From NCBI GenBank assembly GCA_013265495.1, contig MU063499.1, positions 1,116,001 to 1,180,000 of the forward strand: DNA of 64,000 bases, written 5' to 3'. Positions 1 to 64,000 of this stretch are shown here, piece after piece. Every line of letters begins with the position of its first letter. Position 1 is the stretch's first letter. A model generated the notes under the pieces. That model was not told where the DNA came from. It did no database searches and saw only the letters and a list, made by a program, of their open reading frames with translations. This DNA comes from Vicugna vicugna. Taxonomy: Eukaryota. Position numbers and translations under genes: made by a program.

Positions 1-3000
1 GGGCTTGGGCTTAATGGGCAATGGGCGGATCAGAGTAGTGTCAGTCTGAAGAAAATGTCAAGGAAGAGGCTTAAAGACAGGATTGGAATGCAGGGCAGGA
101 AAGGTTCAGACTTGGGGGGTGGGCAACCCTGCTACACTGAGCAAGGACTGGCTCTGCATATCTGGCGCTGCAGCCTCTGGCAGGCTGGGATCTGGGGGTA
201 CAGGTGAGGGATGGTGTGGGCACCAAAGCTCAGCCCGGCCCAGTGCCACAGAACAAGGATACAGGCTGGATGAATTTTGTCCGGCCTCCAAGCCCATCAA
301 AGCCTGTCCTTACCTAAAGCAGAAGGAAGAGGTGAGTGGGCCAGGGTAATGGGCTAGGGGGCTGGCCACCCAGTCCCACCCCTGAGAAGGTTGGCACTTG
401 CCAAATTGTAGGAAGCCACACTCACTGCATCTGTGCTGCGACAGGGCTCCGCCCTGGCCCTCTTGGGCTGTTTCTGGCCCAGGACAGCATTCCGGATGAA
501 GACAGGAAAGGCACCAGCCAGCTCCTCATCAGGCTCTCCCAGACAGCGCTGGCCACCCAGCGAGAGCTGGGACTCCTGCAGGAGATCCCAGAGCCAAGCT
601 TCATGAACTGGACAGCAGCAAGGAGGGGGGCGGGTAGTGATGGTGGATGGAACAGGATCAGGATCTCTGATGCCTCACCAGGAGGCAGGAAGGACAGTGA
701 GTAGGGTTCCCAGGGTGGCTCCAAAGTGCTTCAGTCCTCAGCCAGGAGAGAAAGGGCTCTGGCAAGACCCTGATCTCTCAGGAGTCTAGCTTTACACTCA
801 GTCCTGGCAAGGGTTGCAGGGTGACTGCCTGAGCTTCTTCTAAGAAGCCTTACCTTCTTAGAGCCTTTGGGGATCTTCTTGAAAACATGATGAACAGGAG
901 AACTGCAAGAGCGAGACATGAAAGCAAGAGGCACGTGAGTGAGACACAAGAGGCAGGTGGACCAGGTCAGCATATGCCCCTTTGGGAGCAACTGTGTGGT
1001 ATGGTTGCGTGCTGGGCAAGGCACCTCAGTAATCCCCACCCCAAGGGCAGATATGTGAACAGCTGGACAGCCACAGCCACCAGAGTGGTGGAGGCAGGAG
1101 AGGTTGGACCACATTCCAAACTTGTGGCTTCCACTCAGAGCCAAGCCAATTCCATTGGAATGTTCACCATTGGAATGGTGTGCTCTCAGGCACCTTACCA
1201 CGTCCTGGGCTCTGTGTGGGGCTGGAAGCCCAACTGATCCACCACCCACAGGAGGAAAGACAGTCATGCCTTGATAAGAAGTCAGGCCTAGCTCTATCTG
1301 CCACCACCTCCACAAGACCCTCAGTAAGTTAGATAGCGCATAAAGTGCTCTCAGAACACAGGGCTAGACATCTCCCTAGATGATCTGTGTAGGTAGGGTT
1401 GGGGGCAGAACAGATCATGGCCCCAGGCCCTGGCCTCCCACTCCTAGCTCCAGAGCTGGACACAGTGTTTCCATCCAACTCCTAGGGACCCTAGCAGCTG
1501 GATACCCTCTCCTCTTATTTTCCCAGATCTGAGTGGGAGAATGGTGACAGGCTGAGCCTGTGGGTTCTCAAAGTCACAAGGGCAAGGGCAGGGTCAGGGT
1601 CTACCGACACTGAACTCCTCTGCTCCTGTCCCTACAGCCTGTGGTCATGCCACATGATGACCAAGGGAGGAAACTCTACTTGCTGAAAGTCTGGTTCTGG
1701 GGAGGCTGATCCAAGTTAGGGGCATCCTGGGCTCCCTCACATCCCTCGCAGTCACTGAAGATGGTAGAAATGTCTCTAAAAAACTGGCAGCCTGTGGGCC
1801 CCAGGTGCCCACCTTCAACCTTTACAGCTACAGAAGAGGCAACAAGAGGAAGGCAGAGTATCGAGCAGGCACTGATAGGCCCCCTGACTGCAGCCCACAT
1901 GCCCTAGGTTTCTCATTGCTACCAGGTCTGGCCTTATACCACACAGGTGTCTGCCCCTGAGGTGGGGAGGTGTGGATAGCCACCTGGTTTTCCTCTCCCT
2001 GGGCCTCCTCCATCTCCACTGCCTAACATCTCAATTTCTTTCTCTCATGTCTGAAGTCTTGAGCAGTGTATATCTACATGGATGTAAGGGAGAAGCTCTT
2101 GTCTCCATGATGAACTATACTTGGCCTGCCTGGCCAAGGGGACAGTCTCTGCATTCACAGTCCCACTGCACCACTTGTGCAGCTCCCACCCACTCCATAG
2201 CAGCTCTGTACAGCTTCTCATGCCTGCCCCTGTGGGCTACCTCCTTAAGTGGTAGGGCCCTGGGCTCCTGGGTCTGAGATGGTCCTGCCTCAAGCATGAG
2301 TCTGTGGGGCTCACAGTTGAAGAGGAAGTTCAGAGTCCCTGCCTCAGGATTCCAGTGGACAGGCATTCAACATACTGGGAGCACACCCCACCACCCCAAC
2401 AGCATCAGCCCAGATCTGCCCCTACTGGGACTCCTGTATTCTCTCCAACTCACATCTCAATCTTTGCTTAAAGGGTGATCGTGAAGATTAGTGAGACAAG
2501 CGACAGAAGGGCTTTCAGAGAGAACTCAGAGCAGGAAGAAGAGGTGACTGGAACCAAAGCCATGGCCAAGCCAGGTGACCCTCACTGCCCCGTCAGCCAC
2601 TCAGAGTTATTAGGGCAGAACCTGCAGAGATCCCTTAGCCATTCTCCCCCAGGCTGTGGAAAGGCCAGGGACAACCACTTACTGTGACTTCTCTGGGAAA
2701 AGCCTCTTGGCATGGCCATGCTGGGTGCTGGAAGGCTGGGCTGGGGGGGTGTCCACATTAAAGGTGGCGTTGAGGTCAATATCATCACCGAAGGCTGGCC
2801 GGCGAAGCTTCAGGTTCAGCATCTCCACAGGAGCTGGACTACAGGCAGAGACAGCCTGGTGACTTAAGACCATAGTGGCAGCCCAGAAGGACAACAGCCC
2901 TTCAAACTCAGAGATGGATCAGCTTCGGGGGCCTGGGGTCCACACCTGGTTTTACGCTACCCTGAAAGGAAGCCCTAATCTCTACCGAAAAAAAACACTT

Positions 3001-6000
3001 GACTTAGTCCTTCACACAGCGAAAGTCTGGTAGATATGGAAGGAAGCAAGCAAAAGCCACACAAACTCAGATGAACAAATAAAAAGCCTTTTGTCCAAAC
3101 AGACTCATTTCTTAGAATGCAGTGTAAGGATCCAGTGAGAGAGTTGACCACACACTGAAGTAGAGGGATGTCCCTTCCAGCGTCACTCATCATGGCAAAT
3201 GGCACAATATTAGAAACCGTCAAAACGACTCCCCCAGGGAACTGGCACTTTCATAGCTTGACTATGATATAGACATTAAAGTACTGTTACTAGAGAGTAA
3301 ACTTAATAATATGGGGAAATGTTCATATGTTAAATTTAAAAAGCAACATTAAACTCTGTATAATAGTCCACAAAAGAAAAGACAGGCAAATTAGACTTCA
3401 CAAAAATTTAAAATTTTGTGCATGAAAAGATACTATCAACAGAGTAAAAAGGCAGTGCACAGAATGGGAGAATATATTTGCAGGCCGTATCTAATGAGGG
3501 ATTAAAATCCAGACTATATAGAGAACTTCCAAAGCACAACAAAAAACAAACAATCCAATCAAAAATGGGCAAAGGACTTGAATAGACATTTCTCCCAAGA
3601 TGATTTACAAACGGCCAATTAATACCAGAAAAGAGGCCCCGAATCACTAATATTAGGGAAATGCAAATCAAACTATAATGAGACACCACCTCACCCTCAT
3701 TAGGATGGCTACTAACAAAAAAACAGAAAATAACAACTGCTGGAAAGAATGCGGTGGAATCGGAACCCCTATGTGCTGCTGGTGGGAACGTAAAGGGGTA
3801 CAACCACTGTGGACAACAGAAAGGCTGTTTCTCAAGCAACTAAAAATAGAATTACTAAATGATCTAGCCATTCAACATCTGGGTATATATGCAAAAGCAC
3901 TGGGAGCACGATCTTAAAGAGAGATTTGTATACCTGTGTTCAGAGTNNNNNNNNNNNNNNNNNNNNNNNNNNNNNNNNNNNNNNNNNNNNNNNNNNNNNN
4001 NNNNNNNNNNNNNNNNNNNNNNNNNNNNNNNNNNNNNNNNNNNNNNNNNNNNNNNNNNNNNNNNNNNNNNNNNNNNNNNNNNNNNNNNNNNNNNNNNNNN
4101 NNNNNNNNNNNNNNNNNNNNNNNNNNNNNNNNNNNNNNNNNNNNNNNNNNNNNNNNNNNNNNNNNNNNNNNNNNNNNNNNNNNCATAGTGACAGGGGCTG
4201 GGGGAAGGGGGAAAAATGGGGAGTTATTATTTAATGGATATAGAGTTTAAGTTTTTTATAAGACAAAAATTCTGGGGACAGATGGTGGTGATAGTTGTAC
4301 AACTTTATGAAGGTATTTAATACCACTGAACTGTACACTTAAAAATGTTGGTAAATTTTATATTTTATATATATATTGTACCACAATAAAATTGGAAGAA
4401 AAAAAACCTCCACATATAGAGAAAAAAACCCTCTACAAATCACATGATTTGTGCATACATATCGTCTACCTCACCACATACAGAAAGAGGACTTGAAGGA
4501 AATTTACTATTGGTCAACGGTGACTACTGCTGGGATAAGTCTACATTTTCAAATTCTCAACAATGAATGTGTTTTTACTTTTTAATAGTGAAGGGGTGTA
4601 ATTCTATCAGATGACTGCAGCCAGCAAGATTTCTCTAGCTCATCCAGGCCTGGTGGGGTTCCTTAGCTCCTGTGATCAGAGAACTCAGAGGGTGGCAGGG
4701 GCAGCCCCAAGAACACTCTCTCTCTTTCCTTCCCTCAGGGCTGCCCACAGCCCTACTCTCACTACTCAGGGACCAAGGGAGGAGCCGTGGGGATATTAGT
4801 CTTTGTCAGGAGCCCTCTGGGGTGTGCAGATCAGGGGAAAGGGAAGTGCCTGCACTGACTTGGGTGGGTAAGCAGTCTGGAAGGCCTGGAATACCTCTTC
4901 CTTTCCCTCGCCAAATCCCTGGAAATTCTACCCTCTTCGTGCCTCCAAGTGGAAGCAAAGGCTGCTTTGCTTCCCTCTCTGGGAATCACAGTATAAAGCA
5001 GCAGCCAGGACCACTCATGCCAATCTTCTGTAATATCTGTTATTCTACTGCTATTTACCAACCCCAGCAAGTCCAGGCCCAGGTCAGTAGAGGCGCACTC
5101 AAGAGGCAGGCAGGGTCTGGCTGGGGGAAGCCATTTGCCCTCCAGGTGGCTCTCAGCAGAGTTTCCTGCTGCCATCCCCTCGGACCCTGCCCAGTGGTGC
5201 TCATGGCACGTGCCTAGCCTTGACTCAAGCCAAGCCAGCATTTTTCACTCGCACCTCCTGGCCATCCACAACATTAAGCTCAAGACTCAAGAGGTTCTCA
5301 CAGTGCCTTCCTCACTCCCCCACACCATCTGGCTCGTATGAACACACTTCTTTTTCCCTCAGACAGCTCCTGGTGAATCCCTCTTCTTTCATGAGCTCAA
5401 ACACTATTTTCCTTCCTACCTTCTGTCTGTCTGATGAGGTGGAAGAGCCTAGGGCCCAGTGCCGCCCCTCACTGGTTGAGGGCCTGGCTTGAGGTCCTCC
5501 TGGGTGATACCATCACCTTTGGGATACTCACCCAGGGCTTCATGCCAGAGTCCTCAGGAATTGAGGCAAGACACTCAAACCCCCCTTTCCAAAACTGAAT
5601 CAAGGCCCTGGGCAGACCTATCACCTGTGTGACATGGGAGCTAGTCAATGTGTCCTACACAACGTGTCCTAAGCAAAGCTTCCCCAACTCCCTTGAGCTT
5701 GAAGCTCAGGGGCTCTTGAGGTTGATAAAAGGAGTCTTCCAAACACCCTCTCTGTAGTACTAGGGGTGATAGCTACCTCCTGAGGTCTCCCAAAAATGAC
5801 AGGAATGTAGGATAATCCTACTGTAACAAATGGAATGGGCAGCCATCATCAGTATCTGTAGATTTCCAAAACAGTCTGGGAGGGAGCATGGCCAGGGGAT
5901 AGGAGACTTACCACCAGACCCATCAAGCCAGAACCCACCAGGAGAGGGTTACAAATGCAAGGGAGGACTAGGAAAGATCTAGATCTACAGACACATTAAA

Positions 6001-9000
6001 CAAGCCTGAAAATGGGAGTACTGATGGAATGTGTGAGCTTGGCTCCATCCCTTCCTATTTCTGCATTGGCAGAGCACCAGGTAGCAAGCCTGCTACCTGG
6101 GGCCAAGAAAGAGAAGGGCCTTTCCTAAAGACACCGGCAAACCATCCATGGGATTTTAGGGCAGCCAGTATTGGACCTGACAGTAAATCCCTCTGCATCC
6201 TAGGTTCAGCAAAGACTCGGTATGATGCCAGCTGACCGCACACTCCCCCAAATCCTGCCCATATAAGTTAGGCTCCCAGGTAGCTTTTCTGTTTCTCCTC
6301 CTGAGAGGGCCACAGGTAGCCAAGGTCCCCCAGGCATGGGAGGGAAGTCCAAGAGAAAGGCTGTGATAAATACACACTGACCCTAACAGAAACAAAACTG
6401 CCAGACCATAAGACAAAGGACAGTATATTTTGCAGTGGATGCACTCCGAGAGCAAGAAAGAAGGCTTGGAAATTNNNNNNNNNNNNNNNNNNNNNNNNNN
6501 NNNNNNNNNNNNNNNNNNNNNNNNNNNNNNNNNNNNNNNNNNNNNNNNNNNNNNNNNNNNNNNNNNNNNNNNNNNNNNNNNNNNNNNNNNNNNNNNNNNN
6601 NNNNNNCTATAGGAAGGTCCTAGAGTAGTCAAATTGATAGAGACATAAAGTAGAATGGTGGCTGCCAGGGGTAGGAGTGGGGCATGGAGTTGGCGTTTAA
6701 TGGGTAGAGTTTCAGGTGGGGAAGATGAAAAAGTTCTCTAGGTGAACAGCGGTGATGGTTGCACAACAATATGAATATACTTGATGCCACAGAATTATTC
6801 ACTTAAAAACGGTTAAAACAGTGAATTTTATGTCATATATATTTTACCACAATAAAAACATGATTGATGAAGTAAAATATCATAAAAATTAAATTCTAAT
6901 TAAAATTTAAGGAAAATCTCCCAAAATATAGAGTACAAAAAACCAAAAATACACAGGACCAAACCAAGTCAGACATCAGATCTGCGGGTGGTCCAGAGCG
7001 GCCGGAGACACTGGAGTGCAGCAGACTCTCAAAAGGATAACACAAGAAAGTTCCCGTTTTGGACAGCTAATTTTAAATAAAGACTTGATCAAAGAGAGAG
7101 AGAGAAAAAAAAAAGTTCCTAGAGCTGAAGGGGGACTCACATGTTTACCCTGAAAGGACCCAATAAGGGTCCAGCAAGACAAATGGAAAAAACTCTCATC
7201 CAGACACGTCAGGGGAAGTAACAGGAGCCCCAGAGCAAAGGAAGCAGCCTAAAACTGTCCCAAGAGAAACAAGAGTTTCACCTACAAAAGAGCTGAGAAT
7301 CAGATGGGCATCAATTTCTCAGCGGCAACAATGGATTTTAGACAACTAGAAAGCAGGCTCTTCGGGGTCTAAGGGAAACTAACTTTCATCTGGAATGCAA
7401 GCTGGCAAACTAAGCCAGAAGCAGCATAGAGGCATTTTGACACAGAGCCCAGTTCCCTTCCTTAGGACCTATTTCAAGGTGAACTTTAGCAAAGCAAGGA
7501 AGTATATCAAGAAAGACTGAGACGTAAGATACAAGAGACAGAAGTCCCAGGGTGACTGTCTTGCCATCTCACCTCTCCCCTGGAACCTTGGGTGTTCCCT
7601 ATGGTGCTATCAACTTGGAAAACTGGAAATGCCTGGGCTATCCACTGAGAAGGGGATGCCTGAGTCAACATTGCCTGTGTGCTTCACACACACTGGGTGG
7701 CAGGAGGAATAACATAGATCTCTGGGAACCAACATGGATATATCTCCAAGGCATTCCAGGGAGTCTTATTTTAAAGTTATAGAGTGACAGCAAAGCATCC
7801 AGAAAACACCTAAAATCAAATACCCAACTGCCTCCCACAATACTTTGAATGTCTATAGGATCTTCATCTGTAGTGAAGCAGAGGTCTCAGAGGGTGCCCA
7901 TTAAGCTGGTGACCTGGTACCCCTGGGCTGGAGTGCAGGCTCGAGGAACCATCTCACAGGTAACCAGATGAAAATCAGAGGTGTGCACCAGTCCCACCAG
8001 AGCGATCTTTCTCAAGTATCCCGATAGTTTCCATTGTTCTTAGGATAAAAATCTGCACTCCATGGCTGGCCTGTGAAACTCTGCAGATTTGGCTTGTCTG
8101 CCGCTGGCCCGACTCCTCCAAGCATATCCAACTCAGTCCTGCCTCAGGGCCTTTGCACTTGCCATTCTCTCTGCCTGGACTGCTCTTCCTTTGGATTTGA
8201 ATGTTGGTTACAGGAATATGCCTTTACATTGCAATATGTCAGGAATGCCTAAGACTCCTTTCAGACCCACATAGCAACCTGTCAGCTGCCATAGGAAAGG
8301 TAGAGACAGGGTTTTTGAGGGGACTTTCAGTTTTGAGGGTCGTCATCAGAGCACAAAGATGGGGCAAAGCTGCTACTGAAGATTCAACAACTATTTTTGA
8401 GAGCTTGGGTCCCTAAAAAAGACCCTGAATTTAGAACATATTGTGTCTAGTTCAAAGAAGGGCTAATACAAAAAGCACAGACCTGCCACCCTAATTTTCA
8501 TGCCCAGAGAAATACTGGAGAAAAAGGAATGACGTCAGCTTGCAAACAGCTTGATGGGAAGCCCAGCTCAGTTTTGTACAGATGTAGGCTTATCAGATGT
8601 GGTATTCTGCTGGCTTGAAAGACAGGGGAGACCAGAGAAGTTCCCTCTGTACCAAGGTGGGCTGCAGGCCCTGACCCAAGGCTTACTCAGAATGAAGTGG
8701 GCTCAATCCCAACTGGGAGCTATAGACCAAATCCCATGATGTGGTGTGTGGCCAGTGGGCTCAGGGCTTGGTTATTGAACCCCCTAGCTTGTCTATCCTA
8801 TTGAAACACAAGTTGCAAGAGGACAGGGAGGGCCTGGTATGCAGCAAGCACTCAATAAAGACCTGTTGTAGAAGTCTAGACCTTAGAGAAGCCTCGAGTG
8901 GTAAAGAAAGTAAGCAAAAGCAGGTATGCAAAGTCCCTGGGCATCTAGAGGCAGCCTGTGTGCTTGTGGGTCCTTTACTGTGGATGCTGGACACAGAGGA

Positions 9001-12000
9001 CAAGTGCACGGAAACATGGAGGCCCATGGAATGGAAAGTGGAAGGGAGCACCATGAGGAGCTTGCAGATGGCACCCTTGAGTGATATCCTAGAAAAAGGA
9101 TTTTTACTTTTTGCCTTGAGCAGCTTGGGTTCTAAAGGTTTGTCCACATGAGATGGTCACTGAGACTATTAGCTCCCTGAGGGTGGGTACTATACCTGCC
9201 AATCTCCTGGCAGAGCCCTCATGTTACTGAGGCTTCTAAGGTGGCCAAGCCGATGGGCTCTGAGAGTAGAGTTGGCAGGAGGGACCAGCAAAGAGCTTAG
9301 TTTGTCAAAATCAACCACAGGCTGAACCTCACAGAGTCCTGTGCCCCTCACACTCCCACAGCCCTTCCTCAGTCCAACCTACACTGGGGCAGCCAGACAA
9401 CTCTAACTCCATAAAGAGACTGGAGGACCCAAAGAAAGACAGGGAAGAGTAAGACTGAGGAATTAGTGGGGTGGGGGGTATAGCTCAGTGGTGGAGTGCG
9501 TCTGGCATGCACAAGATTCTGGATTCAACTACCAGTGCCTCCATTAAGGAGAAAAATTAAAATAAATATATGCTAAAAAAAAAGAAAAAATGAGGAATTA
9601 CAGGTACAAGAATGAAAGGAAACTGGCCTATATGCATTCACTCCCCCTGTGACGTTGACCAAGTACTACATGCAGGGAAAGCACTATGTGTGTAAGGAAG
9701 TCAGTGGTGAGGGACGCAGATTAGGATGTGGCTTCCAGTCTACGGGTGGCTGGGCGTGTATGCAGTGGGTGGACCATGCTCCAGCCAGACTCTAGAGCAC
9801 CTCTGTGGCCCCTGGCTCCTGACACAGCATCTGAATAAGAAGCTACCTATGCAGAGGACAGTGAGCTTATTTCTGCTGAGGAGACTAGGGAAGGCTCGGC
9901 AGGGCAGCTAACTCTTCAGTATGGAGAAGAGCACAGGCACAGAAAGGCATAGGAGCAGGAAGGCAAGGAAGGGGTGCTCTGCTGTGTCTGACAGTGTGAT
10001 GTGGCTAAAGGCTGAAGATCCACCGCAGCCCACAAGGAGGCTCCACAAGTGCCTCAGGTACAGTGCAAAGGGTCCCCAGAAGTGTTCTGGCAAGGGAGCG
10101 GCACGATGCCCAGGGCTGAACAGATAGGAGGGGTGGAAGCATGGATCAGCTCAGGGCTGAACAGATAGGAGGGGTGGAAGCATGGATCACAAGCCTCATG
10201 TGGAGGCACTAGCAAGGGAAAGGGTCAGGAAGGAACCACCGAAGTTAGGTGGGCAGGCTCTAACAACTGACTGGATGTGGGGAAGAAGGAGCATAATGAT
10301 TTTCCAACCTTGAAAAATGGCTCAAATGAAAATGGCTGGACCACTGAGCTGTGTGTTTTCTGTCTAGACCATCAGCTGGGCAGCTAAGCAGGAGATAGCC
10401 CTGAGGATGCTCTCAGCCTGTTTCTGTGAAACACTCAGGAAAAGGAATGGGTGGCTACACCAGGCAGGGACACCCGTCCCTCAGCCTCTTGGCTCCCTCT
10501 GCTGGCAGCTTTAATGCGCACATTACTGGGACCAGAAGCAAGTTATTCTGCTGGTTTCATGTTTGAGAATCTGGGGCAGACAGATGTATTAGGTGAGCCA
10601 TTCCATAAACAAATGTCCTGGCACAGAGAATGCTCCTGCCCTTTCTCTGACCATTCTTAGTTCCTTTCTGGCCTACCCTGGCCTCCCCTTGTCAGAGTCC
10701 AGACTTTACCTCAAAGCTGCTTTCCAGCTAAATCTTGGTTGTCTCCCACTATAAGAGGTCCATAGCCTCCAGGCCCATATGGGCCACCCCCACTCCACAA
10801 AGCCAAGATGAGTGAAGACCCTTACCGGGGAGCTCCTCCAGCTTATGGCCCCTGCATACCCCAGATATTCAACAAACCTCTCAAAAACCAGGCGGTTGAC
10901 AGTCTCACTGTCTACTGGCGGCAGGTTCAGGGTTTCCTGCAGCACCGTTAGCTTTTTTTTCAGGCTCTTGGGGAAGGAAAGAGAAAAGTGTGAAAGAGAG
11001 GCTGAGACATCAAGTCCAGAACAACTCCTAAGGACATATAGCAACATATGCACAAGGGGCAAGCCCACTGGTAACAGAACAAGGCCTGAAACCCAAATAT
11101 CAGGCTCAGGAGGCCAGGACTACTGGATCTCAGAACCCCTCTCTGAGCCCCTCCTCTGGTAACCTCAAGGATGTAGGCATAAGACAAACTGTGAGGAAGA
11201 CCCAGGCTCCAGACCAAGGGCCAAGGTACATGTCCTGACCCAGGAGGATTCAGGGAGCCCAGAGGCACCAGTGCTGACTAGTGCGAGGTCCCCGGGCAGA
11301 GCTACCCCAGACCTGCTCTTAGAGAGCACACAAGTCACCCCTCATTCCCACCTGGCCAGGGATGTCCCTCACCACAATTTCCTTGTCAGCGCTCTGTAAG
11401 TCCTTCTGGGCCGACTTTAGCTCCAACTTGGCCTGGTCCAGTTCAGAGCAGACTGTCTGCAACTACACGAGAAGTATAAGGAGTAAAGGACAAACCAAGG
11501 GGTGGCCATGTGCCCTGCCCCAACCTGCCGCTACACAAACTCATGGAAGCCTGGAGCCCAGAAGAGTTTGGGCACATGGTGGGAGACCTGAGCTCTATGG
11601 GGCTGGACCATAGTCCGGCAATGTCCATCTGGAGCTGCCCAGGAGCAAGGGCTGCTTCCCATACCCTGCAGCTTGTGGATGCACCATGCCCAGAAATAAA
11701 AGCAGCTGTGCTGACTGAACCAAGTTCCAAGAGGCCTCCTACTCTGGGCCTGGTACAAAAACAGACTCCTGCAGCTGTCACTTGTGGGACCTGTGTGCTC
11801 CAGTCAGCTGAGAGGTACCCAGGGGCCAGGAAGAGCATAAGTGTGCAGGTGGTGGGGGGATACTTGCATGATCTGCCACCCTAAGAGGACAAGCCACGTG
11901 GCCAGAGTTGATGCCCAGTAAGGACCAGAAACCAGTCTCTGTGAGTCATCCAACAGCCAGTCACATGAAGCCAGCTGCACCATCAGGCCCCATGACCTTG

Positions 12001-15000
12001 CTTAGGAGACATGAATGAGCAAGACAAAAGGACAGCCACCTCACCCCTCACCTTCTGCTCCCCACTAAGTTACCTTGTTTCTGGAAGAAAACAAGTCCTT
12101 CTTCAGCTTGTCAGTTAGCTCTCCTGAAGCCTTCCTTGCCTCTTTTAGATTCTCATACTCTCTATAAAGGGGCCATGGAAAGAGATATCAGCACCAGATA
12201 CCTGCTGCTCAGACTGAGCCATAGCACCACCCAAACACAAAGCTAGATCCGACCCTCAGCATTTCTCATTCCTACTCTGACACCTGAGCCCAACAGGGAC
12301 CAAGTGGTGCTGTGGAGGGTCCTGTACCCAATGCAAAGAAAGTTGATGAGTCTCTGCACCCTGCCTGTCTCGTAGGCACTGGTGATTTAAAAGGGTGTAC
12401 AGGGTGGAGGAGGATAAAAGCTCAATGGTAGAGCGCATGCTTAGCATGCATGAGGTCCTCAGTGCAATCCCCAGTACCGTTATTAAAAAAGGGAGTGTAC
12501 AGGAAGCCCCAGCCTCACTAGGAGGCCTTCTACACCACCTGCCCCTACAGGAGGCATCTGGGATCCTCCATGCCTGTCAGGCAAGTGACCCCTCTTCCCC
12601 AACTTCACACTCATGGTAATGGAGCATCTGAGCTAAGTTTCTGATATAAACCAGGCAGGGTCAGTAACAGTCCTGATGGGAAACAGGCTCTGGATATCAC
12701 AATGGGGCTTATAGCTCAGAGAGCTGTGCCAACCTCCTTAGAAGTAACACTTATAATTCACACTTAATTCTTTCAATAATCCTGTGAGGCAAGTTATTAT
12801 TATCTCTATTCGGGAAGCTGAGGATCAGAGAGGTTAAGAAACTTGCTCCTGGTCACATGGTAAGAGGTGGGGTGAGAGTTCAAACTGAGACAGATTGGCT
12901 CTAGAGTCTGCCCCTTAACTCCACCTGCTCTGCTTTACAAGCGATGGGCAACAGATGGAGAGGCATGGCTGGGTTGCCATGACTTAGCTCCTGGATTTGG
13001 ACAGAGGGACCAGAATACACACTTCTTGAGGGATACGCAGTACACAGCCAGTTGCTCCACTGCTGACTGTCCCACACCCATGTCTCGGATCATCTCCTCC
13101 ACCTCGGGCCGCTGGCTCTGGAGTAGGAGCTCAATCCTGAAAAACACCCAGCCCACGGCATTTAAAATCTGGAGGCTGATGGGTAGATACCTAGTGCAGC
13201 TCTGCCTCCCTTTGCTGCCGTTGCTATGGTGACAGCCTGAGCTGCTAGGATGCGTTAGCAGGCAGGTCTGCCCAAAGAAAAGCCCCACAGCAGAGCTAGG
13301 CACAGCTGCAGAGATGCTGCTGGAGAAGAAGGGGTGCTGACAGAGGACCTCAAGGTCAGGGATCCCCAGAGAGAGGTTCATGGAACAGAAGCCCTGTCAG
13401 GTTGTCTGGCCACAGGCAACAGGCATAGGGAGGAGTGTGGCAAGAGGCCCCACAGAAAGTAGAGAAGCCCACAGAGGCTGAGCAAGGAGACCTGTGCCCA
13501 TACCCAGCCGGCCTGCGCTTCCCACGGCCTATGGAGATTTGAGCCACAGAGATAGGCCAACCCCTGCTGCTCCTGAGAGCTGTGCCCCTGCGGGCTGGAA
13601 GCACAAAGGTATAGGTGGGCCCCAGCTCCAAGCTCACCGCTCCATAGTCTTCATCTTGCTCCGGAGTCGGCGGGCCTCCTCCCGTGCTTGTTTGGTCTCA
13701 TCCTGCTGTTGCTCCAAGTACTTCATCTGCTTCTGAAGGGCAGATGAAGGCACCTCTACATACCTGTTGCTTGGAGGCTCCCAGGGGCCAAGGCTAAAGT
13801 CACTGCGAGAACCTACCAAGAACTGTCTGCTTTTGAAAGTGCTGATAAGCATGTGTTTCAACACCCCAGAAGTAAGGCTCCTGGGCCCGACTCTGGATTG
13901 TGCTTTTTCTTCTAAGAGGCCCCAAGCCAACTGCTTCCTCACCTCTCTGCTTGCTTCCTCCTGAGACAGGTCTTGCCATAGGCATAGCCCACTGCCAGCA
14001 TCGACAAGCCTGCTGGGGGTTGCCAGGATCATGTGGCCCATGCCTCATGGTACATGCTATGCAGGAAGCTGAAGAAGCCTGAAGCACAAATCCGGGCTGC
14101 ACTATCCATCTAGGGTCATGGATGGTTGCCAAGATAGGAAAGCTGAGCCTGAGGCAGCTGGCTAGGCTGCCCTCAGCACCTGGCCACTCCATCTCTGACC
14201 CGGGAATGCCATCAGACTCCTGCTCTGCAGCCAGGAGCTAGTTCACTCCTTCCCTCCCACCGGCCAGGACACGTGATCCAGCCCAGCCACCAAGCAGGAA
14301 TAGAAACAATGAGCACCCTGGGGCCCTGTCTGATCACACGGATGGCTCCCTTTCCCTTTCGAATGGCATCCAGCAAGACTGCTCCTTCCTACGAGGCCAG
14401 ACTATCAATCATGAATTCAGATCAATCACCTCATGCCCCTTGGAGAGCAAGAGGCTCACCAACCCAGGCTGATACAAAATTCATCTGGGTCTAGAGCCGC
14501 TTGCTCTGCAGGCTTTGATCTGTCCAGTCAGCTCAGCACAGCCGACTTCAAAGGCCCCCTGCTCCTCCCTGGGATGCTGTTTCATCTGGCTCCAGAGAGC
14601 AGCCCAGCCAGACTAGTGTGCTAATGGAAGGTTCTTCAGGCTGGCTTTGTCAGCGGAGTACAAACCACTTTTGGAAACACGGTTCAGTCTCACTGAGGTC
14701 TTGGCTGAGCAGCCCCTCCAAGGACTGGGAAGGGCTTGCCTCCCCAGACTACCAAGTACAAAATCCATAAGCGTAGCCAATATGACGCTTTTCTTATGGG
14801 CTGGATGGGCACAGTATGGGAGGCCTGGGAAGATGGGATTTGCCTCCATTTTACAACTGAACACACCAAGGTATTAGCCAAGAACCAAATGATACGTCCA
14901 GTAGAGTAATGAGCCCAGGACTTCAGACTATACCTCCCCACCAATCTTCGCCCCCAAGACCCGGGGACCCACCTTGAGGGTGGAGCACAGCATCTCGGCC

Positions 15001-18000
15001 TTGTCTAAGGCCTTCTGCAGGGACTCCACAGTGGCGTTGCGCTCTTCCAGCGTGTCCCGCAGAGTGTCAATGATGACCTGGCTGTCTCGTTTTTCCTTCT
15101 CTGGAGCAGGGGTGAAGATGGAGGGAGAGGAGAGGCCCCTTCACCCATCCATATGAGAACCTGGACCCTTGGGCTCCAGCACCCACCCCAGAGCCCATGA
15201 GGAACAAGTCTCAGAGCAAAGGGTTGGATGGCCCACTTCTCTTGCTGGCAGGCACCAAACCAGGGAATCCCAGCCAGAGTTTCTTCATTTCCAGGATGAG
15301 ACCCTCTTTGTGCTGCTTGAAACTACCTGAGTAAAGACTTCACTAATCCCTGTTCCTGTGGCTTTAGTTAATTCCTCATCCCAGAACTCAAGGAGATTCC
15401 TGCCAAACTTGGCAGCTGAACCCTCTTTTACAAATACTCTGTCCTATCAGGTAGCCCCCTCCTACCCTGGGTCCTAGGCAAGAAGTCTCAGACAAAGAGA
15501 AGAGGCTCATCTGGTCCAGGTGGACAGCTTTAGTCACCTCCCTTTCCTCTCCTTTTCTGCCAATCACAAGAGCTGATAAGACTCTTGGACAGACAAAGCA
15601 GGGAGAACCCCTGGCTCTGCCAGGAGGGAGGACTTCCTCCCAGGGTCTCTCCCTCCAGCACCCAAGTCAGGGGCTTCCCAGGGCCCCTTGGGAACTCACC
15701 TTTCTGGGAAAGCAGGGCTCTAGTATTATCCAGTTCATTCTGAAAAGCAAGATCCACAATAAGCAGCAAAAAAGCAACAGAGCTGGCTTCCACTCGGCCT
15801 CCCATAAGGCTTGTGGGGAGACCCGGGAGGTGACAATGGGGCCTATAGATCCAGAGAAGCATCTCAAGGACCCTGCTGCATCTCAAGGACAAGCTAAGTC
15901 AACAATGGAGAGAGAAGCCTTGCTTTATCTCTTTGTGCCTTTTTAAAAAGTAGAAAAGATGAATGGAAATAATCTCAGGTATAAGACCCCAGGGCAGGAA
16001 AAGAGGCACAACAGGGCAAAGTAAGTGGATCTGGACCTGTGTGGTCAGTCTCATGGCAGAGGCTTCCATTGGTTCCCTGGGCCTGTGCTGGCCCTCACCC
16101 TCTCTGGCATTAGCTGCTCTCACTGGGGACACAGAGCTGGGATGGCCAACCACTCCTTGTCTCCACCCTGGGTTCTGCCTGCTTCATGTTCTAACCATTT
16201 CCAAGCTCTAAGCTGGTTCTGTGTACCATGAATCTTCCAGGCCCATTACGGTAGGTGAGCCAGGACAACTCTGCCCCACTGAGTGAAATGTCACATGTGC
16301 TAGACTGTGAGGGTTAAATGAACCTCTCAAAGTTCATGCATGTTCCAAATCCACTGCTGCAGAACCACTGAGAGGCTGGAGCAGAACTGAGCTGAGCTCC
16401 CATCCAGGAGTTCCACGCACTCAACATCCCTATGGGCAAGAGAGGTGTCTACTCCATAAGCAGGAAAACCAGACTTGGCAGACCCGAAAGGTTTGGCCAA
16501 GGGTCCAGGGTGGTAGCTGGATGCAATCCAGACAAATCCTCCTCCAGATCACCCTTCCTAGGTCAACACAAGATACAGAATATCACATGTGACCAATAAT
16601 AAGGCCCAGCCCCAGTGGGCAGATAAGCCCCTGCTGTCAAACTCTCCACCCAGGACTCTGGGGCAGGAGCTGTTGGTGGCTGAGCTGGTCAGCGTAGGCT
16701 GGACATCTGGGGTGGAAGTGGTGGATAGAGAAGGGCATGCATGGGCTGCCTGAGAGTGGCTGTCAGTCCAAAGCTACTGCTAGCTCTCTGGCTCCTTCCA
16801 CATCTAAGCAGGGTGCCTTCCAAGCTCTTGCTCCAAACTACTTAAGATTTTGCCTCCCTGTCTCCTAGAATTGGCTTTGAAAGCCGGAAAGAAATGAAGC
16901 TGCTTTTGTTGCCTTTATCACAGGGAGGACACAGCTTAAAACTGGGAGCAGTTACCATGACGATGAACATGTTGGCTTTAAGCACAAAAGCTCCACATTC
17001 TTGAAGCTGTGAGGTTCCAAGGACATCACGGCACCCTGGGGGTGGGGCCAAATGAATCCTGATCTGACAGATGCCCAGCAAATTCCCAGCAAATTAACCC
17101 TCAGAGTCCAGGTTCACTTGCAAACCTCAATCCCACTTCCTTGAGAGGTTTCTGCCAATACAACCCCTTTGTGCACAAAGAAAGCTAAATCTTAGACTTG
17201 GAGGGGAAGCAGCAGAAGTGTAGGAGGGAATCCACCCATCCTCCCCTGCAGTGTGGGTTTCTATCCTGGCTGCACATCTTGATTCCAGGGGCTCTGCCCT
17301 CCATTCTTGGTCTGGAAAGACTCAGGACCCTGGGTATATACCAAGCTCCCCAGGCAGTTTTGAGGCACAGGCAGGTTTGTGAAGTGGGTCTACACATCTT
17401 CTCTGGCTGAGGACTGGAAGCGTTTTCTGATCTGTCTCTAACTGTCCAAGCAGCAAAGTGGGCTGAGAAGGATAGCTGTAGATCTGACCTGTGGTCAGAG
17501 TTGCTCTGAAATCCCCAGGGAAGTGCTCACAACCAAGTAGCTCCCTTCCTTCCTACAGCCTATTTCTCCAATGACTGTATCACCATCAGTTGCCCTCTGC
17601 TCTCATTGCCTCTGCCTTTAAATCTCTACCAAGTCTCCCCTCTAGATCTCCATCTCCATACTCCAGCTACCCTCCCTTGGTAGGAGCAGAAACTGAACTC
17701 TCAGAGGGCTTGGGGCTCAGTAGAATGAGATAAATTCTGGATACCTTTAAGAATTCTGCATCTAAGACACTCTCCTCCTCTTGGGCAAGGTCAAAGAAGA
17801 GCTTATTGATAATGGTTCTTTTGCCGACCTGGATGGGAGAACAAGATATAGCATGACTGCACAGCTGGGTCATGGGCAAGGAGGACAGGGATACACAAGT
17901 AGCCTAACATGCACCTAAGCCTGTTCTCAGGCCTAACCTTTCATAGCACATCCCGTGGAGTCAGACAATCTCTGCAACGCTGTAGATATCCCAAGCTGGT

Positions 18001-21000
18001 GCCACTAGCTTGGTGGTTACTGAAGTCATGTCACTGCAGACCACCCATGTGGTAACTGCTCAAAAGATACCCCAACTCTAGGTGTTAGGCATTGAGAAAA
18101 TGGGGAAAGGCAGGGAAGGAAGCCAAATCTACTCGGATGAGGACTGGCCCAGGCAACAAGTCCATCTGTCAGCTACCCCTGGGCATAGGCAGACCTCCCA
18201 AGCCAGTCGAAAGCACAAGTAAGGCTCAATCAGCCTCAAACCATGAGGGTCCAAATAGGTCAAAGATACTCCTTAGCTTGAGAGATCTTTCCTCTTTCCT
18301 GCTCCCTGGCAAGGAGATGTCGTTAGCTGAGGTTTTTTTCACCCCACCACCCTCACCTGGATTCGGCACTGTGGGCAGGTCCGACTTGGTGCTGTCTCAA
18401 ACCACTGAATTAGGCTGGAAGAGAAGCAGAAAAACAGACTGGTGAGCCCTGGCTTGGGGGGAGACACAAAGACCAGGTAGCCACCCTCACCATAATGGCA
18501 TCTGTCCTGTTTCTCCTCCACCCAATGCCTGCCCACAAGGAGGGCAGCGCCACAGGCAGTGATAGTACATCCCACAAGCCTGGCTGGTAGAAACACTCCA
18601 ACCAGCTGGCCCTTCTTTTGGCCCTGTTGGCTTGGCCTTCCCTACCTCTGAGCTGAAATTCTGTCAACCTTCTAGGCTTTGACTGGGGGGTGGGGGGACA
18701 ACACTCAAAGCCAGGGTCACTTAGAGATGGGGATTATAATAATATCCTCATTTAAGCTGGGACTCCAAAGGGCTATACTTTCAAAGTAAGGGTAAACTAG
18801 AGGTAAAAGCAAGTAGCAGTAAAAGCAAAACACAGCTCAGCTATGCACCATCTATGTGCCTTAAACTTTAATTAGTCTCCCACTAAGAGATTCTCCTACC
18901 CCTAGGACCAAGGAGGAACAGTCCTTTCAGGAAGATGATACCATCATCTTAGGTCTCAATTTTTTTTAATAAACAATTTTTCGAATACTATATACAACAT
19001 ATAATCAGAGTTAACCATGAATAATGGAATATCACACAGCAATGAGACAAACGAGTCTACAACTAAGAACAAAATTATGGATGAATTACATAAATATAAC
19101 ATAGAGGAGGAGAAGCCAGATACAAAAAAAGCTATATTGTGCATAACTCCACTTACATAAAGTAAAGTAGGCAAGACTCATCTATGCTGCTGGAAGTCAA
19201 AACAGTAGTTATTCTTATGTGTGGGGGAAAGGTGGGCTGAGGGGTGGGTGTAACTGGAAGAGGGCATGAGTGTTACTGACCTGGGTTCCTGAACTCTTTA
19301 ATCAATAGAAATTGGTAAGAGGCTGGATGAGAAATTCAGGCAAGACCTTATTGGGACTCGAGCTGCAGCACAGGAAGCAAAAACAAGCAACAGGAGCACT
19401 TAAATGGGGTGAGGGTAAAGGTGGATGGGTGCACTGGACTGGAGGGGTGGCTTAGGGGGTCTGCCCACTCCTTTGGTGGTACTGGGTGCAGGGATCATGC
19501 CTAGTACCTTGATTTTGCTCCCAACATCTCAGAAGTGGCAGTTGAGCCATTTTATATTTTATTGTTCATAATTTGCCCCAACTGCACATGTGTGCAGTTA
19601 TTTTTAGTCCCTTATAACGTCTTTGTATTCTGTTGCTCCAGGAAGATGTTTATCCAGGTGCAAGTGTAAACACTCTGGTAGTGTCCCAGGTCCCAGTCTC
19701 TCACTAAGAGGTTTCTGAAGTGCTAATATCTAGTTTCTTGATCTGAATTCTGGTTGCACGAGTATGTTCAGTTTGTGAAAATTCTGCAAGCCATACACTT
19801 ATTCTTTGTGTACTATTATGTAATATATCATATTCCAATAAAACGTTTTGGTTTTTTAAAAAAGCAAACAGTTACACAGGGAGAAAAGCACTACAAGTGC
19901 AAACCAGAACATATCCACAAAGGATTCAGACATTGGAATGGTCAGACACAGAGCATAATAAACACATTATACTGAATAAATAAAAATTAAGATTGAAAAT
20001 ATCAGTAGAGAATTAGATAATAAAAGGTGACATAACAGAGTTTAGTAAGAACCCAACAGAAATTCTAAAACTGAAAAAAAGGCCAAAATTAAGAATTCAA
20101 TGGATGAGTTTAATAGCAGTTTAGACACAGGATTGAAGAATTAGTACACTGAAAGATAGGTCAGAGGAAATACTAAGAATTAGAAAGACGGAAAATGTAC
20201 AAGAGATGATAAGAGATACAGAAGATACTGTGAGAAGGTCTAGCACACATATAATTAGGAGTTACAAAAAGAAAGCGTTAGGTTGAATAACGCCCTCCCC
20301 TCCAGAAGTCTATGTCCTAATTTCTAAAACCTGCGAATATGTTACCTTATATGACAAGAGCAATCGTGCAGATGTGATTGAGTTAAGGAGATAGGGGGAG
20401 ATTATCCAGGTGTGTCCCATGGGTCACAAGGGTCCTCATAAGTGAGGCAGGAGTGTCAGAGTCATACAGAGAGATGAGAAGTTGTAAAACTGCTAACTTT
20501 GAAGATGGAGAAAGGGGCCAGGAGCCAAAGAAAGCACAGCCCCACTTCCACCCTGATTTTTACCAAGTAAGACCCATTTTGGACTTCTGACATCCAGAAT
20601 TATAAAATAATAAATCTGCATTGTTTTAAGCCACTAAGTTAGTAGTAATTTGTTACAGCAGAAATGAGAAACTAGCATAGAAAGAAAAGAGATAGTGGAA
20701 TAGAGGCAATACATGAAGAGTTAATGGCTGATAATTTTTCAGAACTGATTAAAGAAATTGTTCTGCAAGTTAAACCTAATGAATCCCAAGCAGAATAAAT
20801 AAACATAATAACAAAAAGAGAATTGAGGTAACTATATTGTTGTCAGACAAAATAGACTTTGAGTCAAAAAAGGTTACAAAAGACAAAGAAGGACTTTACA
20901 TATTGATAAATTTCCACTCTAACAAGAAGTAACAATTGCAAACATATATGCACCTAACAAAATATATATGAAAGAAAACTGTACAGAACTGAAGGGAGAA

Positions 21001-23354
21001 ACAGCTCTACAATAAAGGATGGAGATGTCAATACCCTACAATTTTAACAATGGATAGAATAATCAGACAGATGATCAATAAGGAAATAGAGGACTCGAAC
21101 AATACTTTAAACCAACTAGACTTAACAGACATATGCTCCCTCCAACAACAGCAGAACACACATTTTTCTCAAGTGCTTNNNNNNNNNNNNNNNNNNNNNN
21201 NNNNNNNNNNNNNNNNNNNNNNNNNNNNNNNNNNNNNNNNNNNNNNNNNNNNNNNNNNNNNNNNNNNNNNNNNNNNNNNNNNNNNNNNNNNNNNNNNNNN
21301 NNNNNNNNNNNNNNNNNNNNNNNNNNNNNNNNNNNNNNNNNNNNNNNNNNNNNNNNNNNNNNNNNNNNNNNNNNNNNNNNNNNNNNNNNNNNNNNNNNNN
21401 NNNNAAATGAAAACATCATACCAAACAACAAACTGTGGAATACAGCAAAACCAGTACTGAGAGGGAACCTGATAGCTTTAAACACATGCNNNNNNNNNNN
21501 NNNNNNNNNNNNNNNNNNNNNNNNNNNNNNNNNNNNNNNNNNNNNNNNNNNNNNNNNNNNNNNNNNNNNNNNNNNNNNNNNNNNNNNNNNNNNNNNNNNN
21601 NNNNNNNNNNNNNNNNNNNNNNNNNNNNNNNNNNAAGACAGCTTCTTAAAAATTAAACATAGAATTACCGTATGATCCAGCTATTCCACCTCTGGGTATA
21701 ACCCAAAAGAAAGGAAAACAGGAACAGATACTTATACACCAATGCTCATAGTAACATTACAGCAGCCAAAACATGGAAACAACCCAAGGTCCATTAACAG
21801 ATGAAGGGATAAACAAAATATGGTATTTCCATACAATGAACATTACTTAGTCATAAAAAGGCAGAAAATTCTGAAACGTGCTACAGCATGAATAAAAACA
21901 TTATGCTTAGTGAAATAAGCCAGACCCAGAAGAGCAAATATTGTGCAATTCCACTTACGTGAGTTACCTAGCATAGGAAAATTCAAGGAGAGACAGAAAG
22001 TAAAATAGAGGTTTCCAGGGGAGGGAAGAATGGAAAGTTACTGTTTAAAGGGTACAGTGCTGTTTGGAATGATGGAAAAGTTTTGTAAATAGATAGTGGT
22101 GATGGTTATACAACATTGTGAATGTACTTAATGCCACTGAACTGTACACTTAAAAACAGCTAAAATGGAAGGCATCTTTGAGCTCACTGAGCAAACACCA
22201 TCCTGAACTAAAAAACTGTACGAAGATGTTTTCATTGAAATTAAATGGAGGCAGACATGACCAAGGAATATAGTAAGAATTTGATCTCTTTATGTATCCT
22301 GTGATAGATGAATGTGTGGAGACAGCAACTAGTGGGCAACAGAACAATACTAAAAGGGTGGTAATATGAGGAAATAATATCATCATGTTAGAAGCCTTGG
22401 AAGAAGTATAAAAAATGGCTGTGTTCACCAGAGAAATCAACTGGTTCCACATGTCCCCTTTTCAAAGGGCTTGTTTTACTATGATATAAAAATCAGGTCC
22501 TGTACATTTTCATAATGAACTTTTTTGTTAAGTAAAGTTTTGTAAAAGTGAAAAGTTAAAATGGTAAATATTATATATTTTTACTACAATAAAATGATGT
22601 ATAGTAAAAAGAAAAAAAAGAAATGGTTAAAATGGTAAATTTTGTTACGCATATTTCATCACAATTGAAAAAGGAGCTCCGAATCAGCCTGTCCACAGCT
22701 GCTAGGGGAACCTTCCCACCAGCTGTACACTCGACAGTATGGTCCTACGGGTCTACAGAAACGCTTGATTAGCGAGGACCTCCTTGCCCTCCAATATTAA
22801 CTTGAGTCACCTAGGGTCTGTGAATATACTGGGGTGTTTAAACAACGAAATGACTCTGGACAGAATCATTCCAAAACGTCAAGCAAACCACAACAAATCG
22901 GGTAGCCATAAGTGTAACAGGTCTCAAAGAAACAAACGGGCTCGCTAATGTGGCAAAAGTTCATCTCCCCCCGGGTTACTGATTTTGAAATCACGTTTCT
23001 TTGCAAGTCTATCAAGGAAACCACTACTCTGTCTTCATTAAACCAACCCCGACCCTTGCCGGCCTCAGCTCAGGTATCACCTCCTCCGGGAAGCCTGCCA
23101 TGACCGGCTTCTGCCCAGGTTGGGAACCTCTCGTGGGGTACCGTCTAAGGACGTCCTCATCACCAGTCTGGGCTCAGCGGACCGGTCGCCCGGACACCCC
23201 ACAGTCCTGTAGAGGTACCAGAGCGAGTGCCCAGCCCCCAAACAGCGGTCACTCACCACTGCAAGTGGAAGGTATGGCCGCAGTGGATGGCGGCCACGTC
23301 ACGGGAGTGGTCGAAGAAGTCGGAGCAGATGGTGCATAGCGCACGAATGGGCAT
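1..23354 (-). CDS. TRAIP: TRAF-interacting protein, RING-H2 E3 ubiquitin ligase (spliced; 3' end runs off the window)
   Basis: Coding exons (minus strand, all GT-AG, phases consistent): 23257-23354, 18357-18414, 17745-17828, 15700-15739, 14973-15100, 13638-13732, 13023-13136, 12074-12161, 11373-11462, 10878-10966, 2683-2838, 854-902, 426-575, 263-313, <1-45. Translation starts [49 protein letters not shown] (C3H2C3 RING), then coiled coil ([26 protein letters not shown]) and [17 protein letters not shown]; 445 codons are visible. Confidence 0.97.
3370..4400 (+). mobile_element. L1 (L1M-type) ORF2 3' end and 3' UTR, interrupted by an N-gap
   Basis: Typical L1 3' motifs (ATGCAAATCAAACTATAATGAGACACCAC; CACTGAACTGTACACTTAAAAATG) and an A-rich end. 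Confidence 0.85.
3947..4183. other. Assembly gap (237 N)
   Basis: Run of N inside an L1. Confidence 0.99.
6475..6606. other. Assembly gap (132 N)
   Basis: Run of N abutting an L1 3' end. Confidence 0.99.
6607..6900 (+). mobile_element. L1MB-like 3' end
   Basis: AGAGTAGTCAAA..AGAGACA..AAGTAGAATGGTGGCTGCCAGGGG...TATATTTTACCACAATAAAAA. Confidence 0.8.
6960..7800 (+). mobile_element. Ancient L1 (L1ME-like) ORF1 and downstream fragments
   Basis: A-rich degenerate ORF1-like sequence (ATCAGATGGGCATCAATTTCTCAGCGGCAACAATGG); boundaries approximate. Confidence 0.5.
7990..8200 (+). mobile_element. L2 fragment
   Basis: CCAGAGCGATCTTTCT...CCATTGTTCTTAGGATAAAA...CCTGCCTCAGGGCCTTTGCACTTGC match L2 3' motifs. 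Confidence 0.7.
9466..9590 (+). mobile_element. tRNA-Ala-derived SINE (camelid Vic-1-like)
   Basis: GGGTATAGCTCAGTGGTGGAG...GGATTCAACTACCAGTGCCTCC with A/B boxes and A-rich tail; TSD TGAGGAATTA at 9456-9465 and 9591-9600. Confidence 0.85.
10111..10189. repeat. Perfect 38-bp direct duplication (period 41)
   Basis: CAGGGCTGAACAGATAGGAGGGGTGGAAGCATGGATCA at 10111-10148 and 10152-10189. Confidence 0.95.
12404..12490 (+). mobile_element. tRNA-Ala-derived SINE (camelid Vic-1-like)
   Basis: AGCTCAATGGTAGAGCGCATGCTTAGCATGCATGAGGTCCTCAGTGCAATCCCCAGTACC plus A tail; flanking repeat GTGTACAGG at 12395-12403 and 12495-12503. Confidence 0.85.
12740..12925 (+). mobile_element. MIR SINE
   Basis: AATCCTGTGAGG...GAAGCTGAGGATCAGAGAGGTTAAGAAACTTGCTCCTGGTCACA core. 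Confidence 0.75.
18950..19870 (+). mobile_element. L1ME-like 3' region split by an LTR insertion
   Basis: L1ME 3' motifs on both sides of 19271-19703 (GGAAGAGGGCATGAG | TTTCTG...TTTCTTGATCTG); ends CAATAAAA plus A-rich tail. Confidence 0.65.
19271..19703 (-). mobile_element. Solo ERV LTR (ERV1-like)
   Basis: TG...CA termini. The minus strand ends AATAAGGTCTTGCCTGAATTTCTC...ATTTCTATTGATTAAAGAGTTCAGGAACCCAGGTCAGTAACA, a typical ERV1 U5 end. TSD not clean. Confidence 0.7.
20276..20679 (+). mobile_element. MLT1-type MaLR solo LTR nested in L1
   Basis: GAATATGTTACCTTATATG...TTGGACTTCTGACATCCAGAA...AATAAATCTGCATTGTTTTAAGCCACTAAGTT...GTAATTTGTTACAGCAG; 5-bp TSD GAAAG at 20271-20275 and 20680-20684. 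Confidence 0.85.
21179..21404. other. Assembly gap (226 N)
   Basis: Run of N inside an L1. Confidence 0.99.
21490..21634. other. Assembly gap (145 N)
   Basis: Run of N inside an L1. Confidence 0.99.
22169..22554 (+). pseudogene. SNRPG: Processed pseudogene of small nuclear ribonucleoprotein G (Sm-G)
   Basis: 22187-22411 translates in part as [55 protein letters not shown], versus Sm-[59 protein letters not shown]. Intronless, start codon mutated to CTG, 3' UTR-like tail with AGTAAA (22531-22536). Flanked by near-direct repeats GCTAAAATGG (22159-22168) and GTTAAAATGG (22555-22564). Confidence 0.9.
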
Positions 23355-23399
23355 GATGACTGATCTCAACAGGAGCAGGTATCCAAGGAAGCCGCGACC

Positions 23400-23560
23400 G
23401 GTCCAGCTTCGTGGCTGCGCCTAGGCGTCTCCGTTTGCTTCAAATTTGGCTCCACTGAGCGACTTCCGGAACGGATCGGAAGTGGCCACACGGAATTTGA
23501 AGGCGCCGACTGAAGGTTGGATCCGGATTGGACGAACCCTCAGGGGCGGGGCTTAACGGC
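23400..23560 (-). promoter_or_regulatory. TRAIP CpG-island core promoter with CHR, ETS, CCAAT and GC boxes
   Basis: CpG-rich about 23050-23850. TTTGAA (CHR consensus) at 23439-23444 (minus) and 23496-23501 (plus); inverted ETS/GABP cores ACTTCCGG 23462-23469 and CGGAAGT 23477-23483; ATTGG (CCAAT) 23527-23531; GGGGCGGGG near 23543. Lies 90-200 bp upstream of the ATG. Confidence 0.75.
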
Positions 23561-24923
23561 CCCGCGGCCCGTGGAGAATCCTGGGGCGGAGCGCAGGCCC
23601 GAAACTGTCAGCGATATCTCTCCCGAGGCTCTCGGAAACACGGCCAGTACCGCAAGAGTGCAGCGTTGGCGGAGCACCGGGAGTAGCTACTCCGCCGGCC
23701 AGGCCCCTTTCTGGGGTAAGACGGGGCGTTATGGTCCCGAGTCAGAGCTGGTGCGCGGCATACTAGGCACCGGCTCTTCAGCCCTGTTCTCTCAGTGCCG
23801 CCTTCTATGCACTTCGGGAGAGTCGAGAAGACTGGGACCGTAAGGGAATGGGACGATGTTCCCGATGGAGAGTGAGTCCCCTGGGCTTTGGGCAGTGTTC
23901 GACCATATGGTGGAAGTCCATAGCTTCCAGGCCAAAAGAATGCTCCACCCTCTCAGACCTCGGCTCTAAGTGGTCCTAGAATGATGGACACAGGTTCTAA
24001 TCCTCAGGACACCCCAATCTCACCCTGGCGCTGTACAAGCAAGGCTTTATGATCCCTAAGTTTGAGGTGGCAGGGTAAGTATCCTGACTTTAGCTTCTAG
24101 CTCTCAGGAAGAACAGTTTTGCCTCAGGACTGCAGTAGGGTTGGAATTTTGGAGGCCCAGATGCTTCACAGACAAGTGACTAACAAACCTTTTTTATTCC
24201 CACATCAGAGATGTTACCTTTGTGGGGGTCTTCTCTGACAAAGAGCAGCATCCCTGGAGAGTTCACCTGGGCTGATCAGGGCTGGAATAAGCCTTCCTAG
24301 GAGTTTTCGTGCTTAACTAATTTTAACAGTGTTACTCCCCTCTCCTCAGAAGAAACATTAGGTAAAGCCCCATAATATAAGGCTGATCTATTGCACCTGA
24401 AGTAGACCCAGCATGAAGTCCTTGGGGCCTATGCAGAAAGCAAAGGTTTTGTTCATAGAAAGGAGGAATCAACACAAAGGGCAGAATAGAATCTTTGTGT
24501 GATGCCCATCCTGCACCCACTCGGCAATCCAGGGAAGCCCACTTTGGCCACGGGCAACGTTTCTCCCTATGGCCCTTGGTGGGTTCTAGGTCTATGCCTA
24601 AGTCAAGACAAGGGCTCCTTGTTCAATAGGACTTGTCGGAACAGCAGCCCAGAGGTTATTCCTTGGCGTAAGCCCAGCACAGGACCCACCACCCACATGG
24701 ATTTCTAGAGTCCAGAGGATCACCCCTCCACCATCAAGGAATATACTGTGGTGAGGATGATCTGTTCTCTCAGCCCAAGCAGTCCACATGGCATTGAGCA
24801 CAGACCACTACCTGTGGACCTACTCCTGGCTTCTCCCCTCCCCACTGCCTTCCAGGGGCCCTTCCCCAGTAATATATAGGAAGCAAAGGCAAGAGGGTGG
24901 CCAGAGGCTTTGGCAGAGTGACA

Positions 24924-24929
24924 TTTATT
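24924..24929 (-). terminator. CAMKV polyadenylation signal
   Basis: AATAAA on the minus strand about 1.3 kb after the CAMKV stop. A second AATAAA lies at 24193-24198. Confidence 0.65.
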
Positions 24930-26251
24930 TGCCAGGTTCAGCAGGCACACAGCCCACCAACCTTCATACACCAGAGCAGACCCACAGGCATGCAGGGAGA
25001 AGGGCAGGACTACCCCCGAGTGCCAAGCAAGGGCTGGGACCAGTATGGCTGCCCGTCCAGGCTGTAGTGGGGTCTGACAAAGGGCACCTGCCAGGAACCT
25101 CCATCATGAAACTGGGGAGCTTTATTCTACTCCCTCATCCCAGCAAAAGCAACTCAGCATGGTTCAGAGGCACCTGGGCCTCTCTCCAAGCCTTGATAGA
25201 AGGGGAAGTGGGTCATAGACATAGAGTGTTCCTCTCTATTTTGTTGTTGAATTGGGAGAGCAGAAAATCTGCCCCTGTGAAGGGCAGACCCCTAAATAAG
25301 ACTGCAGGACACTGCCATGCAGCAGGCCCCCCAGGATGGAGAGAATGGTGGACTGAGCCTGAGGGGGGCCATCTGGGAAGAGCCAGGAGATGTTAACTTT
25401 CCTTCTTTGGCCCATGGTAAGGACCCAGCTAGACTGGTATACTAGGTGCTGGGCCTACACTCTGCCCTCCCAGGTCTCACTGCCACATCCTAATTGCTCC
25501 TCCTCCCTCTTACAGGCTCATGAAGCTCAGGGCACAGGGCAACCCACTACAGGACCCAGGAGGGCAGGAAATAGCACTAGGGTCTTGGGAGAGACTTCCC
25601 AGAGACAAAAATGGAAGCTTCTACCCTCTAACTCTCTTTCATTTCTGAAGACCCCCACGGCTACCAAGCAGTGCCCCCAGTCATGCGACTAGTCTTGTCT
25701 AAAAGCCTACTGCCCTAGATGATTGCATTCTCTGTACCAGCCTGTTTCCACTCCTAGAGCAGCACACATACCACAGGCACATACCTTCATGTGCAAGAGC
25801 CTAAGACCGCTGACAGGGCCTCGCTGGAGGACCAGCTCTCAGGGCAAGGCCACCCAAGTTTAGGGCCTGGGAGAGGATGAGACCTGCAGGGCCGGCCTGG
25901 GGGAATTGTGAGGCAAAAAGGGAAGAGGGAGGGGAGCAGGGACCTCCTGAGTATCCCTAGAGCAGCATCCCACAAGGAACAGAAACTGATAAAGCTAGCA
26001 AAAGACAGAAAAGCCACAAGGAATCCATGCAGGGGCTGGGGCTGGTCCTGCTTCTGGCCTGCCCACCACTCAATGCGCATACCCACAGGAGATGAGACTG
26101 CTCTCCTGTGGCCCCCAGACATGCCCCATGCTAGGAGGCAGGGGCGGGGGGAGTGAGGGCATCATGCCAGTGACTCTATGTACAGTGAGAAGCCCCTCAT
26201 CCACTCTCCCACCCTCTTCCCCATCCCCCGCCCCCCCACCAGCCTGCCCAC

Positions 26252-29302
<3,051 letters not shown>

Positions 29303-29679
29303 TGCCAGGCTCTGAGCTGGGGGCAGGTTGGGGTCTGGCTCAGCTGTACTACTCCCCACTTCTCTTCGCACACAGAGGTTGCCTTTGGGAGACCCCAACC
29401 TGATTCAGACCAGGCCAGGGGCAGAGTCTACACCAGGAAGGGCTGGAGGGTGGTCAGGCTCGGATCCTAGCCCTGCTTTTCTGGCCACACCTCCAGACAC
29501 TCAGTTTGGCTGCTCAACTGTGACAGCCCCCGCTTATGAAAAATGTATTAAACTGACATATCAGGGAATCATTTTGCATTATATGTAATCAAAAGAAGAT
29601 TTATCAAATGATCTGTTTAAATTTCAGTTGTTTCCCAGATGAAAGGGACTCTAACTACTGACCCATCAGAGAGTCATCT

Positions 29680-30680
29680 CTGAAAGTCTGATGATGCCAA
29701 ATGTTGGCAAAGATGTGGAGAACATGAGCACTGCTGGTGGAGGACAAGTCTCCCCTCTGCAAAACAATTTGGTAAAACTACTGAAGTCTGAAGTCAAACA
29801 TACCCTATGAACCAGCAATCACACTGCTATATAGATGCCCTACAGAAACATGTCCATTTGTGCAGCAGGGCATTTCATACAAGGATGTTCATGGCAGCAA
29901 TTACCCCAAACTGGAAACAGCCCAAATATCTATCAACAGCAGGATGTACTGTGGTAGAGTCACACAATGAAATATTATACAACAATGGAAATGAGGAGCT
30001 ATAGCTGTAGCCAACCACATGGTCAATCTCAACAACGCTGTGGAGTGAAAAAAAAATACAAAGAGCGTGACTCTACAGATACAGAGTTCAAAACAGGCAC
30101 AACTAACCTATACTGTCTAATGTTGCAGACATACTGGTAAAACTATATATAAAGAAACACTAGGAAATAAATACCATGAGTCCAAGAGCAAGAGAGAGGT
30201 TGTGATTGAGTCAGGTCACATGTGGGAATTCTGCAGGACCTGTTTCTGAACTTGAGTGGTGGGTTCACAGGGGTTCCCTTTACAATTTGTTAAAACCTGC
30301 TTACAAGTTTTAGGCACATTCCTAGATTTTGGTCATATTTCATAATTTAAAAATATTTGTAAAATTATGGCCATCCATACTGAAGAATACTTGGTAGCTA
30401 CTAAAAAGAATTAAATAGATCTAAATGTGCTTCTGTAGGACAGTCTCTGTGATATGTAATAAATGAAAAACCAGGGAACAGAATGGTGGGTAAAGGGTGC
30501 TGCATTTGGGTAAATTTTTTTTAATTTATATACTGGTGTTTACTCACCAACTCTTTTCTGGAAAGACACCTAAGAAAATAAGAGTTCTCTTTGGGGTGAA
30601 GAATTGGATGTCAGAGAAGCAGGTTTATATCTATCACTTTTTAATTTTGTTGGATTTTCACTGTGATTACTTTGATCTGA
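29680..30680 (+). mobile_element. L1ME-like fragments in CAMKV intron 1
   Basis: CCAAATGTTGGCAAAGATGTGGAGAA...CCCAAACTGGAAACAGCCCAAATATCTATCAACAG motifs; AT-rich island in a GC-rich locus. Confidence 0.75.
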
Positions 30681-30699
30681 TAAATATCACATTCAGGCA

Positions 30700-30930
30700 C
30701 AGTGCTTGGGGGATCTCTCAGAGGGAGAACCCCTATCTGGGGAGAGAAGTGAGGAAAGGCTTTAGGGAAGAAGCAGCATTAGGGCTGGGCCTTAGAGGGA
30801 AAGGATTTGCCAGCAGGTGTGCAGGGGTAATGGTCCGGAAAAGCAAGACAAGCCTGCCTAGTGCCTGACTGCGAGGGTCCATAGGAAACCTGAGCAGTGA
30901 GGTCCAGGGGAAAGGCCCAGGCCAGGGGTG
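30700..30930 (-). mobile_element. L2 fragment
   Basis: GAGGAAAGGCTTTAGGGAAGAAGCAGCATTAGGGCTGGGCCTTAGAGG resembles the antisense L2 motif. Confidence 0.5.
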
Positions 30931-33900
30931 GGTGTCCCAGGTAGAAAAGTGATCACACACAGCTGACTGCAGTAGGTTCCGGGCACTCTGGCACCCGGAG
31001 CATGGCGCCCCACGGGTCTACAACCCTGCCAGCCCAATCCTCACCTGCGGTGCTGAATGGACTGGCTCCAGCACCCAAAGGAAAAGGCACTCACAGCCCT
31101 TGCTCAGAAGTAAACTTCATAAGGGGAGTTGGTGACAGTGTCTGGACCTTTGCAGACCTGACCTAGAGTCTGCCTCCATAATAGCTGGTCAGTGTGACAG
31201 TGGGGTGGCAACAAGCTTCACACTGAGGCTGCATTCAAACTGCTCTGCCTCTGCTGACTGTGCAGGCTCCATCCATCCTGATTAGCACCTGCTGTGCAAA
31301 GGGCTTGGGCTAGGGCTTTGGCTACCTAGATGTCCCCCTACCTGAGTGACTCTGGAGTGACTCACAGCCACAAGGTAGTTGGGGAGAGAGGAAGCCACCA
31401 CCAGAGGAAGCAGCTTGCTCAGAGGGTCTCTGCCAGCCATGATCAAAGGCCAGGACCCACACAACCCCCTGGCCAGCCCTGGCTGCTGCTTGCTTCCTCC
31501 CAGTGGGAAGTGACCACTTCCCAGGGGTCACAGTCCTGAAAGTTCTCCCTCAAATTTGCCCTCCGCATTAGGGAATAAATTCCATCATTCCCTGATCCAG
31601 GTTCTTTGGGCTCAGGGAACACAAATGCATTTCATCAGCGTGATTCAAGCCAGGGCTTAAGCCATCTTGTGAGGCACTGCGGAGGCAAACAAGAGAAGCT
31701 TTGAAGATCATCCCCGGCTGCGTATCTTTGCCGCCATGGTCACAGCCCTGCTCCTGCATCTGCCAGGGAGTAGCATGTGGTTAGAATCCCACTCTCACAG
31801 CTGAGAACAGAGGCACGGCCACCCACCACTGCCGGCCACCCATCTCTATGGCCCTAACAATCCAGGGGAGGGGGCTGGCATCAGTCTCCTCAATGGCTCT
31901 TATGTGCAGCGTTTCTCTTCCCAGGCTGCGATCCAAGGGCCGTATACTGGGCAAGAGAGTGGTACCTTAGCCCACAGATCCTCCAGGAGGACCGGGAGGG
32001 GCCTGTGTCCCAGCTCTGTTACTCTGATTACACCACTGCCTCTGGCAGGAATGCCCTTCCCCCAAAGCCTCCCATCAGTATCCTATTTGTCATGGTACAG
32101 TTATTTATAACATAAAAAAATCAGCAACTACCTAAACAATCAACAACAGGTAACTCGCCAGCTCAACTGTGTCCACTCAACGGCAGGAAGTATGGGCACT
32201 GGCAAGGCACTGCCCACTTGGGCCTCCCTGTGAAGCAACCTCCACACAGGCTAGGTGCTGAGACCAGGGCTAAATCTCTTCTTTCGTTGTGCTATCTGAC
32301 ATAATAAGGTTGTTTGTGCCACAGATTGTCTACAACAATCCTGAAGCTCTTGAATCAAAATGGCCCTTCCCTGAGATAACTTCCACAACCTCCACCTCCC
32401 CCTACCCCACGCCAACAGCTCCCTGCTCAGCCGCGTGGCGTGGGAGGTTTTGTATATGCCTGTCCCTGATCCTGGCCCAGCTTTCGGCCGTGCATATGCA
32501 CTCATGCCCACAGGGACCCAGGGCTGGTCTTGGGGGTTTGTCTCCCCGACAGAAATCTGGGCCTCTGCTCATTCACATCAGTCTGGAGCTAGACCCTAAA
32601 ACCTTATGGCAGGGGGTGGGGTGGATCTGCCTTCCCCCTACCACGGTTGCACTGATCTCAGCCAGTGACTGCTTCTCCTCACCAGCATCACTGCACTCAC
32701 TTTTGCCTCCACCTCCAACCTGGCCCCAGGGCAAAGAGAGGAGAAAGGAGGGCTGCTTCCAATTAGCATCTTGGTCTCCTCCACCCCCACCCACTTTACC
32801 ATCTGCTACCCACCGCTGCTGCCTGGGAGGCTTCCAGTGTGGTGTACGTACCAAGCCCCTGACACCTGCTTGCAACAAGGGGGTCCCTGGCCCCAAAGTT
32901 GGGAGTAACAGCTGAGGGACAGCTTTAAGAACAGTAGAAGGCCAGACAGAAAGGGGGTTTGCATTTCTCACCCCCATGGCCTGAACAGCACAGATTCCAC
33001 ATCCAACAGTAGAGTGCTCTCCTCCCATGACACAGGACCTGGGCTAGGCCTCAGTCCCACAATGGGACATGGGAGGGCACAGAAGCCCCATAGCACTGTT
33101 TCCCTAGAAACATGGTTCCTTCCATCCTCTGCAGAGAAACTGAGAAATTGAATGTTGTGCACAGGGGGCTGTCCAAAGGGAGCTTGGGGGAAGTGCAGGG
33201 CCTGGGGGAGCCTCTAAGGGAGTCTGAGGGCCAAGCATTCCCTAGCCACTGCCTGATTCTCAGGTCTGACCCCTCAGACAATGCTGAGGGAGTCTCTGCC
33301 TGCTGGTGCCTTGGTAATAAATTGTCCCCTAGGGGCCCTACTGCAGCCTAAGGCAAGCAGGGCCCAGGGGGAGCTGGAATGGGACAGAGGCCAGCTCCAG
33401 AGGCCAAAGGGTCCCACATTAGAGTCCTAGCCCCTCCTGCACTGGGTTCAGCCTGGTTCAGGCTGTAGCTTTCGTAGCCATAATCAGGAGTTTCCTGCCA
33501 CCCTGGTCCTCTCCATGTGGGGCTCCAGGCCTTGCAGCAAATCTAGAGAGGCCTGGAGGGGCCCAGGAGGCCTCCGGTTGCCTCCCAACAACTAACTGTG
33601 GGCAACACCTCCTGATTTAGTGGTAGCTGTGAACACCAGTCTGCAAGCACCCGCTCCCCTTCCCTGCTCTCCTCTCAGGGACCGGGCCTCGGCTTCCTGC
33701 TGTAATAGACATGCCTAGGCCCAAGCCCTGCGCAGGCGACAGCCAAGTCTTCAGCAAGAAGACAGGCAGAATCAGAGACTTCACTCTTAGTGTTTAGTGT
33801 CACGAGACAGAGTCCAGCTTCCTGCCCACTATCCAATTGCTTTGGGTAACTGGGCAGGGTGTTGCCCTGGCTGGGCCTCAGGCTCTAGCTAAACCATGGT

Positions 33901-36358
33901 CCATAGTTCCTACTGACTCTCTCCTGTCTAATGAGGGAGGATGTGGGGGTTGGGTGCTCTCTAGTCTCAGGGGTGGCACACAATCCAGTGCTGCCTCCAG
34001 AAAGTTCAGCCTTCAATACGCAGGCAGAGCCAAGAGCCAACTGGCCCCTTCCAGGCACCTGGAGTTCCAATCTTTGAGCCCCTGAAGGAAAATCCACTAG
34101 GGGCCCTGCTTCCCTGTGGGTGGAGGAGGGGAAATGCAGGGAAGGCCCCAGAGTAAAGGGTTGCTATGGTGATGGAAGTTTTTAAAAAGGGGAGGGGAGG
34201 GGAGAGACGTTGTTTAAACCCTTTCTCCAAGAATTCCCTGAGACTTTGGCCTGATTCCTTCCCCATGGGTTCTGTGACCCTGGTCCCTATGAAGAAAGGG
34301 GCAGTGGGGAGCTGCGAGACTTTAGAAAAGAGAGAGGGGGCAGGGACACAGAGAGACAAAGGCAGAACCTGCAATGGAAGGGGAGCAAAGAGGCGACAGA
34401 GTAAAAAGGACACAGGCACAAGGACACAGGAGGGAAGGGGGGCAGGGGGGTTGAAGGGGCCCATGGGTGCCCAGCAGGGCCCTAAGGCCTCCATGACCAT
34501 GTGCTCTGAACACCTGGGCCAGGAGCTGCCCCTGGTGCCTGGACCTTTGAGAAGGAACCCTCCTGTATCCCCCTAGACATGCACTGAACGTGGTGTGGGA
34601 CAGCAGTAGCCCTGGGGAAGAGGCCAGCTGTTGCAGTCCCCTCAGTTGGAACAGTTCCTCAGCCCCTCTCCCTGTCATCACGGCAGCTTAAGTAAGGCAG
34701 GTCCACCATGTCGAAGGCACAGGCATGGGGGATGGAAATGAAGCTTGGAGACCTAGCTGTTTCACTTTACAGCCCCTCCTCTCAGCTGACCCAGCTATGC
34801 CTAGACTCCCTAGCCACCCCCAACCCGATCCCGCTGTCCTCTAGAGGCCTTGGGTCCCCAGGGCCTCTCTTGCAGCTCAGCCTAATTCCCTGTCACTGCC
34901 ATCCCCCTCCCCGACAATGGATTCTGTCTGAGGGCCAGAAACAGCACCCTGAGCAACCTAGAAATAGGATAACAACTACACAGCATTCCCCCTCCCACTC
35001 GGCCTCAGTTTCCCTGGATGGAGATCACTGACTCTGTGGCCTTCTCCCAGGGCAAGGACTGCCCACCTGCTAGTGAGTGGTGGCCAGCACAAGGGCTGCC
35101 GAGAAGGGCCAGTAGCTGATACAGGAAAGGCAGCCTATGGCACCTGAGGGCCCACACCAAATGCTGTAAAAGGGAAAGGAGCCTCTACTCCACCCCAGGG
35201 CCAGCCTGACACTGAGGGGAGTGGAGACATCAATTCCCCACTTGAGGAAACTGGGGCCCAGCAGGTGCCCAAAGCTGATAGGACTCAGTTGTGGGTGAGG
35301 GCACCAGGTCACCACAGGCGGTCCTTTGGGGGCTCAAAGCCTGGGCCTTGGAGGAGGGTCAGAACAGGGGCTGGACTGCTGCAGACTGAGGTTTTGGTGA
35401 GGGACAGAGAGCCCAGCTCCCTACGAGGGAACCTGGTGGAGCAAGCTCTGCCTAGGGGGTGCGGACAAAAGCAGTTTGGTAGAGCTATGGGGGACTGGGA
35501 GAGCCTAGGGTCTCTGCCAGACACCACAGGCTGGGGAAGGCAGAAACTCAGTGGCTCATTGTTCACCCAGCCAGCCAGGGGCCCTGCTCCCCATCGTGCT
35601 GCCACCCTGACCCCCTTCCCCAGTGCTGCTGACTCGCCCCCGCTGGCACAGCAACACACATGCGGAAGGCACACGTGTGAGCACCAAGCCCGCACCTCCC
35701 AGCAGAAACATGTGCGCCCCCCACCCCCACTGCGCAGCTCTGGGTGGGTGCCCTGGACACCCGGCGGGCCCCCGTGTTAAGGCTCGGAAGCTGGATCTTG
35801 GCTTGGGGGCTGCTGGTCCTCAGGGGCTTGAGCCTGCTCCCCCACCCCGCAGCAGCCCCGCCCAGCCCCCTTCAGGTTGTCGCCCATAAAGAACTCTCCG
35901 TTGTCATGGAAATTAGTGACTGCTTCGCGGGAGGGAGGGGGCAGGGGGCAGTTGGGAGGGGCAGGAGGCGGCTCTGGGAGTCAGGAGGGGCAGCTGAGCC
36001 CTCGGCCCCTACCGCCAAGGGGCACCACGAATGTTGGAGGGTTAATGTTTTCACAATTAGGAGCCCAGCGAGACGGGGGGTAGGATGGGGAACAAGCAGG
36101 GGAGACTGGCCTAGACTTGAGTCTTAGAGGTTTCCCCTGGGACCCCTGAGCCGTCCGAGGTGACGGGGAACTTTAGCCCAACCCCGCAAGCCGAACCCCG
36201 GATCTGCAGAGCCCGCGTGCTCTGCCCCCGCCGGGACCCCAAGCCCTCGCAGCACCCCCGCGCACTTGGCTACCCGAACCTCGAGCCAAAGACCCAATCC
36301 CCTAAGACCCCACAATATGCGTTCGGGGGGCGCCCCCTCTTCCTGGCTCACCCCTCAC

Positions 36359-36540
36359 CTGCAGCGCTGGTCTGTCACAGAGAGGAAGCGATCGCGGGTT
36401 CAGAGGGGCTCCGAGGGCTCCGGGGGCGGCGGGCAGAATCCGCTCCGGGCACGCGGGGCAGACGCGGCGCCAGCTGCAGCCACTTCGGCTTGCGAACCTC
36501 CAGCATCTCCCGCCGCTCGCCTGCATCGGATTCGCACCCC
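36359..36540 (-). other. CAMKV: CAMKV non-coding first exon (5' boundary approximate)
   Basis: Strong donor CAG|GTGAGG at 36359/36358 inside a CpG island (about 35900-36750), with GC boxes immediately upstream. The first coding exon has an acceptor at 29316/29317, only 14 nt before the ATG, so an upstream UTR exon is required. Confidence 0.75.
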
Positions 36541-36570
36541 GGGCCGGGGGCGGGCTGGGGGCGGGGCCTC
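36541..36570 (-). promoter_or_regulatory. CAMKV GC-box promoter / G-quadruplex-competent tract
   Basis: GGGCCGGGGGCGGGCTGGGGGCGGGG: five G-runs of at least 3 G and two Sp/KLF GC boxes, directly upstream of exon 1. Confidence 0.55.
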
Positions 36571-38124
36571 CCTCAGCATGCTCCGCCCCGACCCTGGAGG
36601 AGCTTGAGGCTGGAATCCCACTCGAAAGCCAGCTGATGAGGGGTAGCAGAAGTCGGTGAATACTAGCCTGCCGGACCGGGGCTAGGCTCTCAAAGGCTCT
36701 CCTAGGCCCTCGGACTGACGGGGAAACGGGGACCTGAGGGGCCTTCATATGCCCATTGTAGAAGGTGTGGGGAAAGCCTGAGTCCTGGAGCTGCATAGGA
36801 GTGTCTTGGCAGGTAGCAGTCCCTAAGCAAGCGGAGCTCACAGCTCCCAAAACCTGACTCAAAGAGCAGAACCCACTTAGAAGAACCAAGTGGGCAGTCG
36901 CTAGGGCAAGCTGCACTGCAGACTGCCCCCGCCCAGCTAATAAACACACGGGGAGGGGAGTACAAGTGAGGGCTCCACACCTTGGTTGGCAGTGTCCTTC
37001 CCTACACTACCCTCCACTCCTGAAAGGTCAAAGCCTTTCCCTTCCCCATGTCCCAGCCAGGGTGGCTGACTGAGTCTGCCCCCTCCTGTGTGGCACTGAA
37101 TTTCCCAAGCTATAAATGTTACCTATGACATGGTGTAGACTCTGCTTTCTTTCCGGTTTAATCCCCCTTGAACGTTGCATTAGTGGCATCCCTATTGGTG
37201 GTCTGGGCTGGCATATGGGGATACAGGAAAACAATAGCACCAAGGAGCCCCACCAACCTGGCCCCTGATGGGAGGAGGCTGAGAATTGCCAGGAAGTCCT
37301 AGGCCATTTTTCTGTCCCTTGTCAGGGAGGCATAGGGATCTAATGCTTGCCCTGCCACCTTCACAAACCTTGAGGCCACTTTTTGAAGGTCAGACTTAGG
37401 CTTCTCTATGCCTGGAGTCGGGTGCCAGCCGGCACGAACCCGCTCAGTGAGCCTCCTGACCTCATCCTGGGTGGGATCGTCTCCAAGCCCTTGGCCATGT
37501 TGAATAAGTCTCCCCTGCATAGTTCCCCATAGCTGCTGATAGGAGCAACTACCCAAGTGAGGAAGTTAGGGCTGGGGCTGTGGCTAGAAGTCTAGTCTGG
37601 GAGATGACTGCCCAAACAGGATCCCTTCAATATCTATCTACAAAGTGGGTGTTGAGGAGGAGTCCTTCACATCCTTCCCTGGCTTTGGGTCACCTCTTCC
37701 AGGCCAGGCTCCCTGGGCTCTGGGTGGTCTGAATCATGGCACCAACTCCACCCGTGGGTAGGAATCTCCTGGCAAGCTGGACACCTTGTGCCCAGAGCTA
37801 AAGGCACAAGAGCCTGTGTGGCATCTCAGTATGCTCAGTTCGTGTCTGCAGAATGAATAAATGGCCTGGCTCTCAGTCCTACCTGCTGTCTGCCCACTGT
37901 CATTGAAACAGTGATTCTCTGAGTTCTCTGGTACAGCTGAACCATGGCTTGCTGACCCCACACACGTCACACACATTTTCTGCTTTTCCTGAAGGTCACG
38001 ACCATCCAGGCACAGAGAAGCTGGGCCAAAGAGAAGCTAAAATGTGGGGGATTTAGAGGCAAGGAAGAGGTAGCTTGCGAGAGCCCTGCCTACTGCTGGC
38101 AGTGCTCCACCTCTTCTTGGTCCC

Positions 38125-38300
38125 GTGCACACTCCATGTGCCTGTGGGTGAAAGCACGTGGCAGGGTGTATGTGCACACGTGTGAGTACATCTGTGTGTG
38201 TGTGTGTGCTCTTATGCCATGGGAGATGGCAAGAGCACAGTGTGTGTGGTGGTGCCTAGGGGCACGTGTGTTTGCATTCTGTGTGCACCCAGGCATGCCT
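38125..38300. repeat. Degenerate (TG)-rich low-complexity tract
   Basis: Repeated GTGTG/GCAC motifs with a (TG)7-like core near 38194-38208. Confidence 0.6.
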
Positions 38301-39513
38301 GCTCGCGTAGGCACATAGACGCTGTAGCTAGTCCCTAGAGCCATGGGTCCCCTTCCTGCCTGACACAGGCCTCAGGATTGTGGAGGCTGACTCAGGGTGT
38401 GACAGCAGGACATAGGAAGAGGGTGGACCATGCCCAAGGGTGGACAGGCGCTGGGGTGACCCTATATCATTGGCTATTTCTAGGGCAGCCCCTCACTCTC
38501 AGATGTGTGTGGGTGTAGCCGGGTCTTTGCCCTTTGTGGCAAGGGCAACCTAAAAACAAGAACCCAGGGTTGGGACAGGGGTATGGCTTGTCCCTCAGCT
38601 CCCAGCCAGAGGGGCACAGGCCAGGTAGGGTTTCAGTGTTTTGGCTTCAACCTGCAGCTGCCCTCCAGGCAGGAAGTAGCAACACCAGCTGAATGCCTTC
38701 TCTCAGCTCTTCCAGGCCAGGGACTGGGCTGACACAGAGCTTTATTACTCACTGTACTCTTTAGAGCCAGACAAGTTCAGGGGCCATGATTTCTAGCCAC
38801 CTGCATGGCCAGAAGGAGGGCGGGAGGTCCTTCAGCACAGGGTGGAGTTGAGGACAGGAGCAGGGGCAGTTGGCATTGGCACTGGCATTGCCCCATAGTC
38901 TCTATGAGGGTCTCCTGAGGAGGCCTGCACCCCAGCCTCCTTGTGGGCAGGGGCTGCATGGGTTGGGAGGCTGAAGAGGAGAAGGGAGCCCAAAGTGAAC
39001 AGTTCCAGCTCCCAATGGAGCTAGATAGAGACAAGATTAGGTGTGAGCCTCCATACCTAGAGACTACAAAGCAGGCCAGAGCCTCCTCCCCCAGCTCAGG
39101 TTGTACCTCCCACCCAAGTTCCAGGATTTACCTGCACCACTACCTGGATTTCCTGTCCCAGGACACCAGAAGCCAGCACTCCTATACCTTCAAATTCTGA
39201 CTGGCTGCTAGAGCCCCTGCCAACCCAGCATGGAGCTCCAACCAAGCTTCAGAATTTAGGTGGTAACTGCATTACCAGGCCAGCTCCCCAAGAAGTCCAG
39301 ACTCAGACAGGTATCCTCCCTTGGGGGCAACAAATGCTCCCAGCCATCTGTGGAACCCTTTGGCTGTTGTCAAGTTTCCTGGCCTCAGCCCCTTATAGAG
39401 GGCCCAAGGTGGGGGAAGGCAAGCAGTCTTTTCTTCTGGAGCTAGGGGAGGGGGCTGTTCCCCCCACTTCATGACTCACTCCAGGCTGTGTGGGTTATTA
39501 CATTATGTTTGAA

Positions 39514-39527
39514 ATTGCCATGGCAAC
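39514..39527. promoter_or_regulatory. RFX X-box (13/14 palindrome) 3' of ACTL11
   Basis: ATTGCCATGGCAAC; a second site GTCACC-AG-GGCAAC at 39556-39569. Confidence 0.65.
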
Positions 39528-39849
39528 CAGCTGGCAATCAAGGGTAATTGAGCTTGTCACCAGGGCAACAGGGCAAAACCCACAGCAGCCACTCTCTGTA
39601 GTTGCCCTTGGGGTGCAGTAAAGGTCAGGTTAGACCAGGGCCAGTGCCAGGCAAGGGGCTCTGGGGCTCTGGAAGGGATAGGCTTGCCAAGGCCCCTGGA
39701 ATTCCAGTGTGTGGAAGCAGGGGGTGCCTTGAGAGTGCCAAGCCCTCCATCTCTGACCCCATGCCTGGACTCCTGCCCTTCCCTCCACCACCCTCTGCCT
39801 AAAATGTGCCACAGTGGTCAAAGTAAGCAGAACCAGAACTTTTATGTGC

Positions 39850-42800
39850 TCACAGATGGTACTTGTAGATGGCCCAAGGGCCCTCCTCCTCGTACTCATG
39901 GCGGCTGAGCCACAGGCTCTGGAAGGAGTCTCGGGACACCATGATGGAGCCTCCGAGCCAAGCAGCAACAGCACGGTGCGGAGAGCCCAGTACAGTGGCA
40001 CAAGGGCCCAGTTCCTGTCTCAGGCGTTCAGGAAAGCCATTCAACAGGGTGCTACCACCATCCAGCACCACATTAGCCAGCAGCTGCTCCTGCTGCTTGG
40101 CCTCCAGACGGCTGATACTTAGGAGGGCTAGTTGTGGGAGGCCTGGCTGATTGAAGCCTAGCAGATTGGGCTGGAAGAGGGCCTCGGGGCAGCAGAAGCG
40201 CTCAGAGCCCAGCGTGATGACCTGCTTGTCTGGAAGCACAAAGTCCACCCGGGCCTGGGCCTGGGCACGGGCCATCTCGGCTGTCATGTCCATGGCCACA
40301 TAGCAGCAAGCCTCTTTAATCTGGTTGACCAGCTCTGCCTTGGGCGGTGAGTGGCCACTTGCCAACAACAGCTGAGCCAGGTATTCAGTGAGGTCAGCAC
40401 CAGCCACATCCAGCCGGTAGGTGTCCAGTGGGGCCAGATCCCCGGTGATGATGGGCGCCACATAGGAAGTGCCATGGCCACTGCCCAGCACCAGCCCAGT
40501 GGTGCGCCCATAAGCATAGAGCGCCAGCAGGGCCTGATGCACCGTCTGCATAGCTGGCACATGGAAACGCTCAAAGAGTATTTCAGCTACCTTTTCTCGG
40601 TTGGTGCGCGGTGAGATGGGTGAGTCAGCTACCAGCACCGCCAGCTCCTCGGGCCGCACACCCAGCCTGCAGTAGAACAGGTGCTGCCACAGCACCTCCA
40701 GCGCATCCCAGTCGGAGACCACTCCTCGATTCAGCACTGAGTAAGAGCCCTCTCGTTTCTCAGGCACTGCATACCTGGGCTGGCCCTGAACCGGGTGCTG
40801 GAGCAGCTGTACGCGTGAGGGCACTACACTCAGGACATGGTCTTCTCCAGCCAGTCCACACTTGGTGAAGCCTGTGCCTGTGTCGATCACCACAGCTGCC
40901 ATGTCCTGGTAGGGGCCCAGAGTGTGGCGGCAGAGCACTGGGGACTGCACTGGCAGGGTGTTCATGGTGGGCACCAGCTCATAGCAGGCCCCTCGGAGCA
41001 GACCAAGGTGTGCGACCACTGGTGAGTGTGTAATGTCCTCAGCTGTCAGCTTGAACCGGGGACCTTGGAGCTCAGGGCCCACCATGGCCATGGGCAAGAC
41101 CTTGCAACCAGTGCCAGATGTGGTGAATGGGATCAGGGACAGCTGCGCCTCTTGGGCCCTGGGAGAGCAGCCAGGTTGCCAGGATGAGAGCTGATGTGTG
41201 CTGGAGCTTTGAGTAGCACTGGCACCAACTTTTTCTCTGTTCACAGAGACACAGGTCTCCTCAGGGGGCAGGGGCACCCGAACCACCCCCACGTGGGTAC
41301 GTTGGCCCAAGGGCTCATGTTCCTGGCACAAGGTGGAGGCCTGACCAGGTTCCCTAGTGGCAGGGGGCCCTCGTGAGAGGGTAGGCACAGTGGAGATGGG
41401 AGGCACTTGGGAAAAGGGAGGCTGCAAAGTGAGAGAAAGCTGCCTGCCATTAGGTGTCCCAGGAAGAGGGGGCTGACCAAGAAGGCAAGTCTGCTTGGTG
41501 GAGGGGGCCTGCTCAGCTACGGGTGGCTGTCCCGAAAGGTAGGTCTGCCTGGTGTGGGGACAGTGCTCTGCAGAAGGAGGCTGACTGGTTGAAGGGGGCT
41601 GTCTGGCGAGGGTACACTTCTCGGCTAGTGGGGGCTGACCACCGAGGGGACCCTGCCCAGCATCTTGGACCTGAGGGTGGTCAGGATGAGGAGTAATGAC
41701 CTCTTTCTGACCGTTGCTGCCTACATCCTTCTGGAGCTGGGGTCTGGGCACATCCTGGGTTTTGGCTGGTGGTACATGCTCTGGGCTCTGCTCTGAGTTC
41801 ATCCACTGCAATTTCTTGGCCTGGACCATAGAGGTATTCTGCATCCTGGAGGCATCCAGCATCCAGATGGTGCGACTAGCTTCATTTTTTTCAGCATCAG
41901 GTTTGGACCAGCCAGGACCATGGGCATGGCTAAGTGTCCTCTCTCCAAATTGGAGGGGCATCCCCAGTGGAATGGGCCCAGTGAGCATCCCCATCCTGAT
42001 GGGTGTCTCAGTACCAGGGGAGTCCACTGACTCCAGGTTGACCCTGGCCTCCTTGGGAACCAGGGCCACCTCTCGGTAGCTTCCAGATGAAAGGCTAGAG
42101 GGCACAGGGCTGGACACCATGGGCGTGGTAGACCAGAGGCTGGAGCGATTGCTGTCAGGGGAGAGAATGGGCATGGCTAATGGCCGGGTAGACAGCGTAT
42201 TTTCAGAGGCACGGATGGATGAGTGGCTGGGCATGAGGCCCACCAGCACTGCGCGTGAGCCCATGGGGTCGTGGCACAGTAGCCCCATCCTGGTATTGCC
42301 TGTGGCCATATCAAACACCAGCACACGGTCTTCTACAGCATCCTGGAGCTGACAGGTAGGGGCACTGGAGAGGGGTATCTGCATGGCTTCCCTGGGAGTC
42401 TCTGCCGGGGACTGCTTGTGGTAGTTTACTTGGTGGGCAGACAGGGGCACATTGGAGCAGGTGTTGTCGCAAACATTGAAGGGCTGCTGATCTGGCTGAG
42501 AGCTGCAGATCTCCTGGCTACCCCTCTGGGACTTGGGGGTCCCTGGGGGCCCTGAGCCTGGTTTTGGGCTGCTTGGCCTGGAGGTACAGACCAGGGGCTT
42601 CTCCAGTTGGTTTTCAGGCTTCTTGGGTAACACAAGCCTTCTGGCAACCTCGAGCTCCTGGGCCTGGTCTGGGGACTGATTTGGAGTGGGTGCTGGGGTG
42701 GGAGGCTCATCCTGAGAATGGAAATTCACTTTGTCCTGGCAGGATGTGACCCCTTTGGAAGACTCCGAGTAGATTGACCATTGATTGCCATGATTCCTGG

Positions 42801-43602
42801 GAAAGAGGTCTTGGGACAGGCCCTTGGTGATGGCATTAGTATTAGTCAGGGGGTCGAGGTTGCAGGTGTAAGTTTCAACTGCTACTGATATTGGGGTTGT
42901 ATCCAGAGCTGGAATATTTGCCTGAGTTGAAGCTGGAGGAGCCTGAGTTGGACATGGACACTTGTCCTGGTCCTGATCTTGCACTGGGGCCAGAAGAGGA
43001 ACTTGGGCTGCAGCTGAGCCATCCTCCCCTGGAAGAAAACAGGGTAGCCACCGGCTCTTTCTAATGCCCATTGGGGCTATCTGATCAGGGCTGCAGGGGC
43101 CTCTGCCCCAGCCTACTAGAACTTTAGCTGGAGCCTTGCCCTCCCCCGAAATCTGCACCTGAAGCCGGGAGCAGCAGAGTCCGTGCTGGGCCATGTCACT
43201 GGTACCGTCACTGCGCGTGCACACAGGTAAGGCCAGGGTCCTGTTCTCCATGTTGAGATGTGTTTGGGCTCCCACGACGGGGCTTGGAAACGGGCTAGTG
43301 GAGGAGAGGGTCAGGGCATCCTGGGAGGCCTGCTCACAGCCACATTGGGAGCTAACCTGAGCAGGGTCCTGGAGTTGCTGGTGAGTGGGCTTGAGGGTGT
43401 GGGTCTGGGAGCCTGGGCCATAGGCCCCATCAGTGATGGCCTTGGTGGACAGTGACAAGCCCTGCCTCAAGTATACAGATCCTGAGTTTATCCAGGGTCC
43501 CTGGGACCCTCTAAGGCCACCCCCCAGCTGCTGGCTACCAGCCAAGGGGTGGCCCTGGGGGCCTGATGGATCAGGGTCCCCCACTTTCTTGTTGACTTCC
43601 AT
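39850..43602 (-). CDS. ACTL11: Actin-like protein 11: intronless 1250-aa ORF, 900-aa low-complexity N-terminus plus C-terminal actin-related domain
   Basis: Uninterrupted 3753-nt ORF; ATG in strong Kozak context (ACTATGG) with an in-frame TGA 39 nt upstream. Residues 901-1250 (39850-40902) align to actin: VVIDTGTGFTKCG, GVVSDWD, NREKVAEILFE, YAYGRTTG, RLDVAGADLT, ERFCCPEALFQP, GGSTLLNG, WLGGSI. Sits between CAMKV and MST1R, where ACTL11/ACTL11P lies in mouse/human. Confidence 0.92.
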   Translation of the reverse strand: MEVNKKVGDPDPSGPQGHPLAGSQQLGGGLRGSQGPWINSGSVYLRQGLSLSTKAITDGAYGPGSQTHTLKPTHQQLQDPAQVSSQCGCEQASQDALTLSSTSPFPSPVVGAQTHLNMENRTLALPVCTRSDGTSDMAQHGLCCSRLQVQISGEGKAPAKVLVGWGRGPCSPDQIAPMGIRKSRWLPCFLPGEDGSAAAQVPLLAPVQDQDQDKCPCPTQAPPASTQANIPALDTTPISVAVETYTCNLDPLTNTNAITKGLSQDLFPRNHGNQWSIYSESSKGVTSCQDKVNFHSQDEPPTPAPTPNQSPDQAQELEVARRLVLPKKPENQLEKPLVCTSRPSSPKPGSGPPGTPKSQRGSQEICSSQPDQQPFNVCDNTCSNVPLSAHQVNYHKQSPAETPREAMQIPLSSAPTCQLQDAVEDRVLVFDMATGNTRMGLLCHDPMGSRAVLVGLMPSHSSIRASENTLSTRPLAMPILSPDSNRSSLWSTTPMVSSPVPSSLSSGSYREVALVPKEARVNLESVDSPGTETPIRMGMLTGPIPLGMPLQFGERTLSHAHGPGWSKPDAEKNEASRTIWMLDASRMQNTSMVQAKKLQWMNSEQSPEHVPPAKTQDVPRPQLQKDVGSNGQKEVITPHPDHPQVQDAGQGPLGGQPPLAEKCTLARQPPSTSQPPSAEHCPHTRQTYLSGQPPVAEQAPSTKQTCLLGQPPLPGTPNGRQLSLTLQPPFSQVPPISTVPTLSRGPPATREPGQASTLCQEHEPLGQRTHVGVVRVPLPPEETCVSVNREKVGASATQSSSTHQLSSWQPGCSPRAQEAQLSLIPFTTSGTGCKVLPMAMVGPELQGPRFKLTAEDITHSPVVAHLGLLRGACYELVPTMNTLPVQSPVLCRHTLGPYQDMAAVVIDTGTGFTKCGLAGEDHVLSVVPSRVQLLQHPVQGQPRYAVPEKREGSYSVLNRGVVSDWDALEVLWQHLFYCRLGVRPEELAVLVADSPISPRTNREKVAEILFERFHVPAMQTVHQALLALYAYGRTTGLVLGSGHGTSYVAPIITGDLAPLDTYRLDVAGADLTEYLAQLLLASGHSPPKAELVNQIKEACCYVAMDMTAEMARAQAQARVDFVLPDKQVITLGSERFCCPEALFQPNLLGFNQPGLPQLALLSISRLEAKQQEQLLANVVLDGGSTLLNGFPERLRQELGPCATVLGSPHRAVAAWLGGSIMVSRDSFQSLWLSRHEYEEEGPWAIYKYHL

Positions 43603-43640
43603 AGTCCTGCTCCATGCCCTAGGTGCCCTGCCCCCACTTC

Positions 43641-43654
43641 ATTGCCATGGCAAC
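43641..43654. promoter_or_regulatory. RFX X-box in the ACTL11 proximal promoter
   Basis: ATTGCCATGGCAAC, 39 bp upstream of the ACTL11 ATG. Confidence 0.7.
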
Positions 43655-45679
43655 TCCACACATCACAGCCCCCAGTGACCTGGGGGAGGGTGATAGAGTG
43701 TGGGAAACCAGGGGCCCCACCCCCCTGAGGAGTGGGGGCCTGCCCATGGAACCCTGGGGGACAGAAAGGCCAAGGGATGCCAGTGGCCATCCACTGGACT
43801 GGCCAACTCTGGACTGGCCTCCTCTCTCCTTGCCAGCCAGGTGACCACTCGGCCCAGGCCAGCCCTTGCGTGAGGGCAGTGCTCCTGGAGGTGGGAGTGT
43901 GTATAAGGCCAAGGGAGAAAGGTAGGCAGAGGAGATGCTGAGGAAGCCCCTGCATTCCCAGTCTACCTCAGATGCCAGACTTACTCTTTCTGCCCAGTTC
44001 CCAAGTGGCAACTTGAGACTTAAACCCTGACCCAGGGATGCAGTTCCAAGTGTGTGACATGAGGCCCTTTGGGGGTCCAAAGCTCCTTCACCACTCAGTC
44101 CTAAGAGGCAGAAGTGGGTGAGGGGCCCAGGCTCAGGCCCAAACTCCCCTCCCCCATGTTCCCCGGCTCCCACTCCAGGGACAGCAGCTCCTTGGCAGTC
44201 TTTCTGCTCCAGATGGTTCTCCTCTGCCTGTGCCTCCCAGAGCCCCCTCCCCAGAGCCACATGTCCTTGAGGCCCAGGACCAGTATCTCACAGGGGTGGG
44301 GATGGGCACAACTTGGACGGGGGTGGGGCCTCTGCTCAGAATCCTCAAGTCAGAATGTTCTAGCCTTTGTCACATTGTGTCAATTTCACCTTGGCCAGAA
44401 GGAGGCTAGAACACTGGGCATAGGCCTAGGCCACAGTGGACACTGGGCCAGTCAAGTCACAATTACAGGATGGGGCATAGTGGGGATACAGTGGTTACAG
44501 GGCCATTCTCACAGTGGGCAGAGGGCTCGCTACACAATGGGGGTATGGTGGGTGTGGGACTGGACACACAGTGGGCACAGCTGCATACATAGGGAGGACA
44601 AGCTGGACAAAGGAATAAACTTGGAGAGGCATACAGGAAAGGAAGCTGTCAGACCAGGTGGGCAGTTCCACCCTCCATTTCTTAGATGGGCAAACTGTGG
44701 GTCAGGGAGGAGTAGGACCTGCCTGGCCCACCATCCCAGGCCCAGATGTGCCCTGCAGCCACAGAGGACAGGCCTAGTTTGGGGTACCACCTATTTCCAC
44801 AGGCCTGGCTCTGGAGTTCTGCCTGGGGCAGGGTCAGACCCTCCACCCTCCCTCAGCTATGAGCTCTGGGTCTCCTCCCTCTGTTGTCCAGGGCTGGCCT
44901 CTCAGGCCTCAGTCTTTCCACCTAGGAAACAGGTCTGTGGAGAATGCAGCTGTAGGCTTGTCTTCTGAAGCAGTGTGTTTTCACAGGAGTTAAAAATAGT
45001 GCTTACAGTTGGGCTGTGGGGTGTGAAGCGATGTGACCAGGGACCAAGGCTAGCACTGAGCTCTATCTGCACATTCCTGACTCGGGATTGGGCACAGCCT
45101 GACTCAGTCATGTCTCAGGCCCCCCGGGACCCCTCTCCCTTCCCCAGATGCTGCCTTCAGTTCCAAATGAGGACAGATGCCTCTGCTTACCACACACCCA
45201 GGAAGGTGGCAGAACCCCAGGGTCTGTGGCTTGCACGTGTGTGCATACGCACACATACTTGCTGAGCACTGTTAACTTCGTTAATCTCTTGCCTGGAGCA
45301 AACTGTTTTTTTATATTTTGTTTTGTTTTTCCCCACAAGAGAGATACTAGTAGCAGCCTCTGATGCTCTTGCAGCCCTTCAGCTGGGCTGCACCTGGGAG
45401 GGCTGGGGAGGCATGGAGGGAGGACCTGAAAGCTCCTGCCTGTCTGACCACTGAGCCATCCCCAACATCCTGCGGAAATGAGGCGTAATCATCCTTTCCA
45501 GGGCTGGAGTCCTTGTGAACTACTGACCTGAGAAGGGTGTGGCCTGTGAAGGAGGGACCAAAGAAGGCAGTCTGGAGAGAGGAGAAGGCTCTTCCTACCT
45601 GGAAAGCAAACACCCTTGAGAGCAACAAGAAGAGTGACAACTACTGACTGGGTCCTTCCCTGGGCCAGGCAGCGCTGAG

Positions 45680-45840
45680 CATTGTAACCCAGCTTCACAG
45701 CAGTTCAGTGAGCCGGAGACAATCATCCTTATTTTACAAACGAGGAAATCAAGGTACAGAGGGGAGAGAACTCACAGGGGTCGCAGCTAATGAGTTGTCG
45801 AGCCAGAATCCAAAGCCAGGCCACCAGGCTCTAGATACCA
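45680..45840 (+). mobile_element. MIR SINE
   Basis: ATCATCCTTATTTTACAAACGAGGAAATCAAGGTACAGAG core. Confidence 0.7.
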
Positions 45841-46352
45841 CACTTCAGGAACCTATGGTGCCACCACTGGGTGCCTGCCCAGGGCCATGTAGGCACGGAC
45901 CCTCCTGGAGGGGAGCCAACATGCCTTGCTTCTGAGTGCTGCCTCCCCAAACTCCAACCCACATGGACCTGCTCCTCTTCCCAACAGCTTAGCAGGTGGG
46001 CATTTTTAGGAGGGGAGCATTTTTTCCTTTTCGTGCCACTAAATCAGTGCCCTCCCAGGAACCTGGCGGTGCTGAGTAGGGGCTAGTTACATACCTGGGG
46101 GACCAAGCTGAGTCCTTTGTAGTCAGAATTCTTGGCTGGCTGAAGCCCCTTCCGTTTCATCCAGCCGAGGGGAGGGGCAGCAGGGCAGTTTAGAGAGGCT
46201 CCCAAGCTGGGCCTCTTCTGCCCAGCCCCCTGGGATCAGGCAGGGACATTGCCCCTGTACCCCTCCCCCCAACATGTTTTTAAATAGTCTCTCACCAGGA
46301 AGAAGGGCATCCAATTCTATTTCTGATTCTGGAAAGTGAGGAGGGCCAACAT

Positions 46353-46366
46353 GTTACCATGGAAAC
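46353..46366. promoter_or_regulatory. RFX X-box (perfect GTTNCCATGGNAAC)
   Basis: GTTACCATGGAAAC, 2.75 kb upstream of the ACTL11 ATG. Confidence 0.65.
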
Positions 46367-49300
46367 CTGGAGAGCCCCTCCCCCAGGCTGAGCCCATTCC
46401 CCAGGCTGAGAGCTGTCTGGGATGAAGGGGCCCAGAAGCAACAGGAAGGAGTTCAGTCTGAGGGCAAGGCCAGGCAGAGGCTCCTCTGTGAGGGCAGATT
46501 CCAGCATTGCCTCCCTTCACACTTCACCTGACCCCTTCCAGGCAGGCCTAGAGAGAGGGGGAAGGCCCCTGTGGAGAGGGTCAGACTTCAGGAGATGGGG
46601 TGAGTCACCTCACTCTGAGAAACCCTCCTTCCCTGTGGATCAGGCTGGAATCCTCCCACCAAGGAGGCCTGGAGGATGGTGGGTAGGAAGGGCATCAAGA
46701 GGAGAGGCATAGGAGCTCCATTCTACCCAGAGCTCCGTGACCAGCCGAGTCTTCCAGACCTGCTTCTCCCACACAGACGTATTTTTGGCTCTGTTGTGTT
46801 CTCAGGAGTCAGCTCTGTCAAGTCCCTGGCCCTGCACTCTTCCAGTCTACCTGCCTTCCCCTCCTGGGACTCTGGGAAGACTCTAAACATCTCCAAAAAC
46901 CTAGGATCAAAAGGAGGCTGAGAGGGCTCCCAGTGCAGCCAACCACTTGATAATGGAGTGAAAATCAATGCCTGTTTCCCCAGACATTCATCCCTGCCCA
47001 CTGTCCAGGGGCTCACACACCAGCCCTTCTATCCCAGAGGCTGTACATGGGTAGCATTTAGATCTGTGGAGGGAGGGCACCCCAGATAGGGGAACAGCCC
47101 AGGCAAAGGCAGGCTTTTGAAGAGACCCAGAAGGACATTGTGATCAACCCTCTCTAGGTACTGATGGGAAACCAAAGCCCCCGAGGACAAAGGCTGCACT
47201 CTTGGTCTCTCAGCTCTATACACAGCACTCTGCGTTTTCCTCTCCTCCCTGTGAACCCTAACTTCCTGCTTCCCTGGCAGTCTCTCCTGGTCAGTGTACC
47301 CATTCCTTGGAGGCAACACCATGTTTGAAGGAGCTGGCACACCTTCTCTCTGCCCACCCACCTGGCCCCAAAGGAACGCAGTCACGGTGCAGGGAACCCC
47401 AGTCCTAGAGGAAGCTATGGCAAGATGAGGGGTGATAATCCACTCCTCGTCTGGGATGTGAAAGGCAAAACCCAAGAGTGCAGGAGGACGTGGCTCTTGA
47501 GCTCTAAGGCACGGAGAAATTCAAATAACAACTGTTTAAACAACCTTCCCTGCAAGCCATGGTGCAGTGACCCCTCTGCTGTGATGTGTTACAGCTTAAA
47601 AATAGCCCACAATGAACCGCTCTGAGCTCCAATTGACTCAAGCTTACGTAACTCTGAGTGAAAGATGGCCAGCCGCACCAGCCAGGAGGGAGGACCACAG
47701 CACAGCCACCCTGACAGCTGTCCACAGCTGGCTTAGGGACTGGAGCGAGCGCCTTACCCTCCCTGGGAGTAGGAACCAGCAAAGGATGAGGGGAAGGAAT
47801 TGCTGTCAGAACATGCAGGAATTCATGACTGCCAAGAAGAGACCTCCGAGCACACCTGCAAAGGGGGTGTGAGGAGAGCTGCCCTCCCTCAGGGTCCCTG
47901 AGGAACCCAGGCTCAGTGGAGGATGGGGGTGACTAAGAACTGCTGGCTGGGTTAGAGAGACCAGGGTGGGCACTCACGAGGGCAGAGTGACTGGGGCCAC
48001 CCAAGGAATTCCTTTTCCTTTGGAGAGGGGGCTCCCCAGAAACATGTCAGCAGGACCGATGCCAGGTCATCATCTTTAGACCTGAAGAACCCAGGCCACC
48101 CAGGAGGCCACCATAGCCAGAGATGAATGTGGTAGCTGTCCAGGCTCTCTTGGCCTCTAGGCTTGTTGGGTTAAAAATCTCGACTTGAATAAGCCTCAAA
48201 AGAATGAAGGGAGAGACTGAGGCTCAGCTGGCCCCTCTGTGCCAGATGGGAAATGTTGGGGGTGGTTCAGCAAGTCATCCCACCTCCTGGCTGGTTGGAC
48301 TCTCACATGGGCAAAGCATAGGCTTGGGGTGAAGAGATGCTCAGTTCCTGAGGTCTTCAAGGAGAAATTTTCCAGCCCAGCATGAGTAAAAGGAGCCTGG
48401 CAGATCCCAGACCAGGGCTCAGCTTCTGATTCCCAGGGCTGCTTCTCTCCAGGCTGAGGCAGTAAGTGCAAGAGATGTGTCCTGGGCCTTCCAAAGCCTC
48501 AGAAACTTGCAGCTGCCCCCATGTCCCCTGACCCTGCCTGGCACTGAGGGGTCCTGCTCTCTCCTAGAAGTGAGGGGAGTCAGTTCCTGAAATGGCAGCA
48601 GAGGTGGACCCGGGACCTCATGGGCTGCACCAAGGGAGTGACTGATGAAGCTGCTATTTCAGGAAGGTCTCAGAGTTGAAATGAGGCTATGCCTGGAGCC
48701 CTCAGGTGTGACTCCCAGAGCGCCTTGGGGTCTCTGAGGAAACTCTCTGAAAGGCTAAGGCTTTGGCATAAGGGGAATCTCAGACCAGACTCATGGGCCC
48801 CCGTCAAAGCAGGTGGGTCTACCCTGTGCATGCCCTCCAGGTGCCAGACAACATGACACCAATGGGCAGTCAGGAGGGTGTGAGTCATCTGCTGCCACCT
48901 CAGCCCCGGCTCCCATCCTGGCCTTCCTCCAGCCTTTACTGGCAACTGCTTGCCCCCCAGCCTCTCTGAAATTGAGGCAGAGGAGCTGATACTTGCTGTC
49001 TACAACTCATGATGGGAAGACTGGACTCCCAGAGCCCTAGAGAAAAACCCGTCCTCACCCCATCCCACCCTCATGGCAGGCCTAGGCCCACCATGTCCAC
49101 CAACAACTTTCCTCTTGCTCCAGCCACTACTCAGTACCCCCCCCAGGAGAAAGGCAGCCCAGCCTTCACTAGCCCTGGAAGCCATTCAGAAAACTCCTGG
49201 TCCCCCCAGCCCATCTGGGGGCCTAGATATAACCCTCCCTTCCTCTCCTCCCTGGTGGCCCGGTCAGGAATCTGAAGCCCTGAAGCAGTTCCAGCTCCTA

Positions 49301-50593
49301 ACACTCCAGATGGACTCAGGACTATCAAGTGGCTTTGAGAACAGTTAGGTGCTTGGGGGCTGCAGCATTATGGGGAGGAGATGCAGCTGTGCCAAGCCCC
49401 TGCTTAACTGTGTCCTCTCCTGGGCCTGGAGACCCTTGGCCCAGAAACAGGCCCAAAGTCCCACATTCTGGCTGCACAGGAAACCTGATACCCCTTGAGC
49501 GTCTTCCATCTTCCTTCTCCCAGACTCCTCTCCTTTCTAAGCTTCCCTCCCATCCAGAGACCCCCTTCTTCTCTGAGCCCCTCTCTTACGAACAGGTAAG
49601 CTAGAGGTCCATAAGCTGCAGAGGCTCAGTGGAGAAGGAACCTCAGACCAGCTTCAGAGAAGCCTCTGAACCTTCTCCTCACTCCCCACCCAGGGCTTGG
49701 GGCTTGGATGACCCTTAGATGCCCAGGATGAGGTTAGGGCACGAGGACTGCACCTTGGAAGGCTGGAGACGGTCCTTTCCAACAAGTATGGGGACCACAG
49801 CTCTGGAATACTCCAGCACTGTGGGAGTACAGTCCAGTCTCCTCTCTCCCAGCCTCAGGGGTGACATGATAGGTGGGAGCCCAGGGGTCTCTGGAAGAGC
49901 ATGTAGGGCTACCATCTCCTCTGTGCCTGCACTCATGGGCATTAGAGGTGCAGTCAAACAGGTAGAGACTGAGTCAGCCTCTACCCTTCACCAGCTCATA
50001 GGGCCCTGACCTTCAGACCCCTGCGCTTGAGCGGAGAAGTCTTTTACCTACCTGTCCTCAGGGTCCTTAGGCTCCCCATAGCTGGGCCTCCCTGTGGCCT
50101 GAGGTGAGAGTATGGGTAGAAAACAGCTGGCCAGCTCCAGCCCCAAGGAGACCCAGGGTTCCACAGATGACAGGGCAAAGAGCTGCGGACCCAAAGGAGA
50201 GGCAGTCTACTCCCCTTTGGGTGTGGTGGGGTCTCCCAGCTGGTGGGATAGAGGCCATGGGGATCTGGAGCAAGAGAGAGGAACCACCAGGGTGCATGTG
50301 TTGGGCCCAGTCACCCTGATACCCCAGCTATCTACACCAGCAGGGCCCAGATGCCCCCTCAGCATTGGGGGCGTGGGGGAGGGGTGGGACCAGAAGGAAG
50401 TTGTTCTCCTTCTCCAGTGGAGTCTGCCCCTCCAGTGGGTGTTGTACAGTGGCCTTGATGCGTATAAACAGCCTGAGCAGTCTGCACCTCGACGCTGGTG
50501 AGCCAGCCTTGCTACTGGCTCATCTCTCTCAAGGTTGCAAGAGCAATGTGGTCAGGGATGGGGTGGAGGGAAGCAAGTCTCCACACCTTGACA

Positions 50594-50680
50594 GTGTGCG
50601 CGTGAGTGTGTGTGTGCGCGTGTGTGCGTGCATGTGTGCACGTGTGAGTGTGTGTGCACGTGTGTGTGTGTGTGTGTGTG
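50594..50680. repeat. Compound (TG/CG)n alternating purine-pyrimidine microsatellite
   Basis: 87 bp of nearly unbroken RY alternation ending in a pure (TG) run. Confidence 0.9.
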
Positions 50681-50899
50681 GTAGGAGGGGGTGTTGGGGG
50701 AAGATAGCAGGTAGAGCAGGGAGCCCTGGAGAGGAACTGGGGCCTGGAAAATGGGACAGGCAGACTGGGCAGTGGGAGAAGCCACCCTGACTGCTACATG
50801 TCTGGGTACTCAACCTACCCCTCCTGGTTCCATCCAAAAGTCCCCAGGGCCCTAGATCTGGGCCTTGCCTACCCTTCCTGTTCTCTGGAGCCTTCTTGC

Positions 50900-51235
50900 T
50901 GACTCAAACCCTTTCCAGCCTCAGGGTCTTTTCATGCGCTGTTCACTCTGCCCAAAACTCTCTTCCCTCAACTGCTTCTGGCACAGTTCCCACTGACAAA
51001 GTCTCAGAAAAAAATGTCACCTCCTGGGGTGGCTTCCCACACCTTTCTATTCATCTCGATATCTAAAGCTGCCCTCCATTCCCTCAAAACAGCCTGTCTG
51101 TTTCTTTCACAGCATTTATCACAATTTGAACTTGAATACTCATTTATTCATTTACTGATTCAAGGGCCAGTGGTCACCATCGAGTCCCCTGTGCCCAGCA
51201 GCCAGGCACACAGCAGACATTCCATAAATACTGCA
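50900..51235 (+). mobile_element. L2 3' end overlapping the MST1R 3' UTR end (antisense to the gene)
   Basis: CCAGCCTCAGGGTCTTTTCATGCGCTGTTCACTCTGCC...CCCCTGTGCCCAGCAGCCAGGCACACAGCAGACATTCCATAAATACT resembles the L2 terminus. Confidence 0.6.
51143..51148 (-). terminator. MST1R polyadenylation signal
   Basis: AATAAA on the minus strand about 260 nt after the stop; variant AGTAAA at 51151-51156. Confidence 0.7.
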
Positions 51236-51409
51236 TCAAGGATCCCCTCACTGGTTCCCTCTGTGGAGTGAGAGGCCATTGTGCCTTGCACCTTCCTATG
51301 CCCCTGAAGGCTGAGAGGCAGGGACCGGCAGAGGCCAGCCCAGAGGCAGCTTGGGTTAACTCCCACCATTACACAGGTCCGATCCCTCGGGTCCTGCCTG
51401 GGGCTGAGG

Positions 51410-54400
51410 TCACGTGGGCCTTGGTGGCTCTGAGAGGGGCCGGGGCCGCCCTGTGCTCCTGTGCACTGGTGGGGACGGCGACTGTTCCGATGACAGGTTT
51501 GCCTTGTCAGAGGTGCCAGGGCCCACGTTCACATAGGCCACGGGCAGCTGCACGTAGTGGTCTCCTCGCAGTGTGGCCACCATGCGCTCCACTTCCCCTG
51601 CCAGCACTCCAAAGGTGGGTCTTGCTGCAGGATCTGCAGCCCAGCAGTGCTGCATCACTGCATACCTACCAAGTGGAGGAAAACGTCAGAGGCATGGTGC
51701 ACTGCACCCAGAGACTCCGGGCCATCTGCCTGCTGTTACCACCCGGCAGGCCACACAGGGGTGAGGGCAGGTGACAGGACCTGGTGCCTCACATCGCCCA
51801 ATTAGGGGCAGCTCTTCTCCTTCCCAACTTGGCAAGGTTGAATTGCATCAGGGAGCTAAGAGGTTGGGCTCCTGTGCCCTGTGACCTGGGCTATGTGATC
51901 TTGAGCAAGTTCCTTAACTCTGTGCCTCTGGATCCTTCTCTGATCACAGAGGTATTGGGGCATAAGGTGAGAGGATGCCTGTGCAGTTCTTAGCTTAGGG
52001 CCCAACTCACAAGCTATCATGGTTATCATCACATATCTTCCAGGAAGGAAGCCCAGATCTGGGGATTAAAAGGCCTGAGATGTGTGGGGCAGCACATGGC
52101 ACAATGGTTCCCAAGCAAGTGTCTCTGGGTTTGTCGGGTGAGTTCTAATACATCCGCCTTTATCTTGGAAATATTATCCCTGCCTTAAATGATACTAAAA
52201 TTGCCCTACACACAATAATCTCATATACTTTTTAGACCCTCTGAAGGTGGGACTGTTATCATTCCAACTTTCCAGATGAGAAAAACTGAGGCCCAGAGAG
52301 AAGGGACTTGCCCTGAAATAGAGGATGCTGTGGTGTGCCACCCAGATACCCCCCTTTATTCTGCCTGTGGCTGCTGATGGCTCTTGGCTGAGGCCCTGAC
52401 TAGGAATTGCCCTAGGCAGAAAAGAAATGCCTCCTACAAGTTCACACTCCTTCCTCAGGGACAGCTGTGACCAGTGACTGACTAATGTCTGGTGCAAACA
52501 GCTGGGCCCCTTGATCTCAATTTCAGAAAACTCCGAAGGGCCTTTCCAGTGTCAGAGGTTTCCAGGGCATAGGCTGTAGCTTCTGTTGCATCTGCATCAC
52601 AGGCCAACTTCTTCCCCTGCCTAGTCCTGCTTCTCTCACCCCCAGTCTACCAATAAACCCTCTGCACGTAAATCTCCATCTCAGAGTCTGTTTAGGGAGA
52701 CTGCAATATAGGCAAATAGACAGTGAAGTTAATTTCCTTTACTTTGTTTTTTGTTTGGTTTTGTTTTGCAGGGGGAGGGAATTAGGTTTATTTATTTATT
52801 TTAAGTGGACGTACTAGAAATTGAACCCAGGACCTCGTGCATGCTAAACACACACTCTACCACTGAGATATACCCTCCCCCTAATTTCCCTTACTTTGAA
52901 TCAGACGCATTAGTGATGTAAATAATAAAGAGCAAACCCAAGGCAGGCAGGGCAGTGAGGAAGGATTACTCATACCCTTCTGGAACACAGATTGGATAGG
53001 ACTCATCAACCACCTTTACCTGTGTTCTTCCTGTTCTGACCAGAGACTTCAGCACAGCTGAGCCATGTGTGCTGCTTATGAAGCTGAACCTGGGCACCAA
53101 AACCACCCATCAGGCACTGATGAAACACAGCGGCCGTCATACCTCTGGGAACAGGCAATCTAAAACTATACCCAGTGGAAAAAAAAATCTGATCTGCTGA
53201 TGGGGGGGAGGGGCTAGTGTGGGAGCTAATGGAACATTTCCTTGAGGTTAAGAAAGAGGAAAAGATGGAAAACAGCCCCCCTTGGTGGGGGTGGGTGGAG
53301 AGGAGTGCTGGGAAATCAAATCACTGGCCTCAATCCAGACTGAGTTAGGAAATGCTGTTACCATGGCAACTGTGATATTCTTCCAGCACCCAGCCCGGAA
53401 TAGGGGTGGAACCAATCCGCAGATGAGGAAACTGAGGCCCAGAGAGGGTCCCTTTCCAGGTCAGCCAGAGAATCAGTCAAAGAATCAGGCAAGGACTCTG
53501 TCTCCAGCCCCTTTCTTGTCTCTGGGGCCTAGCTCACTCCCCATCACCACTTCCACATACTCACAGAGAATCGGGGCAATACTCAGGCTGGGGCAGGCGG
53601 CGACCCTGGGCCAGGAAGTGAGCGAGGTCAAAAGGGTCAATGTGGGAGTATGGTGGGGCACCCCGTGTCAGCAGCTCCCATAACAGCACACCAAATGACC
53701 ACTGTGGGAGGAGAGAGGTGAAGGGACTGAACTCTTACCCCAAATTTGGAGACAGGTGGGTCCCCCCAGCTCCTCTACCTCTCAGAGCCCTCTAGCTGGA
53801 ATGGAGGGGCTTGACCCCCCAATCAGAGCCCATTCCTCAAAACCTCACCAGCGTCTTCCCTCTGTCCCCACCCACCACTCGAGCCTGCCCAGAGTTGGTG
53901 TTGGGCAGGGCCCAGATTGTCTGGAGTTCATAGCCTTCTCTTGCCCTGACATCTGCCCAGAGGTGGGCAAATGGGCTGGGGGTGCTGCCCAGCTAGGGAA
54001 TTCCCTGGACTCAGATCATCGTCCGGAGCTAATGGGCAAGTCCAGGCTGAGTGTCCTCCCAGGACGCTGAAGCAATGTGGGCCCTGGGGCAGGTGGGGCC
54101 TTACCACATCAGACTTGGTGGTGAATCTGTAAGTCTGTAGGCTCTCGAGAGCCATCCATTTGACAGGTAGACGAGCGTGGCGGTGCTGTTGGACACTGTA
54201 GTATTCCTTGTCCAGGACGTCGCGGGCCAGACCAAAATCAGCCACTTTGACCGTGAATGACTCATCCAGCCTGGAAAGGGAATCACTCTCAGGACTGGCC
54301 CCTACCAGGCCCTGAACCCACCTGTCCCGGCCCGAACAGGGTTTCTGAGCCACAATGTCCAATCCAAGCCTGCACAGGGTAGACAGGAAAACAGACCCAG

Positions 54401-57400
54401 AGACAGGAGGACATGTCCAGGGCTGCACAGCAAGGGCTGGAGCGTGGGCCCCTTCCTGAGGTGCAGCTTAGCTGCAGGCCCTGATGCTCTGCCCCCTTGC
54501 TTCTCCCCAGCTGCTCTGGCAGCTCACATGCAGTTCCGAGCAGCCAGGTCCCTGTGCACAAACTTCTGCTCTGCCAGGTACTCCATGCCGCGGGCCACCT
54601 GCAGGCCGAAGCTGATGAGGTCCTTCACCGTGGGGTTCTAGGGGCACAGGTGGGTCAGTAGGTGAGGGCAGAGCAGCTCCATCCTCAGCTGCTGCCCAAG
54701 CCCCTGACCCAGGGCCCACTGAGCACTGACCCGCTGGGGTGAGCGGATGAACTGGAGCAGGTCTCCGTGGCGCATGTAGGGCAGCAGCACACGAGGCAGC
54801 CCTTCAGGCGGAAGCATGATCCCAATGAGAGCCAGCACGTTTGGGTGGTGCAGACCCCGCATGAGCAGCCCCTCGCGCAGGAAGGCCTCCACCTCCTGCA
54901 CTTCTGTGATGCCTGCAGAGCGGCTTGAGTCAGGCCCAGGGCAGGGAGCCAAGGGTCAGACAGGGAAATGGAGAAGAAAGTTCTCCTGCTCAGGGTCGCT
55001 CAGTGAGGTGGTTGCACAGCAGGGACGGAGACCCTCCCAGCCTCTGTCCCACTTACGACTCAGCGACTTGATGGCACAGTGGACTCGATTCTGGGCCTCG
55101 TCTATGTATTCTCCATGGTAGACGACTCCAAAATGGCCTATGAGGGAGAGATGGTGAGAGGAGCCCCAGTGCCCAGGGCTCCACCACACCCTCTCATTGG
55201 CACCTAGACCTCAGAGCACCAACTGGCCAATCTGACATTAAAGACGAGCGGCAGCTTCCGGATGGCAGAGCCTGCAGCCTTCCTAGGCCCACTTAATCTG
55301 CACCAGAACCCAGTGAGGACAGAATTTCTGTTTCCCAGATGAGCAAATGGAGGCTCAGAGAGGTTACACAGTATGCCTCAGGTCACACAGGTTGGTGAGG
55401 CCAGAGCAGAGGCCTGCCTAACTGTTCCTTGAGCCCATGTCATCTCAGGACTCCATCTCTGTCCCAGTCCCAGCTGGCCTGGCCCCCATACCTTTGCCAA
55501 TGACTCGGTCAGTGTGGGTGAGCACCCGTTCATGGGGAATCAGCACATCCTTAACCTCGGCCAGGAGCGTGGGGTTCAGGTCCCCAAGTTGAATGGACTC
55601 TTTCCTCAGCAGTGGGACATGGGATCCGACCCCACTGTCTGAGAAGGATGCTCTGCGGATCCGAGTGGTAGAACCCAGGTCACTGATGGCAGGGGATGCT
55701 GTGGAGGACAGGGAGTGAGGGACTTGTGGCACAGAGGGCATGGCCCCAGCTTCTAGTACTGCCACCATCTCACCGAGGCCATTTCTGTAGTCAGAGCCTG
55801 AGCGGAGAATAGGCAGAGGTAAGTCTCCAGTGGTCCTGTCCAGGGATGCCAAATCATCCAGATTTGGAGAAAGGACTGTGGAAAAATGGCCCCTAGTGGC
55901 CAGCCATTCCAAGCTCCTAGAGGCTGACCCCTACCCAGGAGGCATGGGCAGACCGAGGATATAGGGGCTTGGAGGTGTCACTGTTTTGGGGTAGGGGCTG
56001 AGTCAGGATGGGAGTGGAGAGCTCACCTAGCTGTTTCCTCCGGTAGTAACTGAAGACCAGTACGGCGGCCAGTACACCCACAAGCAGGAGCAGGGCCAGC
56101 AGGACACCGAGGAGCATGCTCTGGGGGACCCCTTCCAGACCTGGCCGCACTACCCTGCCCAGGATGTGACACCCACCATCCACGCAGACCTGGGGGCAGG
56201 TGGCAGCTCAGGCCCAGCCTGCAGGCCCTCAACCCATGTCTCCTGCAGAAGGCCTGCTGAGCTGCCTACCTGCAGTGGAGCACCATCCTTGCCAAGTTGC
56301 AGGGAGAGGGGCAGGGGGCAGACGACCACATCCCCTCGGAGCTCATGCCGGCAGCTCTCACCTCCCACGGTCACGTTCACATCCACACAGTCAGCCACAG
56401 CACCCAGCCCAATATACTGCAGAGACAGTCATGAGGACTGGCCAGTGCCCCCATCTCCTTTGGGCAGGCTTCAGCCCCAACCCTCCACTGTCCCAGCCCC
56501 TCATCCCCCACACTTACCTCAAACTTAATGGCATGCTCCTCAGGCTTCAGTGGGGCCAGGTCTGTGCTGGGTGGGTAGGGTGGGGGCAGGAAGCGAAAGC
56601 CAGGCAGTGTGAAGCCAGGAGCCCCATCCCCCTGGACACTCAGGTTCCCCATCACCCACCCCTGAGGGCCTCGGACCACGTATTCAGGCAGGCGGCACCA
56701 GTGCTGCTCCGGGAGCTGCCCTTCACACTGCTGGACCCATGCGAGAGTGGTTAGCCAGGTATCCTACCTACGGCCACCCCAGTCCCCCAGCTCAGCACAG
56801 GGTAGGGCTGGAACTCAGGGGACTGGTGTGGCCTTCCTCCCTCCTGGCCAGTGCCCACTTTGCAGCTGCCAGCACCCGCTCACCCTGTTCTCCACTGCCT
56901 TAAACCCATCATGGAATGACACCACGAGGTGCTGCACTGAAGTCAGGTGCTGGCCACGGATGGTCACATAGGAGCCACTGTGGAGGAGAGTGGGGTGGCG
57001 AGCTTGGGGTGCTCTCCAAGACTGGATCCTTCGTTCTTAGGAGACCAGAGTGGGCAAGGAGGTGGCACTTACGTGTAGCCACAGTTGGGGCTGATGCCCA
57101 GCATGATGGGGTCTTCCTTGTAGTGGAAGTTCCAGGAGCCAGGCACCTTGGCACCCCCTACCTGCAGGCGAATGGGAACGCTGGCAGTAGCGGCCCCTGG
57201 GGGTGTGGTACATAAAAGCTGCCCCTCGTTGACCCTGCAGAACAGGTGGATTGGGCTCAGAGGCACCCTCCACGTGATGGTCAGGCCCAACTCCTCCAGG
57301 GGCCTGCCGATCCCTCCCAGTTCCTCTGCTGGTCATCCCCTCAACCTGCCCTACTCCGTGGCTCTGTCTGAAGGTAGGGTGGTCCCAGTAAGTCCTCCAA

Positions 57401-60400
57401 GAAGACAAGCAGGGAACAGGTTCCCCACAACATTGGCTGGAGCCATTGGACTCTAGGTCTAGAGGCAGTGGACTCTCCTGACATCCCCAAACCACCTCTG
57501 AGCTGGAGAAAGCAACAGACCCTTCTTCCTGGACCTGTTCCTTACACTGACCATGTGACTGAGCCCTCCTCCTTCTGCCCTGACAGGGATCCAAGCCCCA
57601 CGTGGTGAGGGCTCCCCTGTGTGGGACCCTGTGGATTCCCATCCCCTTTCCTGATGGAACTTACCGTTTCAGCGGGCACTCAGTCCCATTGATGAACACA
57701 GCCCGGCTGGTACCTACAGACAGGTCTTGGCCTTCAAGGGTGAGGGAGGTTCCCCCTGCCCGTGGGCCAAAGAGGGGTTGTACTGTTCTCAGCACCGGCT
57801 CCTGAGAGGGCATGGAGGTGGCTTAGCTTGCAGTAGGAGGCCCTCTACCCAAACCCTTCCCTGCCCGAATTGCCCAGCAGGCCAAGAGAATAGACAAGGC
57901 AAGGTGGCCTCACCACAAAAGAGAAGCCTTGAAGCATGGAGGTGCCATCCACCCGGAAATGCCTGCCCAGTGGCACGTTGGACACAGTGAGGCTGACGTT
58001 GGCAGGCCCAGCTACCTGCGTGACCAAGGGCTCCAGCTCACACTCAAGCTCCTCTACAAAGTACTTCCGGGGCACTTGGCTGGGACACCAGGGGAACTCA
58101 AAGTCAGCCAGGGGCCACCTTGGCTGGTTGCCTGCCCACTACAAATCACAGGTCTCCTCTGAGCTTTTCTTCCCCCAGGTAGGGCAGGATCTGGCAGAGC
58201 AGAGACTAACCTTGCCAGGCCAGGACTCAACAGACAGGTAGGGCACATGCAGGCTCAAGAAGGGACAGAGATGTCTCCCCAGACACAAAGCCACAAAGCC
58301 ATTGCAACTTACCCCATACCACTATGCCCCACACAAGCAGAAGACAGGGTCTCACAGGGACGGGGCTGCTTGGTTACTCCCATCAGGGATCAAAAGGGTA
58401 GAGACCAGGTTGTACCTGAGGTTTGAGCTGTCCTTATGCAGCAGTCGGCAGGGACTTTGACCCACGGTAACCTGATGGGTGTCTTTAGGCACCAGGCCAG
58501 TAGGGTGTAGGTTGAAGTTGGAGCCACACAGGGTTAGCCTTGTGCTGCCCCTCAGGGGTCCACTCTGGGGGTGGAACTGAGGGGAGAGGAGGAGATGGCC
58601 TGAGTCCCCTGCTGGGTCAGGACTCCCAGCCTCGTCTGCTTTCCCCGAAGTTTTCTGCCATACTCCTTGCCTGTCTCACACTTCATCATTCTAGGTCTCT
58701 TACTAGTCCTCACTCAAAACTTTTCTGCCTCTAAGTCTTTGCATGTGCCATCCTCTCTGCCAAGAATGCCCTCCTTGTAGATACTGAGGTCAGCTCAGGC
58801 CTGAGGAAGATCATGGTCAAGAGCTGCTGACCCCCACCTCAGGCCCAGCTTGCCCCGCCCTTACCTGTGTCCTGCCAGGCAAGCCATACCTCAGTAAGCT
58901 CTGGTGGGCAATGGTCCTGTTGCCAGGAGCCAGGACACTCCTTCTGCCGGCCACACATGCCCCCACACCATCCACAGCCCATGAAACGCTGTGCCCGCAG
59001 GCAACGCCAACAGGTGAGGAAGTGGCGGCAGCCAGGGCCCCGGACAGGTACCTGGAAGACCTTGGACAGACAGGTGGCTCAGGGGTGGCTAAAGGTGGTG
59101 GGGGCACCAGGTCCCTTAGACCCCCTGGTCCCAGTGTAAACCAGGGAGGTGAGACCTGTGTGTCAGTGCCTCCCTGGATCAAATGGGGTGGCTGTGCTCC
59201 CACAGCACAGTCCCAGGCCCTGCCCTGCCCCACCTTACCTTGTCCCCAGAGGCAAAGAGAAGGTGGTCCCCAAGGCGACTGATATCCCGATGCACAGGCT
59301 GCCCATTGCTGCCCAGTGAGAAGTTGGACACGTACAGCAAGTAGTTGAGAGACCTGGCCAGTTCCACCTGGGACAGGTCAGCTGTGAGCAAAATGGGGAT
59401 GAGGGTTTGGGGACAAGGGGCTGTGGAGATGAGGAACCTACCTGCAGGATGCGCCCATCAGCTGTGCCCATGTGGGCCAATGTGACATTGTTGAGGCGTG
59501 TCACGTGCAATGCAGTGACCTGCACTGGCCCTAACAGCCCATTGAAGAGGTCCACACGTGAGAAGCTGCTGCTGACCAGCAGAGGGAAGTGGCGGCAACT
59601 GGTGTTGGGGCTGAGAGCCTCCAGGCCAGGCTGGGGAGGGTCAGGGAAGGAGTCAGGGCTCATCTCCATGCACTGACCCCTTGGGAACTCTGCCAGTGAC
59701 CACCACAGCCCAAACTCCCACCCCTCACCTGCCCTGGCTGCAGAAGGTCCCAGGCCTGCCAGTTTCCCCACCCCCTCCATGGGGCTCTCAGAAGTAGCAA
59801 GGCCAGGGAAGAAGGCCAAGGCTGGAAGTCTGGCTCAGCTCCCCCTGCACGTCCATTCTGATAATGAGTCTTACAGAGTTAACCCCATTCTGTCCTCACA
59901 GCCTTGCTGTAGAGTGGGTACTCTCACCACCCCCATATTACAGAGAAGGAAACTGGCTCACAGAGGTTTGCTCACCTGTCAAGGCCTTATAGCTACTCCT
60001 CTCCTCAGGAGAGGAGCCAGGTTGGAAGTCTGAGTTCTTGATCAGAGTCCTCTCCTGCCCCCTGCTGGTTCCTCCCTGCACTTCACAAACCCTGTTCCCT
60101 CTTAAGGCTTCGGTTTCTACACCTGCGTAAGGGCCTGAACGCTGAGGTTAATTGGCCAGCACAGGGTTAGTAACATGGTCCTTCTCCCTGAGACACCACA
60201 GGTCTTCCTGAATCTCCAGCTGCTACCTGTACCTCCTTCAGGGTACAAAAGGGATAAACCAAAGCCTGAGGGTCTGTATACCAGACTAGGCCCTGGGGCT
60301 GGGAAACAGTAATTTCTCCCCTGCTCTTAGCAGGAGGGTGTTTGGGGTTGAGTGCCCAGGGCAAGGCTGTGGAAGCCTCTGGGACACCAGGAAGTGAGAG

Positions 60401-63400
60401 TGCGAGTGTAGGGTATCGAGCTGGGCTCAAGGTGTAGCCAGGGATCTGTAGCCTTAGCTGCTCGGAACCCTCCCTTACCAGCCCTAAGGGTGGTCCCCAA
60501 GGCTGACAGAAGGCCCCTATTAGACTAAGTATGCTTAACCCAGTCCTGATTGAAAGTCTTGGGAGCAAGAGTAGGTCTCGAGCTGGGCCCTGAAACTCCA
60601 CACACTGGATCTGTAGCCTGGGTCGGTGGGGACTAGGACTCTGTCCTCACTGGAGGTGGGTAAGAGACTTGAACCTAGCAGGAAGCCAGCCAGGTGATTT
60701 CAGTATGACTCAGCGACAGGTGGGGCTGTGGGGTGGAAAAGAGGCCCTATCCCAGTCAGAGCCACACCCGTGCCTGTTGGCCCCTGGGCTCCAGGGCCTT
60801 AGCTCTGGGTTCCCAGGCCTGTCTAGAGGCCTCTGGTTCCGGAAAACACTTAAACATCCAATGCCCCATAGTGGAAGGTGACCCCCCCAGACTCAAACCC
60901 TGTCTGAACTCATGGTGGGCAGGTCCCAGCTCTGAGCCCCTCAGGCTTCATGAGGGCAGCCACAATGAGCACACAGTGGGTGTCTTCCTGGAGGCTGCAG
61001 GCCCAGTCACAGGACACTGTGCAGGCTGGTCCACACAAGGCCTGGCTAGCCTATAGGCAGGGCTTGAGCCTGGCACTACCAAGTTGTGCTGGGTTTCTTC
61101 TGATCCCCTGACCACTAGCCAAGTCAGGGAGAGGTTCCGACTCCCTGAAGGAGAGGAGGCCAGGCAGGGCCACCCAGCTCAGACTAGGGATCCCAACCCC
61201 TAAGGCCTCCTCAACCCATATGGAGTCAGCAGAGGGTAGAAGCTGAAGACTCCCTACCCTTCATTGTGTATAAATTCTCCTCCCAGCACTGCGGCATCAG
61301 TCAGAGCAAAAGGAGTTAGTGGAGAATGTCATAGCAGGGCTAGGGCCACAGAGCAGCCAAAGACTCAGAGAGCAGTGACTGTGGGTCAGCTTGCTAAAAG
61401 GCCACTTGTCCAATGCCATTTGTTCATTCATTCCATTGCCCTGGGTTAGTCTCTTGTATGGTGGAACTGTTTCAATGGCTTCAAGGGATCAGTTTTGGTT
61501 TTGTCCTCAGGGAAGTATTTTAAGGAATTTCCTTTTTGTCTCTTCTCCAGATCCCTGACACTTATGCTGGAGAGAACCTGGGTAGGATCTGCTGGAAGGC
61601 ATCCCCAGTTAAGCATGGGCTGGGAGACCTCCTTCCTGGGGTGAGAAGGGGGACTGAGGCAGGGCCCCAACTATGGTGAAAGAAAGTATGGGATTCCTGC
61701 ATGGTGAACCAATTCTAATCAGCCTCTCCTAGGCCTTTACTCATCCCCAGATGTTTATAGTTGATTGCACAAGACTGGAGTGAGCCTTCTGGAATCTACC
61801 AGAGCCAAGCCTCCTTCCCACTACATCCTGAATCCTCTCCCAATCACCCAACGGAGAACAATCAGGAATGAGTGGATCAGTAAAGCCCAAGGCATGCAGG
61901 CTCCCTGACAAGCCCCCAACTTCCAAGGCCCAGGAGGCTCTCTAGAGGGGGAGGCATTCTCTGACAATCCCTGACCCACCCTCCTTGGAAAGCAGAGCAA
62001 AACAACTGTTCCTACAGGGAAAGCAAAACAGTGTTGGTGAGCAGCTATGAGTCTGGATGAATCTGTGAGCATCTGCCTGTGTGGAGGGCGCTGCTTTTCT
62101 GTGCATGTCCCTAAGGTTATATGTCGTGAGCAGATGGGAAGGGACACCCATCATTCTACCCAGCATTTGGAAGTGTGCCTGGCAGAGAGACAGTTATGCA
62201 GTCTGGTTTTCACATGGCCAGGGAAACTACCTAAAAAATCAAGAGGCCAGGGTGAGAGGGTTAAAGAGCAAAATGGCATAGCAACAGGGTCCAGCCTGGC
62301 CAGGAGATGAGCCTCCAGTGTGGCCTTTGGCTGATTCCCTCACTACCCTAAAGAATAGGGTGGAAGAGAAAACTTGCCCCCAACTGCCCTCCCCCTTCCA
62401 GATCCCCTCGGTACCGGAAGAGAGGCAGCTGGAAGGGAAGCATGCACACAATGCTCACAAGTGAGGGCCCCTTCTTTCTGCTCACCGGGTGAGGGCAGAA
62501 ACTGGGCAATTGAAAGAAGTCAAGGTCTCGGCGGAGGCCAGGGTGGACTGGAGGCTCACAGCAGCGCTCTACTCCCTGATCAATGAGAGTGTTCAGCAGA
62601 TCAACTGGGAAGGCACAGACGACAGAGCTGGGATCCACAACTGACTTGCTGTCCCTGCTAGCCGAGAAGACCCCAAATAGCACTTCCTGGCCCTCGGCGA
62701 TGCTCAGTTCAGCAGCCAATCTGCTGCCCACAGGAGCGGCATGGGCTGCCCTCAGCACCGGGTAGGGATGCCCTCCCTCATGGGCCGCGCGACGCCGGCG
62801 TTTAGGCTCAAAACTGCAGTCAAGGACCATCTCGCGGTAGTTGCCCAGGTCGGTCTCTACAGCACTGAGCCGTGCCACACGTGTGTGTAAGGCACCAGGA
62901 GCGGCTGCCACGTTGGCTGGCTGCACCATCAGAAAGTAGACAAAGGCTCCCGCGCGGAAACTGTACACATATTCGATGCGGTAGGAAGCGAGGTGCTCGG
63001 GCAGCACTGATAGTGCTGCAAAGCCTGGTGCAAATCCTGAGACGTCAGCCTTGAGGCGCCGGATGGACACTGAGCCGGGGCTAAAGCTGGCGGCCACTGT
63101 TGAGTTCAGCGAGGATGCCACGTAGAAGTAGGAGGCATGGCCCTGCTCAACCACGGTCACAAGGGTGCCCAGAGGGCTGGCCACACAGTCGGGACAGTCC
63201 TCGGGCCGATTGTGGTGTGCAGAGAAAAGGCAGGCTGGTGGTGCCAGGTGCAGGGCTGCCCCTTGGGGCTCTAGCTCATGCAGGAAGCAGCGACCATGAA
63301 GGCTGGAGCCACAACTGATCAATGCGGGCAGCGCCGGCTCCAGCACTAGCACCTGCGCATCTGTATCCTCCCGCGGGCCGTGGGGGCCCGGGCCACAGGC

Positions 63401-63718
63401 CGCACACGTCCGGCAGTCTGGGTCCCCGACAGGGCCCGTGGCCAGGCTCTCAATTGGTTGGAAGTCAGGCCCAAGCACGTTCAGGCGATTGCGTATGGCC
63501 ACAAACACGGCACTCTCTTCCCCGCCGCCCTCATAGGTCGCCACGGCCTGTACCGGACCGCCGGCGGAGAAACTGGGCACCAAGTACTCCACTTCAAAGT
63601 CGCGGGAAGCAGCGTAGGGGACGCGCGGGCACTGCCAGGACCCAACCATCTCGGGCACCGCCGGCAGCAACAGCAGTAGTAACAGGAAGGGCTGCAAAGG
63701 TGGCGGGTGGAGCTCCAT
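51410..63718 (-). CDS. MST1R: Macrophage-stimulating protein receptor RON (receptor tyrosine kinase), 1400 aa
   Basis: 20 coding exons: 62486-63718, 59442-59630, 59239-59367, 58890-59060, 58416-58576, 57914-58079, 57665-57801, 57073-57234, 56884-56977, 56518-56727, 56270-56416, 56027-56189, 55774-55875, 55492-55698, 55057-55137, 54731-54912, 54528-54637, 54105-54270, 53565-53701, 51410-51665 (4203 nt). Signal peptide [24 protein letters not shown] domain, furin site KRRRR (62789-62803), PSI/IPT domains, TM segment [21 protein letters not shown], kinase motifs [20 protein letters not shown], docking site [11 protein letters not shown]. Confidence 0.98.
52210..52320 (+). mobile_element. MIR SINE
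   Basis: ATCATTCCAACTTTCCAGATGAGAAAAACTGAGGCCCAGAGAG core. Confidence 0.7.
52325..52710 (+). mobile_element. Old ERVL LTR (LTR16-like)
   Basis: 3' end CAATAAACCCTCTGCACGTAAATCTCCATCTCAGAGTCTG is typical of the LTR16 family; boundaries approximate. Confidence 0.55.
52747..52881 (-). mobile_element. tRNA-Ala-derived SINE (camelid Vic-1-like)
   Basis: Reverse strand reads GGGGAGGGTATATCTCAGTGGTAGAG...GGTCCTGGGTTCAATT...AAATAAATAAATAAACCTAATT; 17-bp TSD TAATTTCC(T/C)TTACTTTG at 52730-52746 and 52882-52898. Confidence 0.87.
53357..53370. promoter_or_regulatory. RFX X-box (perfect GTTNCCATGGNAAC) in MST1R intron 19
   Basis: GTTACCATGGCAAC. Confidence 0.65.
53410..53500 (+). mobile_element. MIR SINE fragment
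   Basis: CAGATGAGGAAACTGAGGCCCAGAGAG core. Confidence 0.7.
55320..55410 (+). mobile_element. MIR SINE fragment
   Basis: CAGATGAGCAAATGGAGGCTCAGAGAGGTT...GGTCACACAG core. Confidence 0.65.
59865..60050 (+). mobile_element. MIR SINE
   Basis: CCTCACAGCCTTGCTGTAGAG...CCCCATATTACAGAGAAGGAAACTGGCTCACAGAGGTTT core. Confidence 0.65.
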
Positions 63719-64000
63719 CGAGGCCCAGAAGGAGCCCCGCGAGGTTCCTGCAGGCCCGGGCCCGGCTGGGAGCCGACTAGAATCCTGTGTTGGGACCAGT
63801 GGGGAGTGCCGGTCCTGAGAGCCCTCCGGCAGCTGACCCCGCCAGGGCTTCTGAGATGCCCACCGCTCGCCCCCGCCCTTGGGTCTGAGCACCTGACGCG
63901 GGCAGACACACTCACCGACAGGGAACAGAAAAGCTGCCTCACCTGCTGCTCCAGCTGCCGCTCCCAGCTGGCGCTTGGAGCAAAGTCTGTCGGAGCGCCC
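62650..64000. promoter_or_regulatory. MST1R 5' CpG island (exon 1 / 5' UTR / proximal promoter)
   Basis: High CpG and GC density across MST1R exon 1 and its 5' flank. Confidence 0.65.

What the first reader, a model, noticed from the sequence alone, without database searches (positions are those of the whole stretch)
39514..53370. Dense RFX X-box array bracketing ACTL11 and reaching into MST1R
Seen: the identical 14-mer ATTGCCATGGCAAC lies both 39 bp upstream of the ACTL11 ATG (43641) and about 320 bp past its stop (39514). Perfect GTTNCCATGGNAAC sites occur at 46353 and 53357, a variant GTCACC-AG-GGCAAC at 39556, and GTTGCTATGGTGAT at 34160 just outside the span. Under uniform base composition the perfect 12-fixed-base pattern is expected about 0.004 times per 64 kb; two are present, plus two one-mismatch copies. 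Established: RFX2/RFX3 bind X-boxes and drive spermiogenesis and ciliogenesis, and MSP-RON signalling raises ciliary beat frequency in airway epithelium. Inference: an undescribed RFX module driving ACTL11 in round spermatids and possibly MST1R in ciliated cells.
Basis: partly seen in the sequence, partly recalled or inferred. Interest (0 to 1): 0.72.

Follow-up and report, generated by a model that had tools for sequence, protein, structure and literature searches.

The report
Conserved RFX X-box sites around ACTL11
Six binding-site motifs for RFX transcription factors around the sperm actin-like gene ACTL11 are real and conserved across placental mammals, but only the one at the ACTL11 promoter fits the proposed testis role; two others lie in ancient enhancers that already work in human neural progenitors.

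Summary

Comparison with 11 mammalian orthologous loci shows each site is kept at its orthologous position. The substitutions concentrate on the two degenerate positions of the RFX consensus. These are therefore selected RFX sites, not chance and not repeats.

- **ACTL11 promoter site (-52 from the ATG):** it lies in a roughly 150-bp invariant proximal promoter. Mouse Actl11 falls 4.4-fold in Rfx2-null testis at P30 with an RFX2-like expression profile, but it was not called a P21 ChIP promoter target.
- **3' site pair (39514 and 39556) and upstream site (46353):** they sit in composite conserved non-coding elements. The 3' element is conserved to marsupials. Published luciferase primers for human "CAMKV" and, less securely, "MST1R" regulatory elements map onto them. 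These elements were studied in RFX3/RFX4-dependent interneuron progenitors.
- **Human ACTL11 is reported as a pseudogene (ACTL11P):** so these elements do not need ACTL11.
- **MST1R/cilia idea:** nothing supports it. That site lies in MST1R's last intron.

The finding is a new instance of known RFX regulation, and part of it has already been studied. No RNA evidence could be obtained.

The parts
34160..34173 (-). X-box-like site (ATCACCATAGCAAC on the gene strand), probably in CAMKV intron 1
   Evidence: for the sequence. It is a sharp phylogenetic footprint in 10 of 10 placentals and a perfect consensus in Eulemur. It ranks at the 96th conservation percentile.
38914..40319 (.). Orthologue of the human 'CAMKV' regulatory-element amplicon tested by luciferase assay in neural progenitors
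   Evidence: Both primers from PMC11140214 map convergently: 17 of 20 bases each in the window, 18 of 20 each in Eulemur. The interval contains the 3' conserved element.
39410..39650 (.). 3' conserved non-coding element, about 240 bp and 91% mean identity across 9 placental species
   Evidence: It is 84% identical over 132 bp to the marsupial Antechinus. It lies upstream of the first AATAAA (stop+1104), so it is probably inside the ACTL11 3'UTR, and about 3 kb upstream of the presumed CAMKV CpG-island promoter.
39514..39527 (-). X-box A (GTTGCCATGGCAAT on the gene strand)
   Evidence: Retained in 11 of 11 placentals, with changes only at motif position 11. 98.5th conservation percentile.
39556..39569 (+). 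X-box B (GTCACCAGGGCAAC), a perfect classical consensus
   Evidence: Conserved in all placentals and a perfect consensus in Antechinus.
39472..39478 (.). AP-1 heptamer TGACTCA inside the 3' element. CAGCTG lies at 39528-39533 and TAATTG at 39545-39550.
   Evidence: The AP-1 site is present in placentals and, slightly shifted, in Antechinus.
39850..43602 (-). ACTL11 coding sequence: 1250 aa, intronless, actin domain at residues 900-1246
43603..43751 (-). Near-invariant proximal promoter and 5' leader of ACTL11
   Evidence: Alignment of 11 species; conserved block 43467-43751.
43641..43654 (-). Promoter X-box (GTTGCCATGGCAAT), starting 52 nt upstream of the ATG
   Evidence: Identical in 6 species including elephant. 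Mouse and lemur carry the consensus-compatible variant GTCACC....
45190..46710 (.). Approximate orthologue of the human 'MST1R' regulatory-element amplicon. This mapping is tentative.
   Evidence: The forward primer matches 18 of 20 bases in Eulemur. The reverse primer matches only 14 of 20, at a collinear position also seen in horse. The spacing matches that in the window.
46241..46424 (.). Upstream conserved non-coding element, 90% mean identity across 9 placental species
   Evidence: It contains a TATA-like TATTTAAA and a GTGAGA donor-like motif on the gene strand.
46353..46366 (-). X-box (GTTTCCATGGTAAC on the gene strand), 2.76 kb upstream of the ACTL11 ATG
   Evidence: An orthologous X-box is present in 11 of 11 placentals.
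53357..53370 (-). Perfect X-box (GTTGCCATGGTAAC) in the last intron of MST1R
   Evidence: The flanking kinase exons are at about 53564-53734 and 51413-51685. The site is conserved in camel, armadillo and elephant; the other fetched loci do not reach it.

Best explanation
The interval holds six genuine RFX-type X-boxes: 34160, 39514, 39556, 43641, 46353 and 53357. Each is an independent site that has been under purifying selection since the placental ancestor. They do not form one module.

(1) The box 52 nt upstream of the ACTL11 start codon is part of an almost invariant 150-bp core promoter. It is most likely bound by RFX2, as a homodimer or heterodimer, in round spermatids to activate this sperm-protein gene. 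This is the usual arrangement for RFX2 targets, whose X-boxes sit at the transcription start.

(2) The pair of boxes just past the ACTL11 stop and the box 2.8 kb upstream sit in composite, deeply conserved enhancers that also carry AP-1, E-box and homeobox motifs. These most likely work in neural cells through RFX3/RFX4 (possibly RFX1/RFX7). Their probable target is the neuron-specific neighbour CAMKV, whose presumed promoter lies about 3 kb beyond the 3' element. The sites in CAMKV intron 1 and in the last MST1R intron are probably further distal RFX enhancer sites of the same landscape.

What is shown: presence, excess over chance, orthologous conservation, a substitution pattern that fits the RFX consensus, and correspondence of the 3' element (and, less securely, the upstream element) to published human reporter fragments.

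What is inferred: which RFX paralogue binds, in which tissue, and which gene each distal site serves.
For: Excess over chance.

Orthologous conservation. The sites rank at the 85th to 98.5th percentile of non-coding 14-mers.

Substitution pattern: pooled over 61 orthologous sites, 16 of 38 non-majority letters fall on the two N positions (4 and 11), while positions 2, 6 and 7 never vary. Binomial P is 3e-5. This ignores relatedness among the species.

Independence of the sites: no paralogy between them.

Promoter role: the X-box lies in an invariant leader. ACTL11 protein is abundant and phosphorylated in boar sperm (PMC8322956). Mouse Actl11 is down 4.4-fold at P30 in Rfx2-/- testis with an RFX2-like profile (PMC4498915). 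RFX2 sites cluster at the TSS.

Neural role:
- The 'CAMKV' luciferase primers of PMC11140214 bracket the 3' element, and the 'MST1R' primers probably bracket the upstream element.
- That study cloned H3K27ac peaks. 23 of 29 were active in day-15 progenitors, and all 6 with an RFX site were enhancers.
- The 3' element is conserved to marsupials together with its AP-1 site.
- A neighbouring element at 47500-47706 carries MEF2, PAR-bZIP and AP-1 motifs.
- Human ACTL11 is reported as a pseudogene, ACTL11P, yet the regulatory element was picked from human chromatin data.
Against: - No occupancy data for any site in this species.
- Mouse Actl11 is marked 'no' for an RFX2 ChIP-seq promoter peak (-500..+50, P21 germ cells).
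- The P30 drop could be secondary to the spermatid arrest in that mutant.
- The ACTL11 transcription start is unknown. The one read-laying run failed, and the dog Logan contigs turned out to be genomic DNA.
- The paper's text does not say which six tested elements carry the RFX site, or what activity the CAMKV and MST1R fragments had.
- The 'MST1R' reverse primer maps only weakly (14 of 20).
- Assigning the distal sites to CAMKV rests on proximity and motif content alone.
Confidence: 0.5

Rival explanations
1. One reading: the whole array is one RFX2/RFX3 module that brackets and drives ACTL11 in round spermatids, with the distal boxes acting as testis enhancers.
For: Identical 14-mers flank the gene and both are ancestral in placentals. 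Actl11 is down in Rfx2-/- testis with an RFX2-like profile. Two thirds of RFX2 ChIP peaks are non-promoter, so distal testis sites are possible and would not have been assigned to Actl11.
Against: The distal elements are far more conserved than is typical for testis regulatory DNA; the 3' element is conserved to marsupials. They carry AP-1, E-box and homeobox motifs. Their human counterparts were selected from neural chromatin data. Human ACTL11 is reported as a pseudogene. There is no ChIP promoter call in mouse.
Confidence: 0.2
2. The 46353 and 53357 boxes regulate MST1R (RON) in multiciliated epithelium through RFX2/RFX3.
For: Only proximity. 53357 is intronic in MST1R and conserved in three placental superorders.
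Against: Both sites lie at or beyond the 3' end of MST1R, 10-17 kb from its start codon (about 63.7 kb). No X-box at up to 1 mismatch lies between 54 and 64 kb. Functional X-boxes far from the TSS are described as the exception (PMC5838959). MST1R was not found in the RFX target tables searched.
Confidence: 0.07
3. Conservation reflects RNA-level function, not RFX binding. The 3' element would be a 3'UTR control element of the ACTL11 mRNA. The promoter 'X-box' would be conserved because its CCATGG is a conserved upstream start codon in the 5' leader.
For: The first AATAAA is at stop+1104 and is shared by 6 of 11 species, which puts the element inside the likely 3'UTR. The 38 nt between the promoter box and the ATG are nearly invariant, and the box's ATG opens a short upstream ORF that is in frame with the main ORF in elephant. 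The RNA fold z-score is -1.95.
Against: There are no compensatory pair changes except one peripheral pair, and several pair-breaking changes. 8 of 200 shuffles fold as well. The substitution pattern follows the DNA palindrome's degenerate positions. The same element works as a DNA regulatory-element candidate in human cells where the gene is a pseudogene.
Confidence: 0.1
4. The motifs are chance occurrences, or relics of a repeat family, without function.
For: 53357 lies about 60 bp from a MIR fragment.
Against: 0 of 100 shuffles reach the observed count. Every site is retained at its orthologous position for roughly 100 million years. There is no sequence similarity between the sites beyond the motif.
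Confidence: 0.02

Closest known systems
RFX2-dependent spermatid promoters (X-box at the TSS; Kistler et al. 2015, PMC4498915)
   Same: A 14-bp palindromic X-box within about 50 bp of the start of a sperm-protein gene. The mouse orthologue is down in Rfx2-/- testis with an RFX2-like developmental profile.
   Different: Mouse Actl11 was not called a ChIP-seq promoter target at P21, and its drop is seen only at P30. The TSS is not mapped here. The mouse box is the weaker variant GTCACCATGGCAAT.
RFX-motif regulatory elements of human interneuron progenitors (PMC11140214), specifically the fragments labelled CAMKV and MST1R
   Same: The primer pairs map onto the 3' element (firmly) and the upstream element (tentatively), both of which carry strong X-boxes. 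The study reports that all six RFX-motif fragments were enhancers.
   Different: The text does not say whether these two fragments are among the six. The work is human and neural, and does not mention ACTL11, the individual X-boxes or their conservation.
X-box motifs in conserved non-coding elements of mammalian genomes (noted in PMC2797782, citing its reference 61)
   Same: X-boxes embedded in deeply conserved non-promoter sequence of unknown significance.
   Different: Here six such sites cluster within 20 kb and can be tied to specific neighbouring genes and to one reporter study.

Membership tests
RFX X-box binding site | 14-bp imperfect palindrome matching GTNRCC-NN-RGYAAC (full site) | tested here: met
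   Two sites are perfect for GTTNCCATGGNAAC, two have one mismatch, 39556 is perfect for the classical consensus, and 34160 has one mismatch.
RFX X-box binding site | Purifying selection that follows the motif: specified positions kept, degenerate positions free | tested here: met
   Positions 4 and 11 take 16 of 38 changes, and positions 2, 6 and 7 take none. P is 3e-5, which ignores phylogenetic non-independence.
RFX X-box binding site | Occupancy by an RFX protein in vivo | not testable with these tools
   No ChIP data are accessible. The only indirect datum is negative: mouse Actl11 has no promoter peak at P21.
Direct RFX2 target gene in spermatids | X-box within -500..+50 (or +/-500) of the TSS | tested here: inconclusive
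   The box is 52 nt upstream of the ATG in a conserved promoter, but the TSS is unmapped because the read-laying run failed.
Direct RFX2 target gene in spermatids | Expression depends on RFX2 | tested here: inconclusive
   The literature shows log2FC -2.15 at P30 in Rfx2-/-. This could be secondary to the spermatid arrest in that mutant.
Distal neural enhancer | Deep non-coding conservation with clustered motifs for several factors | tested here: met
Distal neural enhancer | Active chromatin and reporter activity in neural cells | tested here: inconclusive
   The human orthologous fragments were chosen from H3K27ac peaks and tested. Their individual results are only in a figure that is not held.

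The most novel reading that the evidence does not exclude
One ancient array of RFX sites is shared between two tissues. RFX2 would use the promoter box (and perhaps the flanking boxes) for ACTL11 in spermatids. RFX3/RFX4 would use the flanking elements, one of them embedded in the ACTL11 3'UTR, for CAMKV in neurons. The neural use would have kept the elements intact in humans after ACTL11 decayed to ACTL11P. These X-box enhancers could then underlie the strong 3p21.31 association signal for age at first birth that has been attributed to ACTL11P/MST1R.
Probability: 0.15. Interest if true: 0.65.

Novelty: new member of a known kind. Interest (0 to 1): 0.4.

Why it matters
- It gives ACTL11, a barely studied but abundant sperm protein, a concrete and testable promoter element.
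- It identifies the precise, deeply conserved RFX sites inside the regulatory fragment that a human study labelled CAMKV and, tentatively, the one it labelled MST1R.
- Human ACTL11 is reported as a pseudogene, and the ACTL11P/MST1R interval is cited as the top locus for age at first birth. Knowing that the conserved functional DNA there is a set of RFX-site enhancers probably serving CAMKV could redirect the interpretation of that signal.
- Otherwise this is an ordinary example of RFX-dependent cis-regulation.

Tried and rejected
RNA evidence:
No TSS, splice or 3'-end data could be obtained.
- Dog Logan contigs carrying the gene looked like possible transcripts (29 blocks of 5-10 kb). They are collinear genomic DNA that breaks at a SINE and a microsatellite.

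Sequence-based alternatives:
- A repeat or duplication origin of the sites is rejected, because nothing beyond the motif is shared.
- Rfam found no RNA family at the conserved elements, only a tRNA-like hit elsewhere.
- An RNA-structure reading of the 3' element has a weak z-score and no covariation.
- The element at 44111-44383 is treated as a coding exon in the elephant gene model, but 1-nt and 5-nt indels between species break any reading frame.
- The marsupial promoter could not be assessed. The called gene is N-terminally short and no X-box lies upstream.

Literature:
- Supplements of PMC7498320 and PMC11140214 are not held.
- PMC5838959 and PMC4745085 do not list ACTL11, CAMKV or MST1R.
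- A CAMKV-linked regulatory element in PMC13763844 appears, from my recollection of human gene coordinates, to lie outside this interval. I did not check this.
Full report
**1. The observation**

The 14-mer ATTGCCATGGCAAC occurs exactly twice in the window, at 39514 and 43641. That compares with 0.01 expected, and no shuffle reached two copies. GTTNCCATGGNAAC has perfect matches at 46353 and 53357. Allowing one mismatch adds the two copies above, giving 4 hits against 0.12 expected from dinucleotide-preserving shuffles, with 0 of 100 shuffles reaching 4. A scan with the classical consensus GTNRCCNNRGYAAC at up to one mismatch gives 20 strand-hits against 6.8 +/- 2.8 expected. It confirms the variant at 39556 (a perfect match) and the site at 34160. 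All strong sites lie between 34 and 53.4 kb.

**2. Gene context**

The ORF at 39850..43602 on the minus strand encodes 1250 aa with an actin domain at residues 900-1246. Its best relative is a Camelus ferus protein at 97% identity, and orthologues across placental mammals are named ACTL11. The window is therefore from a camelid.

ACTL11 protein is abundant and heavily phosphorylated in boar sperm (PMC8322956).

In every orthologous locus MST1R lies upstream of ACTL11 on the same strand, and the elephant locus shows a CAMKV-like kinase gene downstream. In the window:
- The last MST1R coding exon is near 51413-51685 and the one before it near 53564-53734.
- The MST1R first exon is at 62348-63892.

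So 46353 is intergenic, about 5 kb past the MST1R stop and 2.76 kb upstream of the ACTL11 ATG. 53357 lies in the last MST1R intron. 34160 lies between a CpG island at 36-37 kb, presumed to be the CAMKV promoter, and the first CAMKV coding exon near 29.3 kb.

**3. Conservation**

I fetched the ACTL11 locus with 10-kb flanks from Camelus, grey whale, cattle, horse, dog, lemur, hare, Mus caroli, armadillo, elephant and the marsupial Antechinus.

| Site | Conservation |
|---|---|
| 39514 (3' box A) | 11 of 11 placentals, about 300-330 nt past the stop, identical in 9 |
| 46353 (upstream box) | 11 of 11 placentals |
| 43641 (promoter box) | identical in 6 species including elephant, once the true elephant ATG is located; consensus-compatible variant GTCACCATGGCAAT in mouse and lemur; one or two changes in cattle, hare and armadillo |
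| 34160 | sharp footprint in 10 of 10 placentals |
| 53357 | perfect in camel, armadillo and elephant, the only loci whose flanks reach it |

Against all non-coding 14-mers of the interval, the sites rank at the 85th to 98.5th conservation percentile.

Pooled over 61 orthologous copies, 16 of 38 non-majority letters fall on motif positions 4 and 11. These are the two N positions of the consensus. Positions 2, 6 and 7 never vary. The binomial P is 3e-5, though it ignores relatedness among species. This is the pattern expected if RFX binding specificity is what selection preserves.

The sites share nothing beyond the motif, so they are not duplicates or members of a repeat family.

**4. Anatomy of the elements**

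*Promoter box.* It sits in a block (43603-43751) that is almost invariant in all 11 placentals, including 38 nt between the box and the ATG.

*3' boxes (39514 and 39556).* They lie in a 240-bp element of 91% mean identity. The element also carries a third RFX half-site, an AP-1 heptamer, a CAGCTG E-box and a homeobox-type TAATTG. It is 84% identical over 132 bp to Antechinus, where box B is a perfect consensus and an AP-1 site is also present.

*Upstream box.* It lies in a 184-bp element of 90% identity.

*Neighbouring element without an X-box (47500-47706).* It has 92% identity and carries a perfect MEF2 site, a TTACGTAA PAR-bZIP site and an AP-1 site.

Conservation this deep, combined with this motif company, is what one expects of neural or developmental enhancers rather than testis regulatory DNA. 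That last point is an inference from general knowledge.

**5. Literature: testis**

In Kistler et al. 2015 (PMC4498915), Table S1 lists mouse Actl11 as follows:
- ChIP-Seq: 'no'.
- P21: not differentially expressed.
- P30 in Rfx2-/- testis: 'down', with log2FC -2.15, P 1e-10 and base mean 4590.

Table S2 marks it as downregulated at P30 with an RFX2-like expression profile, but not as a ChIP target.

In that study, 'targets' are genes with a peak within -500..+50 of the annotated TSS in P21 germ cells, and two thirds of the roughly 3000 peaks were non-promoter. The negative call is therefore weak evidence: the gene is not yet differentially expressed at P21, and distal peaks were not assigned to genes. 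The positive expression result may in turn be secondary to the spermatid arrest in that mutant.

**6. Literature: neural**

A study of human cortical interneuron development (PMC11140214) cloned 29 H3K27ac-defined putative regulatory elements into a TK-luciferase vector. At day 15, 23 were active in neural progenitors. Six carried an RFX site, and all six enhanced expression. The study then showed that RFX3 and RFX4 are required in these cells. Two of the fragments are labelled CAMKV and MST1R.

*CAMKV primers.* They map convergently in the window at 38914 and 40300-40319, matching 17 of 20 bases each. In lemur each matches 18 of 20, and in hare the reverse primer matches 19 of 20. By my own estimate, about 0.004 such matches per primer would be expected by chance. 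The fragment equals the ACTL11 3' end plus the 3' X-box element.

*MST1R primers.* The forward primer matches 18 of 20 bases in lemur, 1.2 kb on the ACTL11 side of the upstream X-box. The reverse primer matches only 14 of 20, at 356 nt on the other side, with a collinear match in horse. That fragment probably spans the upstream element, but this mapping is tentative.

The text does not say which fragments are the six with RFX sites, and the supplements are not held.

A preprint names the human gene ACTL11P and cites the ACTL11P/MST1R interval as the strongest locus for age at first birth. No human protein appeared among the ACTL11 homologues. The distal elements are therefore in use in a species where ACTL11 is reported to be a pseudogene.

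**7. What could not be settled**

Sequence features leave two possibilities open:
- *An upstream start.* A conserved donor-like CTG|GTGAGA and a TATA-like motif lie in the upstream element. An acceptor-like CCCCCAG|G lies about 28 nt upstream of the promoter box. A transcript starting at the 46353 element and splicing in just before the promoter box is therefore conceivable.
- *A long 3'UTR.* The first AATAAA is 1104 nt past the stop and is shared at that position by 6 of 11 species. The 3' element would then lie inside the 3'UTR.

An RNA-level role for the 3' element gets little support. The fold z-score is -1.95, there is no real covariation, and several changes break pairs.

**8. Verdict**

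The X-boxes are real, non-random and selected RFX sites.

The flanking elements are better read as neural RFX enhancers, probably for CAMKV, and at least one has already been handled experimentally in human cells under the CAMKV label. The MST1R/cilia idea has no support. That site is in the last intron, and no X-box lies in the roughly 280 bp of MST1R upstream sequence that the window holds or elsewhere between 54 and 64 kb.

This is a new, well-conserved instance of a known regulatory logic. Interest is moderate, chiefly because it pinpoints the functional bases in a human association locus and gives ACTL11 a testable promoter element.

Noticed in passing
window 47500-47706: The most conserved intergenic element of the interval (92% mean identity across 9 placental species) has no X-box. 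It carries a perfect MEF2 site (47596-47605), a PAR-bZIP TTACGTAA (47644-47651) and an AP-1 heptamer (47634-47640). It is probably another enhancer of the same landscape.
   Followed up: partly
window 44111-44383: Conserved element 500-780 nt upstream of the ACTL11 ATG, with an ACAATG SOX-like motif. The elephant gene model translates it as a coding exon, but 1-nt and 5-nt indels between species break any frame, so it is non-coding.
   Followed up: partly
window 43603-43654: The CCATGG of the promoter X-box is an ATG in a strong context. It opens a 9-codon upstream ORF in most species and is in frame with the main ORF in elephant. The 38 nt between the box and the ATG are nearly invariant in 11 species.
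   Followed up: partly
window 52805-52877 (-): A tRNA-Ala(AGC)-like sequence in the last MST1R intron (Rfam 35.6 bits; ARAGORN). It could be a tRNA gene, a pseudogene or a tRNA-derived SINE head.
   Followed up: no
window 13220-13233 (-): Another perfect classical X-box (GTCACCATAGCAAC) well outside the finding's span. Its conservation was not examined.
   Followed up: no
window 52283-52300 and 53429-53446: Two copies of the MIR SINE core (AAACTGAGGCCCAGAGAG). The second is about 60 bp from the 53357 X-box, but the X-box itself does not look MIR-derived.
   Followed up: partly
P0101 (Bos): A UniProt cattle entry fuses CAMKV kinase domains with the ACTL11 actin domain. This suggests read-through or merged gene models between the two neighbours.
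   Followed up: no
window 38144-38208 and 50586-50678: GT-rich microsatellite-like tracts on either side of ACTL11.
   Followed up: no

What the first reader, a model, noticed from the sequence alone, without database searches (positions are those of the whole stretch)
39850..43602. Intact giant intronless actin-related gene (ACTL11): 900-aa disordered arm fused to a divergent actin fold
Seen: one stop-free 1250-codon ORF with no introns; only the last 350 aa (39850-40902) are actin-like, and the first 900 aa are P/Q/S/T/G-rich. Established: ACTL7A/7B, ACTL9 and ACTRT1-3 are intronless testis actin-related proteins of the sperm perinuclear theca/acroplaxome; as I recall, the human locus between CAMKV and MST1R is annotated as pseudogene ACTL11P while mouse Actl11 is coding and poorly characterised. 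Inference: a retroposed actin that recruited a very large N-terminal arm, possibly a condensate-forming sperm-head scaffold kept in this lineage but lost in humans. A 3.75-kb open frame is very unlikely to persist without selection.
Basis: partly seen in the sequence, partly recalled or inferred. Interest (0 to 1): 0.78.

Follow-up and report, generated by a model that had tools for sequence, protein, structure and literature searches.

The report
Alpaca ACTL11: giant-armed sperm actin-like gene
This is the intact alpaca copy of ACTL11, an annotated but unstudied sperm gene in which an ancient, probably non-polymerising actin-like core acquired a 900-residue, mostly disordered N-terminal arm during mammalian evolution.

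Summary
Window 39850-43602 (minus strand) is one stop-free 1250-codon ORF. Only residues 900-1246 are actin (Pfam E 1.3e-81). The first 899 residues are P/S/Q/T/G-rich.

It is the Vicugna pacos orthologue of ACTL11, lying between an MST1R-like receptor gene and CAMKV. About 70 placentals keep a collinear protein of about 1200-1250 aa.

Main correction: the core is not a mammalian retrocopy. Arm-less, single-exon orthologues of 370-420 aa occur in sturgeon, coelacanth, amphibians and sauropsids (clade support 100/98), in the same gene slot in Rhea. The arm is a therian addition: about 345-430 aa in marsupials and about 900 aa in placentals. It has no relatives among 1.84 billion proteins.

Constraint is mosaic. 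Omega is 0.15 for actin and 0.61 for the arm. Residues 426-600 (0.37) and 751-899 (0.43) are constrained, and 601-750 is neutral-like (0.91). Neutral evolution cannot keep the frame open.

The actin core lacks catalytic D154 and H161 and many filament contacts.

Evidence for expression and translation: boar sperm phosphosites span the arm, mouse Actl11 is RFX2-dependent in testis, a conserved X-box sits 39-52 nt upstream of the ATG, and camelid reproductive-system RNA contigs cover the 5' end.

The gene is known. Its function is untested.

The parts
39850..43602 (-). Complete single-exon ACTL11 coding sequence (1250 codons plus TGA stop); predicted protein 134 kDa, pI 6.2
39853..40905 (-). Actin-fold domain, residues 900-1250. 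The P1 loop, K18, Q137, K213/E214 and G301/G302 equivalents are kept. D154G, D157H and H161Y replace the P2-loop residues. The D-loop is shortened, and Y169D, K336A, L349R and a changed C-terminus (H-L in place of C-F) are present. There are deletions of 6 aa in subdomain 2 and 7 aa at the 319-326 loop.
   Evidence: Pfam; PDB; residue table; AF2 pLDDT above 90 and pTM 0.83; Foldseek TM 0.91 to G-actin; omega 0.15
40906..41352 (-). Arm module, residues 751-899 (pre-actin segment). Constrained, omega 0.43. Partly alignable with marsupials. AF2 does not predict it to dock on the actin domain.
41353..41802 (-). Arm spacer, residues 601-750. It is 20% Pro and 12.7% Gln, rich in indels, and has omega 0.91, which cannot be told apart from neutral. 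Most of residues 650-740 are absent in marsupials.
41803..42327 (-). Arm module, residues 426-600. This is the most constrained part of the arm (omega 0.37). It holds the island at 426-455 (omega about 0-0.1 in pairwise comparisons; D431, T434, G440 and C443 are invariant, marsupials included) and the Ser-rich run at 497-511. The segment is basic (pI 9.4).
42328..43452 (-). Arm residues 51-425. Weakly constrained (omega 0.78). It contains the conserved motif PAKVLVGWG at residues 158-166. Residues 1 to about 355 have no marsupial counterpart.
43453..43602 (-). N-terminus, residues 1-50. The start Met is conserved in 69 of 71 placentals. Kozak context has A at -3 and G at +4. An in-frame stop lies 12 codons upstream.
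43641..43654 (.). Near-perfect palindromic RFX X-box, 39-52 nt upstream of the ATG, conserved in all nine placentals aligned
   Evidence: mouse Actl11 is down in Rfx2-/- testis
43603..43745 (-). Conserved proximal promoter / 5' leader block, about 140 nt. The transcription start site is not mapped.
26255..29314 (-). Downstream neighbour: CAMKV exons (context only)
   Evidence: tblastn of the Bos model P0101
53931..63892 (-). Upstream neighbour: exons of a Sema-domain receptor tyrosine kinase, consistent with MST1R (context only)
   Evidence: Pfam on ORFs; same gene order in Rhea

Best explanation
The stretch is the functional alpaca (Vicugna pacos) orthologue of ACTL11. It is a single-exon gene expressed in the male germ line, and it encodes a 134-kDa sperm protein built from two parts of very different age.

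The C-terminal actin-fold core descends from an ancient bony-vertebrate actin-related gene. That gene already sat between MST1R and CAMKV and was already single-exon.

In the therian ancestor the core evolved rapidly. It lost many residues that conventional actin uses for filament contacts, on top of a family-wide loss of the catalytic P2-loop residues. At the same time it acquired a long N-terminal arm, which grew to about 900 residues in placentals.

Inferred mechanism: the core is a non-polymerising module with little or no ATPase activity, though it may still bind nucleotide. It docks onto actin, Arp or actin-binding partners. The arm is a largely disordered, multiply phosphorylated scaffold. 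Two constrained modules (426-600 and 751-899) and a few short motifs provide binding sites. The spacers between them are selected only to stay open and roughly the right length. Transcription in spermatids is probably driven through the conserved promoter-proximal RFX X-box.
For: Shown:
- Intact ORF and domain content.
- Orthology to ACTL11, with about 70 collinear full-length placental proteins; the closest is Camelus at 97%. Genome identity comes from exact matches to V. pacos proteins.
- Synteny.
- The CDS is single-exon in camel, cattle, horse, dog, lemur, mouse, whale, Antechinus, Rhea and alligator.
- Therian ACTL11 nests inside a clade of arm-less vertebrate proteins (support 100/98), the branching order follows the species tree, and the therian stem is long (0.75).
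- ML omega is 0.15 for actin and 0.61 for the arm (P against omega = 1 is 1e-26), with mosaic constraint along the arm.
- No neutral replicate (0 of 2000) keeps the arm open at d = 0.1. There are 43 in-frame indel blocks in the arm and none in actin.
- The arm has no relatives outside ACTL11 among 1.84 billion representatives.
- Residue table for the active site and filament contacts.
- Boar sperm phosphosites from Ser85 to Ser822 (PMC8322956) map onto alpaca residues in the arm.
- Mouse Actl11 has BaseMean 4590 in P30 testis and is 4.4-fold down in Rfx2-/- (PMC4498915 S1 and S2 tables).
- Conserved X-box.
- Contigs of ten RNA runs from three studies, two labelled 'reproductive system', hold about 0.6 of the ORF's words and 0.56-0.59 of its 5'-most 1.2 kb.
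Against:
- The coded run labels do not say male or female.
- An intronless gene cannot be told apart from DNA contamination by splicing. Run sizes of 178-847 M letters make genomic contigs unlikely, but that is an inference.
- Localisation in sperm (head or tail) is unknown. CilDB lists the mouse gene.
- RFX2 regulation may be indirect. Mouse Actl11 was not a ChIP target at P21, and Rfx2-/- spermatids arrest early.
- Loss of ATPase activity and of polymerisation is inferred from residues and was not measured.
- AF2 gave no usable model of the arm (pLDDT 29), so disorder is inferred from composition and indel tolerance.
Confidence: 0.8

Rival explanations
1. Only a short, roughly 350-aa actin-like protein is made, starting at Met901. 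The upstream 2.7 kb would then be an untranslated leader that happens to be open.
For: Met901 sits right at the start of the actin domain and is present in 60 of 71 placentals. The non-mammalian orthologues are short.
Against: - Boar sperm phosphopeptides map to residues 85-822.
- The arm has omega 0.61, significantly below 1 (P = 1e-26), with modules at 0.37 and 0.43.
- All 43 indel blocks are in frame, and neutral drift would close the frame.
- Met1 is conserved in 69 of 71 placentals and has a good Kozak context.
- Met901 is replaced in 10 placentals and absent in marsupials.

A minor short isoform cannot be excluded.
Confidence: 0.04
2. ACTL11 is a mammalian retrocopy of a conventional actin that later captured an arm.
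For: The CDS is intronless. The closest solved structures are conventional actins at about 40% identity.
Against: Arm-less orthologues in sturgeon, coelacanth, amphibians, turtles, squamates, alligator and birds form one clade with therian ACTL11 (100/98), outside the actin + ACTRT clade (100/99). In Rhea the gene sits in the same MST1R-like / CAMKV-like / RING slot, and it is single-exon there and in alligator. A much older retroposition at the base of bony vertebrates is not excluded.
Confidence: 0.05
3. The arm began as a tandem duplicate of the actin module that fused in frame and then degenerated. The leads were that marsupial ACTL11 (777 aa) is about twice the 390 aa of non-mammal proteins, and that the island at 426-445 resembles the actin P1 hairpin.
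For: There are 8 identities in 19 positions between the island and the P1 loop. hhalign gave P = 0.015-0.05. The failed AF2 model put strands at 426-454, at low confidence.
Against: hhalign probability is only 1-3%. The Smith-Waterman score of the alpaca arm against its own actin domain is ordinary among 1000 shuffles (p = 0.74). The marsupial arm gives p = 0.15-0.18, and its best alignment falls elsewhere. No second collinear match was found.
Confidence: 0.07
4. The alpaca copy is a decaying relic on its way to pseudogenisation, as in anthropoid primates.
For: Parts of the arm evolve almost neutrally (omega 0.78-0.91). In the close alpaca-camel pair, residues 51-425 give dN/dS 1.47 and 601-750 give 1.02, on few changes.
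Against: The frame is intact with no stops. For alpaca against camel, the actin domain gives dN/dS 0.13 and the island 0.32. The promoter block and X-box are conserved. RNA contigs from camelid reproductive samples cover the gene.
Confidence: 0.03

Closest known systems
ACTL11 / Actl11 of other placentals (horse, dog, mouse, pig; human ACTL11P)
   Same: Orthologue. Same length (about 1200-1250 aa), collinear arm, about 90% identical actin domain, same position between MST1R and CAMKV, single-exon CDS.
   Different: Nothing structural. The alpaca protein is 97% identical to Camelus. The human copy is named a pseudogene, and the anthropoid models seen here are truncated.
Arm-less ACTL11-like proteins of non-mammalian vertebrates (annotated 'actin-3-like', 'actin-1-like', 'actin, acrosomal process isoform-like')
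   Same: Same clade (100/98), same syntenic slot in Rhea, single exon. They share the VIDTGTG.TK P1 motif and the family-wide replacements D154G/E, D157H/Y and H161Y.
   Different: They have only 25-60 residues before the actin domain. They keep H73, Y169, L349 and the C-terminal C-F, and they lack the two therian deletions.
ACTL7A / ACTL7B (testis Arps of the subacrosomal perinuclear theca)
   Same: Intronless, testis-enriched actin-related proteins with a disordered N-terminal extension ahead of an actin fold. They are the closest intronless paralogues in the alpaca genome (45% and 43% identity). They share H at position 157, and ACTL7A also shares Y at 161. ACTL7A, ACTL7B and ACTL9 form a testis Arp complex with ACTRT2 and ACTRT3 (PMC13752377).
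   Different: They form a separate clade. Their extensions are about 55-70 aa, not about 900 (PMC10925299). ACTL11 is not named among the members of that complex in the paper's abstract, and the full-text search for 'Actl11' did not return the paper.
Conventional actin (ACTB, ACTG1, ACTBL2)
   Same: Same fold (TM 0.91, about 40% identity). P1 loop, K18, Q137, K213/E214 and G301/G302 are conserved.
   Different: Catalytic D154 and H161, D157, methyl-His73, the D-loop methionines, Y169, the 322-325 loop, D286/D288 and C374-F375 are all changed or deleted. A 900-aa arm is added.

Membership tests
Actin / actin-related protein superfamily (Pfam PF00022) | Significant match to the Actin profile over the whole domain | tested here: met
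   E 1.3e-81, 274.8 bits against a cutoff of 27; profile positions 3-406 of 410
Actin / actin-related protein superfamily (Pfam PF00022) | Four-subdomain actin fold | tested here: met
   AF2 model pTM 0.83, domain pLDDT above 90; Foldseek TM 0.91 to G-actin structures
ACTL11 orthologue group | Groups with named ACTL11 proteins to the exclusion of other actins and Arps | tested here: met
   Therian ACTL11 clade 100/100; named 'actin like 11' in horse, dog and rodents
ACTL11 orthologue group | Conserved position between MST1R and CAMKV on the same strand | tested here: met
   CAMKV exons at 26255-29314; Sema + tyrosine-kinase exons at 53.9-63.9 kb; same order in Rhea. The MST1R name rests on domains and synteny, not on a named match.
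ACTL11 orthologue group | Long collinear N-terminal arm of about 850-900 aa | tested here: met
   70 placental proteins align collinearly with low gap fractions
Conventional polymerising, ATP-hydrolysing actin | Catalytic and phosphate-2 residues D154, D157, H161 together with Q137 | tested here: not met
   G1040, H1043 and Y1047 are respectively invariant, near-invariant and invariant in 71 placentals; Q137 is kept
Conventional polymerising, ATP-hydrolysing actin | Filament contacts: D-loop with M44/M47, Y169, 322-325 loop, D286/D288, C-terminal C374-F375 | tested here: not met
   D-loop 4 aa shorter and without these Met residues; Y169D; 7-aa deletion at 319-326; D286E and D288K; C-terminus H-L. 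Polymerisation itself was not assayed.
Testis Arp complex of the subacrosomal perinuclear theca (ACTL7A/7B/9, ACTRT2/3) | Testis or spermatid expression and presence in sperm | tested here: inconclusive
   Shown for orthologues only: boar sperm phosphoproteome and mouse P30 testis. Camelid RNA contigs come from runs labelled 'reproductive system'. Nothing at read level for alpaca.
Testis Arp complex of the subacrosomal perinuclear theca (ACTL7A/7B/9, ACTRT2/3) | Physical association with the other Arps or CAPZA3, and perinuclear theca localisation | not testable with these tools
   ACTL11 is not named among the complex members in the abstract of PMC13752377. No localisation data were found in the five papers that mention the gene.
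Mammalian processed retrogene | Intron-containing parent gene and absence of the copy from the syntenic site in outgroups | tested here: not met
   A single-exon orthologue is present at the same site in Rhea and is single-exon in alligator. The clade reaches sturgeon.

The most novel reading that the evidence does not exclude
The ACTL11 arm is a protein region born and enlarged in therians. It was added in at least two steps (about 345-430 aa before the marsupial-placental split, then about 355 N-terminal residues plus a P/Q block in placentals) onto an actin-related core more than 400 million years old, which at the same time gave up filament contacts. Under this reading the arm is a phospho-regulated scaffold specific to mammalian sperm architecture. 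Its repeated decay in anthropoid primates would mark a lineage-specific rewiring of that architecture.
Probability: 0.3. Interest if true: 0.6.

Novelty: already known. Interest (0 to 1): 0.4.

Why it matters
ACTL11 is annotated across mammals, but I found no functional study. It appears only in gene lists in the five papers that mention it. Its relatives ACTL7A, ACTL7B, ACTL9 and ACTRT1-3 are now established fertility genes.

This analysis gives a concrete framework for studying it:
- It separates an ancient core from a mammalian arm.
- It identifies which 325 or so arm residues are under real constraint and which are spacer.
- It predicts a core that neither hydrolyses ATP nor polymerises.
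- It ties expression to an RFX X-box.
- It suggests the gene is dispensable in anthropoid primates.

It is also a clean natural example of how a very long disordered region can be grafted onto an old fold and kept open by selection while most of its sequence drifts. For the scan itself, this is a correctly recognised, already annotated gene and not a new kind of element.

Tried and rejected
1. Arm as a degenerate second actin domain. hhalign gave P = 0.015-0.05 but probability of only 1-3%. Shuffle controls gave p = 0.74, 0.18, 0.09 and 0.15. Rejected as unsupported.

2. AF2 of residues 401-1250 with 69 close orthologues. Mean pLDDT was 29, even in the actin domain. The model is uninformative and I drew no conclusions from it.

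3. ESM Atlas feature search with arm residues 401-620: no usable hit.

4. Docking of the conserved pre-actin segment 841-895 onto the actin domain: not predicted, pLDDT 26-55.

5. Tracing placental residues 1-420 in the 3 kb upstream of the Antechinus gene by tblastn: nothing below E = 1.

6. Laying RNA reads on 39000-44900. One X-box-like match that one search reported there is given by coordinates only.

7. PolyA signal: no AATAAA or ATTAAA in 39551-39849, so the 3' end is not mapped.

8. Tandem repeats at DNA level in the ORF: only three trivial short arrays. The P/Q block is not a recent tandem array.

10. Complex prediction: not used. I make no specific claim that two named proteins bind.


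Full report
**Observation.** The window holds one ORF at 39850..43602 on the minus strand, with an ATG start, 1250 codons and a TGA stop. The other five frames of the same span carry 32-49 stops each. From base composition alone the chance of 1250 open codons is about 1e-17. Pfam finds a single domain, Actin (PF00022), at residues 900-1246 with E 1.3e-81. The best solved relatives by sequence are cytoplasmic actins (E 4e-86). Residues 1-899 are 12.5% Pro, 10.6% Ser, 8.5% Gln, 7.3% Thr and 7.6% Gly.

**Identity and context.** A search with the full protein returned 103 relatives, about 70 of them full-length (1150-1300 aa) placental proteins. The closest is Camelus at 97% identity over 1250 aa. 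Sources name the horse, dog, Nannospalax, Jaculus and Phodopus proteins 'actin like 11'. Exact-sequence look-ups of paralogues from the window's own genome hit Vicugna pacos entries for ACTL7A, ACTL7B, ACTRT1-like, ACTBL2 and ACTL10, so the genome is alpaca. CAMKV exons lie downstream on the same strand at 26255-29314. Upstream, at 53.9-63.9 kb on the same strand, are Sema-domain and tyrosine-kinase exons that fit MST1R. A preprint cites human ACTL11P together with MST1R at chr3:49.88 Mb. The coding sequence is a single exon in camel, cattle, horse, dog, lemur, Mus caroli and Antechinus. The gray-whale locus is open for all 1250 codons even though its gene model has an intron.

**Age of the two parts.** Searching with the actin domain alone found proteins of 370-420 aa in turtles, squamates, alligator, frogs, salamanders, a caecilian, coelacanth, sturgeon and some birds. 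They match at 43-53% identity (E 1e-92 to 1e-111), clearly better than conventional actins (about 40%, E about 1e-80). In a maximum-likelihood tree of 50 sequences they form one clade with therian ACTL11 (support 100/98). The branching order follows the species tree: sturgeon, coelacanth, amphibians, then sauropsids plus therians. Conventional actins with ACTRT form a separate clade (100/99), and so do ACTL7A/7B. In Rhea the 370-aa gene is single-exon. It sits between a Sema/PSI/TIG/tyrosine-kinase receptor gene and a Ser/Thr-kinase gene followed by a RING gene, all on one strand, which is the same order as in the window. The alligator gene is single-exon too. So the actin core is an old bony-vertebrate gene that was intronless long before mammals.

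Non-mammalian proteins have only 25-60 residues ahead of the actin domain. Marsupial proteins (776-777 aa) have an arm of about 345-430 residues, depending on where the actin domain is taken to begin. That arm aligns only with placental residues from about 356 to 899 and lacks most of 650-740. In Antechinus an in-frame stop lies one codon upstream of the ATG, and nothing in the 3 kb upstream resembles placental residues 1-420. An exhaustive HMMER search of 1.84 billion representative proteins with the arm found 24 matches. They are ACTL11 orthologues, short fragments that align collinearly at high identity, and one weak hit (E = 2e-4) to the P/Q-rich stretch. None points to another family. The arm is therefore a therian novelty that grew in at least two steps.

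**Selection.** Across 70 placental orthologues, mean identity to alpaca is 0.90 in the actin domain and 0.61 in the arm. The arm has islands at 426-450 (0.91), 501-525 (0.84), 851-875 (0.78) and 1-50 (0.73). Codon models on nine species give the following omega values:

| Segment | omega | P against omega = 1 |
|---|---|---|
| actin domain | 0.15 | 1e-96 |
| whole arm | 0.61 | 1e-26 |
| 1-50 | 0.54 | 0.008 |
| 51-425 | 0.78 | 5e-4 |
| 426-600 | 0.37 | 6e-20 |
| 601-750 | 0.91 | 0.42 |
| 751-899 | 0.43 | 1e-13 |

The island at 426-450 has pairwise dN/dS near 0-0.1, and four of its residues are invariant even in marsupials. In simulations, neutral substitution closes the arm's frame in all 2000 replicates at d = 0.1. 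Among the nine species there are 43 distinct indel blocks in the arm, all in frame, and none in the actin domain. Most of the arm's sequence is free to drift, but its openness and two modules are under selection.

**The actin core.** A model of residues 841-1250 built on a diverse alignment is confident for the actin domain (pLDDT above 90, pTM 0.83). It superposes on G-actin structures with TM 0.91 at about 40% identity. Mapping onto actin numbering shows that D11, G13, G15, K18, Q137, K213, E214, G301 and G302 are kept. D154 is Gly, D157 is His and H161 is Tyr. The D154 and H161 changes are shared by the whole ACTL11 clade. Therians additionally have H73R, Y169D/E, K336A and C374-F375 replaced by H/Q-L, and placentals have L349R. 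All ACTL11 proteins have a D-loop four residues shorter and without M44/M47. Therians alone have a 6-residue deletion in subdomain 2 and a 7-residue deletion at the 319-326 loop. From what is established about actin catalysis and filament contacts, I infer a core that may bind nucleotide, hydrolyses poorly if at all, and cannot make canonical F-actin contacts. This was not measured.

**Expression and translation.**

- *Boar sperm.* A boar sperm phosphoproteome lists ACTL11 among the most multiply phosphorylated sperm proteins, with sites from Ser85 to Ser822 (PMC8322956). An orthologue of 1250 aa (P0002) carries Ser at 10 of the 11 listed positions, so the numbering transfers. Nine sites are Ser or Thr in alpaca (S85, S93, S152, S171, S263, T402, S481, S528, S822), and four are S/T-P. 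This shows the arm is translated in an artiodactyl.
- *Start codons.* Met1 is conserved in 69 of 71 placentals. Met901 is conserved in 60 of 71 and is absent in marsupials.
- *Mouse testis.* Mouse Actl11 has BaseMean 4590 in P30 testis. It is 4.4-fold down in Rfx2-/- testis at P30 but not at P21. It has an RFX2-like developmental profile, was not a ChIP target at P21, and is flagged 'high stringency in CilDB' (PMC4498915 tables S1 and S2).
- *Promoter.* The 140 nt before the ATG are conserved from alpaca to mouse and elephant and contain a near-perfect palindromic X-box at 43641-43654.
- *Camelid RNA.* Contigs of ten RNA runs from three studies, two labelled 'reproductive system', hold 0.25-0.61 of the ORF's sampled words, and eight of them hold 0.58-0.61. 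Nine of these runs hold 0.38-0.59 of the words of the 5'-most 1.2 kb. A uniform share near 0.6 for 31-mers fits about 1.6% divergence, which suggests a close camelid relative and not partial coverage. Runs of 178-847 M letters are too small to assemble single-copy genomic DNA. Both of these points are inferences.

**Primates.** Lemur proteins are full-length with 93% identity to alpaca in the actin domain. The Gorilla model starts at the equivalent of residue 280 and ends inside the actin domain. The Saguinus model has changes at positions invariant across actins. The Pygathrix and Plecturocebus models end before the actin domain. This suggests decay across anthropoids and not in humans alone, but it rests on gene models.

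**Rejected ideas.** The island at 426-445 resembles the actin P1 hairpin, and marsupial ACTL11 is about twice the length of the non-mammalian proteins. Profile comparison gave only 1-3% probability, and shuffle controls gave p = 0.74. The duplication hypothesis is unsupported. The first structure job was uninformative.

**Verdict.** This is a real, intact gene under selection and a correctly named orthologue of an annotated but functionally unstudied gene. It is ordinary as a genomic feature and moderately interesting biologically. This analysis adds the ancient arm-less ancestry, the stepwise therian arm, the map of constrained and neutral arm segments, the predicted loss of catalysis and polymerisation, and the conserved X-box.

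Noticed in passing
window 43641-43654, 46353-46366, 53357-53370, and one more inside 39471-39550: There are four near-consensus RFX X-boxes in the window against 0.36 expected from shuffles (0 of 100 shuffles reach 4). One is the ACTL11 promoter site. The others lie in the ACTL11-MST1R interval, in MST1R, and just downstream of ACTL11.
   Followed up: partly
window 43603-43660: Two ATGs lie inside or just after the conserved X-box, in frames other than the main ORF. If transcription starts upstream of them, the mRNA would carry short upstream ORFs. The TSS is not mapped.
   Followed up: no
L014, L015, L017, L026 (alpaca genome, small contigs): At least four intronless actin-like ORFs (310-414 aa, about 40% identical to the ACTL11 core) share an unusual N-terminal extension of about 30 residues ahead of an actin with a beta-actin-like C-terminus. 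They look like a small family of expanded retrocopies. One of them carries a stop.
   Followed up: no
L002:1501-5253: The gray-whale gene model (1227 aa) has an intron, but the locus is open for all 1250 codons in one frame. The intron looks like an annotation artefact.
   Followed up: yes
P0101 (Bos) against window 26255-29314 and 39901-40737: A UniRef Bos entry fuses the ACTL11 actin domain with CAMKV in one 788-aa protein. It is either a read-through transcript or a mis-joined model.
   Followed up: no
L008 (Elephas) and P0039: The elephant model starts in an upstream exon with an unrelated N-terminus, yet the DNA holds an intact 1263-codon ORF beginning with the usual MEATKKVGG start.
   Followed up: partly
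window 41353-41802 (residues 601-750) and orthologues P0007, P0008, P0019: The P/Q-rich block gives weak or faint Pfam hits to PF10511 (Cementoin, the transglutaminase-substrate repeat of trappins) in some orthologues. This is probably compositional.
   Followed up: no
window 39551-39849: There is no canonical polyadenylation signal in the 299 nt after the stop codon, so the 3' UTR must extend further, into or beyond the places I could not examine.
   Followed up: partly
   Followed up: no
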